Source of the DNA: Azolla caroliniana
Taxonomy: Eukaryota > Plantae > Polypodiophyta
Length of the DNA stretch: 64,000 nt
Assembly (NCBI GenBank): GCA_043228905.1
Contig: JBHGNT010000016.1
Location: 18,910,001-18,974,000 of the forward strand
Reading direction: 5' to 3'
Shown piece by piece: positions 1 through 64,000 of the stretch (positions within the stretch are counted from its first letter, which is position 1; every line of letters begins with the position of its first letter). The notes beneath the pieces were generated by a model. The model worked only from the letters and a program-made list of their open reading frames with translations, had not been told where the DNA came from and searched no databases. The translations under genes were made by a program, and so were the position numbers.

Positions 1-2437
1 TGGGAGCAGATTAAAACACCTGGGTAATGAGTTTTTCCTTCTTATTTGTATTTAAACACATCTTGAACACTCTTTCAAATGTGTTGATGTTTACCTTTTT
101 TGCCTTCCATATTTCAGGATGTCTTTGAGGTGCTCATTGTTGTACCTTGAACAGTACCGTCAAACCGCACCAGAGCTTTTGGCTAAAGGTGATGGGGTCA
201 AAACTGCAACTTATGTTGGTGACGTTTATGTTCATCCATCAGCAAAAGTTCACCCTAGTGCTAAGGTTCAGTGACCTCAAGTTTATATCTTCATGCATTT
301 TTGCATATTCCGCATCTTGATTGGAATGCGTAAGAAGCTATAACCACTCTAAAACTATGAAAGTATTGCTTCAACCAAAATATTTCTAAACTCATAAATG
401 AAATCCAAATATTTTCACTGAAGAATACTCATGGAACAGATTGAAATAGATGTTTGTAAAAATAGGTCTCTATGTATTTAGGAATTTTCAAGGGATGTAG
501 AGGAGATGTTGTAATCCTACCAATCATCTTATCCTGTTTTACATTTCTGAGTCAACATCATCCTTTAAATGCCTGAAATGTTGGAATGCCTGTTGCAGCC
601 TGCCTAGCTTGATGTTTATTTTGTGAACATTTTGATAAAATTACGAAAATTCTTAGAGTATCATTTTAGTTCTTGGGTTGTCTAAAACATGCGTTGTGGA
701 TTTTTTCTCTTTGATTACTCATTTCGTATCAGATGGTTGACTGGGGATTTGAGCCTTTCCTCTATAAGCCACAAGCCCATCAGCCCTGATGGGATATGTA
801 TCTGTCTGTGTGTGCGCCTAAATGTATATTAATAGGGAGAATGACTAAAACATGCTTATATGTTTTAGAAATGCAGAAAGTATGCTTGATTATATGCAAA
901 ATTACGCATACATGCTTGGTTTCAGGCTCGTAATCGCATCAAAATTTGAAATTAGCTCAACCTGCAAAGCAATCTCGATTAATACAGTGTCTAATCAAAG
1001 CTGCTAATTAGAAATCTATTTGTTGTGATAATGTTTTCGTGCATTTTCACCTCAGAATAAAGGTTCAATGCGCAAATTGTAAAGTCTTATTACCTATATG
1101 TTTAGAGAATTCTAACATGAAATGGATGATAGAACAGGTGGGTCCTAATGTATCAATATCTGCAAATGCACGTATCGGTCCTGGGGTACGACTGATTGGC
1201 TGCATTATATTGGATGGTGTGGAGGTGAAGGTACGAGCTTGACCTTTAAATGTTTATAGTTTTAAGGAAAATAGTGATCAGCGTGGTCATTTCCTTGTAA
1301 TTTTTCTTGTGGGTTTTTACAAATGTTGGGGAAAATATGGAGAGGAAAGAACGAAATGTATATTATTGTCTGTTAACAGGCTAAAATGGTCCTTGCGGCC
1401 AAATGAGATTGATTACATTTGAAGCAAACCCAAATAAATATAGGCAAACTAATAAAACTGCCCATGATACCCTGGCTATTAAGAGGAAGAAAGAAAGAAA
1501 TACTATTTTATGTCTTACAAGCCAAAATCTGCCTATGTGACTAGTCAGGTGTACAAAAGGTGTGCATATCCATCTGCTACATGAGAAAAGAGAACTCTTT
1601 AATTGATAGATTAGGGAATCAGTTTTCAACCAACATATAGACATACTTTCCAGAAAATCAAGCATATTGATATAATATTGTGCATGATAACAAGCATCGA
1701 GGTGTTTTTCTTTTGAGAATGGTCAAGCATTTAGATATAATTTTGAGAAAGGTCAAGCATATAGATGTAAGTGTGAGAAAAACTGATTTTAAATTTTAGA
1801 CAGATCAAACAGGCCCTTTTACTCAAGAATTAGGCACATATTGTTTGTTAATTTCTCACTACCCCGTTTTATGAAAAAAAGAAATAATTGGGGTACAAGC
1901 TCGACCTTTGAACTGAACGGAATGGAAGCATTTTATTGCTGATTTCATACTGCCTTTGTAGGAAAATGCTGTAGTACTCCACTCTATAATTGGATGGAAG
2001 TCATCCATCGGGAGATGGGCAAGAGTACAGGTGAGCAAAAAGAGACGGACGATGTGATGTTTTTTCTTTTTCTTTTTTTAGTTTTGAGTTTTTATAAGTC
2101 ATTTGGAGGGTGTTTTACAGTCCTTTTTTTTAATTGTATAGGGTGGAGGTGACTACATTGCCAAACTGGGCATAACAATTCTTGGTAATACACATGGAGT
2201 AGCATGTCATTAATGCATTTTTCATCTATGTTTTCGATACTGTTTTGTGCATCTTACATTAACATTTCTTGAATGATCAGTAATCATTGGGAATGGTTTT
2301 GATGTGGTTAGTTCTCGCTATTGTTTTGCTAAACAGGTGAAGGTGTTTTAGTAGAAGATGAAATGGTCGTGACAAATTGTATTGTGCTTCCACATAAAAC
2401 CATTAATTTGAGTGTCCAAGATGAGATTATATTATAA
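1..2437 (+). CDS. GMPPA: Mannose-1-phosphate guanylyltransferase alpha (GMPPA/KONJAC-like), 3' part; exons <1-23, 118-265, 1138-1230, 1962-2030, 2142-2184, 2337-2437
   Basis: GT-AG introns join in frame to WEQIKTPGMSLRCS...[71 protein letters not shown]...LPHKTINLSVQDEIIL*, the hexapeptide-repeat C-terminus of GMPPA/KJC proteins. Confidence 0.93.
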
Positions 2438-3256
2438 CCACATTGAGAGGATGAGATTATATGTAGCATCAAAAAATTTTGTAACACTTAATTTAGGCCT
2501 TACTCATTAATTTATAAATCCATATATTTTACATATTCGAGATGTCTTATGTGTTTCTTCAGTAAGAGACTGATGATATGGTTGTTATCTCGATGTAGTT
2601 GAAAAGATTAGAAATCAGTGGTCAAATTTCAAGAAAATATGAATTTATTTGTCTTTGTCAATGATCATATGATGCAAGTTGGAAGGTATCATGATTTTTG
2701 AATGTTATTTCTCAATCCTTTTGACCTTTAAAGTGACAGAAGGATAACATGTCAATTGTGAGATTGCTTAAGTTAACTACACATGTTCAAGCACAACCAT
2801 GCAATTTCCTATATTCTGTAGAGTAGATCGAGAAGACCCATATGGGAGTTGAACCCAGATAATCTATTGTATGTACATCAGCTAGTAATAGAGTTTAAGT
2901 TCAATTACATTGGGTGCTAGTCAAGATTCATGCTAATATTCCATCTCTTGTGGAAGAATTTCATTGTTATCTCAACAAGGTAAGTGCTATTATGTGCCTT
3001 GCGACTTGTGGAACTTGTTGAATGAGAGGGATAGTGTTATGAACATGCATACAAAATAATATATAGTCTTCTTCAAAGCCTCAAACCCATCAACTCCTTA
3101 ATAAGAGCCTTCAATATTAGTTATTAGGTTTATCTTATTTTATAACATTGCATGTTTATTCCTCTATAAACTTTTGCTTTAACGTATCATTTTGTAGTAG
3201 TGATTGTATGATACTTTGAATGATAGCCATGTATGAAAAGTGTTTAAGCAATAACG

Positions 3257-3500
3257 ATAAGCAAAATAGATTGAAGCTCACATTTTGATCTAGACATATT
3301 AATTAAATGCCAATTTCTCAATGTGCATAGTTAAGCATATGAATGCACATGACATTATGGAGGTTCCCAAACACAGTGATAAGCAAAGTAGACTGAAGAT
3401 CACATTTTGATCTAGACATAGGAATTAAAACCTAATGCCACAATGTGCATAGTAGTTCATTAAGCATATTATTGCAAATGACATCATAGAGGTTCCCAAA
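3257..3500. repeat. Degenerate tandem duplication, about 120 bp x2
   Basis: gataagcaaa.taga.tgaag.tcacattttgatctagacata...ggaggttcccaaa occurs near 3257 and near 3378. Confidence 0.75.
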
Positions 3501-6365
3501 TACATACTTGTGATGACATAAGGTATAGATCCAAGGGCCACAAGGATCGTGTATGACATCAAGGAGGCTCTCAAAAAAATACATGCATAGTTGTAAGATG
3601 TACACCCATAAACATTATGATATGCTATTGTGGAGGTTGCAAATCACATGCCATAACATATGAACCCAAAAGCATTTAAAAAAGGAAATTATGGAGGATT
3701 GTAATGTCGTGATACATAAACTCATATGCATTGTGGAGGTGGCTAATCACATTACCATGTTGTGTCACATATAGAGCCATAAACATCATGGAATGTTCGA
3801 ATCATGGGATGTTCGAATCATCGAAGCAAGACCCATTAGCATCATGGAATGTTCGAATCACAATATGTAACAATTGTGAATCACATGGACCTAAACACAT
3901 GACCACATGCACACACACATTTCACTCTGAATTGATCATCATCCTTCTCCTTAGCATATTGATTTGTCATAATAAACACATGTAAAGATGAAAGCTAGAA
4001 TATGCAAACTTCTTCCTTGTATCCCAGACCATTCCTTCATAAATAAATTTGAAATTAGGTCAAATTTTGAATAGACTTATGAATAATCATTATGTCGTAT
4101 TATATAAACCTATAAACATGACAATGTGCCATGATATCCTAGAGTTTGTGCGTTTTAAATCACGTAACCATGAGGTCCAAACCACATCGTTTTCAAATAT
4201 GGGAATGAATTCCTCAACATCATTGTTGAATATGTCCTCTTGCTAATGTCCATTTGAGTATGTACATGGTTGGTTAGAAGTAGCGCATGACGCTATTGCA
4301 TGAGTTCAACTTTCATTCAACGATATTATTTGTGAGTTCACACGTTTAACATTGTTCACTATAGTTCATTCTTCAAACTTTTCAAATCCTCAATAAAAGA
4401 TTGAGAATAATAAAAGTTATTTCAATAATTTCATTACTTTTAGGAATATTTTGGAATTTGATTCAAGTACAAGGATATTTACTAAAATTCCCTAAAGTAA
4501 AAAGAGTTATATGAATACTAGACCCAAAGAGCAATGCAGAAAGCATTGCCATGACGGGCAAACATGACATTATGATCATAATTGTAGTCTTTAAAGACTA
4601 AAAAAACCAAGTCTCGATAATGTTTAATATCAATGTCCTTTGACAAATGGCTTTAGAAATTCACTTTGAAGTTTGCACTACCCAACGACGTGAGACACGG
4701 CATTGCAAATTTATCACAATCTATTTTCCTCCGATTATGGCTTTTCAGGTTCACTTTGTACTACCCAAGAGTTCAAAATGTCTAACATCCTATGAACTAA
4801 AATTTTGGTTCGAAAAAAATACCAAGTGAAAATCCACTCCTCGCAACCAAAGGGTTTAAAAACAAAAATAAAAGAGTATGTTAATAAGCAATGTAGTTTC
4901 AACAATAACAATAATAAAAGATTATGTATAAACAAAAGGGTTTTATATGTCCAATAGGGTGTTTATTATACTAATCATGCATGTTTAAGAATACACACTC
5001 AATGTTTGCTCTTAAAAACATTGGTTGACATATTCACTTTCCACATCTAAGGGGTTGAAAATCAAACTAAATTCCTAGTTAACAATATGGTTTCAATTAT
5101 GTTATCAAGAAAACAATAAATTCTAGCCCAAACGAGCCTTGTGGATGTCTTCTTTCATGTCCACTAACCACAAGTGATTAAGCACAATCGTACTTCAAAC
5201 AAGCTATGTCTAACAAAAATCTAAAACCATTGCTTTTACACATGAGTAAGAAAATTATGATGTCCTCCCCAATTACCCAACTAATCATTGGGTACGTACC
5301 TAATTGAATGCTTAAATTAAAATATAGTGGTAAAGTTCATGCTTTGTGGTCTATAAGTTCTTTATACCTTTTTAAGATCATGCACATTAATATTGTCTCT
5401 TAATGACAACCTTACAATGCTTTCTTCAACTAGATGATTAAAATATTATCATTATCATTATGCAATGCTAAAAATGCTCGTAGTACAAAACATTTAAAAC
5501 AATGGAATTAGGTAAATAAAGCAACAACACACTCAAAACAATGCAATTGGGTACTATGTATCTAAAGTAGCATGACAATTAAACAATGAAACTGGGTGTG
5601 TAAACCAATATCACACTTTTGATGATGCAATTAGGTATGTAAATTAACATCATATTGGCGACACCAAATTTCAACCTATAAAGCATATAGCTCATACCAT
5701 GTCTTCAAACCATGAATATCATTGTGATTTGAATGCATAACGAGGAGCACAAAACATAACTTTGTTACAATTGGAACAATGTCAATTTTAGTCTAGAGCC
5801 TAGTATATTACATAAAGCACTGCAACACTTACAATTAAGGGATTAGGCTTGTAAAGCCCCACAAATGTCTCCTTCTAAAATGGAAAATGTATGAATATAA
5901 TCTGTTCATGGTCCTTGCTTGAGTCAATATGGAAATGTCTCCTTTGTTCATACAAGCTCAATTAAAAATTCTGTTGTTGTTCCATCGCACTCGGGTTGAG
6001 TTTGTCACCGTCATCATTGTCAACCTAACTATTCAACTTTAAGCAATGAATTTTTCCACAAGTTTGTTAGTTTAAGCAATATCAAGATTTAATGGCACAA
6101 GAAAAGAAAAAGACATTTTCTAGATTGCCAAGTTTGTGGCTTCCAATTCTATTGATTATGATGTAGCCACCATTTAGTGTTGGGAACATGGAAAATCAGT
6201 TCACTTACCACGTGAAAGAACTTTCCAAGCAACATGATTCTTCCATGTCTTAATGATGTTTATCATTAATTACATGATATTGTTGGATTATCATTCATCC
6301 ATTATTACCTTGATATTTCCCACTATTGCCTCTCAACATCAAAGTTTGAGCTGTGTATTACTATT

Positions 6366-7230
6366 TGTTGAGAATCAAGCTCAACATAGTGCAACGTGTG
6401 AACAAACCCTAAACCCTAAACCTTTTGTCGACCAAGGCTATTGGGGTTACATCAAAGGAGCACAAGAAAACCGATCCGACCCGAAAGACGCCGACTACGC
6501 AACATGGGAGCAAGCGGCAAGCAGAGTGATGTATTGCTTGGCGACATGTGTTCACGACCACATGCTCGTCTACATTCCAGAAGCCGAGACGCCAAAGGAA
6601 GCGTGGGAGAATCTACGAAAGATTTTCGCCGCCAACACAACTTCGAGAAAGCTTTAACTCCGCCAAGAGTTGAACAACATCCAACAAAGGGATATGTCCA
6701 TCATGAGCTACACCTTGAAGATCAAGGAGCTTAGCGACTCACTCGGCTCGATAAGTGTCAATGTGGACGATGATGAGATGGTGCAAATATGCCTCGGCGG
6801 CCTTGCACCACGGTTCGGCGCGATGAGGACCGTTGTACTAGCACGGGAGAATCTGCCCTCCTTCTTCGACCTTCAATCCATGTTGTTGGTCGAAGAAAAC
6901 CACGTTCGAACAAGAAGCAACGCCTCGAAAGGCCACATGCTTTACTCACACTCGGACGGAGGAAGAGGACGCGGCCGTGCGAGAAGAGGCCGATTCGGCC
7001 AAGGATGAGGTGTACGAGGCCCGACTTATGAAAACAACTCGCAATTTCGGCATCAAGACGGAAGCCATCGAGGAACCTTCGGAAGAAGGGGGAGCTTCCA
7101 TTCCGGTCCAAGCCAACAAAACTCGGTCGAATGCGGAAATTGCGGAAAAATCGGTCACCACGAAGAAGAGTGCCGTAAGAAGATACGTGAGTCGGCTTTC
7201 ACTAGCCGACAACTCACCAATTACGCCTCG
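6366..7230 (+). mobile_element. Copia A2, 5' half (truncated 5' LTR plus gag)
   Basis: Starts TGTTGAGAATCAAGCTCAACATAGTGCAACGTGTGAACA, identical to the minus-strand LTR at 30428; gag GYWGYIKGAQE...CGNCGKIGHHEEEC is homologous to ORF 16772-17899; preceded by CTATT. Confidence 0.9.
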
Positions 7231-8722
7231 GATGCAAAGCTTACGCATTTATCCCCAGGGAGAAAAGGACCAAGTTGGCACCCCATGCAACAAAATGCAT
7301 ATTTCTCGGTTATGGAACAAATGGGGATTTCAGCTATCAGCTATGGGACCCGGAGAATCGGAAATTGATATGAAGCGGTGATGTGGCCTTCAATGAAGAC
7401 TCTATCCTCTCTAAGCGGAACCAATAGAAAATAGTGGGCAAAAAAGACCCTTTCGAAATCAACAGAGAAGTAATAGAAAGACCAACCCACCAGGCCGAAT
7501 CGGAGATTCGACAAACAGTCAAACTCGACCAAGCCAACAATACACCTGCCGATTCCAAATCGGTAGGAGGTTCACTGGTCAAACTAGAAGACAAAGCCGA
7601 ATCAACAAGAGTTGAAAAAGGAAAAGTCGACAAGGTGCAAGTCGGAAACAGAGTGGACCCAACCGAGACACCCAAGGCCAAAGGGAAAAACAGATCCGAG
7701 TCAGCTAAGTCTCTCAATCCTGAAGCAGGGGAGGATGAGGTGACATCGCCGAAATACTATCACAGGGGCGAGTCATCTGGAAGGACTCCTAACATAAGTG
7801 GTTCAACAAATGCCGGTCGGCTGACATAGACGATCGAAGGATCTGAACTGATCATTACAGCAATCAGGAGATTTGGACGAAATTGAAGGCCGACAAAGTT
7901 CTATCAACCGGGCCGGCCTTGACTACGTCAACTACATGGATGCAAGCGAACCTATCACATACGAAGAAATTATAGCCGCACCAGATGCTGATACATGGCT
8001 CCAAGCCATGACGTCTGAGATGGACTCGATTCATAATAATCGGACATGGGAGGTGGTCGAACTACCAACCGGAAAGAAGCCACTGCCATGTAAATGCGTT
8101 TTTCAGTACAAATATGTATCCGATTCGGAAAAACCGAAATACAAAGTTCGGCTCGTCGCGAAGGGCTTCAAGCACGAACATGGAGTCGACTATGACGAGA
8201 TATTTTCTCCAGTAGTCAAGATGACCACCCTTCGACTCCTACTCGGGGTCGTGGTGGCAGAGGACTTAGAGCTTGAGCAACTCGACGTAAAGATGACATT
8301 CCTACACGGACGGAGACTTGGAAGAGGACATTTACATGTCCAAACTGGCAGGCTTCTCGGCAACGGGGGAGGAAAGTCACCTTGTATGCCAATTGAACAA
8401 AAACCTATACAACTTAAAACAAGCGCTGAGGATGTGGTACCAGAAGTTCGACTCCTACATCTGACAACTCGGTTACAACTGGTCCGACTCGACAACTAGC
8501 CGACGAGTCCAGGATTTATCTGATCCTATATGTCGACGACATGTTGATTGTAGGGAGCCATCAAGCCGAAATTGGAAAGCTAAAACAGAGGCTTCACGAC
8601 AAGTTCGTGATGAAGGAACTTGGACAAGCCCGACACATATTGGGCATGAGGATCAAGAGAAAACGGAAGACGAAGACTCTCCAACTCTCCCAGTCCGACT
8701 ACATCCAAAAGGTGCTGAGACC
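7231..8722 (+). pseudogene. Copia B integrase C-terminus and RT (degenerate)
   Basis: GCKAYAFIPREKRTKLAPHATKCIFLGYG; [43 protein letters not shown]; frameshifts present. Confidence 0.9.
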
Positions 8723-8788
8723 ATAGTTCCTAATATTCGCGTACATCCAAGTTGGTGGACGTACGCGAACGTTTGCCTACATTCGCGT

Positions 8789-10845
8789 TGTCGTGTAAAT
8801 ACGACAAGGATACGCGAACTTGAGGCAGGACCCCGGGGCCTCCGACCAGAGGATATCACATTCATGCATTTATACTTTTAATAATTAAGAGAAAGGAGAA
8901 AATTAGTAATTTTTCATTAGCAAAGGAAAAGAAATTACAATATGTCCCAAGATTAGGATTCAAAAGTTTTAGGTTTATTGAGATTAATAGAAAAGAAAAA
9001 TTAGGGGTTTTGAGAGATATGGCTTCCGTAGGGAAAATTAGGGTTTTTGAGTGGTATTGTTTCCGTAGCGAAAATTAGGGTTTTTGAGTCTTATGGCTTC
9101 CGTAGGGAAAATTAGAATGAGGTTATATGAGAGATAGCTTCCGTAAGGAAATTAGGGTTTATGAGTGTTATGGCTTCGTGAGATAAGGGAACCGAGAAGG
9201 AAAAGAAAAATAATTGAGAGCGGCCTTTGTTTCTTCGCCACCACCTTCCATCTCTTGGGTCTTACATCGGTTAATGCCCAAGTCTCAAGAACTTTTGTGG
9301 GGAAAGTCTATTCATGATCATCGTCTACCCTCTTCATCTTGATGTCTCCCTCTTCTTCTCATGTGTTAGCTTCGGCCTTCACTTCCTCGTCGCCACCTTT
9401 CGTCTCTTGGGTCTCACGTTTGCTTTCCGACATATCTGCCCAAGTCTCTGGAACAAGTGTGGAGAAAGTCTCGACACGGCCATCCGCCATTGACTCATCC
9501 ATAGACACCTTTGACTCGATGTTGTTTTTCGTGGCTATCTCCTCAATCATGTCGGCCTCACACTTTTTATCTCCCTTGATCATGCAAGCTTTGCTCATGC
9601 TTGCACCTTCATCACTTGATGTTTCAGACACAATGCGTGTTTCGAAACATTTGTCTTCGCTTGAAGTGGCATTCGCCACCCTCGATTCATTTGTTTCATT
9701 CTTCATCATTGTTTCTTTCCAAGATGAGAAGGCGTTTTGTTCCACATCTTCTCCCATGGTGTGGTCATACTGAACTCGGGCCTTCGTATTCGACGTATCA
9801 TTACTCCACCTTTGTTGGGAGGTCCCTTCTTCCTTAATCACCATTTTAATCGGTTTTGGTTCCATTATAAGATTCTCTTTGGCCTCGACTTGCACCTTTA
9901 AATTCTCATATGCTTCGTTTATGAAGGCCTTTATGTCGAGTACCATCGAACCTTCTCTCTTCAAGCTCTCTTCTTTAGGTGGTAGTTTGTAGTTGCGTCC
10001 TGTCCTCCTTTCACCATTCGTCATGGGTTGTGTTGTTGTCGATGAGAATCTTGTCTTCCTCTTATCGTGTAGTTGACATACTCTTTCCACTTTCATCCAA
10101 TCCTCGGTGAGGCCATTTGCACCATCGTCATCCTCAAGTCGAATTCCAATGGCTTTCCTTTCCTTCAGATCTATTGATTTCACGAACATTCAGACTTTAT
10201 CCACCCCCACCTACTTTGATCCCGCTCTGAGAGTTGTGTGAAGCAATACTCGAACTCAACGAAAGCATGCATGGCACTTTGGTGGGTCTTTAATGATGAT
10301 ACCCATTGGTCGAACTCGTATAGGCTCCATCTCTTTGGCTCTTTGTATCTATATGCCTCCATGAGATATCCTCCTGCCGCCTCGTTTCATGTCAAGTTCA
10401 CCAAAGATGTCGCATAAATACGACAAGGATACGTGAACTTGAGGCAGGACCCTAGGGCCTCCGACCAGAGGATATCACATTCATGTGTTTATACTTTTAA
10501 TAATTAAGAGAAAGGAGAAAATTAGTAATTTTTCATTAGCAAAGGAAAAGAAATTACAATATGTCCCAGGATTGGGATTCAAAAGTTTTAGTTTTACTGA
10601 GATTAATAGAAAAGAAAAATTAGGGGTTTTGAGAGATATGGCTTCCGTAGGGAAAATTAGGGTTTTTGAGTGTTATTGTTTCCGTAGGGAAAATTAGGGT
10701 TTTTGAGTCTTATGGCTTCCATAGGGAAAATTAGAATTAGGTTATACGAGAGATAGCTTCCATAAGGAAATTAGGGTTTCTATGAGAGAGAGCTTCCGTA
10801 AGGAAAATTAGGGTTTATGAGTGTTATGGCTCCGTGAGATAAGGG
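8789..10845 (-). mobile_element. Element D: deleted gag-only Gypsy derivative (partial LTRs 8789-9225 and 10408-10845)
   Basis: Direct repeats starting TGTCG; degenerate tRNA-Trp PBS (ttcatgtcaagttcacca, about 10386-10403); gag FDQWVSSLKTH...GANGLTEDWMKVERVC is homologous to elements E and F; no pol. Confidence 0.8.
8995..9180. repeat. About 37-bp tandem repeats with a telo-box inside the D LTR (also 10615-10835 and inverted at 10890-11035)
   Basis: Unit gcttccgtagggaaaattagggtttttgagtgttatg; copy number differs among the three LTR copies. Confidence 0.85.
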
Positions 10846-11547
10846 GCCGCTCTCCATTATTTTTCTTTTCCTTCTCGGTTCCCTTATCTCATGGAGCCAT
10901 AACACTCATAAACCCTAATTTTCCTTATGGAAGCTATCTCTCACAGAAACCCTAATTTCTTTACGGAAGTTATCTCTCGTATAACCTAATTCTAATTTTC
11001 CCTACGGAAGCCATATCTCTCAAAACCCCTAATTTTTCTTTTCTATTAATCTCAGTAAACCTAAAACTTTTGAATCCCAATCTTGGGACATATTGTAATT
11101 TCTTTTCCTTTGCTAATGAAAAATTACTAATTTTCTCCTTTCTCTTAATTATTAAAAGTATAAACGCATGAATGTGATATCCTCTGGTCGGAGGCCCCGG
11201 GGTCCTGCCTCAAGTTCACGTATCCTTGTCGTATTTACGCGACATCTTTGGTGAACCTGATGTGAAACGAGGCGGTAGGAGGATATCTCATGGAGGCATA
11301 TAGATAGAAAGAGCCAAAGAGGTGGAGCCTATACGAGTTCGACCAATGGGTATCATCATTAAAGACCCACCAAAGTGCCATGCATGCTTTCGTTGAGTTT
11401 GAGTGTCGCTTCACACAACTCTCAGAGCGGGATCAAAGTAGGTGGGGGTGGATAAAGTCCGAATGTTTGTGAAATCAATAGAACTGAAGGAAAGGAAAGC
11501 CATTGGAATCCGACTTGAGGATGATGATGGTGCAAATGGCCTCACCG
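10846..11547 (+). mobile_element. Inverted copy of the D LTR, PBS and gag start
   Basis: Reverse complement of 10105-10845; LTR ends CGACA at 11244; PBS tggtgaacctgatgtga at 11249-11265. Confidence 0.88.
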
Positions 11548-14500
11548 TATAAGCTCTTCTTCAACCGGCACACCAGGTGCTCCTTCCCTTTCTTCTCAAA
11601 TCCTTCCAGTTGATGCATGTAGATCTCTTCTTCGAGGTCGCCATATAGGAATGTCGTCTTGACATCCAATTGCTCTACCTCGAGGTCCATGCTTGCTGCT
11701 ATTCTCAATACTGTCCGGATAGATGTCATCTTAACTACCGGGGCAAAAATCTCATCGAAGTCCACTCCCTTCTTCTGCTAGAAACCCTTCACTACAATTC
11801 GGGCTTTGTATCTTGGCGGGTTTCCGGCATCTTCCGGTTTTAGCTTGTACACCCACTTGTTCTAGAGTGCCCTCTTTCCTTTCGGCAACTCCGTCAGTTC
11901 ATACGTGTGGTTCTCATGTGGGGAATCCATCTCATCCTGCATGGCACTCAATAACTTGCGGTTGTGGGTCTTTGCTTCTTCGAAGCTTTACGGCTCCCCC
12001 TCATCGGTTAGCAACACGTGTTTTGCATCCGGAAATCTCTGGGGGGGCTCTTCTCTCTCTAAGAGGATATCTTCGTCCTTGGTTTCTGACTGTCGGTTCC
12101 TCCGTTTTTTTCGAAACCAAATCCGATTTGGGATCTTGTTTGGTTCCGGTGTCTTCTTCTTCTTCTTCTTCTGTCAATTCGGTTTCTTGTCCGTATCCAG
12201 CCGGTTCTTCGAGTGTCATCCAATTACCAGCTAACATCCGGTTTTCAACTGGGTATATCCTTGTGTCCTCAAGCCGGTTTTCATTGGATGATCCAGAGTT
12301 CATCACCATCTTCTCCGACTCCCAGTCGGCAATGGTCCTATCTTCCATGAAGACTATGTCCCGACTCTGGAACATCTTCTTATCGACCAGATCCACACCC
12401 GATAATCGAACTCATCGTCGTCGTATCCAAGGAATATGCATGGCCGAGACTTCAAATCTAGCTTTTCTCTCTTGTCCTTTGCAACATGCACATATGCGAG
12501 ACACCCGAACACCTTTAGATGCCGGTAAGACACGTCCTTACCAGTCCATACTCTTTGCGGCGTGTCTCCGTCCAAGGACACTAAGGGTGATTTGTTTGTC
12601 ACGTAGGTCACCGTCGTCAGCGCCTCAACCCAAAAACGTCTTGGGTAACTTTGCATGTGCCAACATGCTCCAGACTCTCTCCATCACGGTCCGGTTCATC
12701 CGTTCGTCCAGCCTGTTCAATTCCGGCGTCTTCGGCACGATGAATTTGAGCCGGATTCCCTTCGACCGGCAGTACTCCTCGAACTGCCCCCGGTATTCTC
12801 CTTCATTAGCTGCTCGAACCACCTTCAGCTTTCGGTTGGTTTCTCTTTCCACTCTCGCGTGGAGTTCCTTGAAGATGAATAACACTTGATCCTTCGTCTT
12901 CAATGGTGAGACCCACAGTTTCCGATTGTGGTCATCTATGAACGTCACGAAGTACTACGCTCCGGCATGTGACTTCGTGTCCACTTGACACACATCGGTA
13001 TGCACCAACTCAAGTGGTGCATTCCGTCTCATCGGTGGTCTTGACCAAAAGGAGGTTCGGTTTTGCTTGCCGGCAAGACAATCGGTGCACTTCTCAAGTT
13101 GCACGTCCTTCACTGGAATGAGATTGTCTTCGGCAAGTCTCTTCATCCCCTTCTGGCTCATATGTCACAGTCTCTTGTGCCACAACTCACCGGCAGTGTC
13201 GGATGCTACGTTCACTTCTTCCCAGTGTATCCGGGCATTCATCAAGTACAATGTGTTGATCTTCCAGGCTCGAGCCACAATTAGGCTCCCTTTGCAAAAA
13301 TTCATGACTCTGTTCCAGATGCTACCCGTGTAGCCTTCATCATCTAGCCGGCCGGCTGATATCAAGTTCAGTCGAACCTCCCGAACATGTCGAACATCCT
13401 TCAGCAACAACTTGCATCCAGTTGATGTCATCAACAACACATCTCCTATGCCAACAATTCGGCATGTACCTTCATTCCCCATCCGGACACAACCATGATC
13501 TCCGGCTGTGTAGGATGAGAAGCACCTCCGGTCCGGTGTTGGGTGGAACAATGCTCCAGAATCGACAACCCACATTGTCTCGTTGCCGACAAGGTTTAAC
13601 TCATTCTCTTTGGTAATGAGCATCAGTTCTTCTTCACTTGTCATAATTGCCGGTGTTCCCTTCCGATCCGGGCCTCTCCGGTCCGAACCATTTCAGTCTG
13701 AACTCTTCTTCGAATCGGTAGTGCCAAATTCTTTCTCTTTCCGGAAATGCCGAAAATTCTTCTGGAAGTGCCCCGGCTTCCCACAATAGAAGCAAGTAGG
13801 CCTCCCCCTTGACTTTGACCTCGTCCCCGATTTGTCCCGGTTTTGGGAACTCCAATACCGGCCTCTTCCCCGGTTGTGGTCATCTTCCGTGACCAAGGCC
13901 TTCGGATCAGTTCTGGACTCCCGGTCCTTCCGGCGAGCTTCTTCATCTAGCAATCTTGACTTGACTCTTGCTAGGGACAAGTGTTTTTCTTCTGGCCCGG
14001 CGTTGCCCAACGTGACAACGAGCGTGTCCCAACTATCCAAGAGGGAACCGAACAGGAGTAATGCGAGTACCTCATCGGCAAGAGGTACTTCCAACGAGGT
14101 TGCTTGATGTATTAGCCCCTGGAAGGCATTCATGTGCTTCGCCATACTTGATCCGTCCTGGTATCGGAGCCTCACTAGCTTCCGGAATACCGAAACCCGA
14201 TTAACAACATTCTTGTTCTAGAACGTAATGCCAATCTTCTCCTAGAGTTCATGAGCCTTGCTTTCTTCATTGAAGTTGTTGTACAGACTCATGTCGATGA
14301 AGCACCGGATGTATGCCTTCGTCTTCATGTGCATCACCTCCTACATTGTGGCGTCGATCTTATCCGGTCTCTTGTCCCCGAACTGAACCGACAACCAAAG
14401 ATCTTTAACCACCAGCATATCCCTCATCTTCAACTTCCACATTGAGAAGTTGGAGCCGGTGAGCTTGAACATGCCACCGAACAATTCTTCCATTTCCTAT

Positions 14501-15016
14501 GTTGTTCGCTCTGATACCAGATTGTGAAGAATAGCGCGGAATATTGCTCGGCCACAACCGAGTCGTGAATCACAGAAATGGGAAGTAGAGGGTACACATA
14601 ATATTTATGTGGAAAACCCTAATAGGGAAAAACCACGGGAGCCCACGGATTCCAACTATCACTATATGAGAGGAAATACAAAGTGGAGACACAAAGGAAG
14701 TGACCTCGTGCTCGCGATCTTCGTCGAACGGCGGTTACAACAGAAAGTGCTCATAGCTACTATCTTGCTCTCTCTCTCTCTATATATATATACAACAGTT
14801 ATCTCTACAACAATATGACAACCCTCTCTGCACATGTCATATACAAAGTGATTGCCCTAAGTCATATTTATACTTATATGAACTTAGGGCTATTTACAAA
14901 TATAGCCTCAATAGGCTTACTCAAAAGACATACTTACAAATATGTCTTCTCTTCTGGTTCTCATCGGGTCTGCTCCGGTTTCCGTATGTCTTCTGGTTCT
15001 CATCGGGTCCTCTTCA
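11548..15016 (-). mobile_element. Copia C (Tnt1/Tto1-like), 3'-truncated within RT; 5' LTR 14523-15016
   Basis: LTR TG...CA, tRNA-iMet PBS TGGTATCAGAGC (14508-14519), gag ATG at 14493, CFYCGKPGHFQKN knuckle, WVVDSGA protease, LELVHTDVC integrase, DFDEIFAPVVK RT ending at LKKSLYG; multiple stops. Confidence 0.9.
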
Positions 15017-15029
15017 TTCATAACTGGAT

Positions 15030-16231
15030 CCCATCCGGAGGGACCGATTTCCAAACAAGGTCAAAGCTCTGAGAGTGCACGGCCTTGTCGATCATAGAGG
15101 CCTACTACATAGCATTGTCAAAGGCAATGAAGGAAGCAATCTAGCTGCACCGACTAACTACCGATTTTTCGGCTACAACCCGAATCGATCAACTAGTGCC
15201 GACCATCTATTGCGACTCACAGTGCACAATACACCTCATCAACAACCAAGTCTATCATGCGAAGATGAAACATATTGAGGTTCGGTAGCATCACATCTAG
15301 GAGCTAATAACCGAAAAGAAGCTTGAAGTCCGGAAGATCGACACTGAAGTGAACATTGCCAATTGTCTGATGAAGCCACTCCCAGATCAACGTTTTGGAA
15401 CATTGAGGACAAAGATGGGACTACGACAAGAGACCGAGCAAGAGAAAACCGAACGAGGAGCAGAAGGGAAGTCGAAAATCGACCCGAACAGATTCACAAG
15501 AAGAGGAAATCAACACGTCCGGAAACACAAGGGGATGAAGAAATAACATTGAGCGAGGATACCAACTGGAAAAGAAATGATCGAAAGGCGAACGAACTCA
15601 GATACAGATGGAGGATCTAGTGAGGAGCACAGGAACAAAAACAAGCGAGCTACGAACAATCGACATAAGGCCAAAGTCGAGAATCGGACACAAGCCGACT
15701 TTGATATTCGGACCAATTCGAACAAAAAACGATTTGAACAAGTCGATTCGGTCAACTCGAATCGACTTAACCTTGACGCTAGCTGAACTAGGCTAAACAC
15801 CAACTTTACCCTTACCAACTCGGCTTTATGCCGACTGACTTGTAATATAAATGTCGAACTATGATAGATTAATTTAGTAATCGAGGTTTATGAGGGAGAT
15901 AACCCCAATCACTTGTACATGTAGGAAAGAGTTATCCTTTTACGGGGTAGTTTGTTGGCATAAAAGTCCGGCTCCTTCCACTTTGTATCCTAGTGTGTCC
16001 ACATGTCCAAATAGTTGCGGCTTAGTATATAAGCAATAACCTAACATTGTATATCTGGACTTCTTGTATCTTGAGTCACTTAGAGAGAGAGAACAATGAA
16101 TAATGAAAGCGCCTCCATTAGAGCTAAAACTGTGTCTACATTTCCATCATTTCTTTTGTCATATTCTCTATGTTGTTTGCCGAGCACATAACCTACAGGT
16201 TCTTACTTACTTCCGCGCATTCATTCCATCG
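15030..16231 (+). mobile_element. Copia B RNase H remnant, 3' UTR and 3' LTR (15953-16231)
   Basis: RSKL.ECTALSIIEAYY, KHIEVR, NIANCLMKPL; LTR TGTTGGCATAAAAG... matches the minus-strand LTR at 40071-40343 (about 10% diverged by eye). Confidence 0.88.
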
Positions 16232-16524
16232 CGTCCTGTTGAGAATCAAGCTCAACTTGGTCTAGTGTGTGAACTCACCTTGAGAGTGAAGAGACACACC
16301 AACGGTCAAGACTCACCATTATGTCACCACTTTGTATTCTAGCATTTAGTATGAGTCATAGAATCATATTCTATGACACATAACTTATGAGCTTTCACAT
16401 TCCCCATGCTCCATGAGGCTTGTAGTTAATGAAGAGAGAGGGTGACTACATAAAGCACCCTCCTCCCACCTTGTATAATGTTGAGTCTTTCTCCTTTGTT
16501 AATATACTTTTAACCTTGCATATA

Positions 16525-16563
<39 letters not shown>

Positions 16564-16771
16564 AGTTCACACCTATTCCGCTTCACAAGAATCCATCTCT
16601 TGGTTCTTTACATGGTATCAGAGCGATTTGGTAGCTCGATCTAGCCCATTCGCCTCATCGTGATCGTGTGTTGTGCTCCACACCGACGACCAAGAACCGG
16701 CTCATCGCTAGTGTAGCTTCGCGACATAGCTCGCATTCGAAGAGAGAAGAAGAAGAAGAAGAATCGACATA

Positions 16772-19625
16772 ATGAATACTCAAATGGGGAGTGCTCTCCC
16801 TACCGAGAAGTTGGATCGAAACAACTTCGCATCTTGGGAGTACAAGATGCACCAATACCTTGTCGGACAAGGCTATTGGAGCTACATCAAAGGAGCGCAT
16901 GAAGACCGACCCGCCGAAGCGGCTCCCGGATACGCAACATGGGAGCAAGCCGCAAGCCGCGTGATGTATTGTTTGGTGACATGTGTTCACGATCACATGC
17001 TCGGTTACATTCAAGAAGCCAAGACACCGAAGGAAGCGTGGGAAAACCTACGAAAGATTTTCGCCGCCAACACGACCGCGAGGAAGCTTCAACTCCACCA
17101 AGAGTTGAACAACATTCAACAAAGGGATATGTTCATCACAACATACACCTTGAAGATCAAGGAGCTTTGCGACTCGCTCGGCTCAATAAGTGTAAGTATA
17201 GATGATGATGAGATGGTGCAAATATGCCTCGGCGGCCTCGCACCACGGTTCGGCGCGATGCGAACCGCCATTCTAGCACGGGAGAAATCTCCCTCCTTCT
17301 TCGAGCTCCAATCAATGCTATTGGTCGAAGAAAACCACGTGCGTACAAGGAGTAATGAGTCAGAAGGCCACATGCTCTACACGCACTCTAATAGAGGAAG
17401 AGGACGCGGACGAGCGAGAGGCCGATTCGGCCAAGGACAAGGCGGACGAGGTCTGACCTACGACAACAACTCCCAATTTCGGCCGCAAAACGGAGGCCAA
17501 CGAGGAACCATCGCAAGAAGGGGGAGCTTCCACTCCGGCCCGAGCCGTCAAAACGCAACCGAATGCGGATATTGCGGAAAGCTCGGCCACCACGAAGAAG
17601 AGTGCCGAAGGAAGATGCGTGAATCAACTTCCACAAGCCGACAACTCACGAATTACGCGCACAATTCCAACTACGAAGAGTATAGCGGAATGTACGGGCA
17701 CAACTCCAACTATGAGGATCGTGGCAGAATGTACGCATACAAGTCCGACCGTGGCGGAATGTTCATGATGAAACATAGAGCAAAGTCTATGTCGGCCTCT
17801 ACCTCAACTAGTGCCCTCAATCCGGAGGACGTATGGTTTGTTGACTCCGGAGCCTCAAACCATATGACATCCCACAAAGAATGGTTTCTCGAACTTTGAG
17901 AGCCGGAGCGACCCGTTATGTCGAAACCGGAGATGACACTACACACCCGATTCGGCACATCGGCAATGTTCCGTTCGGCGAAAGAGGTAAGCAAACATAC
18001 ATTAAAAATGTCTTGCATGTACCCACCATCACAAAGAATTTGGTCTCGTTCGGCCAAATGGTTGAGCAAGGGATGCAAGTACGATTCGACCAAGAAGGGT
18101 GCTTCATCGAAAAAGAAGGCCGAATTATCGCACGCGGAAGAAGAGAGGGCCGGATGTTCATTCTCGATTCGCACGAGATGAAATCCGCCATGTTCGCGAA
18201 AAGCACGAAAGCCGACTCTGACATAGAGCTATGGCATAAGCGAATCGGCCACATCAATCTCAACAAACTCAAAGCAATGCAATCGAAAGGAGTCGTCATC
18301 GGACTCCCGACATTTAAAGAGAAGGAGATTGAAGGTGTATGCGAAGCGTGCCAATTTGGCAAGCAACATCGACACCCATTTCCGAAGGAGCGGAATGTGA
18401 GCAAAGGCGTACTCGCGTAATTCATTCCGATGTATGGGGTCCGGCTCAAACGGCGACATTCGACGGATGTCGATATTACATGCTCTTCATCGACGACTTT
18501 TCTAGGCACACTTGGATCTACCCGATGCGGCAAAAGAGCGAAGTGTTCAGACACTTCCAAGATTTCAAGAATGAAGTCGAGAAAGCCACGGGCCGACATG
18601 TACGATGCCTTTGATCGGATGGCGGCAAGGAGTACTTCTCGGACAATTTCACGGCGTATCTCCGAAAGGAAGGAATTCGGCAAGAATTCACTTGCCGACA
18701 CACTCCGCAACAAAACGGAGTAGCCGAGCGCAAAAATCGGCACATCGGAGAAATGTATCCTCGTAGGATACTCACTGGAGCAAAAGGGGTACAAGTGCTA
18801 CAACCCCTCAACTCGAAAATCTCAGGTAAGTCGAGACGTCGTCTTTGATGAGTCTGCATCCTAGTACGCACCAGAGACAACTTCAACTCCGACCCCGCTC
18901 AACCCGGAATCCACCGAACAAGAGATAGAGGATGAAGATCACCTTACGCGCATGTTCGAAGAAAGTCCGATCATGACCCGACCAAGCGGACCACAAGAGC
19001 CTTTGAGCGATCAAAGCACATCATGGCCTAGCCCGAAGATGGACAAAGGCAAGGCGAAAATGGCGGAATATGAAGACGATCGCTTCGACGACGATGAATC
19101 GACTCACTCACTCGACAATGAGTTCGGCGGTTTCGAGGTACCAATCGGATCCAAGAAAGCCCTCATCTCTGCGAATGAAAAGCTCCATAGATCCACTCGT
19201 GAAAAAAACCCCGTAAGCCGATTCGGCTACAACGATTATATGGCGTACCATTACGCCTTTATGATGAAGGTAGCGAAAGTACAGGAGCAGGAAACCTTTT
19301 CAGAAGCCGCGAAGGACCCGCGATGGATCGAAGCAATGAACGAGGAGATGCAAGCACTACGGAAGAACGAGACGTGGGATCTTGTTCCCACCTCACCACA
19401 CAAAAAGGCGATCGGATGCAGATGGATCTACAAGGTGAAGTATAACGCCGATGGCTCCGTAAACCGCTACAAAGCTCGACTCGTAGCGAAAGGATACGCT
19501 CATACGCATGGCGTCGACTACGAAGAGACCTTTGCCCCGGTGGCAAAGATGACGACGGTCCGGACCGTAATTGCGATTGCCGCGGCGAAAGGGTGGCACC
19601 TCCATCAAATGGATGTCAAGAACGC
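16772..19625 (+). pseudogene. A1 gag-protease-integrase and RT N-terminus (frameshifts, stops, integrase deletion near 18750)
   Basis: CGYCGKLGHHEEEC, WFVDSGASNHM, LWHKRIGH, IHSDVWGP, EQKGY, YKARLVAKGY, HQMDVKNA. Confidence 0.92.
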
Positions 19626-20764
19626 TGTCGTGGCGTGGCTCGCCTAGAAGCGTAGCGTTGCGTAGACAAAAGATATCGTGAAAGTGAGGAAGGAATCACT
19701 GGGATTATGGACGGAAGAGACGAAAGAGTAGAGATAGATAAATAGTGATCAACAAGATATGACAAGATAGGATATAGAATGATATTTGAAGCAATAAAAG
19801 AGATTTATAATTATTTGATGAAAGAGTTACAAAAGTGGTTGTTCACGTCGTTGAACCTCCGAACTTTGTCTTGCAAGGTAATCGCTCTTCTCTTTCTTGA
19901 TCGTAGACCACTACAATCTTCACTTCAATATTTTGATGAAGATAAGGCTCGAACCGCCTCCCTCTTGTTGAGAGTTGACCACCACGACCGCCAAGCTAGA
20001 GCTCCACCTTTCTCTTGAACTTCTTCCTTTCTTTCTCTATTTTATGGTATCTCTTATGTAATACATAATTTGATTGATATCTCATACATATCTCCCCTTT
20101 GATCTTCTCTTTCACCATTTAAATAGGTGCCCCCATGCATATGATGCATTGGAGGGTACAAATCATGCATGTAGTGCATGAAATGCATGTGATGCATGAT
20201 CGCCATTTGGCGTTCATGCATTACCTGTGATGCATGATAAACATCTCGCTCATTTGAGCTTTTATGTATGAAACAATATATGCAATAACAATAAACATGA
20301 AAACATAATCTTAAAGAGAAAGGGCCTATCCTAATGGTAGGTGTGTCAACTTTGATGTATGAGGTTGTGGGTTCGAGTCTCAAAATGCTATTGAATACAA
20401 CATACAACTTTATTTTTATATCATGAAGCAAATCCTTTATGTAAATATAAAGTATATATAAAGTATGCTTTATTTTATGTATATTACTAGTATAGAGTAA
20501 ATGGTAAGATTTGAGAGTCATAGGGTGGGGTTATTGGTTCAAGTCCTCTCTTGTTCGTGTAATATAATATATTTATCTATATATATATATATTATTTTTC
20601 TTTACATATATATAATATTATCATATGTGTTGTTAATATTATATAAAACATTATCAAATGTTATTTTAGTTACGTATTTATCTTATTGTAGACTTTTAAT
20701 GTGAAGCTTTCGTACTTCACGACATCCACCCCCTCTAGACCTGCACATCCTCCGGCATGTGCCA

Positions 20765-23700
20765 CTATCTTTCATCTTCATGTTGATCTATTGGAGGAGG
20801 TTCAAGCTCAAACCTTTTCTTAAATACTTTTATCCTCTTTCCAGCTACCACGTTTAGGATTAGTGTCCCATCCAATTCACTAAGCTTATAAGTAAAGTTA
20901 TCATATACTTTTCTTACTATATAAGGCCCAAACCATCTTTCAGCGAACTTGCGGACGGTGCTATGTTGATTATCTAAACTGCTATCATACACGAGCACCC
21001 AATCTCCTTCTTCTATTTTCTTAGGTCGAATTCTATGACTTTTATCAAAACGGATTTTATTCTTTAGTCGAGCCTCCTTCAATCGTTGGGCTGCTATTTC
21101 TATATCTTCAGGTCGACGCTCTAATTGTTGAATTCGCAAAGCAAGCAATTCTTCTCTGCTCACCTCTTCTCTCCATGGAATAGATATCCATGACATAATT
21201 GATTCTTCTATCGGCATGATGGGCTTTTGGCCAAGTATCAATTCAGCTGGCATGTACCCTGTTACTGAACTATGAGTTGTTCGATCCGCCCATAGTGCAT
21301 AAGGTAGCATGCGTGGCCAATCTCTTATTTTACCTTTACAGCTTTTCACGATCGCCTTAACTATTGGGCTATGTCCTCTTTCAATCTTTCCATTGGCTTC
21401 TGGATTATATGCAGTTGTAAGTGATAATTTGACCCCTATTCGGCTGAAGAATTCTCTAGCTTCATCAGAGTCGAGTTCTCCTCTATCTGCAATTATTTTA
21501 CCAACACACCCATAACGACATATTACATCTTCTAACAAAAATTTACATACAGCTCTAGTTGTTTTTTGTCGTAGTGGTCTTCCTTCTACTTGGTTTGTAA
21601 GGTCTTCTCTTGCTAGTACTAAATATCGCATTTGACCTTCCCCAAGTGGCATTGTCACTAGATCGACCATCCATTTATAATGCATTGATGATGAATATGT
21701 TGGTTTTAGCTCATCTCGATACCGGATAGTTGAATACCTCTGGCAAACCTCACAGATTTCCACAAATTTCGTTACATCTTTATACATATGTGGCCACCAA
21801 TACTTTTCTTTCAACTTCATAAATGTCGCCCATATGCCTCTATGTCCTGCCCACAAACTATCATGGAATTCATTAATTAATTTTCTCTTAATGTCATCCT
21901 TACAAATGACTCGAAGAGGATTTTCGGTTGGCCTTTTTGGACGCCTCCATAAATGCCCTTCATGTAAAAAAAACTTGAATGCTCGTCTTCGAAATTCATT
22001 TAATTGTTTCTTCGACCATGATGGGTTGGCTTCTTGAGTCTTTAGAAAATTTCCTATTTCGAACCATTGACCTTCATACTCTGTGTCTTTGAACATTATA
22101 CTTACATTAAACTCATCATGAGGCGTAATAGATTCTTGATGAGCAAATTGATGGCTTGTAGTTGCCCAGTTCTTATATTCAGTTTGCATCACCTTTTCAT
22201 TTATGAACCTTGCCCTTGACAGCATATCTGCAACTGGGTTGTCTTTTCCCTTTATATGCCGCAATTCTGGGTTTATGGTTCTGATGTATGCAATCCACCG
22301 AAGCATTGCAATATCTGGTGTCGTGCAACTTGCTATCATTCCAATGAGTGGCAAACAATCTGTTTCAACCACTACATCTGCTCCGATCAAGTAATCTCTA
22401 TCTGTTTTTAATGCAGTAAGCAAAGCCCACAATTCTCGTTTAACTTGTGCATAGTTTCTTTGTCTTTCATTTAATATCTTTGCTCCAAATCTAATAGCAT
22501 ATCGATGTTGGTCTTCATCTTCTTGGTTGATAACCCAACCGATCCCGATTGGGCTAGTATCAACTGTTACTATAATTGGTCTTTCACCTTTGTAGTCTGG
22601 TTGGCGAAGAATTGGTGCTTTCAGTAATGCTTCTTTCAGCTGTTGAACAACTTGTGTATGTTCATCAGTCCAAATAAACTTCTTTCCTTTTCTTAAAAGT
22701 TGGTAGAGAGGATCTGAGACATGTGCAAAGTGTGGTAACCAAATATGATAAAACACACATGCACCCAAAAATCTTCTCACCTCTGTTACCGAGTCGCAAA
22801 CTTCCTTCATATTTTGTATTGCATTAATTTTGATCGGTGAAGGCTTCCTCCCATACCACCCACACATATGACCAACTATTAGAACTTCGTTTTGCCCAAA
22901 GCAAGACTTTGTTCCTGATAGTGTCAAATGTACCTGCTCAAGCTTATTTAAAATACTTTCACAGTCATTAATGTGATCCATCACAAACTTTCTGCAACCA
23001 TTTCCAACCATAGTCTCATCTTTCTCTCTTTCTAAGCATCCCTTAATAGGAATATCATCTAAAAATGGCATAGTTACCTTTGGGATGTACTCATGTAGAA
23101 CCTTGTTCATTGCATTCATCATATGAGCAACTGAATTTGTCGCACCTTGAGGTAGAGTGCACATTCGAACCAACCCAATTGGTGTTTTCATTGTTGTGAT
23201 GTTGCGACTATCAATTGCTAGTTGAAATTGGTCGTATCCTGAATATAGGTCTCCCACAGAGTAAATCGCTCTTCCAGCAAACGCTTCCGCAAATTCATCA
23301 ACGATCGGTCCGATTCCCGCATTTCGGATTGTGACCTTGTTGACTGGTTGTAGATCTTGAATGAATCTTAGAGAACCATCTTTCTTTGGAACTGTGAACC
23401 ATCTATTGGAGTATGGTGCATTTGAAGGCTCTAAAATCTTCATCTTGACTTTATCCTTCAGCAGCTCCAACAATTGAGGTAATCGAGCTCTCGGTACTGC
23501 AATAGGTTTAAAATTCCAAGGAATATGAGGGATAGTAAATATTACCATTGGCGTCACCATCTTTGGATTTACACAACCAATCTCCTCAGCTTTGAATGCG
23601 AACGCTTTCCCATGCCTAAAGATCATTTCTTTGAAAGTCGCGATCTCTGATTGCAGAAGAAATTCACCCCTTCCGATTCTCAAGTTATTTATTGTCTCCG

Positions 23701-24247
23701 AAGTGAAGTGATGTCCAATCTTCTCTATTGGTCGAAGCATAGGCTCAGTTGCTGCTGCCTCCATCTTCTCTTCACTACCAATAGGTAATGGTATTGCAGC
23801 AGGTTTGACCTTTTTATCTATTGTTTTGTATTTTGTATTACATAAACTTTCTACTTCTTCATATTTACAATTATACCTATCAATCTCATAATACATATCA
23901 ATTGAGTTTACATGTATCTTTCTAACATTCTCATCATCTTCTTTCAAATACATTTCTAACTCTTCTAAAGTATTTGCAAAAGAAATTTCTTCCATAACAC
24001 TTTCAATCTGCTCTTCCATTTCAAGTACTCCATTATCCTTCAATGCCTGCTGAAACAGATTAGCATTCTTTTTCAAGTTCCTCTTGCATTCATACATCCT
24101 AGTCACACATATAGCACCACTTTCAGAAACATGAAATGACTTATTCATATGTTGTAATGCCCTATATGAGGGTCTTTTAATAATGGGACTATTGCAACCC
24201 TCACTCGCAACAGTCCTAGTCAAAAACCTGATTATCAAAATCATCAC
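20765..24247 (-). CDS. pol: Gypsy F Pol (RT, RNase H, integrase)
   Basis: KKDGSLRFIQDLQPVN, DLYSGYDQ, LPQGATNS, PFLDD, VDTSPIGIG, HHCC zinc finger, NGKIERGH, WFGPY; no chromodomain apparent. Confidence 0.95.
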   Translation of the reverse strand: MMILIIRFLTRTVASEGCNSPIIKRPSYRALQHMNKSFHVSESGAICVTRMYECKRNLKKNANLFQQALKDNGVLEMEEQIESVMEEISFANTLEELEMYLKEDDENVRKIHVNSIDMYYEIDRYNCKYEEVESLCNTKYKTIDKKVKPAAIPLPIGSEEKMEAAATEPMLRPIEKIGHHFTSETINNLRIGRGEFLLQSEIATFKEMIFRHGKAFAFKAEEIGCVNPKMVTPMVIFTIPHIPWNFKPIAVPRARLPQLLELLKDKVKMKILEPSNAPYSNRWFTVPKKDGSLRFIQDLQPVNKVTIRNAGIGPIVDEFAEAFAGRAIYSVGDLYSGYDQFQLAIDSRNITTMKTPIGLVRMCTLPQGATNSVAHMMNAMNKVLHEYIPKVTMPFLDDIPIKGCLEREKDETMVGNGCRKFVMDHINDCESILNKLEQVHLTLSGTKSCFGQNEVLIVGHMCGWYGRKPSPIKINAIQNMKEVCDSVTEVRRFLGACVFYHIWLPHFAHVSDPLYQLLRKGKKFIWTDEHTQVVQQLKEALLKAPILRQPDYKGERPIIVTVDTSPIGIGWVINQEDEDQHRYAIRFGAKILNERQRNYAQVKRELWALLTALKTDRDYLIGADVVVETDCLPLIGMIASCTTPDIAMLRWIAYIRTINPELRHIKGKDNPVADMLSRARFINEKVMQTEYKNWATTSHQFAHQESITPHDEFNVSIMFKDTEYEGQWFEIGNFLKTQEANPSWSKKQLNEFRRRAFKFFLHEGHLWRRPKRPTENPLRVICKDDIKRKLINEFHDSLWAGHRGIWATFMKLKEKYWWPHMYKDVTKFVEICEVCQRYSTIRYRDELKPTYSSSMHYKWMVDLVTMPLGEGQMRYLVLAREDLTNQVEGRPLRQKTTRAVCKFLLEDVICRYGCVGKIIADRGELDSDEAREFFSRIGVKLSLTTAYNPEANGKIERGHSPIVKAIVKSCKGKIRDWPRMLPYALWADRTTHSSVTGYMPAELILGQKPIMPIEESIMSWISIPWREEVSREELLALRIQQLERRPEDIEIAAQRLKEARLKNKIRFDKSHRIRPKKIEEGDWVLVYDSSLDNQHSTVRKFAERWFGPYIVRKVYDNFTYKLSELDGTLILNVVAGKRIKVFKKRFELEPPPIDQHEDER

Positions 24248-26390
24248 AGTCTTTTGGTATTAAATGATCACGAAGCTCTTGCTTGTTCCTCTCATGATTT
24301 GGGCGAACTGTCATAAATTGTACAGTTCGTCGTCCATCTTGGCTACGGATTTTCGCATAGGCAGAACCATTGTCGAGGACTTTGGTCTCCATTCGTACCG
24401 CTGTAATGTATGGTTGCCCTAGGATTATTGGATAGGTAGATCCTTCCTGCACAAAGAAATGTTGATCTACCTCTATATCACCAATAGTAACCTTTACATT
24501 TGGGCATGCACCAAATAAATCTTCCGTGACTGATGTGGCAGCTTTTACTCGCCAACCATGTTGAGTATCAATTGGCCATCTACCTTTCCTGTAAAAATCA
24601 GCACTCATTATATTTATTTCAGAACCATGATCAATAAGTGCCATCACGGGGTCTGGAACATTTCCAATCTTCACATGATGCTCAGTAGTGGCTCTTGCCC
24701 AACATTTGAGAGAGTAATGGCTTCTTACATCTGTTGAATTTATCATTGAGGTTGATGCATGTTGAGAGTCAACAACAATATTGTTTGACTCGTTGCTCAC
24801 CACTTCATATGCCACCTTCGGATTTGTCTCTTTAACCTGCTCATTTACTTGCTTCTTTCTTCGCACAATATCAATTATTTCATCATGAAATTCCTTTTTT
24901 GCAATACCTAACACTTCTCTTAGTGTAAATTCTACTCGACTGTCTAGTATTCTTGTTTCTAAAACTTTCTTTAAATCTGTATCCTTTTCAATATCAGACA
25001 TTAATTTGAATGAAGGACCAGATTTACCTTTTTCAACTTTTGCGTCCATCTCTTTTCTTTTGCTTTCTCTTGTTTCATGCTTTTTGGTTGAGCCAATCTC
25101 ATCATCCGATCTTTTCCTTTTTTCTTCCACTATCACCTCATGCTCTTGGTGTTCTGCCATCTGAGCATAGACCGTCATAGCATCTACTGGAACATCCCAT
25201 CCAGTGTTTTTCCTTACAGAATCTCCGGCAACACGAAGGTCTTCCATCTTCATCTTTTGCTTTTGTGCGGTACTTACAACCTTCTCCCAGAATGATGATC
25301 GGGATGGCATGTCATCGAGGCGCATTCCTGCCGTTGCCGAGTAATACATTGCGGAAGCCTTCTTTGCTTCAGCTTCTTCAAATTTAACCTTAACACCACC
25401 ATCACCAAAGTTCTTTGTAAGCGGAGTTCTAGTTTCAGTTAAGTAAATGTTACCATTTTTCCAATAGACCAAGTCCCGATTTTCCATGTCTTTATATTCT
25501 TCACAATCACGTAGACGATGTTCGAGACTATCACACCACATGCATCGAGGTCGAAATGGTTCCCTTGACCTCGAAGTCTGACCATTCTCAAGTTTTGCCA
25601 CTTTAATTGTTAGATCTTTCATACTTTGAACTAAATCATCAAGCAAAGACTCACTCTTAGTTTCGATCATTTCTCGTGGTTGATGGACCATTTCGTGTGA
25701 TGGTTCTCGACCAAGTCTTTGAACTTTGATGTTTTGCTCAAGCCGATTTGTGATTCCCACATGTGGTATTTGTAGCATTGCACCATTCCTTTGCATTCTT
25801 TTCATAAATTTATTACAAGCATTTGTTACCTCATTCCAATCTGCAGTTATACCATCCTCGGTATTTGGTACTTCAAGCATGAATTCCAATTCTTTTCTAT
25901 ATCTCTTGTCAACTGCCTGCAAAAATAAAGCAACCTTTTGCCAAGACAAAGAATTTCTTTCTTCTGGCTTTAAGTGTCCATACATCCTATCAAACTCTTT
26001 TTTTATGTCAGCCACAGATAACCCTTTATCTTCTTTTAAGATCCATTCATGAAATGAACGCATAGTAACTCGAGAGAAATCCTCATGAGCATATTCAGAC
26101 ACAAGTGCTTCTTTGAATGCATTCCAATCCAAACTATGCAATGCTTGTATTTCACGAATTCTATCTCTTAATTCCATTTCTACTAATTTATAAAAGTTTG
26201 CTATCATATTGACATCATTCACACCAAACATTTCCATTTCATCATAATATATATTGACATACTTTGAGATATTTGTGCCATCAAACACACCAATCTTCTC
26301 TCGGACTTCTCGTAAGGCATGAAATAATTGATCCTGATTCAATTTTTCAATAAATAACCTTACCGGATCCATTGTACTTGTACTTGCCAT
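24216..26390 (-). CDS. gag: Gypsy F Gag-protease
   Basis: 724-aa ORF downstream of the PBS; CMWCDSLEHRLRDC (CX2CX4HX4C) knuckle; ALIDHGSEINIM and IILGQPY aspartic-protease motifs. Confidence 0.92.
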   Translation of the reverse strand: MASTSTMDPVRLFIEKLNQDQLFHALREVREKIGVFDGTNISKYVNIYYDEMEMFGVNDVNMIANFYKLVEMELRDRIREIQALHSLDWNAFKEALVSEYAHEDFSRVTMRSFHEWILKEDKGLSVADIKKEFDRMYGHLKPEERNSLSWQKVALFLQAVDKRYRKELEFMLEVPNTEDGITADWNEVTNACNKFMKRMQRNGAMLQIPHVGITNRLEQNIKVQRLGREPSHEMVHQPREMIETKSESLLDDLVQSMKDLTIKVAKLENGQTSRSREPFRPRCMWCDSLEHRLRDCEEYKDMENRDLVYWKNGNIYLTETRTPLTKNFGDGGVKVKFEEAEAKKASAMYYSATAGMRLDDMPSRSSFWEKVVSTAQKQKMKMEDLRVAGDSVRKNTGWDVPVDAMTVYAQMAEHQEHEVIVEEKRKRSDDEIGSTKKHETRESKRKEMDAKVEKGKSGPSFKLMSDIEKDTDLKKVLETRILDSRVEFTLREVLGIAKKEFHDEIIDIVRRKKQVNEQVKETNPKVAYEVVSNESNNIVVDSQHASTSMINSTDVRSHYSLKCWARATTEHHVKIGNVPDPVMALIDHGSEINIMSADFYRKGRWPIDTQHGWRVKAATSVTEDLFGACPNVKVTIGDIEVDQHFFVQEGSTYPIILGQPYITAVRMETKVLDNGSAYAKIRSQDGRRTVQFMTVRPNHERNKQELRDHLIPKDCDDFDNQVFD

Positions 26391-26434
26391 ATTGATGTTG
26401 ATCTTTACTTTTGATGTCTCTTCTACTTCCCCGT

Positions 26435-26452
26435 TTCACGTCGGGTTCACCA
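26435..26452 (-). promoter_or_regulatory. Primer-binding site, tRNA-Trp
   Basis: Plus strand TTCACGTCGGGTTCACCA matches the 3' end of plant cytosolic tRNA-Trp(CCA) as recalled; same 18-mer at 35178-35195. Confidence 0.85.
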
Positions 26453-27556
26453 AATTGTGTCGTGGCGTGGCTCGCCTAGAAGCGTAGCGTTGCGTAGACA
26501 AAAGATATCGTGAAAGTGAGGAAGGAATCACTGGGATTATGGACGGAAGAGACGAAAGAGTAGAGATAGATAAATAGTGATCAACAAGATATGACAAGAT
26601 AGGATATAGAATGATATTTGAAGCAATAAAAGAGATTTATAATTATTTGATGAAAGAGTTACAAAAGTGGTTGTTCACGTCGTTGAACCTCCGAACTTTG
26701 TCTTGCAAGGTAATCGCTCTTCTCTTTCTTGATCGTAGACCACTACAATCTTCACTTCAATATTTTGATGAAGATAAGGCTCGAACCGCCTCCCTCTTGT
26801 TGAGAGTTGACCACCACGACCGCCAAGCTAGAGCTCCACCTTTCTCTTGAACTTCTTCCTTTCTTTCTCTATTTTATGGTATCTCTTATGTAATACATAA
26901 TTTGATTGATATCTCATACATATCTCCCCTTTGATCTTCTCTTTCACCATTTAAATAGGTGCCCCCATGCATATGATGCATTGGAGGGTACAAATCATGC
27001 ATGTAGTGCATGAAATGCATGTGATGCATGATCGCCATTTGGCGTTCATGCATTACCTGTGATGCATGATAAACATCTCGCTCATTTGAGCTTTTATGTA
27101 TGAAACAATATATGCAATAACAATAAACATGAAAACATAATCTTAAAGAGAAAGGGCCTATCCTAATGGTAGGTGTGTCAACTTTGGTGTATGAGGTTGT
27201 GGGTTCGAGTCTCAAAATGCTATTGAATACAACATACAACTTTATTTTTATATCATGAAGCAAATCCTTTATGTAAATATAAAGTATATATAAAGTATGC
27301 TTTATTTTATGTATATTACTAGTATAGAGTAAATGGTAAGATTTGAGAGTCATAGGGTGGGGTTATTGGTTCAAGTCCTCTCTTGTTCGTGTAATATAAT
27401 ATATTTATCTATATATATATATATTATTTTTCTTTACATATATATAATATTATCATATGTGTTGTTAATATTATATAAAACATTATCAAATGTTATTTTA
27501 GTTACGTATTTATCTTATTGTAGACTTTTAATGTGAAGCTTTCGTACTTCACGACA

Positions 27557-28788
27557 ACGCCTTTCTACAAGGCGAATTAGAAGAGGAGGTGTACATGATC
27601 CAACCACCTGGCTTCAACTCGAGCACCCATCCGAAAGCGGTTTGTCGACTCAAGAAGCCACTCTATGGCCTCAAGCAAGCACCGTGTGCTTGGCATTCGA
27701 AGATAACGCAATATCTTCATCAAATCGGCTTCCGTATGTCAAAATCGGACAACTCCCTCTACATACGAAGCGATTCCGCAAGTCCGACCGTTATCATCTT
27801 ATATGTTGATGACCTAGTCATTGGAGGTGAGCATCTCGTTGAAATCAATAAGGTCAAATCCCTCCTGTCCGACAAGTTCGAGATGACAGACATGAAGGAA
27901 CTCCACTACTTCCTCGGCATTGAGGTAATTCGAACTCCGGCCGGAATCATGATCTCTCAACGACACTACATCCTCAACTTGTTATACAAGTTCGGGATGG
28001 CTGAGTGCAAATCCGTGGCAACCCCGCTTGAGCTTAATCTCAAACTAGATGCGAACTCCGGCACCAAAGCGTGTGAGACGACTCAGTATCGGCAACTCAT
28101 CGGGAGTCTCATCTACCTCACGATCACACGACCCGATCTCAATTATCCGGTTGGTCTCCTTAGCCAATTCATGCAAACACCGTGTGATACTCACTTGGAT
28201 TGCGCTAAGCGAGTTCTACGCTACGTGAGCGGCACAATGGATTGCGGCATCCTCTACAAGACTGCGATGCCAATACGACTCAAGGGGTACACAAACGCCG
28301 ATTGGGCCGACTACAAAGCTGATAGAAGATCAACCTCTGGATTTGTTTTCTCCCTTGGCAGCGTAGCAATATCCTGGAGTAGCAAGAAGCAGCCTACCAT
28401 CGCTCTTTCGAGTACGGAGGCGGAATATAGGGGCACAGTCGTAGCTGCATGTGAAGCCATATGGTTCAAGAGGATTTTGAAGGATCTGGGCGTACCCATC
28501 AAGGATCCTACTTCCCTTTACTGCGACAACATGAGCAGTATCTATCTGGCTCGGAACCCGGTGTTCCACGCGCCGACAAAGCACATCGAAGTGCACTATC
28601 ACTTCATCCGAGAGCGCGTTCTGGCTGGCGATGTCGACCTACAGCACATTAGCACCAATCTTCAAACGTTCGACATCTTCACTAAAGCCTTAGGAGCCGA
28701 CAAGCTATGGCAATTCATGACCGATCTCGGATTGACGATCCCTGACCTGCCAAGCTTGAGGGGGAGTAATGAAGACACTACGCAATAA
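27557..28788 (+). pseudogene. A1 RT C-terminus and RNase H
   Basis: Resumes (N)AFLQGELEEEVYMIQPPGF, LYVDDLVI, WSSKKQPTIALSSTEAEY, TKHIEVHYHFIRE, ends SLRGS. Confidence 0.93.
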
Positions 28789-29307
28789 CGCGTGGATTCC
28801 GCAACCACGCAACGAAGCAGCAAAGAACCGATCTACCGCGCAAAGCCGCGAAGAACTACGCACGCAAGCAAAAGCACAGACTTCGCACAACGCAAGCTGG
28901 AGCACGGATTCCGCAACTCCGCATAAAGCGAGCCGACGCGAGTCGACGCGGTCTTCGGAACGCGAGTTGAAGCAGATTTTGGATACCGTATGAAACCGAC
29001 CCGACTTGAGCTTGAGGGGGCGTGTTGAGAATCAAGCTCAACTTGGTCTAGTGTGTGAACTCACCTTGAGAGTGAAGAGACACTCCAACGGTCAAGACTC
29101 ACCATTATGTCACCACTTTGTATTCTAGCATTTAGTATGAGTCATAGAATTATATTCTATGACACATAACTTATGAGCTTTCACATTCCCCATGCTCCAT
29201 GAGACTTGTAGTTAATGAAGAGAGAGGGTGACTACATAAAGCACCCTCCTCCCACCTTGTATAATGTTGAATCTTTCTCCTTTGTTAATATACTTTTAAC
29301 CTTGCGT

Positions 29308-29366
<59 letters not shown>

Positions 29367-31145
29367 GTTCACACCTATTCCGCTTCACAAGAATCCATCT
29401 CTTGGTTCTTTACACGTCCATCATATTGTATTGCTAATTGCCCCCAAGAATCATATTTGATGGGTTGATCCATGTAGAGTGAGTCAAACCTTGTTTGACA
29501 AAAGTAATGATTCAAGAACTTGACATCTTTTCACGATATAGGTTTTCATAAACAATCATTCTATGTTGGAATTTTCGTCTTGGTTTGGCTTTGCTTTGGT
29601 ATAAACTCTATCATAATTCTAAGCAAATAAGCTAAATCTTTTAGTGGGAGTTTCACTCACGAACAGAAAGTGTGTGGTTGATTGACATGGATCATCACCA
29701 TCTAGCAATTAGAATTGGCACCTATATTAACCTCTAGTACTTCACATGAAGACTTGTAGAATATTACAAATTGAGCCTCTCTTTCCTCCAAGTCTAGCAT
29801 TAAAGGCATATGCAAGCCATGGCCCGAACTTAGATCCTATGAATTTAGGAGTGTGGCTGTTCTACAAATGACCTATGTTTTCTATAGGTTCTTTCTAATG
29901 GTATATGCCAACTTTTTAAATTGTGTTTAATCTTACTCGAGCATTGTCCATATGTTCAGATGAGCAATGACTCTTAATAGTGTAAAGAATCGGGTATGAT
30001 TCTTGTGTAGCGGAAGAGATGTGTGTTATGTGTATGTGTGAGAGGAAAGAGAGAAGAGAAGAGAAATACAAGATAGATTAGAAAAAGGAATACTCAAGAA
30101 GGTGTATATTCACAAGTAGAATAGCAAATACAAAATGTAGCATTACAAGGAGTCATAACTGACTTGGTATGAAGTATGAGGAGGGTGCTTTATATATAGT
30201 CACCCTCTCTCTTCATTAACTAACTACAACAACCACTCTCTCTTGGGGATTGTGAAGACACATAGTCATGGGGAATATGTAACTCATTAGTTATGTATCA
30301 TGGAATATGATTCTATGATGCATAGTTAATGTATAGAGAGTAGTGGTGTGACTCTTGACCTTTAAGTAATCATAGATTCTCAAAAGGTGTGTTCACACGT
30401 TGCACTATGTTGAGCTTGATTCTCAACACGCCCCCTCAAGCTCAACTCGGGTTGGTTCCTTTCGATTGATGTCCGCTTCGGTTGGTATCCGATTCAGACA
30501 ATCTCCGGTGTTCGCTTCGGCTCGTACCCAGTTCCGACGGTATCCGGTTCTCGCTAGTACTCCCCCTCAAGCTTGGCAAGTCAGGGATCCTCAATCCAAC
30601 GTCTAACATGAATTGCCAAAGCTTGTCGGCTCCTAGGGCCTTGGTGAAGATGTCGGTTGTCTGAAGATTCGTGTTGATGTGGAGAAGATCGACATCTCCG
30701 ACCTGAACACGCTCTCGAATGAAATGGTAGTGCACTTTGATATGCTTTGTGCGTGCGTAGAACACTGGGTTCCGAGCCAGATATATACTACTCATGTTGT
30801 CGTAGTAAATGGGAGTCAGATCCTTGATGGGAACGCCCAGATCCTTCAAACTCCTCTTGAGCCATACGGCTTCACATGCAGCTATGGTTGCGCCCCTGTA
30901 TTCGGCCTCTGTACTTGAAAGTGCGATGGTAGGCTACTTCTTACTACTCCAAGATATTGCTCCGCTACTGAGTGAGAAGAAAAATCCAGAGGTCGATCGT
31001 CGATCAATTTTGTAGGCGGCCCAGTCGGCATCCTGTACCCTTTGAGTTGAATTGGTGTGGTCGATGCGTAGAGCATGTCATAATCCATTGTGCCGCTCAC
31101 ATATCGTACTACCTGCTTAGCATAATCGAAATAGATATCTCGCGC

Positions 31146-31255
31146 GGTCGCGTTGTTACGCACGTGCGTGCAGAAAGGGCGGGTCCACGGGGGTCTCGAA
31201 CTGGAGAAGAAGGGGAGCCGAGAAGACAATTCCGGTCGCGTTCCAGAGGCAACCG

Positions 31256-31296
<41 letters not shown>

Positions 31297-34200
31297 GGAG
31301 AGTGTGCGCGCGACACTGACTCCTTTGCACAGGAAGCAAAGGGGTTGTGCTTCCGACACCACCAAGTACACCGATATGCATAAACAAACGCAAATGTGTA
31401 TATTACAGGGGAAATAATACAAATCCGGCTTCGAGCCGGACCAAGGTAGGTTACAGCCGCAGTCGGTTGCCAAGCCGTCGGTCGGGGAGCTCACGGGTTG
31501 TCGCACCGAGCGGGGTCTTGCATAGAACCGAGCAGAAGCAAACCTCAAACGGGGGGGGGGGGGGGGATACAACCACGGCCCGAGCCGGCTATGCACAGAA
31601 GACGAGAAACTAACCTAACAGCTTGCCATCATAGGTATTGCTCGACTCCTCGAGAAGGAGCAGAAAAGAAACGAAGAAGAAAGGAAAGAATGTCGCTAAC
31701 CCTAGAAAGAAACACAAAACAGTATACCTTTACGACTCAAAATGGGCAACCCCTTCACAAGAGGCACTCCCTTCCTTTTATAGAACAAGGAGGGAGATGC
31801 GTTACAATGTGGGATAAATCCCTTATTACATGGGACCCTCTGTCCCGACTTAACACCTATTATTACAAGGGTAAGTACACATGGTGCACACCGCCGATTC
31901 TCACGATATTCTTCGATTCCGCCTAGGGACGGTTTTCTCCACGACATCCGCCCCCACCTAACCGCGCATCCACCGGCATGCACCAACATAGACCCTTGTC
32001 GGAGAAGACCGGCCCGTGCTTACCCTTCGTCCTCCGGATCGCCATTCGCTTCAAACCGGTCGTCCTCACTATCCAAGTCGCTCGGGTCCGGTTCATCCTC
32101 CTGCGCTTGCCTCCTCGTAGGCTCGTTCGACCCGTCGATAGGTCAATTGTCGCGATTCCGTAATACGCGTACTTCGTTGTTGGTCCCCCCACTTGGCCGA
32201 ATGCACGCTCCGCTATCCGCCGCAAGTCCGGGTCCTCTGCTTGAGGAGCGCCCGTAACGGCCCACTTGGCGTCAGTCCGTTGCCGCGTTGTCTTGGTCGT
32301 TGTTATCGTTTGTCACTCTCGGTCTCACACGGGCTCTCGGGCCGGATGCCGGAGTCTCCAGAGTCGGTGCGTGCGAATTCCCGGCACCACCGCTTCCCTT
32401 TCGCCTGCGGGTGTCCTCTACGTCCGAGGAATACCCGTACTAGCCGTCTTGGCCCTCTTCCGTCTTGCGCCGTTGCCGCCGCCGGGTTGAAGCCTTTCGC
32501 TCACCGTCGTCCCCTCGCCCCCACCAACTTGTCATCTCGGGCTTGGCTTGCCACGCTGACTAAGCGGCCGAGATCTCCGAAGCGGGCGTGGAGGATCCTT
32601 CTCCGGCCTGTACATCTTCCCGGTTTCTAACCCGAGCAGTTCGTTACGCACCCCCCCTTTCGCGTTCCCGGCACCACCGCGTCTGTGCCGTCCTTTAGTC
32701 GTGCTCTGATTCGGCCCTCGATGGCCACTCGCACGATTCTTCTTCCGCTCTGGATGTGCCCTTCCCGGCTTGGCACACCGCCTGTACTTGCCCTTACCGG
32801 CTCCCTCGGAAACCGTAGCCGGCCGGTAGGGGGGGGTTTGCAATTAGACAGCTTCCGTCTTGCCGACTATTGTCGATGTTGGGTCTCGTTCCCTGCCGCC
32901 ACCATCCTTCTTTCTCGGTCTTACGTTGCCACGTTGGCCGAACAGCCAGAGTCTCCGGATCGGTGTGAAGATCCCATAGGACCGGTCTTCGTTTCGTTGC
33001 TTGCCGAAATTCGGGTGTCTTTCGTTTGAGTCCCTCCCAGACTCTCCTCGTGTCTCCCGCGTAGTCAGGTCCCGCTTCCCGCCGCCACCAGCCTTCTCTC
33101 ACGGTCTCACGTTGCCACGCTGGCCGAACTGCCGGAGTCTCCGATCTAGTGTGGGGATCCTGTAGGATCGGACTTCCTTATGCCCATGACCTTGCCGATA
33201 GGTCCGATTTAGTTCGTAGCCACTTCGCCGGCCTGATACCTTCTTGCTCTGCTTTCCGTCGTCCGATCACATTCACCTGCCGCCACCGTCCTTTCCTATA
33301 GGACTCACGCCGGCTCTCGGGCCGACTGCCGGATCGGTGTGAGGATCCTCGTGGGACCTCGGTTTGCCCGCCTTGCCGCCGCCACCGTTCTTCCCTCTAG
33401 GTCTCACGCCGGCTCTTGTTGCCGGCCGCCGGAGTCTCTAGAACCGGTGTGTGTAAGGTCGCTGCAGCACCGCTCGCCGTCTTCGCCGTCCTATCACGTT
33501 CACCTGCCGCCACCGATCTCTCCTATAGGACTCACGCCGGCTCTCAGGCCGACCGTCGTATCGGTGTGAGGATCTTTGTAGACCGCCCATCCGCAATTCT
33601 TTGCCTTAGTCCCCTCGCTGCCACCGATCGTCACTCTAGGTCTCACGCCGGTTCTCGGGCCGACCGCTGGAGTCTCTGGAACCGGTGTGAAGGATCCTCC
33701 TTGGGCTCGTTTTATCCCAGACCCTTATCCCGGGTCGTCTTCGTCCGCAAGTCAAAAGGGTGGCTTGCTCCACACCCTCTCCCGTGGTACCGACGTATTG
33801 ATCTTCCCGGCCTCTTCGTAGGCCTGCTCTCTCCCCTCTTCTGGATCGATTATCCGGAAGTCCGCTCCGCCTGGTTCTCATTTGGGCCCGCCTGTCATTC
33901 TCTGGATTTCCGGGTCCCATTCTCCTATCGCCACCAGTCTCTCCTATAGGACTCACGCCGGCACTCGGGCCGACAGCCGGATCGGTGTGAGGATCTACGT
34001 AGGACTGGTCTTCGTTCTTCTCTTCATCTTTTGTACTTCTCCCGAACTCATCGTCGCTCTCCTCGTTGTGCTCCTGCCTCCATCTTCCAACTCTTTCGGT
34101 CTCACGTTGCCACATCGGCTGAACTACCGAACTCTCTGGACAAGATGTGGGGTAACCGATTTCGCAACATCTTTCGACGACTCGTCCAGGGCCATCGACC

Positions 34201-35997
34201 CTTTCAGTGGTGTCGGTCGAAAGCATCCGCTATGTGATCAACCAAGCCCCGCCTGGGCTTGATTCTCCAGTGTCCGGAGTTTCGGCTCTGATGCCGACCT
34301 TGCCAGACTCGAGAGGGTGTTATGTTCCGTACCCTCTCCCGTGGTACCATCGTACCGATCTTCTGCTATCTCGTGGGGCAAGTTCATCTCCTCGGCCTCG
34401 GCTCGCAGCCTCGATCTTTCCTCTTCCTCGAGCATCGCCTCGAGAGTGGCGTACGCCTCTGCAATCCTGGCCCCGAAACCGGCCCTTGCCGACTCTCTTT
34501 GTCATTCGGCCTCTTCCCGCTCTAATGGCCTTCCTCTTAGCCTTCTTGGCTCATTCGTCATCTAGTCGTTGGCATACCCTTCTGACCTTCGACCAGTCCT
34601 CGGTAAGGCCATTCGCTCTGTGCTCGTCTTCGAGCTCAATCCCGAGGGCCTCCCGTTCCGCTCGGTCAATCGACCTGACGAACAACAGGACTTTATTTGC
34701 CCCCACCAAACCTTGTTCCCGCTCCGGGAGCCGAGCAAGCCGTCGCTCGAACTCTCGGAACGCCTTCATTGCGCCCCGGTGGGTCTTCGCTGACGCAACC
34801 CACTGGTCGAAGCCGCATCGTCCCCGGCTCTTCCGCTGTCCTCCATATGCTTGCAGGAGCGCCTCTTCGAAGGCCTCCCACGAACTATGAGCTTCTCGGA
34901 GCTCCTTCACTTCCGCGTGCATACGGATGATAACGACCCGACAGAAGAACTCCAGCCTCAACGCCTCGTCTACGCCTCACTCCTCCATTTCCGCGTTGTA
35001 GGCTTCCAAGTAGTATGGGACCTTGTCCCTGTTGAAACGGCTGACTCTTTCGACCACTCGCTCAACCGCTTGTTGCGCCATCTCTCTTCTTGTTGTTGCT
35101 CGTCCAAACTCCCTCACCGCTTCGACAAAAAGTTGTGCAAAGTCGTCTTCTTCCAACTCCATCCTCCCTTGCCGCCCTTCACGTCGGGTTCACCAAATAT
35201 GTCGCATTGTTACGCGCGTGCGTGTAGAAAGGGCGGGACTACGGGGGTCTCGGACTAGAGAAGAAGGGAAGCCGAGAAGACGATTATGGTCGCGTTCCGG
35301 AGGCAACCGAACAAGAGAGAGAGAGAGAGAGACAAAGGAAAGGGAGAGTGTGCGCGCAACACCGACTCCTTTGCACAGGAAGCAAAGGGGTTGTACTTCC
35401 GACACCACCAAGTACACCGATATGCACAAACAAACACAAATGTGTATATTACAGGGGAAATAATACAAATCCGGCTTCGAGCCGGACAAAGGTAGGTTAC
35501 AGTCGTAGTCGGTTGCCAAGCCGCCGGTCGGGGAGCTCATGGGCTGTCGCGCTGAGCGGGGTCTTGCACAGAACCGAGCAGAAGCAAACCTCAAAGGGGT
35601 GGGGGGGGGGGGGGGGGATACAACCATGGCCCGAGCCGGCTACACACAGAAGAAGAGAAACTAACCTAACAGCTTGCCGTCATAGGTATTGCTCGACTCC
35701 TCGAGAAGGAGCAGAAAAGAAACGAAGAAGAAAGGAAAGAATGTCGCTAACCCTAGAAAGAAACACAAAACGGTATACCCTTACGACTCAAAATGGACAA
35801 CCCCTTCACAAGAGGCGCTCCCTTCCTTTTATACAACAAGGAGGGAAATGCATTACAATGTGGGATAAATCCCTTATTACATGGGACCCTCTGTCCTGAC
35901 TTAACACCTATTATTACAAGGGTAAGTACACATGGTGCACACTGCCGATTCTCCCGATATTCTTCGATTCCGCCTAGGGACGGTGTTCTCCACGACA
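31146..35997 (-). mobile_element. Element E: non-autonomous gag-only Gypsy derivative
   Basis: About 800-bp LTRs 31146-31946 and 35200-35997 ending CACGACA, Trp PBS, PPT-like tract at 31947-31955, gag from 35162 with stops and homologous to F gag; no RT or RNase H. Confidence 0.9.
32890..34130. repeat. GC-rich imperfect repeat array inside element E (about 8 copies)
   Basis: Core gccgccacc...tagg(a/t)ctcacgccggctctcgggccgac...ggatcggtgtgaggatc near 32895, 33080, 33279, 33375, 33505, 33617, 33929 and 34077. Confidence 0.8.
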
Positions 35998-36627
35998 GTG
36001 GAGTTTGAATGAATTGGCTAAGGAGGCCAACCAGATAGTTGAGGTCGGGTCGAGTGATCATGAGATAGATGAGGCTCCTGATCAGTTGTCGATATTGAGT
36101 CGGCTCGCACTCGTCTGTGCCAGAGTCGGCATCTAGTTTGAGGTTTCGATCGAGAGGGGTTGCCACATATTTGTACTCTGTCATCTCAAACTTGTATAAT
36201 ACATTGAGAATGTAGTGCCATTAAGAGATCATAATGCCAGTCCGAATCCGAATTACTTCGATGCCTTGGAAGTAATGAAGTTCCTTCATGTCCGTCATCT
36301 TGAATTTGTTGCTGAGGAGGGATTTCACCTTGTTGATGTCGACTAAACTTTCTCCTCCAAAAAACAGATCATCCACATATAGGATGATGACAATCAACCT
36401 TCTAGAGTCGTTTCGTACGTAGAGGGAGTTGTCGGATTTCGACATTCGAAAGCCGATTTGATGAAGATATTGCGCAATCTTCAAATGCCAAGCACGCGGT
36501 GCTTGCTTGAGGCCATAGAGAAGCTTCTTCAGTTGGCATACGGCTTTCAGATGAATGTTGGATTCGAAGCCGGGTGGTTGTACCATGTACACCTCCTCTT
36601 CTAATTTGCCTTGAAGAGAAGGCGTTC

Positions 36628-37079
36628 TTGACATCCATTTGGTGGAGGTGCCACATTTTCGTTGTTTCCCGATGACGACTCTAGAAGCCCGAATGTCGGC
36701 CGAGTCCTTGAATTTCGGGAGCCCGATGACGACTCCTTTCGATTGCATTGCCTTGACCTTTTGGAGGTTGATATGGCCAATATGCTTGTGCCATAACTCT
36801 ATGTCGGAATCGGCTTTCATGCCCTTTGCAAACATGGCCAAAATTGGCCAATTTCATCTTGACATCCATTTGGTGGAGGTGCCACATTTTCGTTGTTTCC
36901 CGATGATGACTCTAGAAGCCCGAATGTCGGCCGAGTCCTTGAATTTCGGGAGCCCGATGACGACTCCTTTCGATTGCATTGCCTTGACCTTTTGGAGGTT
37001 GATATGGCCAATATGCTTGTGCCATAATTCTATGTCGGAATCGGCTTTCATGCCCTTTGCAAACATGGCCAATTTCATC
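36628..37079. repeat. 230-bp tandem duplication in A2 pol
   Basis: cttgacatccatttggtggagg... starts at 36628 and at 36858; the copies are nearly identical. Confidence 0.95.
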
Positions 37080-37515
37080 TCGTGCGAGTCGAGAATGAAC
37101 ATTCGACCCTTTGTCCGTGAGCGATGAGTCGGCCCTCTTTTTCGATGAAGCAACCGCCTTGATTAAATCGTACTTGCATCCCTTGCTCAACAATTTGGCC
37201 AAAGGAGACCAAATTCTGCGTAATGGCTGGTACATGCAAGACATTTTTAATACAATTTTGGTTACCTTCTTTGCATAATGGGACATTGCCGATGTGTCGA
37301 ATCGGATGCATAGTGTCGTCTCTGGTTTCGACATAGCTGGGTTGGTCGAGCTCTCGAAGTTCTTGGAACCATTCTTGATGAGACATCATATGGTTCGAGG
37401 CACCGGAGTCGACGAACCATACGTCTTCCAGACTAGATGCGCTATTCAAAGTAGAAGCCGACATAGAATTTGCTCTATGTCTCATCACGAACATTCCGCC
37501 ACGATCGTCATAGTT

Positions 37516-40343
37516 GAAGTTGCGAAGTCTTCCATAGGTCGGTTGTTTGCCTGGCCATAGTGCTTGCTTTTGAAGGTGGTAGATTTATCAAATATATTGT
37601 TGTCTGCAATGCTTCAACCCAAAACTCCAGCTTCAATCCGACTTGTTGGAGCATTGTCGTCACTCACTCTTGGATCGTTCGGTTGATCCGTTCTTCCACT
37701 CCATTTTGCATGGATGTGTAAGGAACGGTCTTTTGATGCTGGATCCCTTTGTTGGGCAAGTACTGCTTGAAGGGTTAGGAAGTATATTTTCATGATATGG
37801 CATGGTATGGCTTCAAAAAGATTTGAACCCATGACCCTGTGTTACAAGGGTTGAATCCTTACCATTAAACCATGCATTGTAATACAAAAGATATTATTTC
37901 ACTATAGGAAATTCATGTATATTCCAGATTATTCTGGAACATTCTAGAAACTTCAAGAGTACTCCTGACAATACTATAAATAGAGGCACATGGAATTATT
38001 GAGAACCAATTTGGTTCAACACCAGTCTTAAGCCTCCTAGCTGTTCTTGTATCTTTCTTCATATAATATACTTCTTGTTGTCATCATTCTCTCTCGCTAC
38101 TCTCTCTCCCTCTCTCTCTCTCTTCCCCTCTCGTGATTCTCACACACTCTTTCCCTTCTTAGTACTAATCCTAATTATTCTGCTCTATCTTTAGTACTAA
38201 TTCTCCTTGCCTCTAGTACTATCCCTGAAATACATTTGCCTCCATTTTCGGAACAACATGTCTTCACTCTATGTCCCGATCGGTTCTCCGTTTCGATTAA
38301 CCATTGAGCGAAGATCTCGAGCGCTTCATCTTTTGACCTAATCGAATAGTTCCAAACCTTCTGTGTACAATCATCGACGAATGTGATGAAGTACCGGGAG
38401 CCACCTAGAGATCTTTCAGGCATCGGCCTACATATATCTGTGTGCACGAGCTCTAGGGGTTGTCGTACCATCTCATAATGAAGAGAGCGCAAATTGCGTG
38501 TCTATTTCCTGTTTGTTTCCCATATCGACAATGCTCGCAGAAGTCCGTCTTTGCTTGAAGTTTCGAGATGTAGTCGACCATCATCAGCCGAACGAGTCCG
38601 ACTTGAGACATATGGCCAAGTCGAGCATGCCATAAGTTCGGGTCGGTCTTTTCGGCTCAACTACGTTCACGAACCCTTCCGGATTGATCGTTATCATTGG
38701 GTACAAGTTGTTGTACTTGTGCCCGCTTCCGATTCTTAGATTTCCTCAGCTGATCATCCATGCCGACTCCTTTAGAGTCGTTCGGTGCCCATCTTCGGCT
38801 AACATGCCGATGGAGACCAAACTCCTTTTCAGACTGGGTACGTGCCGAACTTGATGTAGGGTGATCATGTTGCCATTCGACAATTGGATGGGGAATTTTC
38901 CGATCCCTGCGAATAGGCACTCCTGCCCATTGACGAGTCGGACTATGACATTGGCGTCGGCCGAATAGTTTGAAAAGCATTCGATGTTCGGGGTTACATG
39001 AAATGTGGCGTTGGAGTCCAACAACCATGTGTGCACGTCTTGCACATTGTAGAGGACTTCTCCGATCATCGAGTCCTCTAAGGAGAGGATTTCTCCCAAT
39101 CCGGTGTCGACAACATTGACTTGGTTGCTGACTAGAGAGTAATTTGAGTCGGATCGTCCTCGATTCCGCTCAGATCACCGACCACTCTCTTTCCTCTTGA
39201 TCGACCAGCAATCAGAAACATTATGACCGGCTTTTTTGCAATGGCTGCAGAATTTGCCTGATCAGCTCGTTCTTGACTTCAACCGTTGTTAGTCCCCCCT
39301 CGTTTTTTATCAACTATGATTTCGACCAGTTCTGTCGGCTTGTTCTCTCGATCGACTTAGTCAAGTGGTGGGCTTCTGCCGATTCGTCGATGGTGATTCC
39401 CATCGATTTTCGTCAAATATCCTTGGTGAGGACTTGGCTGATCGTCTCATCTAGATTTAGGATCAGACGGCTATTGGCAAATGTCATGCAGAATACCTCA
39501 CAACTCGCCGGCAAGCTCGATAGGAGGGCAAGGGCTTCAACTTCTTCTTCGAAGTTAATCCCTTGGGAGGAGAGTTCAGACAACACCCGGCTGAAGGTGT
39601 TGATGTGGGAGGTTGCAGGATCTTACTCTCTCATCTTCATATTGAATAGCTATCGAATCAATATGAGTTTTGACGTGGACTTCTTTTCGTACATTGCTTG
39701 CAACTTCTCCCATAACGAGAAAGTTGTTATCTCATTGGCCATGCTAAAGTAGACATTTTTGGTCAGGTGCATTTGGATGGTGGAGCGCGCGATTTTGTCT
39801 ATGGATCTCTACTCTTCTGCTATCATCGAAGCAGGTTTTTCACTATGTCAAATGGCTTCGACTTTTCCTCTGATGATCAACACATCCTGCATCATCTCCT
39901 TCCACAAGGAAATTTTTTTGCCATTGAACTTTCGGATTTCAACTCCTGTTCCTGATGTTGAAGCCATATTCTTTTTCAAAAGTGAGATATATTTTTCTAA
40001 CCTTGTCTTCTTTTTCAGCTTCCTCTGTTGCTTTCGTTGCCGCCGAACAACAGGTCACTCTGATACCACTTGATGGAATGAATGCGCGGAAGTAAGGACA
40101 TGTAGGTTATGTGGTCAGCAAACAACACAGAGAATATGACGGAAGAAATGATGGAAATGTAGACATAGTTTCAGCTCTAATGGAGGCTTTCGTTATTCAC
40201 TGTTCTCTCTCTCTCAGTGACCCAAGATACAAGAAGTCCATATATACAACATTAAGTTATTGCTTATATACTAAGCCCTAACTATTTGGACGTGTTCACT
40301 CACTAGGAGACAAAGTGGAAGGAGTCGGTCTTTTATGCCAACA
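37516..40343 (-). mobile_element. Copia B, 5' half (5' LTR 40071-40343, PBS-iMet, gag, protease, integrase core)
   Basis: PBS 40058-40068; gag ATG at 39967 (MASTSGTGVEIRKFNGK); WLLDSNATFH; LELVHTDIC; FITFVDD; ends LWPGKQPTYGRLRNF. Confidence 0.9.
37788..38230 (+). mobile_element. Solo-LTR-like insertion (443 bp) in the B integrase
   Basis: Interrupts the ENGG(E)YTS codons; TSD TATAT/TACAT; termini TTTCA...TGAAA; CTATAAATAGAGG TATA box near 37974 followed by a CT-rich tract. Confidence 0.75.
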
Positions 40344-43300
40344 GGAGGAACCCTAGGTCATTCTTGGATGAAGGTGGTATTTGAAATATTTCCAATTTTT
40401 GATCCTATGTAAGGTGGTATACCGTAGGACTATAATGACTATATGAAAAATAAAGGGAACCAAGAAGGGTTATGTCGTGCAATCAAATTGAGCATCCCAT
40501 TATTGAATAAATATTTAGTTGAATGAAAATTGTTTAAGTAAATTATAGAATGGTATCCCTAAGACCAAGCTTGCATTATATGCACATATTTCATCCTAAT
40601 CCATCAACAAATGGATGGCATTATCCTTTGCAATATTGGAAACAAATGTGTAATCTTCCGAGTATCCTTGAATCTGGAATCATTGGCAAAACACCTTTTC
40701 AATGAATATTTTGTGGTATTTTCGTACCCTTAATGATGTTGGATTTACCTATAGTAGAGGGAACTTGGTGGTACAAATACCAATCACATGGGGTCAGACA
40801 TGGCCTTTGAGTGCAAAGGCAAAAGGGAGGTTGACTATAAATTTTGTACCCGCCCATTTTGAATAATATCTCATTGTTGTCGTGGGTATTTGCACCTACT
40901 TTGTCAAATGTGAATAGGACTATTGGAGTCCTTAACCAAGGAAGATGGGTTGAAGAATATTTCTTTAGAGTTTGTTGAAGTCAAATGTTCAAGGTGTTAT
41001 GAAGGCATGCACTTGATTGATTCCCCCTTCAGTAATCATGGGAGCAATTAGAGTTTCCCCGTGAGAATGTGTTCAAATGGGTGGGTGCACATGAATTAAG
41101 GTTCCCACTTTAATGTGTGCTTGTATGGCAAAATTTGAAGTTTGTGGGAGAGTTGCCCAAGAATGTGTGGGAATTATATGTTCACAAATGATGCCCACAT
41201 TTGTGTGATTGTATGTGAATTTTCACTTTGAGTATCTTGTCTTGATCTTGATTCTTAACTTGTGTTACATGTATCAATGTGTCAAGCAGGCAAATGCATG
41301 ATGAACACTCTTCGGTGTATGGAATCTTTATGCGTATATGGGTAAATTTGTGACAACTTATCTTTTTTTGTGCATGTGTATGTGTATGTGGATCTTTGGG
41401 GGGAGGGGGCGGGTGTACTTATAAAGTGAATGTTGGGAGAGGTATGGATTGGGGGGTGGTTAAAATAATTTAGGTAGGGTGAGCTCTAGGCTTAAAGATC
41501 GAGTCTAGGATTAGGTAGCAAAACATGAGCTAAGGATAGGATTGGGTAATAAAACAGGCTTTTGCTAGGTAAATGACAAGAAGGACATGATGTTGCACCT
41601 ATGTAGTCGTATTGTTGATCAACAACAAAACTTGTGATGCTTCTCCATGCATGCGATCAAATAAATACTCCACACAAGATAACTCTTTGAGTTTTGTAAT
41701 GGAGAACTATACAAAATAGAAATATTTGAGTTCTATCAGGGCCCAAGTAACCATGATGAGAGTTAGTGTACATGTTCACAACACAATATCCTCACGATGA
41801 TCAAATCGAACATATCACAAGAGCCCAACTTAGGAGTTTAGCATGTGCTTACACTTTGCTTTGAACTTCCCATATTCTTATAATTTGGGCCTAACCATAT
41901 ATGTCTTGGTGAGTATGAGAGCAATACCTTATGTCAATGACGTTAACTAACTTCAATGTCCAAAGCAAGCAATTTAAGTTCTTCAATTTAAAAATAGTAG
42001 CCATGAAACAAATGAGGACCTACATGAACAAACATGGTTTGAAGAATCTTTCACAACATGGACACACATTCAAGGCAAGGTATATAAGGATACCCAATAT
42101 GATTGATACAAAAAAACCCACTTGTGCACATGTAACATTGAAGAGTTTGAAAGCATAAGAAGATACTTAAAATCACAAATTTGAAATAAAATGTTTTCTT
42201 GCATAATATATTGCTTCAAATACCATATGATTGATTATTCATAGGTATCCACTCTTGAGAATCAGAAGCATACCCCTTCCAACAAACATAGAGCGCCCTT
42301 AATTGTTACTTTACATCTGGGTTCTATGTAAGTTATATGTTAAAGTGTAAAGACTTAATAATGCAAACATTGGTAAATTGTGATTATGCAACAATTTTGT
42401 GGTGCAAAAAATGTAAATTTAGGAAATCATCCTTGAAAAAGGTAATGTTGTGGTGACTCTTCTTTTTAATTGAAGTATAGTTAGAACTTAGTCTATATAT
42501 ATTATTTAGTATTATTTAAATTATTTTCTAGAATCGAGAGCTTGTATCAGGGTAGGAGCTTTGATTGTGTTGTGATTGAGAGCTTGTATTGTCGATTCTA
42601 ATAAGGAGGTTTGATTGAGTGTTCTAATCTTGATCTCATCTCAAAAGCTCGGTTCATGGGAGCTCATCTTAAGAGTTCAACTCAAGTTCTCGACTTGGGA
42701 GTTATATTCAAGACCTTGGTTGATCAGGGATCATGAGCTCCACCACAGAGCTTTGTTCAAGAGCTCAAGGTTTGAAAATGAGGAGCTAAAATCAAATTTT
42801 TAAACACCTACATGTACTTGACCTTTATTCCTTTTCAAGAATTGAAGGAATTCTTAAATTCCTAGGTCTTTGAAGACATTTTTCTCCCTCGATAGGTTTG
42901 AATAGTCATTGTGGCACAACACATAGCTTAGAACTTGGAATAATGTGAACAACACACACAAAGGGTTGCGAAAGACTACCATAAACAAAAACAACCACAT
43001 AAGAGTGAGCCAAACTTGACAATTGAAGTAATCTTTGAGCATGGGAGCGAGAATGAAGGCAAAGGATCATATACTTAATCTCTTAGACACAAAACATGAA
43101 TTTTGGAGATAACAATTGTAAAGATGAGATTGATAAACCTCAATCGTGGGAATGTGTAGATCCACCAAATCAGACTTCCATAAGAGAACCTATAGCTAAC
43201 AAAGAAATGAGTCAACTAGGAATCAACAATGATCTGGATCTAGAGGTCAACATAGCCCTACTTCCGCAATTATTAACTTGATAGCTCTACCACTTAGAGA

Positions 43301-43939
43301 GGTAAATCATGTAACAAAATTTCAAAACCTTGTGTAATGGGAGTTGTCCCACATCTTAGCAAAGCAAATTCCCTCTCCTTGGAGGAAGTTTTAAACTTAA
43401 ACACAAAACCTTGGCACAATGTGCTTAGACACAAGAAGCTACAACCAAGCTTTGGAGAACCAATTCTTAGAGCCTCTTTTACACAAACTCCAATTAGCTC
43501 AAAATTACAAGAGGTAGACGCCTTCAAAGCATTCGTAGAAATTTGCAAACCGAGGAATTACTATACACAATTTGGAGTGTCCCACTCTTGAATACACTTG
43601 ACTTTCTATTTATCCATTATGATTCCCTAATAAGATATGACAAAAGCAAGGAATTCCATGGAAGTAGAATCAAACTCACATTTCTCTCTTTCGGCATATA
43701 GTTCCAAGCTCGCTTGGGAAGGGCCAACCTCACTTGTCGAATGTGCTCTTCCATGCTCGATGAGAAGAAAAGAATGTTTTCAAGGTAAATAATGAAAAAA
43801 TGATCAAGATACTCTCAAAATATGTCATTCATCATATGTTGAAAAATCGTTAGAGTATTGACGAGGCTAAATGGCATTACTTGCATTTGAAATGGTCCCC
43901 ACATGAGCCGTCTGGAGGTACTCGAAGCACTCTAGAATC

Positions 43940-44580
43940 AAAATTTATTGTAGTGATTACGTACTATGATTTTATTGAGGTTATAATAGTCGAAACAAAG
44001 ACAGAATGAGCTATCCTTCTTCTTGATGAACAAAATGGTGCTTATTCTTCTTCTTAACTAGATTGTTAAATGAAAACCTTCTTAAAGTTCCCATCAATAT
44101 AAGTTTCAGAGATTCCATCAATGGACAAAATGGTGGACATGTGACTTCTTGTAGATTGATCAGACAATCATGGGGCCGATGTTCAAGTAGGCGATCCATA
44201 TTCATTTTCTCTAACATGATACCAAAGTCTTCATATTTCGTAGGCATGGAATCATGATGTGTCCATATTGGAGCCAAAAATAGAGTACCCAAGATGGGGT
44301 TGACATTTTCCAACTTGAACATGGAGTGAGCACTTGTGTGGGAATGGATCCTCACTAGAGAAAAAAACATGTTAATAGACCTCACTAAAAAGGTGTGTGT
44401 GTGTGTGACCTATATGAAATTTGTCCATGTTGGAGAGGGGTTAAAGCAATCAAGTTGAGATTTGCTTTCCTTGGATCTGAAGTGAGAGTTCAAGTCGAGC
44501 TTTGCTTGAATTTATGGATGGGTCTTTAGGCTAAAGGTGATGGAGTGGGTAGAGTAATCCATTGCTGGATTGTGCAGTCA
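43940..44580 (-). pseudogene. Highly degenerate Gypsy (chromovirus-like) protease-RT junction fragment
   Basis: LLEHRPHDCLINLQ..PPFCP and D..FCLCFDYYNLNKIIVRNHY resemble LPEHRPYDC.I.L...PP.GP and DGSLRLCVDYRGLNKITI.N.Y. Confidence 0.65.
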
Positions 44581-47500
44581 AGAATGTCTCTTTACATTTT
44601 GTGATAGGCGGCTCATAGGCCTTTAGTATCTAAGGCATTGGGGGTTTGCATAATTGGTGTATGGAATGCTTTAGTTTTTATGCTCAATATGGGGTTCAAA
44701 GACATATTTGATTATTACAATGCATATTGGTTTGGCAAATTTCCTTGTTGAAAACTTCAAGGAGGTTGTCATATGAGGAATTAGATATTTTTAATCTAAC
44801 AAGGCATCATGTCCATCATTTGCATTGGCCTTTATCACATGGAACTATATAGGTCCATAACAATGGATGTATCCACAGATGAGGAATTTCATGGAAAACT
44901 AATTGATTTTGTCATAAGTTAATAGAATATAGTATCCATCTATTGATTTCATTTTTGTAATTAATACATTACTATGAGAGAGAGAGAGAGAGAGAGAATG
45001 AACCACCTCTATGTCATGCAATTTTTGCAAAACAATTACAATCATAAATAGAATTTGAGTCTTTGTGCCGTGGTTAGCTCTTATATGTGTGACCTAAAGG
45101 TGCAAATGTTTATGGTTATGCAACAACCTCTCGAGGACAAAGCCATGAAGTGTTTCAATTCCCCACACTAATAAAAAATATGAATGGTGACTATCAATCA
45201 TACTAAACGAGTTGATGATTGATCGTGCAAACCCAATATTGGACAATATCTTACTTTGTGGGCCAAGTTCCAACTATTTTGAAAAGCAATAAGCGACAAC
45301 CCATAAACACACACAAGATCAGTCTACAAACATGTGATCCACTTGAGATGACATACAATATTTCAATATATGGTCCATGACCAATTTGATATATACACAT
45401 GGTTGAGAAACTCCAATGTGAAAAAAATATAAGATTAAAGGGATGTGAGGAGGCGATATTGAAGAAATAAAAATGGGGTCAATGATGGCCAGCCTAGCAT
45501 TTTGGATAGTAGAGGTGTTAATTATCTAGATATAGAGGGACAATGGGTGGACAAATCCTATTCAATGCATAGGTAGCAAACAAATAGTAGCATGATGTAT
45601 TCACGAAGAAATCTATATAAGAGATGATTGTGATTGGAGTGACTAGGAAGAGAAAGAAGAACAATTGGTTAACAAACAAGGTAAATATTTGTGAAGTAGG
45701 CATCCTTATATATTATTATACATTGACGATGTCAATTCACCTTCATAAGCTCACCGTTGCAATCTTGAGGGAAAAAATGTTTTCATATGAAGACACCCAA
45801 TCAAGTCGAAAGGCAATAGTACATTCACTTGGTGGCTTGAAAGAAGAGAGGATGCATCTTGATGAAGATGATGCCTATGCAAACATTGATGAGTAAGTTG
45901 ATAGGGATACAAATTCAATTAGTGATAGTGTGGTGTGTTGGTTGCCCCAATAACACTCTATACTGCAACTAATGTTGGCAACGAAAAATTGCTTTCATCA
46001 AATAGAAATGGCATATAAGCTCTTTGACTAATGGTGTGTCAATGATGGACTTGAGGAAAATTTTCATTTGCATGGTCTATTTGATATATGTATGATAGCG
46101 GTAAAATTTTGGTTCAATTGTATACATCAATTATTCTTGCCCATGAGTGGTATTTCCGAAAAGTCTTTACGTATGAGCAAGGCTAAACATGCAACACTTT
46201 GTGGAGTTAAGAGAATATTCCAAAGATTTCCTTTCCCATGTATTCTTACCCATTTAGGATACAAAAATGTTAAAGATTTTGCTATGACCATTCTTGATAC
46301 CTCTATAATTGATGACGTCAAATAGAATCTTTAACAATGCAAAGCAAAAGGCAACCCGATTTGTACGTAAATGCACATGATAGTGTCAACATGTTACATG
46401 GTAGATGATGATTGATGCTTTGTAATGTAAACAAAGATTTGAATGGAGAAGATTTGTTGAGGTTTAGTTCAGGTAGTTGAATAATGTTAGCTAAAAAATC
46501 GACAATTATATTTCCAAAAGTCCAACATTCCTCGTAGTATGCAAAATAACATGAGGAAAGTTGTCGAGTAAATGAAGGGTCTATTTTAAAGAGAAAAAAA
46601 CCCACAACGCTTTTTACGCATGGAAAACTATGATTCACAAACAAAAAAACTAAAGTCCCAACAAGTAACTTGACACTTATTTCATCCACAAACTTGGATG
46701 CACGCAATAGATGTGGACATTCAGAAGGAACCTTTTCAAATTTGTGAGATTTTTGTCGTTGCCACATGATTGGTCCACAATTCATTACAAGAGTTGGGTG
46801 GGTGTTAATTGTTGTAGCACACTCCTCTTGCAACAATATTGTTGTGGGTCATGAATCATAAGGCACAACAAAGCCTGGGTTTGTTTTTATTGTTAGCTTT
46901 AAGTTGATCCGGTTCCTCCGTGTGTGACACAATGCAAGTCATGGATTGATCTAAACATATATGTTGTTGTACATTGGGGGAAAATATTCTTTCAAAGAAG
47001 ATTCCGATCATCCCACAATAAGGAAACCACAGGCAAGCACTCCCGAAAGTGGTTGTGAGAGTGTGAACTCAGCCTTGAAGGGAGAATGTGTCTCCAAAAA
47101 AAGTGTCGGCCCAACCCGAGGTGTTAGTGTGGGTGCCGAAGCCACCCGCCAACATTCTCTCTTTCTCTCTCTCAGATGATCAAATTAATAGGATTAATGA
47201 GATAAGCTCTTCAAGAGCATGAATGTGAGCAAGCCTAGCAATAGAAACCTTGATCTTACTTAATTCTTTTGAGAACGTGATGAAAGGAGCAATGTACTAA
47301 AAAGGTAGGGTACATAGTATATAATGTGTGTGGGATTTGATAGAAGTGGTTTGGGGTTTTACTATAAAGACCAATGTGAGTTTATAAGGTGTGTGGATTT
47401 GATAGGAGTGGTTTGGGGTTTTAATCTTGAGATCCAATGTGCTAAGCCCATTGTGATAATCAAACTTGGTTTTGCTTGATTTCATGTTGTTTAATGCTAC

Positions 47501-49456
47501 AAAACCCTAATATACAAAGCAAACCAACTAGGCACTCCCAAGAGAGAGATATAGGGAGGGATTCTATGTCGGTCAAGCCATTGTTGGGATGGTTTGTGTC
47601 AATGGTTTGGAGACCATGAGGTCACGAGTTCCTAGATACACCAATGTGGTGAGTGTGGTCTAGGAGAAGTGATGTACCGAAGAAGGGGTTCTCTAATTTC
47701 AAAGGATATGGAAAGCGGCATTATGTAATGGGAGGCTAGTGACTAATTATAAAAAACACAAGACTCTCTACTAAGTTGTAATGTAACACAACCTCTAACA
47801 CTTGCGTGGTGCTAGAAGCTAAAAAAGGAGGAATGGTATAAGGTTTGAATGGAAGCTCAATAAACAACACAATAACTCTAAGTGCAATATAAGAACATGT
47901 GTGAAAGTAAGGATTGGACACATGACCTTGTGTTGATAGCTTATTAGTTCACCACCAAAGTAAGCCAATTATGAAAATGAAAAACGGAAGAGCTTGATAA
48001 TTCAGACATATGGAGTGACTCAATCCATGGACATGTCACACCTCAAACTTTAAGCCCATACATAACATTGAGGTTGCGAAGCCCCACTATTATACAACAT
48101 CATGTTTTACATAGGAAAATGAAGCACTTTGATTAATGCCAACTTCACTAGCTACATACGATTATGTTTTACACCTAATTCATGGGGAGATGCCAAAAGT
48201 CTCGTATAGAGGGAAGTGAGGCTAAAGTGTTATGATTTGTCAAAACTCTTCCTTCATCTTGTTTCGGTGCAACAATCATGTTTGCTACACTTCATAATTT
48301 CATCTCTCTCGTTTTGTGAATGGGTATTTATAATGAACACATCAAACTCATCAATTACAACTTGAATCCACAACCTTTGTGTTGCAAACTACCAAATTTA
48401 CCACTATATGATCTTGTTTATATATCTTGAATTTTTCCTTTAAAAGTTTCAATGTTGTACACTAGATGACTATATAAATGATCATTTGTGGGGCATCAAA
48501 CGCCTCCTATAGAATGTATAAAGGTCAATATTTCACATTGTGCGCTAACCCTTCATGTCTTCTTGTTACTCTCTGTCGTATAAGTGTTGACCTATAACTA
48601 TGTAAATTTCTTTTTTTCAATTCAAACTAATATTCACCAATCACGTGAACAAAGGCAGCCTAAACTAAAGCTGGAGTTGCAAGTTTATACTATACAAAAT
48701 TTTAATCTGGGCTAAAAGGTGATATTCATTTCTAATATCCAAACCATTACTTGTCAAACTCTAATCATGGAATATTTGCATATTAGCGAAAAGATATGTC
48801 ACTCTAAGTTATGGGATCATACCAAATAAGGAAATAATAATGGAGCATTGGCATTTTAAAACAATGTTGTTTTCCGGAATACACATCCTGCTAAGATCCT
48901 ACCATGGTTAGAAATACCCAAAAACATCTAAGAAGAATGTGACCTAAATGAAAACACACCTCTTGGGTTTATGATGCAATACCATAACATTAACATGCAA
49001 GGGTAGAATGACCTATGTAACACATACATAGCCACGTAAACAAACCTTGTAGCCATCAAACTAGAGAGTCATTAGTAAATAAAACACAACATATAATGTT
49101 GATATGTGTCTAGAGGAGACCTTGGACATAAGGATATGTGATTAGACAAATCAATAATGATATAGGAATGTGAAACAACTAATTATATATCTATTCGTGG
49201 CTCCTACACACTATCGCAAAAAAGGGCATAGGATGTATCTCACTCATTTATAGGGAACAATAATTGTATGGGGTTAAACCATTTTACACAAACAAGATAA
49301 ACCTCTAACGTAGTGCATATAACATGGAGACATATATAGGCAGGTAGGTAGTCACAGGGGAGACAAGAAACAAAACGATGACACATTTTTATTTGTTCGT
49401 GGCTCTAACCGCAAGAGGAATACAATTAACATGGATTCATACGTGGGGAATTGCTT

Positions 49457-49900
49457 AACCCTAAAACCTAAACCTCTAAACCCTTAAACCCCTAAACGTC
49501 TAAATCCGTAAACCCTCTAAACCCTCTAAGCCCCTACCTACTAAACCCCTAAATCCTTGAACCTCTAAACCTCGAAATCCCTAAACTTCTAAACCCCTAA
49601 ACCCCTAAACTTCTAAAGCCCTAAACCCTTAAACCCCCAAACCCCTAGATCTCTAAACCCCTAAATCCCTAAACCCCTAAACCTCTAAATCCCTAAACCC
49701 TAAACCTCTAAAGCCCTAAACCCTTAAATCCCCAAACCCCTAAACCCCTAAACTTCCAAACCTCTAGACCTCTAAACCCTCTAGACCTCTAAACTTCTAA
49801 GCCCCTAAACCTCTATATCCCTAAATCCCTGAGCCTTTGAACCTCTAAATCCCTAACCCCTAAACCTCTAAAACTCTAAGTCCCTAAACCCTAAACCCTA
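49457..49900 (+). repeat. Degenerate interstitial telomere-like array (7-8-nt units: CCCTAAA, CCCCTAAA, CCTCTAAA)
   Basis: About 440 bp of continuous CCCTAAA-derived units. Confidence 0.9.
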
Positions 49901-50156
49901 GAAAGTTGTGCAATGTTTCAAGGCGAAACCCTAGGGCTCGTAGTTGTGAGCATGTGTGCGAATTGTTGGGGGGATTCGTGGCTCCCCCCCTCCCCTCACA
50001 AACTGAAGGAGAGCCAAGAGGGAAAGAAAGAAAAGATATGTATATTAAAAAGTCATCTTCTTAAGGACCAAAAACAGAGATAAATTTATGTTATGTGTGC
50101 AAATTATTTAAGCACTCATCAATTCAGTATGTACTCTTTTGCTGCTTGCAGGTACC

Positions 50157-50172
50157 TACATACATATGTACA

Positions 50173-50203
<31 letters not shown>

Positions 50204-50290
50204 GTACATACATACATATGTACATACATACATACATACATACACACAGAGAGACACAGAGACAGAGACAGAGAAAGACAGAGAGAGAAG
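50157..50290. repeat. (TACA)n microsatellite followed by an AG-rich tract
   Basis: Direct reading. Confidence 0.9.
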
Positions 50291-50894
50291 GCTTCCTCCA
50301 CCTGAGGAGGTGGAGGTGGAGGTGGAGGAGGAGAATAAAGAAACAAAAGGAAGCACACGAAACAGATCAGACATCTGCAGAGAGAGAAGAGTTAGAGATG
50401 GGTTTGGCAGAAAGAGCATGAGATCAGTCACTATCAGGAAACAGGGGCAACAGCATGTACAATATAGGAAGGAGAGAGAGAAGGAGAGAGAGAGAGAGGG
50501 GCATAGGGAGGGGAATGTCATGTATACACATGCATATTCCCATCCCAGTACCTGTCCCTGTCACTCTCCTCTCCCCCCGCGGGATGTGCGGGGATGATGT
50601 GTGTGTAGGTGAGCGCTCGATGTGCTCATGCTTCGCGCATTTCTTCCCCAATCCCATTTTTTTGGTAAATTTAAGCCTTTACAAAGGCATTGCTGCCCTC
50701 GTATTCCTTTCCGAAGGTCTTTGGGGCTCATCCTTTTCTCATGAAAGACTCCCCGCCCTCGCCCTCACCCTCCACCTTCACATTGAGAGGTATGTGTGTT
50801 TTATTTCCTATGCCCTTCTTCCAATTTTGTTGTATATTCTTCTTTTCTTTTCTTTTCTTTTTGTTTTTCTATCTCCAACCAACAAAACAAAGTT

Positions 50895-51680
50895 TAATTA
50901 CAACAAAAACAAACACTACAGATTATGTATGTATGTATGCTATGTATTTATGTTTCCTTTGTCTTTCCATGTTGTTTATATGTAGCTAATTGCATTAAAG
51001 TCACTCTAGACATTATGTAATGTATGTGTATATGCATGGTGTGAGAGATTGGGCACTACACATATGTATACTTGTCATGTCTCTCCATATTATGTATCCG
51101 TTTTTCTTAAGAAACAGACAGAGTCTATGCCCTATGCATGTATATTTCCTATGTCTATCTATGTGTCTTTTGTTTATGTTGCCAATTATATAACACAAAA
51201 AACTGTTTACATCATGTATGTATGCATATTTCCTAGGACTATCTGCGAACGTATGATCAGCTAGTTACAACAAACAAACTCTGTACATTGTGTATGTATA
51301 TCCATTTCCTATGTCTTTCCATGTGTGTATATGCTGGTAATTACAACAAACAAACAAAAAAAAGAGTCTCCCTACACATCATTGTTATGTATGTTGCCCA
51401 TGCATTATGTATTTGTGCTATTTCGTATGTCTTTCCATATTGAAGTATATGTTTCTAAATACAACAAACAAACTCTAAACATTATGTAAATTATATTTCC
51501 GAATACCTATGTTGTTCCATGTGTGTATTATGTGGCTATTTAGAACTCATAAACGAGCTCTCACTATACATTATGTATGCATGTTTACTTACCTCTGAGA
51601 GAAATATATTAGTGTGGAAGTGGTGCACTTTTCTTATGTTGCCTTGTGTATATATGCTGCTAATTATGACAAACAAATTT
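50895..51680. repeat. Degenerate tandem repeat (about 75-110-bp unit) upstream of the GT31 start codon
   Basis: Recurring taattacaacaaacaaac...acattatgtatg...tttcctatgtctttccatgtgt. Confidence 0.65.
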
Positions 51681-52114
51681 TGATGTGCACTTATTTCTGA
51701 GGGAAATATTTTAGTATGTTATGAACCCCAAAAGGGTTCATGGGGTTCATGATATGATCATGAGAGAGAGAGAGAGCTGATTGATATGTCTCTGCTAGCA
51801 CTACTATATGCAATTTCAATGAGAGACTATATCCATGAGATATGTGCTTTTGGTACCTGACAACTCACATGCCTTTATCATGATTGTTCAGACCTCTTGT
51901 TTTGCTTGCTAATGAGGTTTTCAAGTCACCACAAAATTTAATCAATTTTGAAACCATAGCTTCACAAATATTAGTATCCACCAAACGTGAATGTTCTTTT
52001 GCCTTCTTCACCACCATCATCGGCATCATCAAAATCACATCACATCAACTGACATGATGGCATCTAGGTTGAGCTCCTATTCACGTTCTTTGTTCACTAG
52101 CTATAGTGCTATAA

Positions 52115-55435
<3,321 letters not shown>

Positions 55436-56561
55436 GCTTTCTATCTCGTTCATTTTTCCAGTGTGGTCGGTCATAACACCACAGCAATTCAAGACACACA
55501 CACTACTTAGTCTAGTATTAAAGAAAAATACCTGCAAATTGATAGCCTGTTTTTGACAAGAAGGCTTTTAACATCTATTCAGGAGACTTCATCTTTTCCA
55601 AGCTCCCATGGTGGAAGCATTGTACAAATTCCCGTGTTTGCAATAAAACATCCATTACCCTTTTTTTCTGACTCCATTGTTCAAAGGAATTTCCAATATA
55701 TTGGCAATAAACCCTTCTCATTCATTATCTTTCTCAAAATTCCATTGTTACAGCTTTTATTTGTAGACACGTAAATATATGTAAAGCAATGTCGCACTGA
55801 TGCTTTGATAAAACCATAGATCTCATGTTTAATAAATATGTTGAATTATAACACATAAGAATCAGTGTGGTGATTATTTTACATGTGTTGATCATCAGAA
55901 TCATCGCCACGGTTATTTTTTTAAGTATAAATAATATGCACATAAAGATCAGGAAGAGCAATTTATCTGAATTGGCCAAGGCAAACACAGGTAGTAATTC
56001 CTCAATTTCTCTGAATTGGCCAGGGCAAACACAGGTAGTAATTCCGCTAATGTATCATATCAATGCCAAATTGTATACAAAGAATGGGAATTTGGCATTA
56101 TTAATAAAAAGAATGGGAATTCATTTCTGGCCCATCCATTCCATATTGTGTGTATATTCCACAGATAGATCAACAGATGGAGGCTGACTGAATACATGGA
56201 AAATGGTATACAACAGAAGAATCAAATACCCCTTGATAGAGATCACTGCTAGATGATATATGCTGGAATAGATTGATGCCAAACAGAGCAATGGCTATGA
56301 TCAAAGGATATGAAATGGATGGGATGGTATACAAGAAGAGCAGCAATTCTGAATTCCTCAGATCAACAATACTCAGGGGGGGAACATTCATGTGAAAGAA
56401 TGGGAAGAAGACTAGGGATCATTAAGAGCTCAATGATTAGACTAGACTGTCTGGTTATGGTTAATTTACACGATCGAGCAAGAATATATGCATCTCTGCA
56501 CTTCTGTTCTGAGCCGCACACAGGTTTTTGATTGATTTTAGAGCATTCATTATTGGTAATG

Positions 56562-57323
56562 CTACTGCGCCTTTCTGCGAGTAGGAACTGGGGGGACATT
56601 GAGGGCTTTGATCTCACCGAAATTGCGACGCTCCCAGATTGGGCTTGTCTGTTGAGAAAGGGATGGCTCCAAAGAAGAAGAAGATGAAGCTGAAGAAGAA
56701 GCAGAAGCAGAAGCAGAAGATGTAGTAGGGTTAGCAGTAGATGGAGGGGTCGATTTGGATGCATTTTTAGCTGAATCTTGATATGTTGTGTTTCCATTAA
56801 TAGGCTGCTCTTGTTGCGTTAATCTGTTCGTCTTCTTTCCATCGCTGACATTAGGTAAATCTTCTTTCTTCTTCTTCTTCATCTCTTTCTCCTTCCCTTT
56901 CCTTAATCCGCCTCTGATCAGTCTGTTCAACAATCGCTTCCATCTGGGCAACTTCTGAATGCTTTCCCCAACAATCTCCGCTGATGATGATGATGGTGGT
57001 GGTGGTAGTGGTGGTGATGCAGGCTTCTTGTTAGGGTAGTGCAAATCTGTAGTGTGTGGATCAGAGTTACCATGGCGGTGAGCAGGGCTGAGCTTTCCAA
57101 GGTTCTCATGGCTGTCAATGGCAGATCCCTGCGGAGGGTCTGAGGCATGGGAGAGATCTCTGCCAATCAGAGAAACGATGGATCCTTTAGCTCCGATCTC
57201 AATGGAGCTCGACACAGAGGATGATCGCTTCAAAGGAGGGGAGACAACAGAGGAAGATGGCCGTCTCAGTCCGTGAGAAGCTTCCACTCGGACAGACACA
57301 GATCTGCGAGAGAAGTAAGACAT
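56562..57323 (-). CDS. Intronless Ser-rich, probably disordered protein of unknown function (about 253 aa)
   Basis: Long ORF from ATG 57323, in-frame trinucleotide repeats, CT-rich leader; motif IEIGAKGSIVSLI and a basic RKGKEKEMKKKKK patch. Confidence 0.65.
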   Translation of the reverse strand: MSYFSRRSVSVRVEASHGLRRPSSSVVSPPLKRSSSVSSSIEIGAKGSIVSLIGRDLSHASDPPQGSAIDSHENLGKLSPAHRHGNSDPHTTDLHYPNKKPASPPLPPPPSSSSAEIVGESIQKLPRWKRLLNRLIRGGLRKGKEKEMKKKKKEDLPNVSDGKKTNRLTQQEQPINGNTTYQDSAKNASKSTPPSTANPTTSSASASASSSASSSSSLEPSLSQQTSPIWERRNFGEIKALNVPPVPTRRKAQ

Positions 57324-57452
57324 AGCTGCGATTGAGCAAAGCAAGGCGGAGTGAGAGAGATGCAGAGGCAAAAGGTTTTCTAAAACAAAATCTCTGATTT
57401 TTATTTTGGGATTTTTGGAAGCAAAGCGAGGAAGGTCAGAGACACAGGAAAA

Positions 57453-57691
57453 GAGGGGAGCTTCTTCTTCTGAGAAATTTCTGATGAGATTGTGGGGAGA
57501 TTCTTCTTCTGAGAATTTATCTTCTTTAATAGCACAGATTTAGATACAGAAGAAGAAGAAGCAGAGAAAGGGGAGCTTCTTCTGAGAAATTTTCTGATGA
57601 GATTGGGGAGCTTCTTCTGAGATTTATCTTCTTTAATAAAACACAGATTTAGATACAGAAGAAGAAGAAGAAGAAGAAGCAGAGAAAGGGG
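57453..57691. repeat. About 115-bp tandem duplication upstream of the minus-strand ORF
   Basis: ggggagcttcttc...tgagaaattt.ctgatgagatt...cacagatttagatacagaagaagaag occurs twice. Confidence 0.85.
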
Positions 57692-57857
57692 AAAGAAAGG
57701 ACACACTGGCTCTTCTTTGACTTCCACCGTCTTCAACTTTCTTTCTCTGACTCAGAATCAATCTCTTTTTTGACTGTGTCATCATCATCATCATCATCAT
57801 CACCATCACCATCATTATCATCTACCTCCTTGTCATCATCATCATCATCATCTTCTG

Positions 57858-58199
57858 AAAACCCTAAACCCTAAAACTTAAAACCTAAACCTTAAACCCT
57901 AAAACTTAAAACCTAAACCTTAAACCTTAAACCCTAAAACTTAAAACCTAAAACCTAAACCCTAAAACTTAAAACCTAAATCCTAAACCCTAAACCTTAA
58001 AACCCTAGAACTTAAAACCTAAAACCTAAACCATAAACCTTAAACCCTAAAACTTAAAACCTTAAACCTTAAACCCTAAAACTTAAAACCTAAATCCTAA
58101 ACCCTAAAACTTGAAATCTAAAACCTAACCCCTACCCAAACCTTGAACTCTAACCCTCTGGGCCCCCCTCTAAAATTTCAACCTTAAACCCTAAACCCT
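57858..58199 (+). repeat. Degenerate interstitial telomere-like array (AAACCCT, AAAACCT, AAAACTT, AAACCTT)
   Basis: About 340 bp of mostly 7-nt units, adjacent to an (ATC)n tract. Confidence 0.9.
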
Positions 58200-61100
58200 T
58201 TCCTCGCATCCAGATATCATTTTCGTCGCTCTACAATGTTCTACAATGTTTTTTGCCGTGTTCCCTAGAATGTTCCAGAATGTTGCATATCCTAGAATGT
58301 TCTAGAATGTTCTAGAATTGTCTTGCGTGTTCTAGAAGGTTTCTTGTGTGTTCTAGAGTGTTCCTATGGTCCTTATTCCCTCTTTCCGAACAGTCTGTTG
58401 TACAATATGGTGCTTTCTTTGGCTATGGTCTCATGCAATAACGACCTCGCGTGTTTGTGTCTCCTAGCATACATACGTGCAACAGTATCTTACTAACCTA
58501 GTAAACTCATGTGAGTCTGTTGTAATTCCACCTGAATACATATATATAGAGCATGCTGACGGATTGGTGGGTCTCTTTTACATTCTGCAAAAGTAAGTGC
58601 ATATTTAGAAACAACACATCTATACAAAATACATTTGTTGTTTGCCGTTTGCTTGCCACTAGTAACGAGGGGACAAATAACACCAAGAGATCAAAGGTGA
58701 GGAGAATTATCACGTTGCGATGTGAAGCATTCACGACATCCAATTGATTCTTGATTCCCACATGTTTTCCTTCTGCCCACTTCTTACAGACCTTATATGT
58801 GCTCTCTCTCTCGGCTCCCGCAAACCTCCCACGAGTTATCCTTTTGCCCACAATGTACACTCTCGGATTGCAACATTCATCGGCAAAGTTCTTGATCATC
58901 GAGAGTCCCTGCTCACTTTCACATGTATCACGTGAAATGTAATATTTTTGGTCTCATAGGTCATATTTGACGTTCCGAAGACAATAATAGAACCTATCTA
59001 TCTATCTATCTATCTCTTTCAGCATGAGAAAGACCCTAAGGAAAATGCATGAGCCACATGTGGTTGCGACCAAACGTAACCTCCTTCGCTCATGAGAGTG
59101 ATGCTTACATGGGCTTGCTCAAATGGAGCTATATATTTTCTCCTTGTCGTTGCCTCCTATTATGCTTATAAGTATTACATAGTTACTTAAAAAATAGTTA
59201 TGCTTAAATCCTCTGACCATATTAGAGTTGTGATTGTTTTTGTAGTGAAACTAATGCTCTCAGTATACAATTTCAATGAGTTCAGAAGATATCCTTACTC
59301 CACAGATGTGTACGGTCACTTATGATGTAATTGCATAAAAAGCAACTTTACAATTTCTATAGTTGGTATTTACAATTTATATTGTAGTAGTATCAACATA
59401 TTGATAGTTCGTTTACACAGAGAGATCCACATTCATTCTAGGTTACTATATCTCTTGAACTTTAATATTGTATTTTGTCAAGAGAGAGATCCACCTTTAG
59501 ATCATAGATTTAATATGTCAAGAATCCACCTACCATGATACATTTCTCAAAAGGTTTCTCATTCTTTTCTTTTTTCATTTCTTGTGTTTGGACTTGTGTG
59601 CTTATCTCTTACGATTCCGTGTTATATTGACTATTACTACTTGCATTTATATTGACTATTACTACTTGCATTGACTGTTATGTTCACCCACAATTTGGAT
59701 TTGAGTTTTTTAAGAGTGCTTTTTTTAAATGCTAGCCATCACTACCAATATGACATCCTTGAATAGAGCATCACGCAATTATCTTGGTGAGCACGCATTT
59801 TTATTTATTCAACGAATTCGGTGTTTCATTCAGGAGTATGCATTGCATGGCAATATTCAAGACAAACATTTTCTAAACTAAAATAATGCAAGGCAAAGAA
59901 GCGTATATTAAACAAGTGAATCGCCCGACTTCATATTAAATTTCGATTGCACAAAGAAAATCTCGTGTTCCTTGCAAAGAATTGTGTTGAAATATATCAA
60001 CTAGAGAAATGGAGATCATAAAGGATGTAAGGATCTTGAATAATGTAGAGATCAATTAGTCATTCCTTGCTTGATGGATATCTATGTTGATGCCCCAATT
60101 TGTATTTTAGAATAGTTGTAAAGTATAGATATACAAAATTATATTGTTATTTCTCTCATACTCGACGTGATGGTGTGAGAGGCTTACTATAATAACTTTG
60201 GGTGTCCAATGTGTGCACTTATCCACTTTCTCTTGCCTCCCATATGAACAACCAAGCAAAACAAAAAGGATGTTTCATCCATCCAAGCGATTTTCTCTCA
60301 ACACAATAGAATAAAATGTCGTCGTGATGTGAGGAGCGCACATGAGGAAATGGGTTAAACTAAATATATATAAGATATTGATTGGTAGGGAAGATGTATG
60401 AAAGAAGGTCATGGGATAAGATGAATTCCGAGACAACAGTGTTCCATCGCTTAATGTGAACGATTCTCTTTAGATCAAGAGACTTTTGGATTGAACAAAC
60501 ATGCTTTTCTATATATCCTCCATTGTTATCTTATCCATTGTGGATTCATGTGAAGGACGCATATACAAGATGTAGTTGGATAAACGTACATTAGATGTCC
60601 ACATATTCCTAAAAAAAATAAGAGGTATCATATGATTTTTTAATACGTATGTGCATTACACGAGAATTTGACACTAACCTTGTTTGACCAGTTGTTCATA
60701 TTTGGAAAAGCTCTCATATGGGCCCATGAAAAATGTTCTTCTTTAAAATTTGTTTATGATTTTGAGATGTTTGTACCTACTAATAACTAGAAATTGTATG
60801 ATCATTCAGTTAAGCTCACCAAGAAAAATTAGGTAAGTTCGAAAAGCTCATCAAATCTACACCATCTTTATGGAAAGTGCGATTTTGCTTTATGTCCTTT
60901 TTATTCACATGATATTAACTTCTATTGGCACTACATATAGTATACAACTCCATTATTATTTATGTCCGAATTTATTTACGTATATTCATTTTTTCTTGAG
61001 CTACCATATTCTTCTTTGCGTTTCAACAATGCCTTATCAAAATTTCTTACAATGGGCCTAAAAACTTCATCCTTATTTGACCTAAGTATATAATTCCTAA

Positions 61101-62846
61101 TCCCTCTCACATATTCTATTCAATCTTCTCTATCTAATGTTCATATGAGGCAATCGATATGGACACTAGATATGTGTAAAGAAGAAGAAATTAAAGATAC
61201 AAGAGAAGGTATAATAATAGGTATACACAAACACCCCAAGAAATTCTGAGAAACTTTGATGGCTAAACCATGTGCATATAGATGTGTGATAAACGATTGA
61301 TGGAGCAAAGTACATCATAATTCAGGAGTGTATTTCATCAGATAAAAAAACCTCTTACTTCATAGTTGGGATGCATGAGTAGATCTATTTCTTCCTCAAA
61401 GAACCACTTTGATCGGAAAATTATATAATAGTGGGACACTTTCAATTCGTGACAGTTCAATGAAGGAAAGAATATGTGATCGTGGATATTCGCTCTATGA
61501 TAAGTCTTGCTACGAACAAAAAATGAAGATGTCGGTAATTACTCAAATGTTATTGCTATAGAAAATAGTTTTAAATAGTAACAGTTTATAATTAATCTCG
61601 TGCTTGCAAGTTGGTATCCAATGCTCACTACAAGGTCTTTATGAGCTCATCCCCACACATCTTTCGTTATATTGTGGACCTTGTTCTCCACTGCACTTAA
61701 CATGCATTCTTCCACTACATCCATGAGTCGATGTATGCAGATAATAAGTCATTGGAAATAGTCAAATGTTGATTAAGATGTCAAAAGCATGTAGGGTTGG
61801 CATTCAAGAAAGTTATTTTCTTGATGAGTTCATTAAAACATAGGTACAATAAAGGAAAAGAAAACTCCACGTCAGTGAAGGCCTTGTTTTTCGTTTGTTT
61901 CCTTTCACAAACTATTAGATCTCTTTTCATGTTACCCCACACAAAGCCACAATGACCTCATCTTAATTGCTCATGTTGGCATCCTTTGAAATGTGTTGTT
62001 TTTATTTGCAACATTACCCTTGCAAATATTAAGAGAAAAGAAGAAATTTTACGTTATAAATGTCAAGAAAAGAAACATGCTACTAGATGGGGATGCACAA
62101 GTGGAATAATAATTGGCATAAAAAACCAAAGATGTACGCACAGGTACTTTATTTTTAATCTCATGCATTTTGTACCTATATGATGTTCACTTAACACAAA
62201 GATAGATTGTTCTCTACTTCCATAAATTATATGCATGTTTTTGGTTTTTAGTTTTTTTTTGTTTAGTGTGGAACATCTGTTAGGGTTTTTATTTCATTCT
62301 TATAATAAAAAGACATAAATGGATAAAATATAGCAAATCTTGTTGTCATGGGGTTTTTGTAGAAAATTAGGAAACTTTTGTGGTGTTTGTTCGCCAACTA
62401 GAATAAAGCAAGGATGATACTAAAACGAATAGGACCTGAGAGCAACAACTCTAAGGGACTCTCCATTTGAGATAACGATATATATTTGACAAAGGAGCCC
62501 AAATAAACATCATGATAAAAGATGGCAATAATATGTCCATCTTGTACATGTATCATCAAGTTAGCAAATAAGAATGCACCAATGAAATACATATGTGGTA
62601 TACAATCCCCCTCAATTACATTTGTTGCGGTTACTAGATGTATGTCGACTATCCAAATGATTCATACGTTGTGAGGGTGCATGACCCATCTTTCTTGGGT
62701 GAACGTGTCTTCTTAGTGTTGCGGTTGTGTACAACGATGACATATGATCCTAGAGCAAACATAGATGTGGTATATAAATTAGGGACAATAAAGAAATATA
62801 GAGCATTGGTAAATTGAAGAGTAAAACTTTGGGTTATCAAGCATGC

Positions 62847-64000
62847 TTTTTTTTTTTTTCTTTCAAAGATTTTCCTCATTAGTATTAAGAAAAACATGTG
62901 AATGCTACAACTTAAGCTTATGTGCCCAAAAGCTTACAATTTTCATGTACAATGATATACGATAATCCTAAGACCAAAGCTAGAACTTTGTAAAAGGTAA
63001 AAAAGTTTTTGTTGCATTCTGTCGTGCGTCACTGCTAATCAAGAAAGGGTCCAAGGAAGTTGATAGTTCCATTGAGGTTCTTGAGTTGACTCAGAAAATA
63101 GGGGTAACCTTTTCCATAAGTGAAGGAGCTTCTTCTTTCTCTTGTTCACAGTCTCTGGTGAACCCTGCATGTTGTCATACTGGCCGCTGACTACTACCAC
63201 CAACTTCTCCCATATCTCACGCAAGACATTTGAGAGACACTGATATGTCGCATCATAACGTCGGTTGCATCGACATTTCCATAATGCCCATAACGTTATT
63301 GTAGTCACTGTTTTCCATATCTGGGCAGATTGCACCTGCTTTTGAGGTTGTTGAAAGGGGTTGACCAATATCAATCTTCTATTATGTAGCGTCATTGCCT
63401 CTTGAACATCGTTTGCCTCATACAACATCAAACTGGAATGTAACACTCCCCACATTGCTGATCCCCATGAAAATAGGCAAACAACATTGATTGTTAAAAA
63501 TAACAAAAGAACTTTATTCCATACTTGTTGAGCCAAGGAACATGACCAAAGGGCATGCTTGGTAGTCTCCTGCGCTTCATGGCAAAAGTCACATTGTCGA
63601 AGATTGGGTGGTACATTCCCTTTCAATGAGTGACCAATTGGTAAGGCCATATGCACTAATAGCCATCCGAAGAGAGTATTAGTGGCCCCTTGAATGACCA
63701 AATCCATTTCCAGTAGGTTTTCAAATGCAAAGTTGAGACCCCCCAAGTGGTCCAATGTTTCTGAGCTGCTGGTATCCTTGCATTCTGAGAAAGCAGTAGT
63801 GCTCTTCCAAGTTTTACTGAGTATTGAAAGAAAGGAACCTTTATGATCTATTCCCCCCAAGGAATGTGACCAAAACCAGCCCCCCGGATCCCATGTTAAT
63901 CTTGCAACCGGAGTTTTTGCATATAACCACAACATATCACACGTACGAGCAATTGAAGGATAAGGATCGAGCATCCATTTCTTTCCAAATTTAGCAACCA
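62847..64000 (-). mobile_element. L1-type LINE 3' end (ORF2 C-terminus, 3' UTR, poly-A); continues beyond the window
   Basis: zf-RVT motif WLLVHMALPI...CDFCHEAQETTKHALWSCSLAQQVW and LWALWKCRCNRRY; A13 tail at 62847-62859 on the minus strand. Confidence 0.88.

Follow-up and report, generated by a model that had tools for sequence, protein, structure and literature searches.

A probable pseudoknot-stimulated -2 frameshift signal, apparently derived from a -1 signal, in a Ty3/gypsy retrotransposon of Azolla caroliniana

The window analyzed here (64,000 nucleotides of Azolla caroliniana contig JBHGNT010000016.1) carries on its minus strand a complete Ty3/gypsy LTR retrotransposon of 7931 bp whose interior is filled by two ORFs, and the junction between these ORFs is probably the site of a pseudoknot-stimulated -2 ribosomal frameshift that evolved from the -1 signal of the element's relatives by the likely loss of one base. 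On balance we also favor the fuller statement, namely that this is a natural and selected pseudoknot-stimulated -2 shift in an LTR retrotransposon, that it came from a lineage-wide -1 signal by a single-base loss which left the knot and the landing codon unmoved, and that -1 and -2 families live in one genome. That frameshifting is used at all, and that its direction is -2 rather than +1, we infer from comparative sequence analysis. An earlier note on this DNA had already read the junction as a candidate -2 signal, and that part of it is supported; it had missed both the derivation from a lineage-wide -1 signal and the rival offered by an in-frame pair of splice donor and acceptor sites.

The element and its family

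The LTRs, the target-site duplication, and the domain order (Gag-PR-RT-RH-IN) make the element a member of Ty3/gypsy (Table 1). ORF1, which spans 24216–26435 from stop to stop, has a DUF4100 match (E 6.8e-6, just under the family cut-off), and its translation contains LIDHGSE, which we take to be the protease motif. One of its homologs carries PF13975 and another is named "Peptidase A2 domain-containing"; the named protease homologs are from Physcomitrium, Adiantum, and Riccia. In ORF2 a linker of ~129 codons precedes the RT, RNase H, and integrase domains. This linker (23840–24226, minus strand) is without a Pfam match, yet -1 and -2 families alike conserve it as protein, with motifs like SVDGA/SESGA and ISFxxTL. 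The overlap of frames that had been described as a gag/pol junction is present; the protease sits in ORF1, and hence the junction is more precisely one between Gag-PR and RT-RH-IN.

Table 1. Features of the element and of its ORF1/ORF2 junction (window positions)
Feature	Position	Strand	Remarks
5′ LTR	26458–27556	-	1099 bp, TG...CA, 1 mismatch vs 3′ LTR
3′ LTR	19626–20724	-	1099-bp partner of 5′ LTR
Presumed primer-binding site	26437–26452	-	begins TGG, 5 nt past 5′ LTR
Polypurine-tract-like stretch	20725–20736	-	adjoins 3′ LTR
Target-site duplication ACGC	19622–19625 and 27557–27560	+	4 bp, NCGN type
ORF1 (Gag + aspartic protease)	24216–26390	-	724 aa from first ATG, C-terminus QVFD*
ORF2	20765–24259	-	1164 codons stop to stop; +1/-2 frame vs ORF1
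Pol-frame AUG	24242–24244	-	
Candidate slip site AG_GUU_UUU	24222–24229	-	relatives NG_GAU_UUY
Spacer GACUA	24217–24221	-	5 nt; 6 nt in -1 relatives
ORF1 stop UAG	24216–24218	-	stem 1 begins at its G
Stem 1, 5′ arm (predicted)	24205–24216	-	conserved core 24216–24209
Stem 1 loop = stem 2, 5′ strand (predicted)	24198–24204	-	GUGAGGG
Stem 1, 3′ arm (predicted)	24186–24197	-	
Stem 2, 3′ strand (predicted)	24166–24173	-	ACCCUCAU
Possible intron	24047–24227	-	181 nt; donor CAG/GU at slip site, in-frame acceptor CAG/G

The element is likely Phygy-like, judging by its 4-bp NCGN target sites, its short, chromodomain-free build, and its named homologs; homologs and target sites also make a seed-free plant the likely host. 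No chromodomain family is found among the domain matches of the element, and among the 20 copies fetched from the genome the 5′ target 4-mer is NCGN in all 18 that have called ends, 12 of these 18 having perfect target-site duplications. A preference for insertion at NCGN has been attributed to Phygy (Neumann et al. 2019, PMC6317226; this and the other papers identified here by PMC numbers are cited from parts of their text), a clade of plant non-chromovirus Ty3/gypsy elements with a likewise short, coding-filled interior, 4-bp NCGN sites, and Physcomitrium patens homologs; what is cited here of the main text of that paper states nothing about the mode of pol expression in Phygy.

The family is young and active. 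Four of the 20 fetched copies have identical LTRs and seven have both ORFs at full length, and the polymorphisms common to several copies in the RT-IN region comprise 35 non-synonymous and 53 synonymous changes. The identical-LTR copies, the full-length ORFs, and the selection on RT-IN rule out a decayed single copy. Broken copies distort a tree built from 21 family rows, and no dating was taken from it. Two copies, of the L001 and L006 types (G000:C10:1345488 and 1352326), lie 6838 bp apart, about the length of the element minus one LTR, which suggests a tandem array with a common LTR.

The element has inserted into an older Copia element, within the RT region of the latter; this Copia element (window 16237–29414) has direct repeats at 16237–16612 and 29023–29414 and RVT_2 matches on both sides of the Gypsy element. 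More Copia-like fragments lie on the opposite strand at 30558–37507 (repeats 31147–31946 / 35201–35997), and among them is a 216-nt tandem duplication at 36626–37072. Elsewhere in the window there are a cluster of direct and long inverted repeats at 8789–11547 (e.g., 10105–10734 vs 11547–10915, 93%), which may be nested pieces of DNA transposons or foldback elements, and two degenerate short-period tandem arrays at 49459–49900 and 57795–58162 (~8-nt and 14-nt units).

The junction and its constancy among copies

ORF1 ends CAG GTT TTT GAC TAG (24230–24216, minus strand), and the same nucleotides are read AGG TTT TTG ACT in the ORF2 frame, which is +1/-2 relative to ORF1. The -1 frame is closed at once (GGT TTT TGA), read-through of the TAG meets a TGA five codons further on, which shuts that route to pol expression, and an AUG in the pol frame lies at 24244, upstream of the ORF1 stop; all this is as the earlier note had described it. 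A canonical -1 site has its downstream ORF in the -1 frame, an arrangement found in the relatives (below) and absent here. The layout expected of a -2 site, NUU_UUU with the product ORF in the -2 frame, is present, and two of the 30 fetched copies examined at the junction deviate from it.

The junction is constant across copies. Its 22 nt recur exactly 74 times, no version with an inserted T was found, it is free of indels in 30 of 30 fetched copies, and no indel is listed in the contigs of the seven sequencing runs that cover the stretch; these exact copies, indel-free copies, and read contigs rule out a sequencing or assembly error in the run. One DNA contig has a 67-nt skip across the junction, without splice ends. 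Six Ts had been thought sufficient to overturn the -2 reading, but the copies that have them (GTT TTT TAC TAG; 10 matches; sister family L032) owe them to a substitution, and their frame is still +1/-2.

A degenerate pattern of the junction has 92 matches in the genome, of which 91 are in the family and one is a copy of a -1 family with G_GGU_UUU. Among the 91 family matches, in all of which the 5-nt spacer follows from the pattern's construction, 82 read GGTTTTTG and nine read GGTTTTTT. The older copies and L032 have UUU UAC where the dominant form has UUU GAC. Pol is intact and in the +1/-2 frame in 26 of 30 family copies, and in the remaining four it is broken further down. Two separate insertions (L177, G000:C19; L183, G000:C4) both read CAA GAU UUU GAC; that they are one duplicated insertion is ruled out by their different flanks. 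Such a sequence would block the -2 slip, as well as the possible splice donor discussed below, and it counts against the -2 reading. The changes that these two copies have in common (six non-synonymous and two synonymous in gag, one and two in pol) are too few to judge trans mobilization.

The pseudoknot

The predicted 12-bp stem with two G-U pairs that begins 5 nt past the U-run is the minimum free energy hairpin (z -3.08 and -3.16 in two folding runs, with 1 and 2 of 200 shuffles as good), and the strand preference claimed for it is borne out by the opposite strand, which folds less well (-16.9 vs -21.1 kcal/mol). Its loop, GUGAGGG, is complementary to CCCUCAU (24172–24166) 13 nt later. Both stems of the H-type pseudoknot that had been proposed are retained, but a 12-bp stem 1 together with a fully paired 7-nt loop is not; it leaves no loop 1, and an H-type geometry without loop 1 is not feasible. 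The lower 8 bp of stem 1 are paired in 35–38 of 38 sequences and the upper four pairs are broken in 9–21 of the 38, and a stem 1 of ~10 bp with a stem 2 of 7–9 bp appears more likely.

Covariation is seen in both stems, as judged against controls that correct only partly for relatedness: in stem 1, changes on both sides occur at 10 of the 12 pairs (62 such cells vs 28 in shuffles) and 84.6% of cells are paired, vs 25–41% in slid controls; in stem 2, pairing with the own partner scores 15.8, vs 13.2 when partners are swapped (none of 10,000 permutations attains 15.8), 11.1 for shuffled and 8.6 for distant sequence, and the own partner is best or tied for only 11 of the 38 sequences. The test of stem 1 used an alignment of 38 of the 55 junctions (near-duplicates dropped) because the pseudoknot finder missed or misfolded relatives with more than two upper-stem mismatches (8 of 55 were returned as "noPK"), and stem 2 was scored with a purpose-written script. 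The 3′ pseudoknot that canonical -1 sites have 5–9 nt past the slip site is present here on this comparative evidence. By covariation the predicted pseudoknot is real, and its homologs stand at the -1 sites in all the related families.

Related families with pol in the -1 frame

Pol is in the -1 frame in nearly all relatives. An RT anchor was present at 59 of 80 metagenome loci, and among these pol is in -1 and overlaps the gag end in 56, is in +1/-2 in two, which belong to the same clade as the window family, and is broken in one. A second family of the A. caroliniana genome is intact and in -1 at 26 of 30 loci; a further set from this genome is so at 29 of 50 loci, all with the stem at 6 nt, the remainder of the 50 being broken, unanchored, or members of the window family. 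The large -1 families in this genome have 67–75% protease identity to the window family. No relatives were found in the viral contigs searched.

The -1 junction is nearly always G_GAU_UUY followed by 6 nt and a stem-loop of 31 nt; its loop is rich in G and pairs with C-rich sequence 11–16 nt further on. Among 55 distinct junctions, the stem anchor lies at 6 nt in 40 of the 46 that are -1 and at 5 nt in all nine that are -2; the -1 junctions off the 6-nt anchor are five without an anchor match (best stem 6, 6, 7, 6, and 6) and one mis-hit. The C-terminus of most homologous Gag-PR proteins is DF, or DF followed by five residues (120 proteins, judged by eye; many database gene models excepted), and the subgroup L069, L086, and L088–L090 retains five extra gag codons past the slip site. 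Variant slip sites that are still -1 include G_GGU_UUU (L088, L089, and L225) and, in L080, GG_GUU_UUC with a 6-nt spacer; L080 fits the spacer idea developed below, yet it also makes plain that such a site is open to competition from -1. From this textbook layout we infer that the relatives use -1 frameshifting. The combination of G_GAU_UUY, 6 nt, and a covarying pseudoknot is a candidate -1 signal that lies between protease and RT across the lineage, having been seen in L033–L110 (metagenome) and in L111–L140 and L195–L239 (the Azolla genome).

Switch from -1 to -2

The window family and its sister family L032 have AG_GUU_UUU, the stem at 5 nt with both stems kept, and pol in +1/-2. L032 is 89% identical in protease and 83% identical in RT to the window family (L001), with a dS of 0.77–0.95, and no close copy of it is present in the A. 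caroliniana genome, where the best match is 70–78%. In a midpoint-rooted tree, from which five of 46 rows with fewer than 150 RT residues were omitted, the six -2 rows are one clade (support 100/100) within 35 -1 rows. The degenerate junction pattern revealed no further independent -2 switches, and apparent +1 cases in the -1 families L099, L204, and L232 were rejected as single copies with an indel elsewhere. This is one evolutionary event seen in two families, and the association of a short spacer with -2 counts as a single observation and not as nine.

The alignment is gap-free from the U-run to the stem, and the U5 run occupies the same columns in the -1 and -2 groups; so does the UUU that would be in the A site after a -1 slip in the relatives and after a -2 slip here. 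The pol-frame peptide is homologous from its first residue (FLTRTVASEGCNSP vs FLDRAFTGRGCDSP and FLERALTKRGCDGP). Between L001 and L032, dN/dS is 0.09 for RT and 0.24 for the linker that runs from slip site to RT; the linker contains a frame-keeping 24-nt deletion and no stop, and the other frames contain 10–23 stops. These substitution patterns show purifying selection on the family's own predicted pol, right up to the slip site.

Proposed mechanism

In a -2 frameshift at this site the ribosome would pause with GUU in the P site and UUU in the A site as the knot reaches the mRNA entry channel. The tRNA-Phe could then re-pair perfectly two bases back and the tRNA-Val would re-pair poorly; alternatively, tRNA-Phe might slip alone from the P site. 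It is the A-to-U change in the slip site that would make this re-pairing possible, since on the ancestral GAU UUU the tRNA-Phe could re-pair fully one base back but would meet AUU at two. Relative to the knot the U5 run has stayed in place and the incoming frame has shifted by one base, so ribosomes would have to slide two bases to reach the same UUU. A fraction of them should slip two back and make a Gag-protease-Pol fusion with the junction peptide ...NQVF-LTRTVASEG..., and most should stop at UAG and make Gag-PR. Slips of -1 would end at UGA with a Gag-PR one residue shorter and would for that reason be harmless.

The -2 frameshift is supported by the family-wide frame, by the covarying pseudoknot, and by two changes in the clade, the A-to-U change in the slip site and the stem one base closer, because both are changes that publications link to -2 slips. 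In arteriviruses G_GUU_UUU allows full A-site re-pairing in both -1 and -2 and limited P-site re-pairing (PMC6675879), and -2 slipping is optimal at spacers 1–2 nt shorter than those for -1, with stem-loops and pseudoknots alike, with a -2 range of 5–8 nt (PMC3458567). The same study reports that the -2 peak with the IBV knot is at 6 nt, not 5, and that, when the stimulator was an oligonucleotide, -2 was lost once the first U of U6A was replaced by A, C, or G (PMC3458567); by analogy, this 6-nt optimum and this loss with a non-U first base would count against -2 here. The bad re-pairing expected of tRNA-Val on AGG counts against it as well, and so does the reliance of the arterivirus site on a protein stimulator at ~10 nt in place of a structure.

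Alternative explanations

A +1 frameshift at the same site, with tRNA-Phe moving from UUU one base ahead, to UUG (or, in the older form, to UUU), to give QVF-TR and with the knot acting like that of antizyme, is unlikely, even though it calls for the same frame and the same selection pattern as -2 and would survive the CAA GAU UUU GAC variant. On paper it re-pairs better than -2 in the GUU UUU UAC form, but the form that prevails and has been expanding recently (82 of 91 matches) offers UUG only, the G after the U5 run spoiling +1 re-pairing and leaving -2 unaffected. Antizyme +1 shifting does use a 3′ pseudoknot, at 3 nt (PMC5009743); the knot here is, however, the homolog of a -1 stimulator, no slow or stop codon lies where the intact knot would pause the ribosome, and with UAG in the A site stem 1 would already have to be open. 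Nor does the junction have the cognate +1 codon next to a slow or stop codon that marks +1 systems (Ty1, Ty3, UUU_CGN, and shifty stops; motifs in part from PMC8230311 and PMC11818727). In the analogous U6A case +1 was excluded by experiment (PMC3458567).

Splicing is an improbable route. The A-to-U change would have created a donor (CAG/GU), and removal of 181 nt up to an acceptor at 24047 would bring Gag-PR in frame with Pol; a donor and an in-frame acceptor with a short pyrimidine stretch are indeed found at homologous places in both families, when sites are scored by a crude match count against a splice-site consensus. The donor is nevertheless weak at +3 to +6, and there is no in-frame acceptor common to both families before the conserved segment. 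A further argument against splicing comes from inside the supposed intron, where 30 codons are 77% identical as protein (dN/dS ~0.10) and 10 of 17 synonymous but only 8 of 73 non-synonymous sites have changed (Fisher p 7.5e-5); they are conserved as protein, and so appear to be translated in the pol frame. The pseudoknot, which is also inside, was kept while its linker diverged. Spliced-pol systems have an Ogre-like intron between PR and RT that is non-coding and contains stops, unlike the region here, which is open and under selection.

Independent synthesis of Pol from the AUG at 24244, by termination-reinitiation, internal entry, or a short transcript, is improbable to the same degree. It too would survive the GAU variant, and eight of the nine -2 junctions have an in-frame AUG upstream of the stop, but this AUG is six codons upstream in the window family and three in the sister, with no single conserved site, and such an AUG occurs in the same, there useless, frame in 19 of 46 -1 junctions. 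It would also leave the conserved U-run and 3′ pseudoknot unexplained, and a Pol made apart from Gag would have to reach the particle by some other route. The AUG is likely a by-product of Asp/Asn codons.

It is very improbable that the family makes no Pol of its own by recoding, either borrowing it from the large co-resident -1 families, whose similarity in protease was given above, or depending on RNA polymerase slippage on the U-run: purifying selection on its pol at two time depths argues that its own Pol is made and matters, five or six Us are few for a polymerase to slip on, and a conserved RNA pseudoknot placed at ribosome spacing agrees with translation.

Comparison with known recoding sites

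Canonical -1 sites with G_GAU_UUU (that of pea enation mosaic virus, PMC5009743, and those of the element's own relatives) resemble the probable -2 site in having a UUU-ending slip site, a short spacer, an H-type pseudoknot, and a stop right after; the window family differs from its -1 relatives in having GUU for GAU, 5 nt for 6 nt, pol in -2, and a closed -1 frame. The arterivirus nsp2TF/nsp2N site, RG_GUU_UUU, has the same slip sequence, a -2 product, and an immediate -1 stop (PMC6675879, PMC7939443, PMC11818727), and in PRRSV nsp2N is, like the Gag-PR expected from -1 slips here, a product cut short at such a stop (PMC5009743). As described in the parts of those papers cited here, arteriviruses use no RNA structure but a C-rich motif 9–11 nt downstream that is bound by nsp1beta and PCBP (~10 nt). 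The window family, in contrast, has a covarying pseudoknot at 5 nt; the arterivirus C-rich motif CCCANCUCC is absent at 9–11 nt downstream of its slip site. The element and the arteriviruses are unrelated, so their identical slip site is convergence.

TVV1 makes a -2 shift at CC_CUU_UUU, which is also an NUU_UUU site at a capsid/polymerase junction, and its sister viruses TVV2–4 use -1 (PMC5009743, PMC8230311); unlike the window element TVV1 is a dsRNA virus, for which the cited parts of these papers name no 3′ pseudoknot, and its junction was confirmed by peptide mapping. The engineered U6A spacer series (Lin, Gilbert, Brierley 2012, PMC3458567) and the mammalian antizyme cassette in yeast (PMC5009743) are likewise pseudoknot-stimulated, short-spacer -2 shifts, but they are artificial or in a foreign host, and that of the window family would be natural and selected. 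Phage Mu, arteriviruses, and TVV1 are the users of -2 shifts given in a 2016 review, whose summary of a 2003 survey of LTR elements has only two kinds of plant element in which gag and pol occupy separate frames, both +1 and unexplained (PMC5009743).

Searches of open-license PubMed Central and bioRxiv texts turned up neither a retrotransposon with -2 frameshifting nor a -2 shift driven by a pseudoknot in nature, and no account of a frameshift signal in Phygy; subscription journals and supplements may hold more. Phage tail chaperones are another precedent for a change of slip size within a lineage. Such change has precedents; for the switch of a retrotransposon from -1 to -2 none was found in the literature searched.

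Implications

Natural -2 frameshifts are few, and structure-driven ones are known from engineered spacers or foreign hosts. If the reading given here is true, the whole seed-free-plant Gypsy lineage appears to use a -1 signal of G_GAU_UUU plus pseudoknot, of which no earlier description was found in the literature searched, and some of the "+1 frame" gag/pol overlaps in plant elements may conceal -2 slips. Closely related natural cassettes with one pseudoknot and different slip sizes would make the roles of spacer tension and re-pairing testable with natural pairs, for which GG_GUU_UUC with 6 nt and -1 is a natural control. The -1 and -2 families living in one plant genome would then be an evolutionary version of the spacer-length experiment, and they would indicate that one step can be enough to move a recoding signal into another class with Pol kept.
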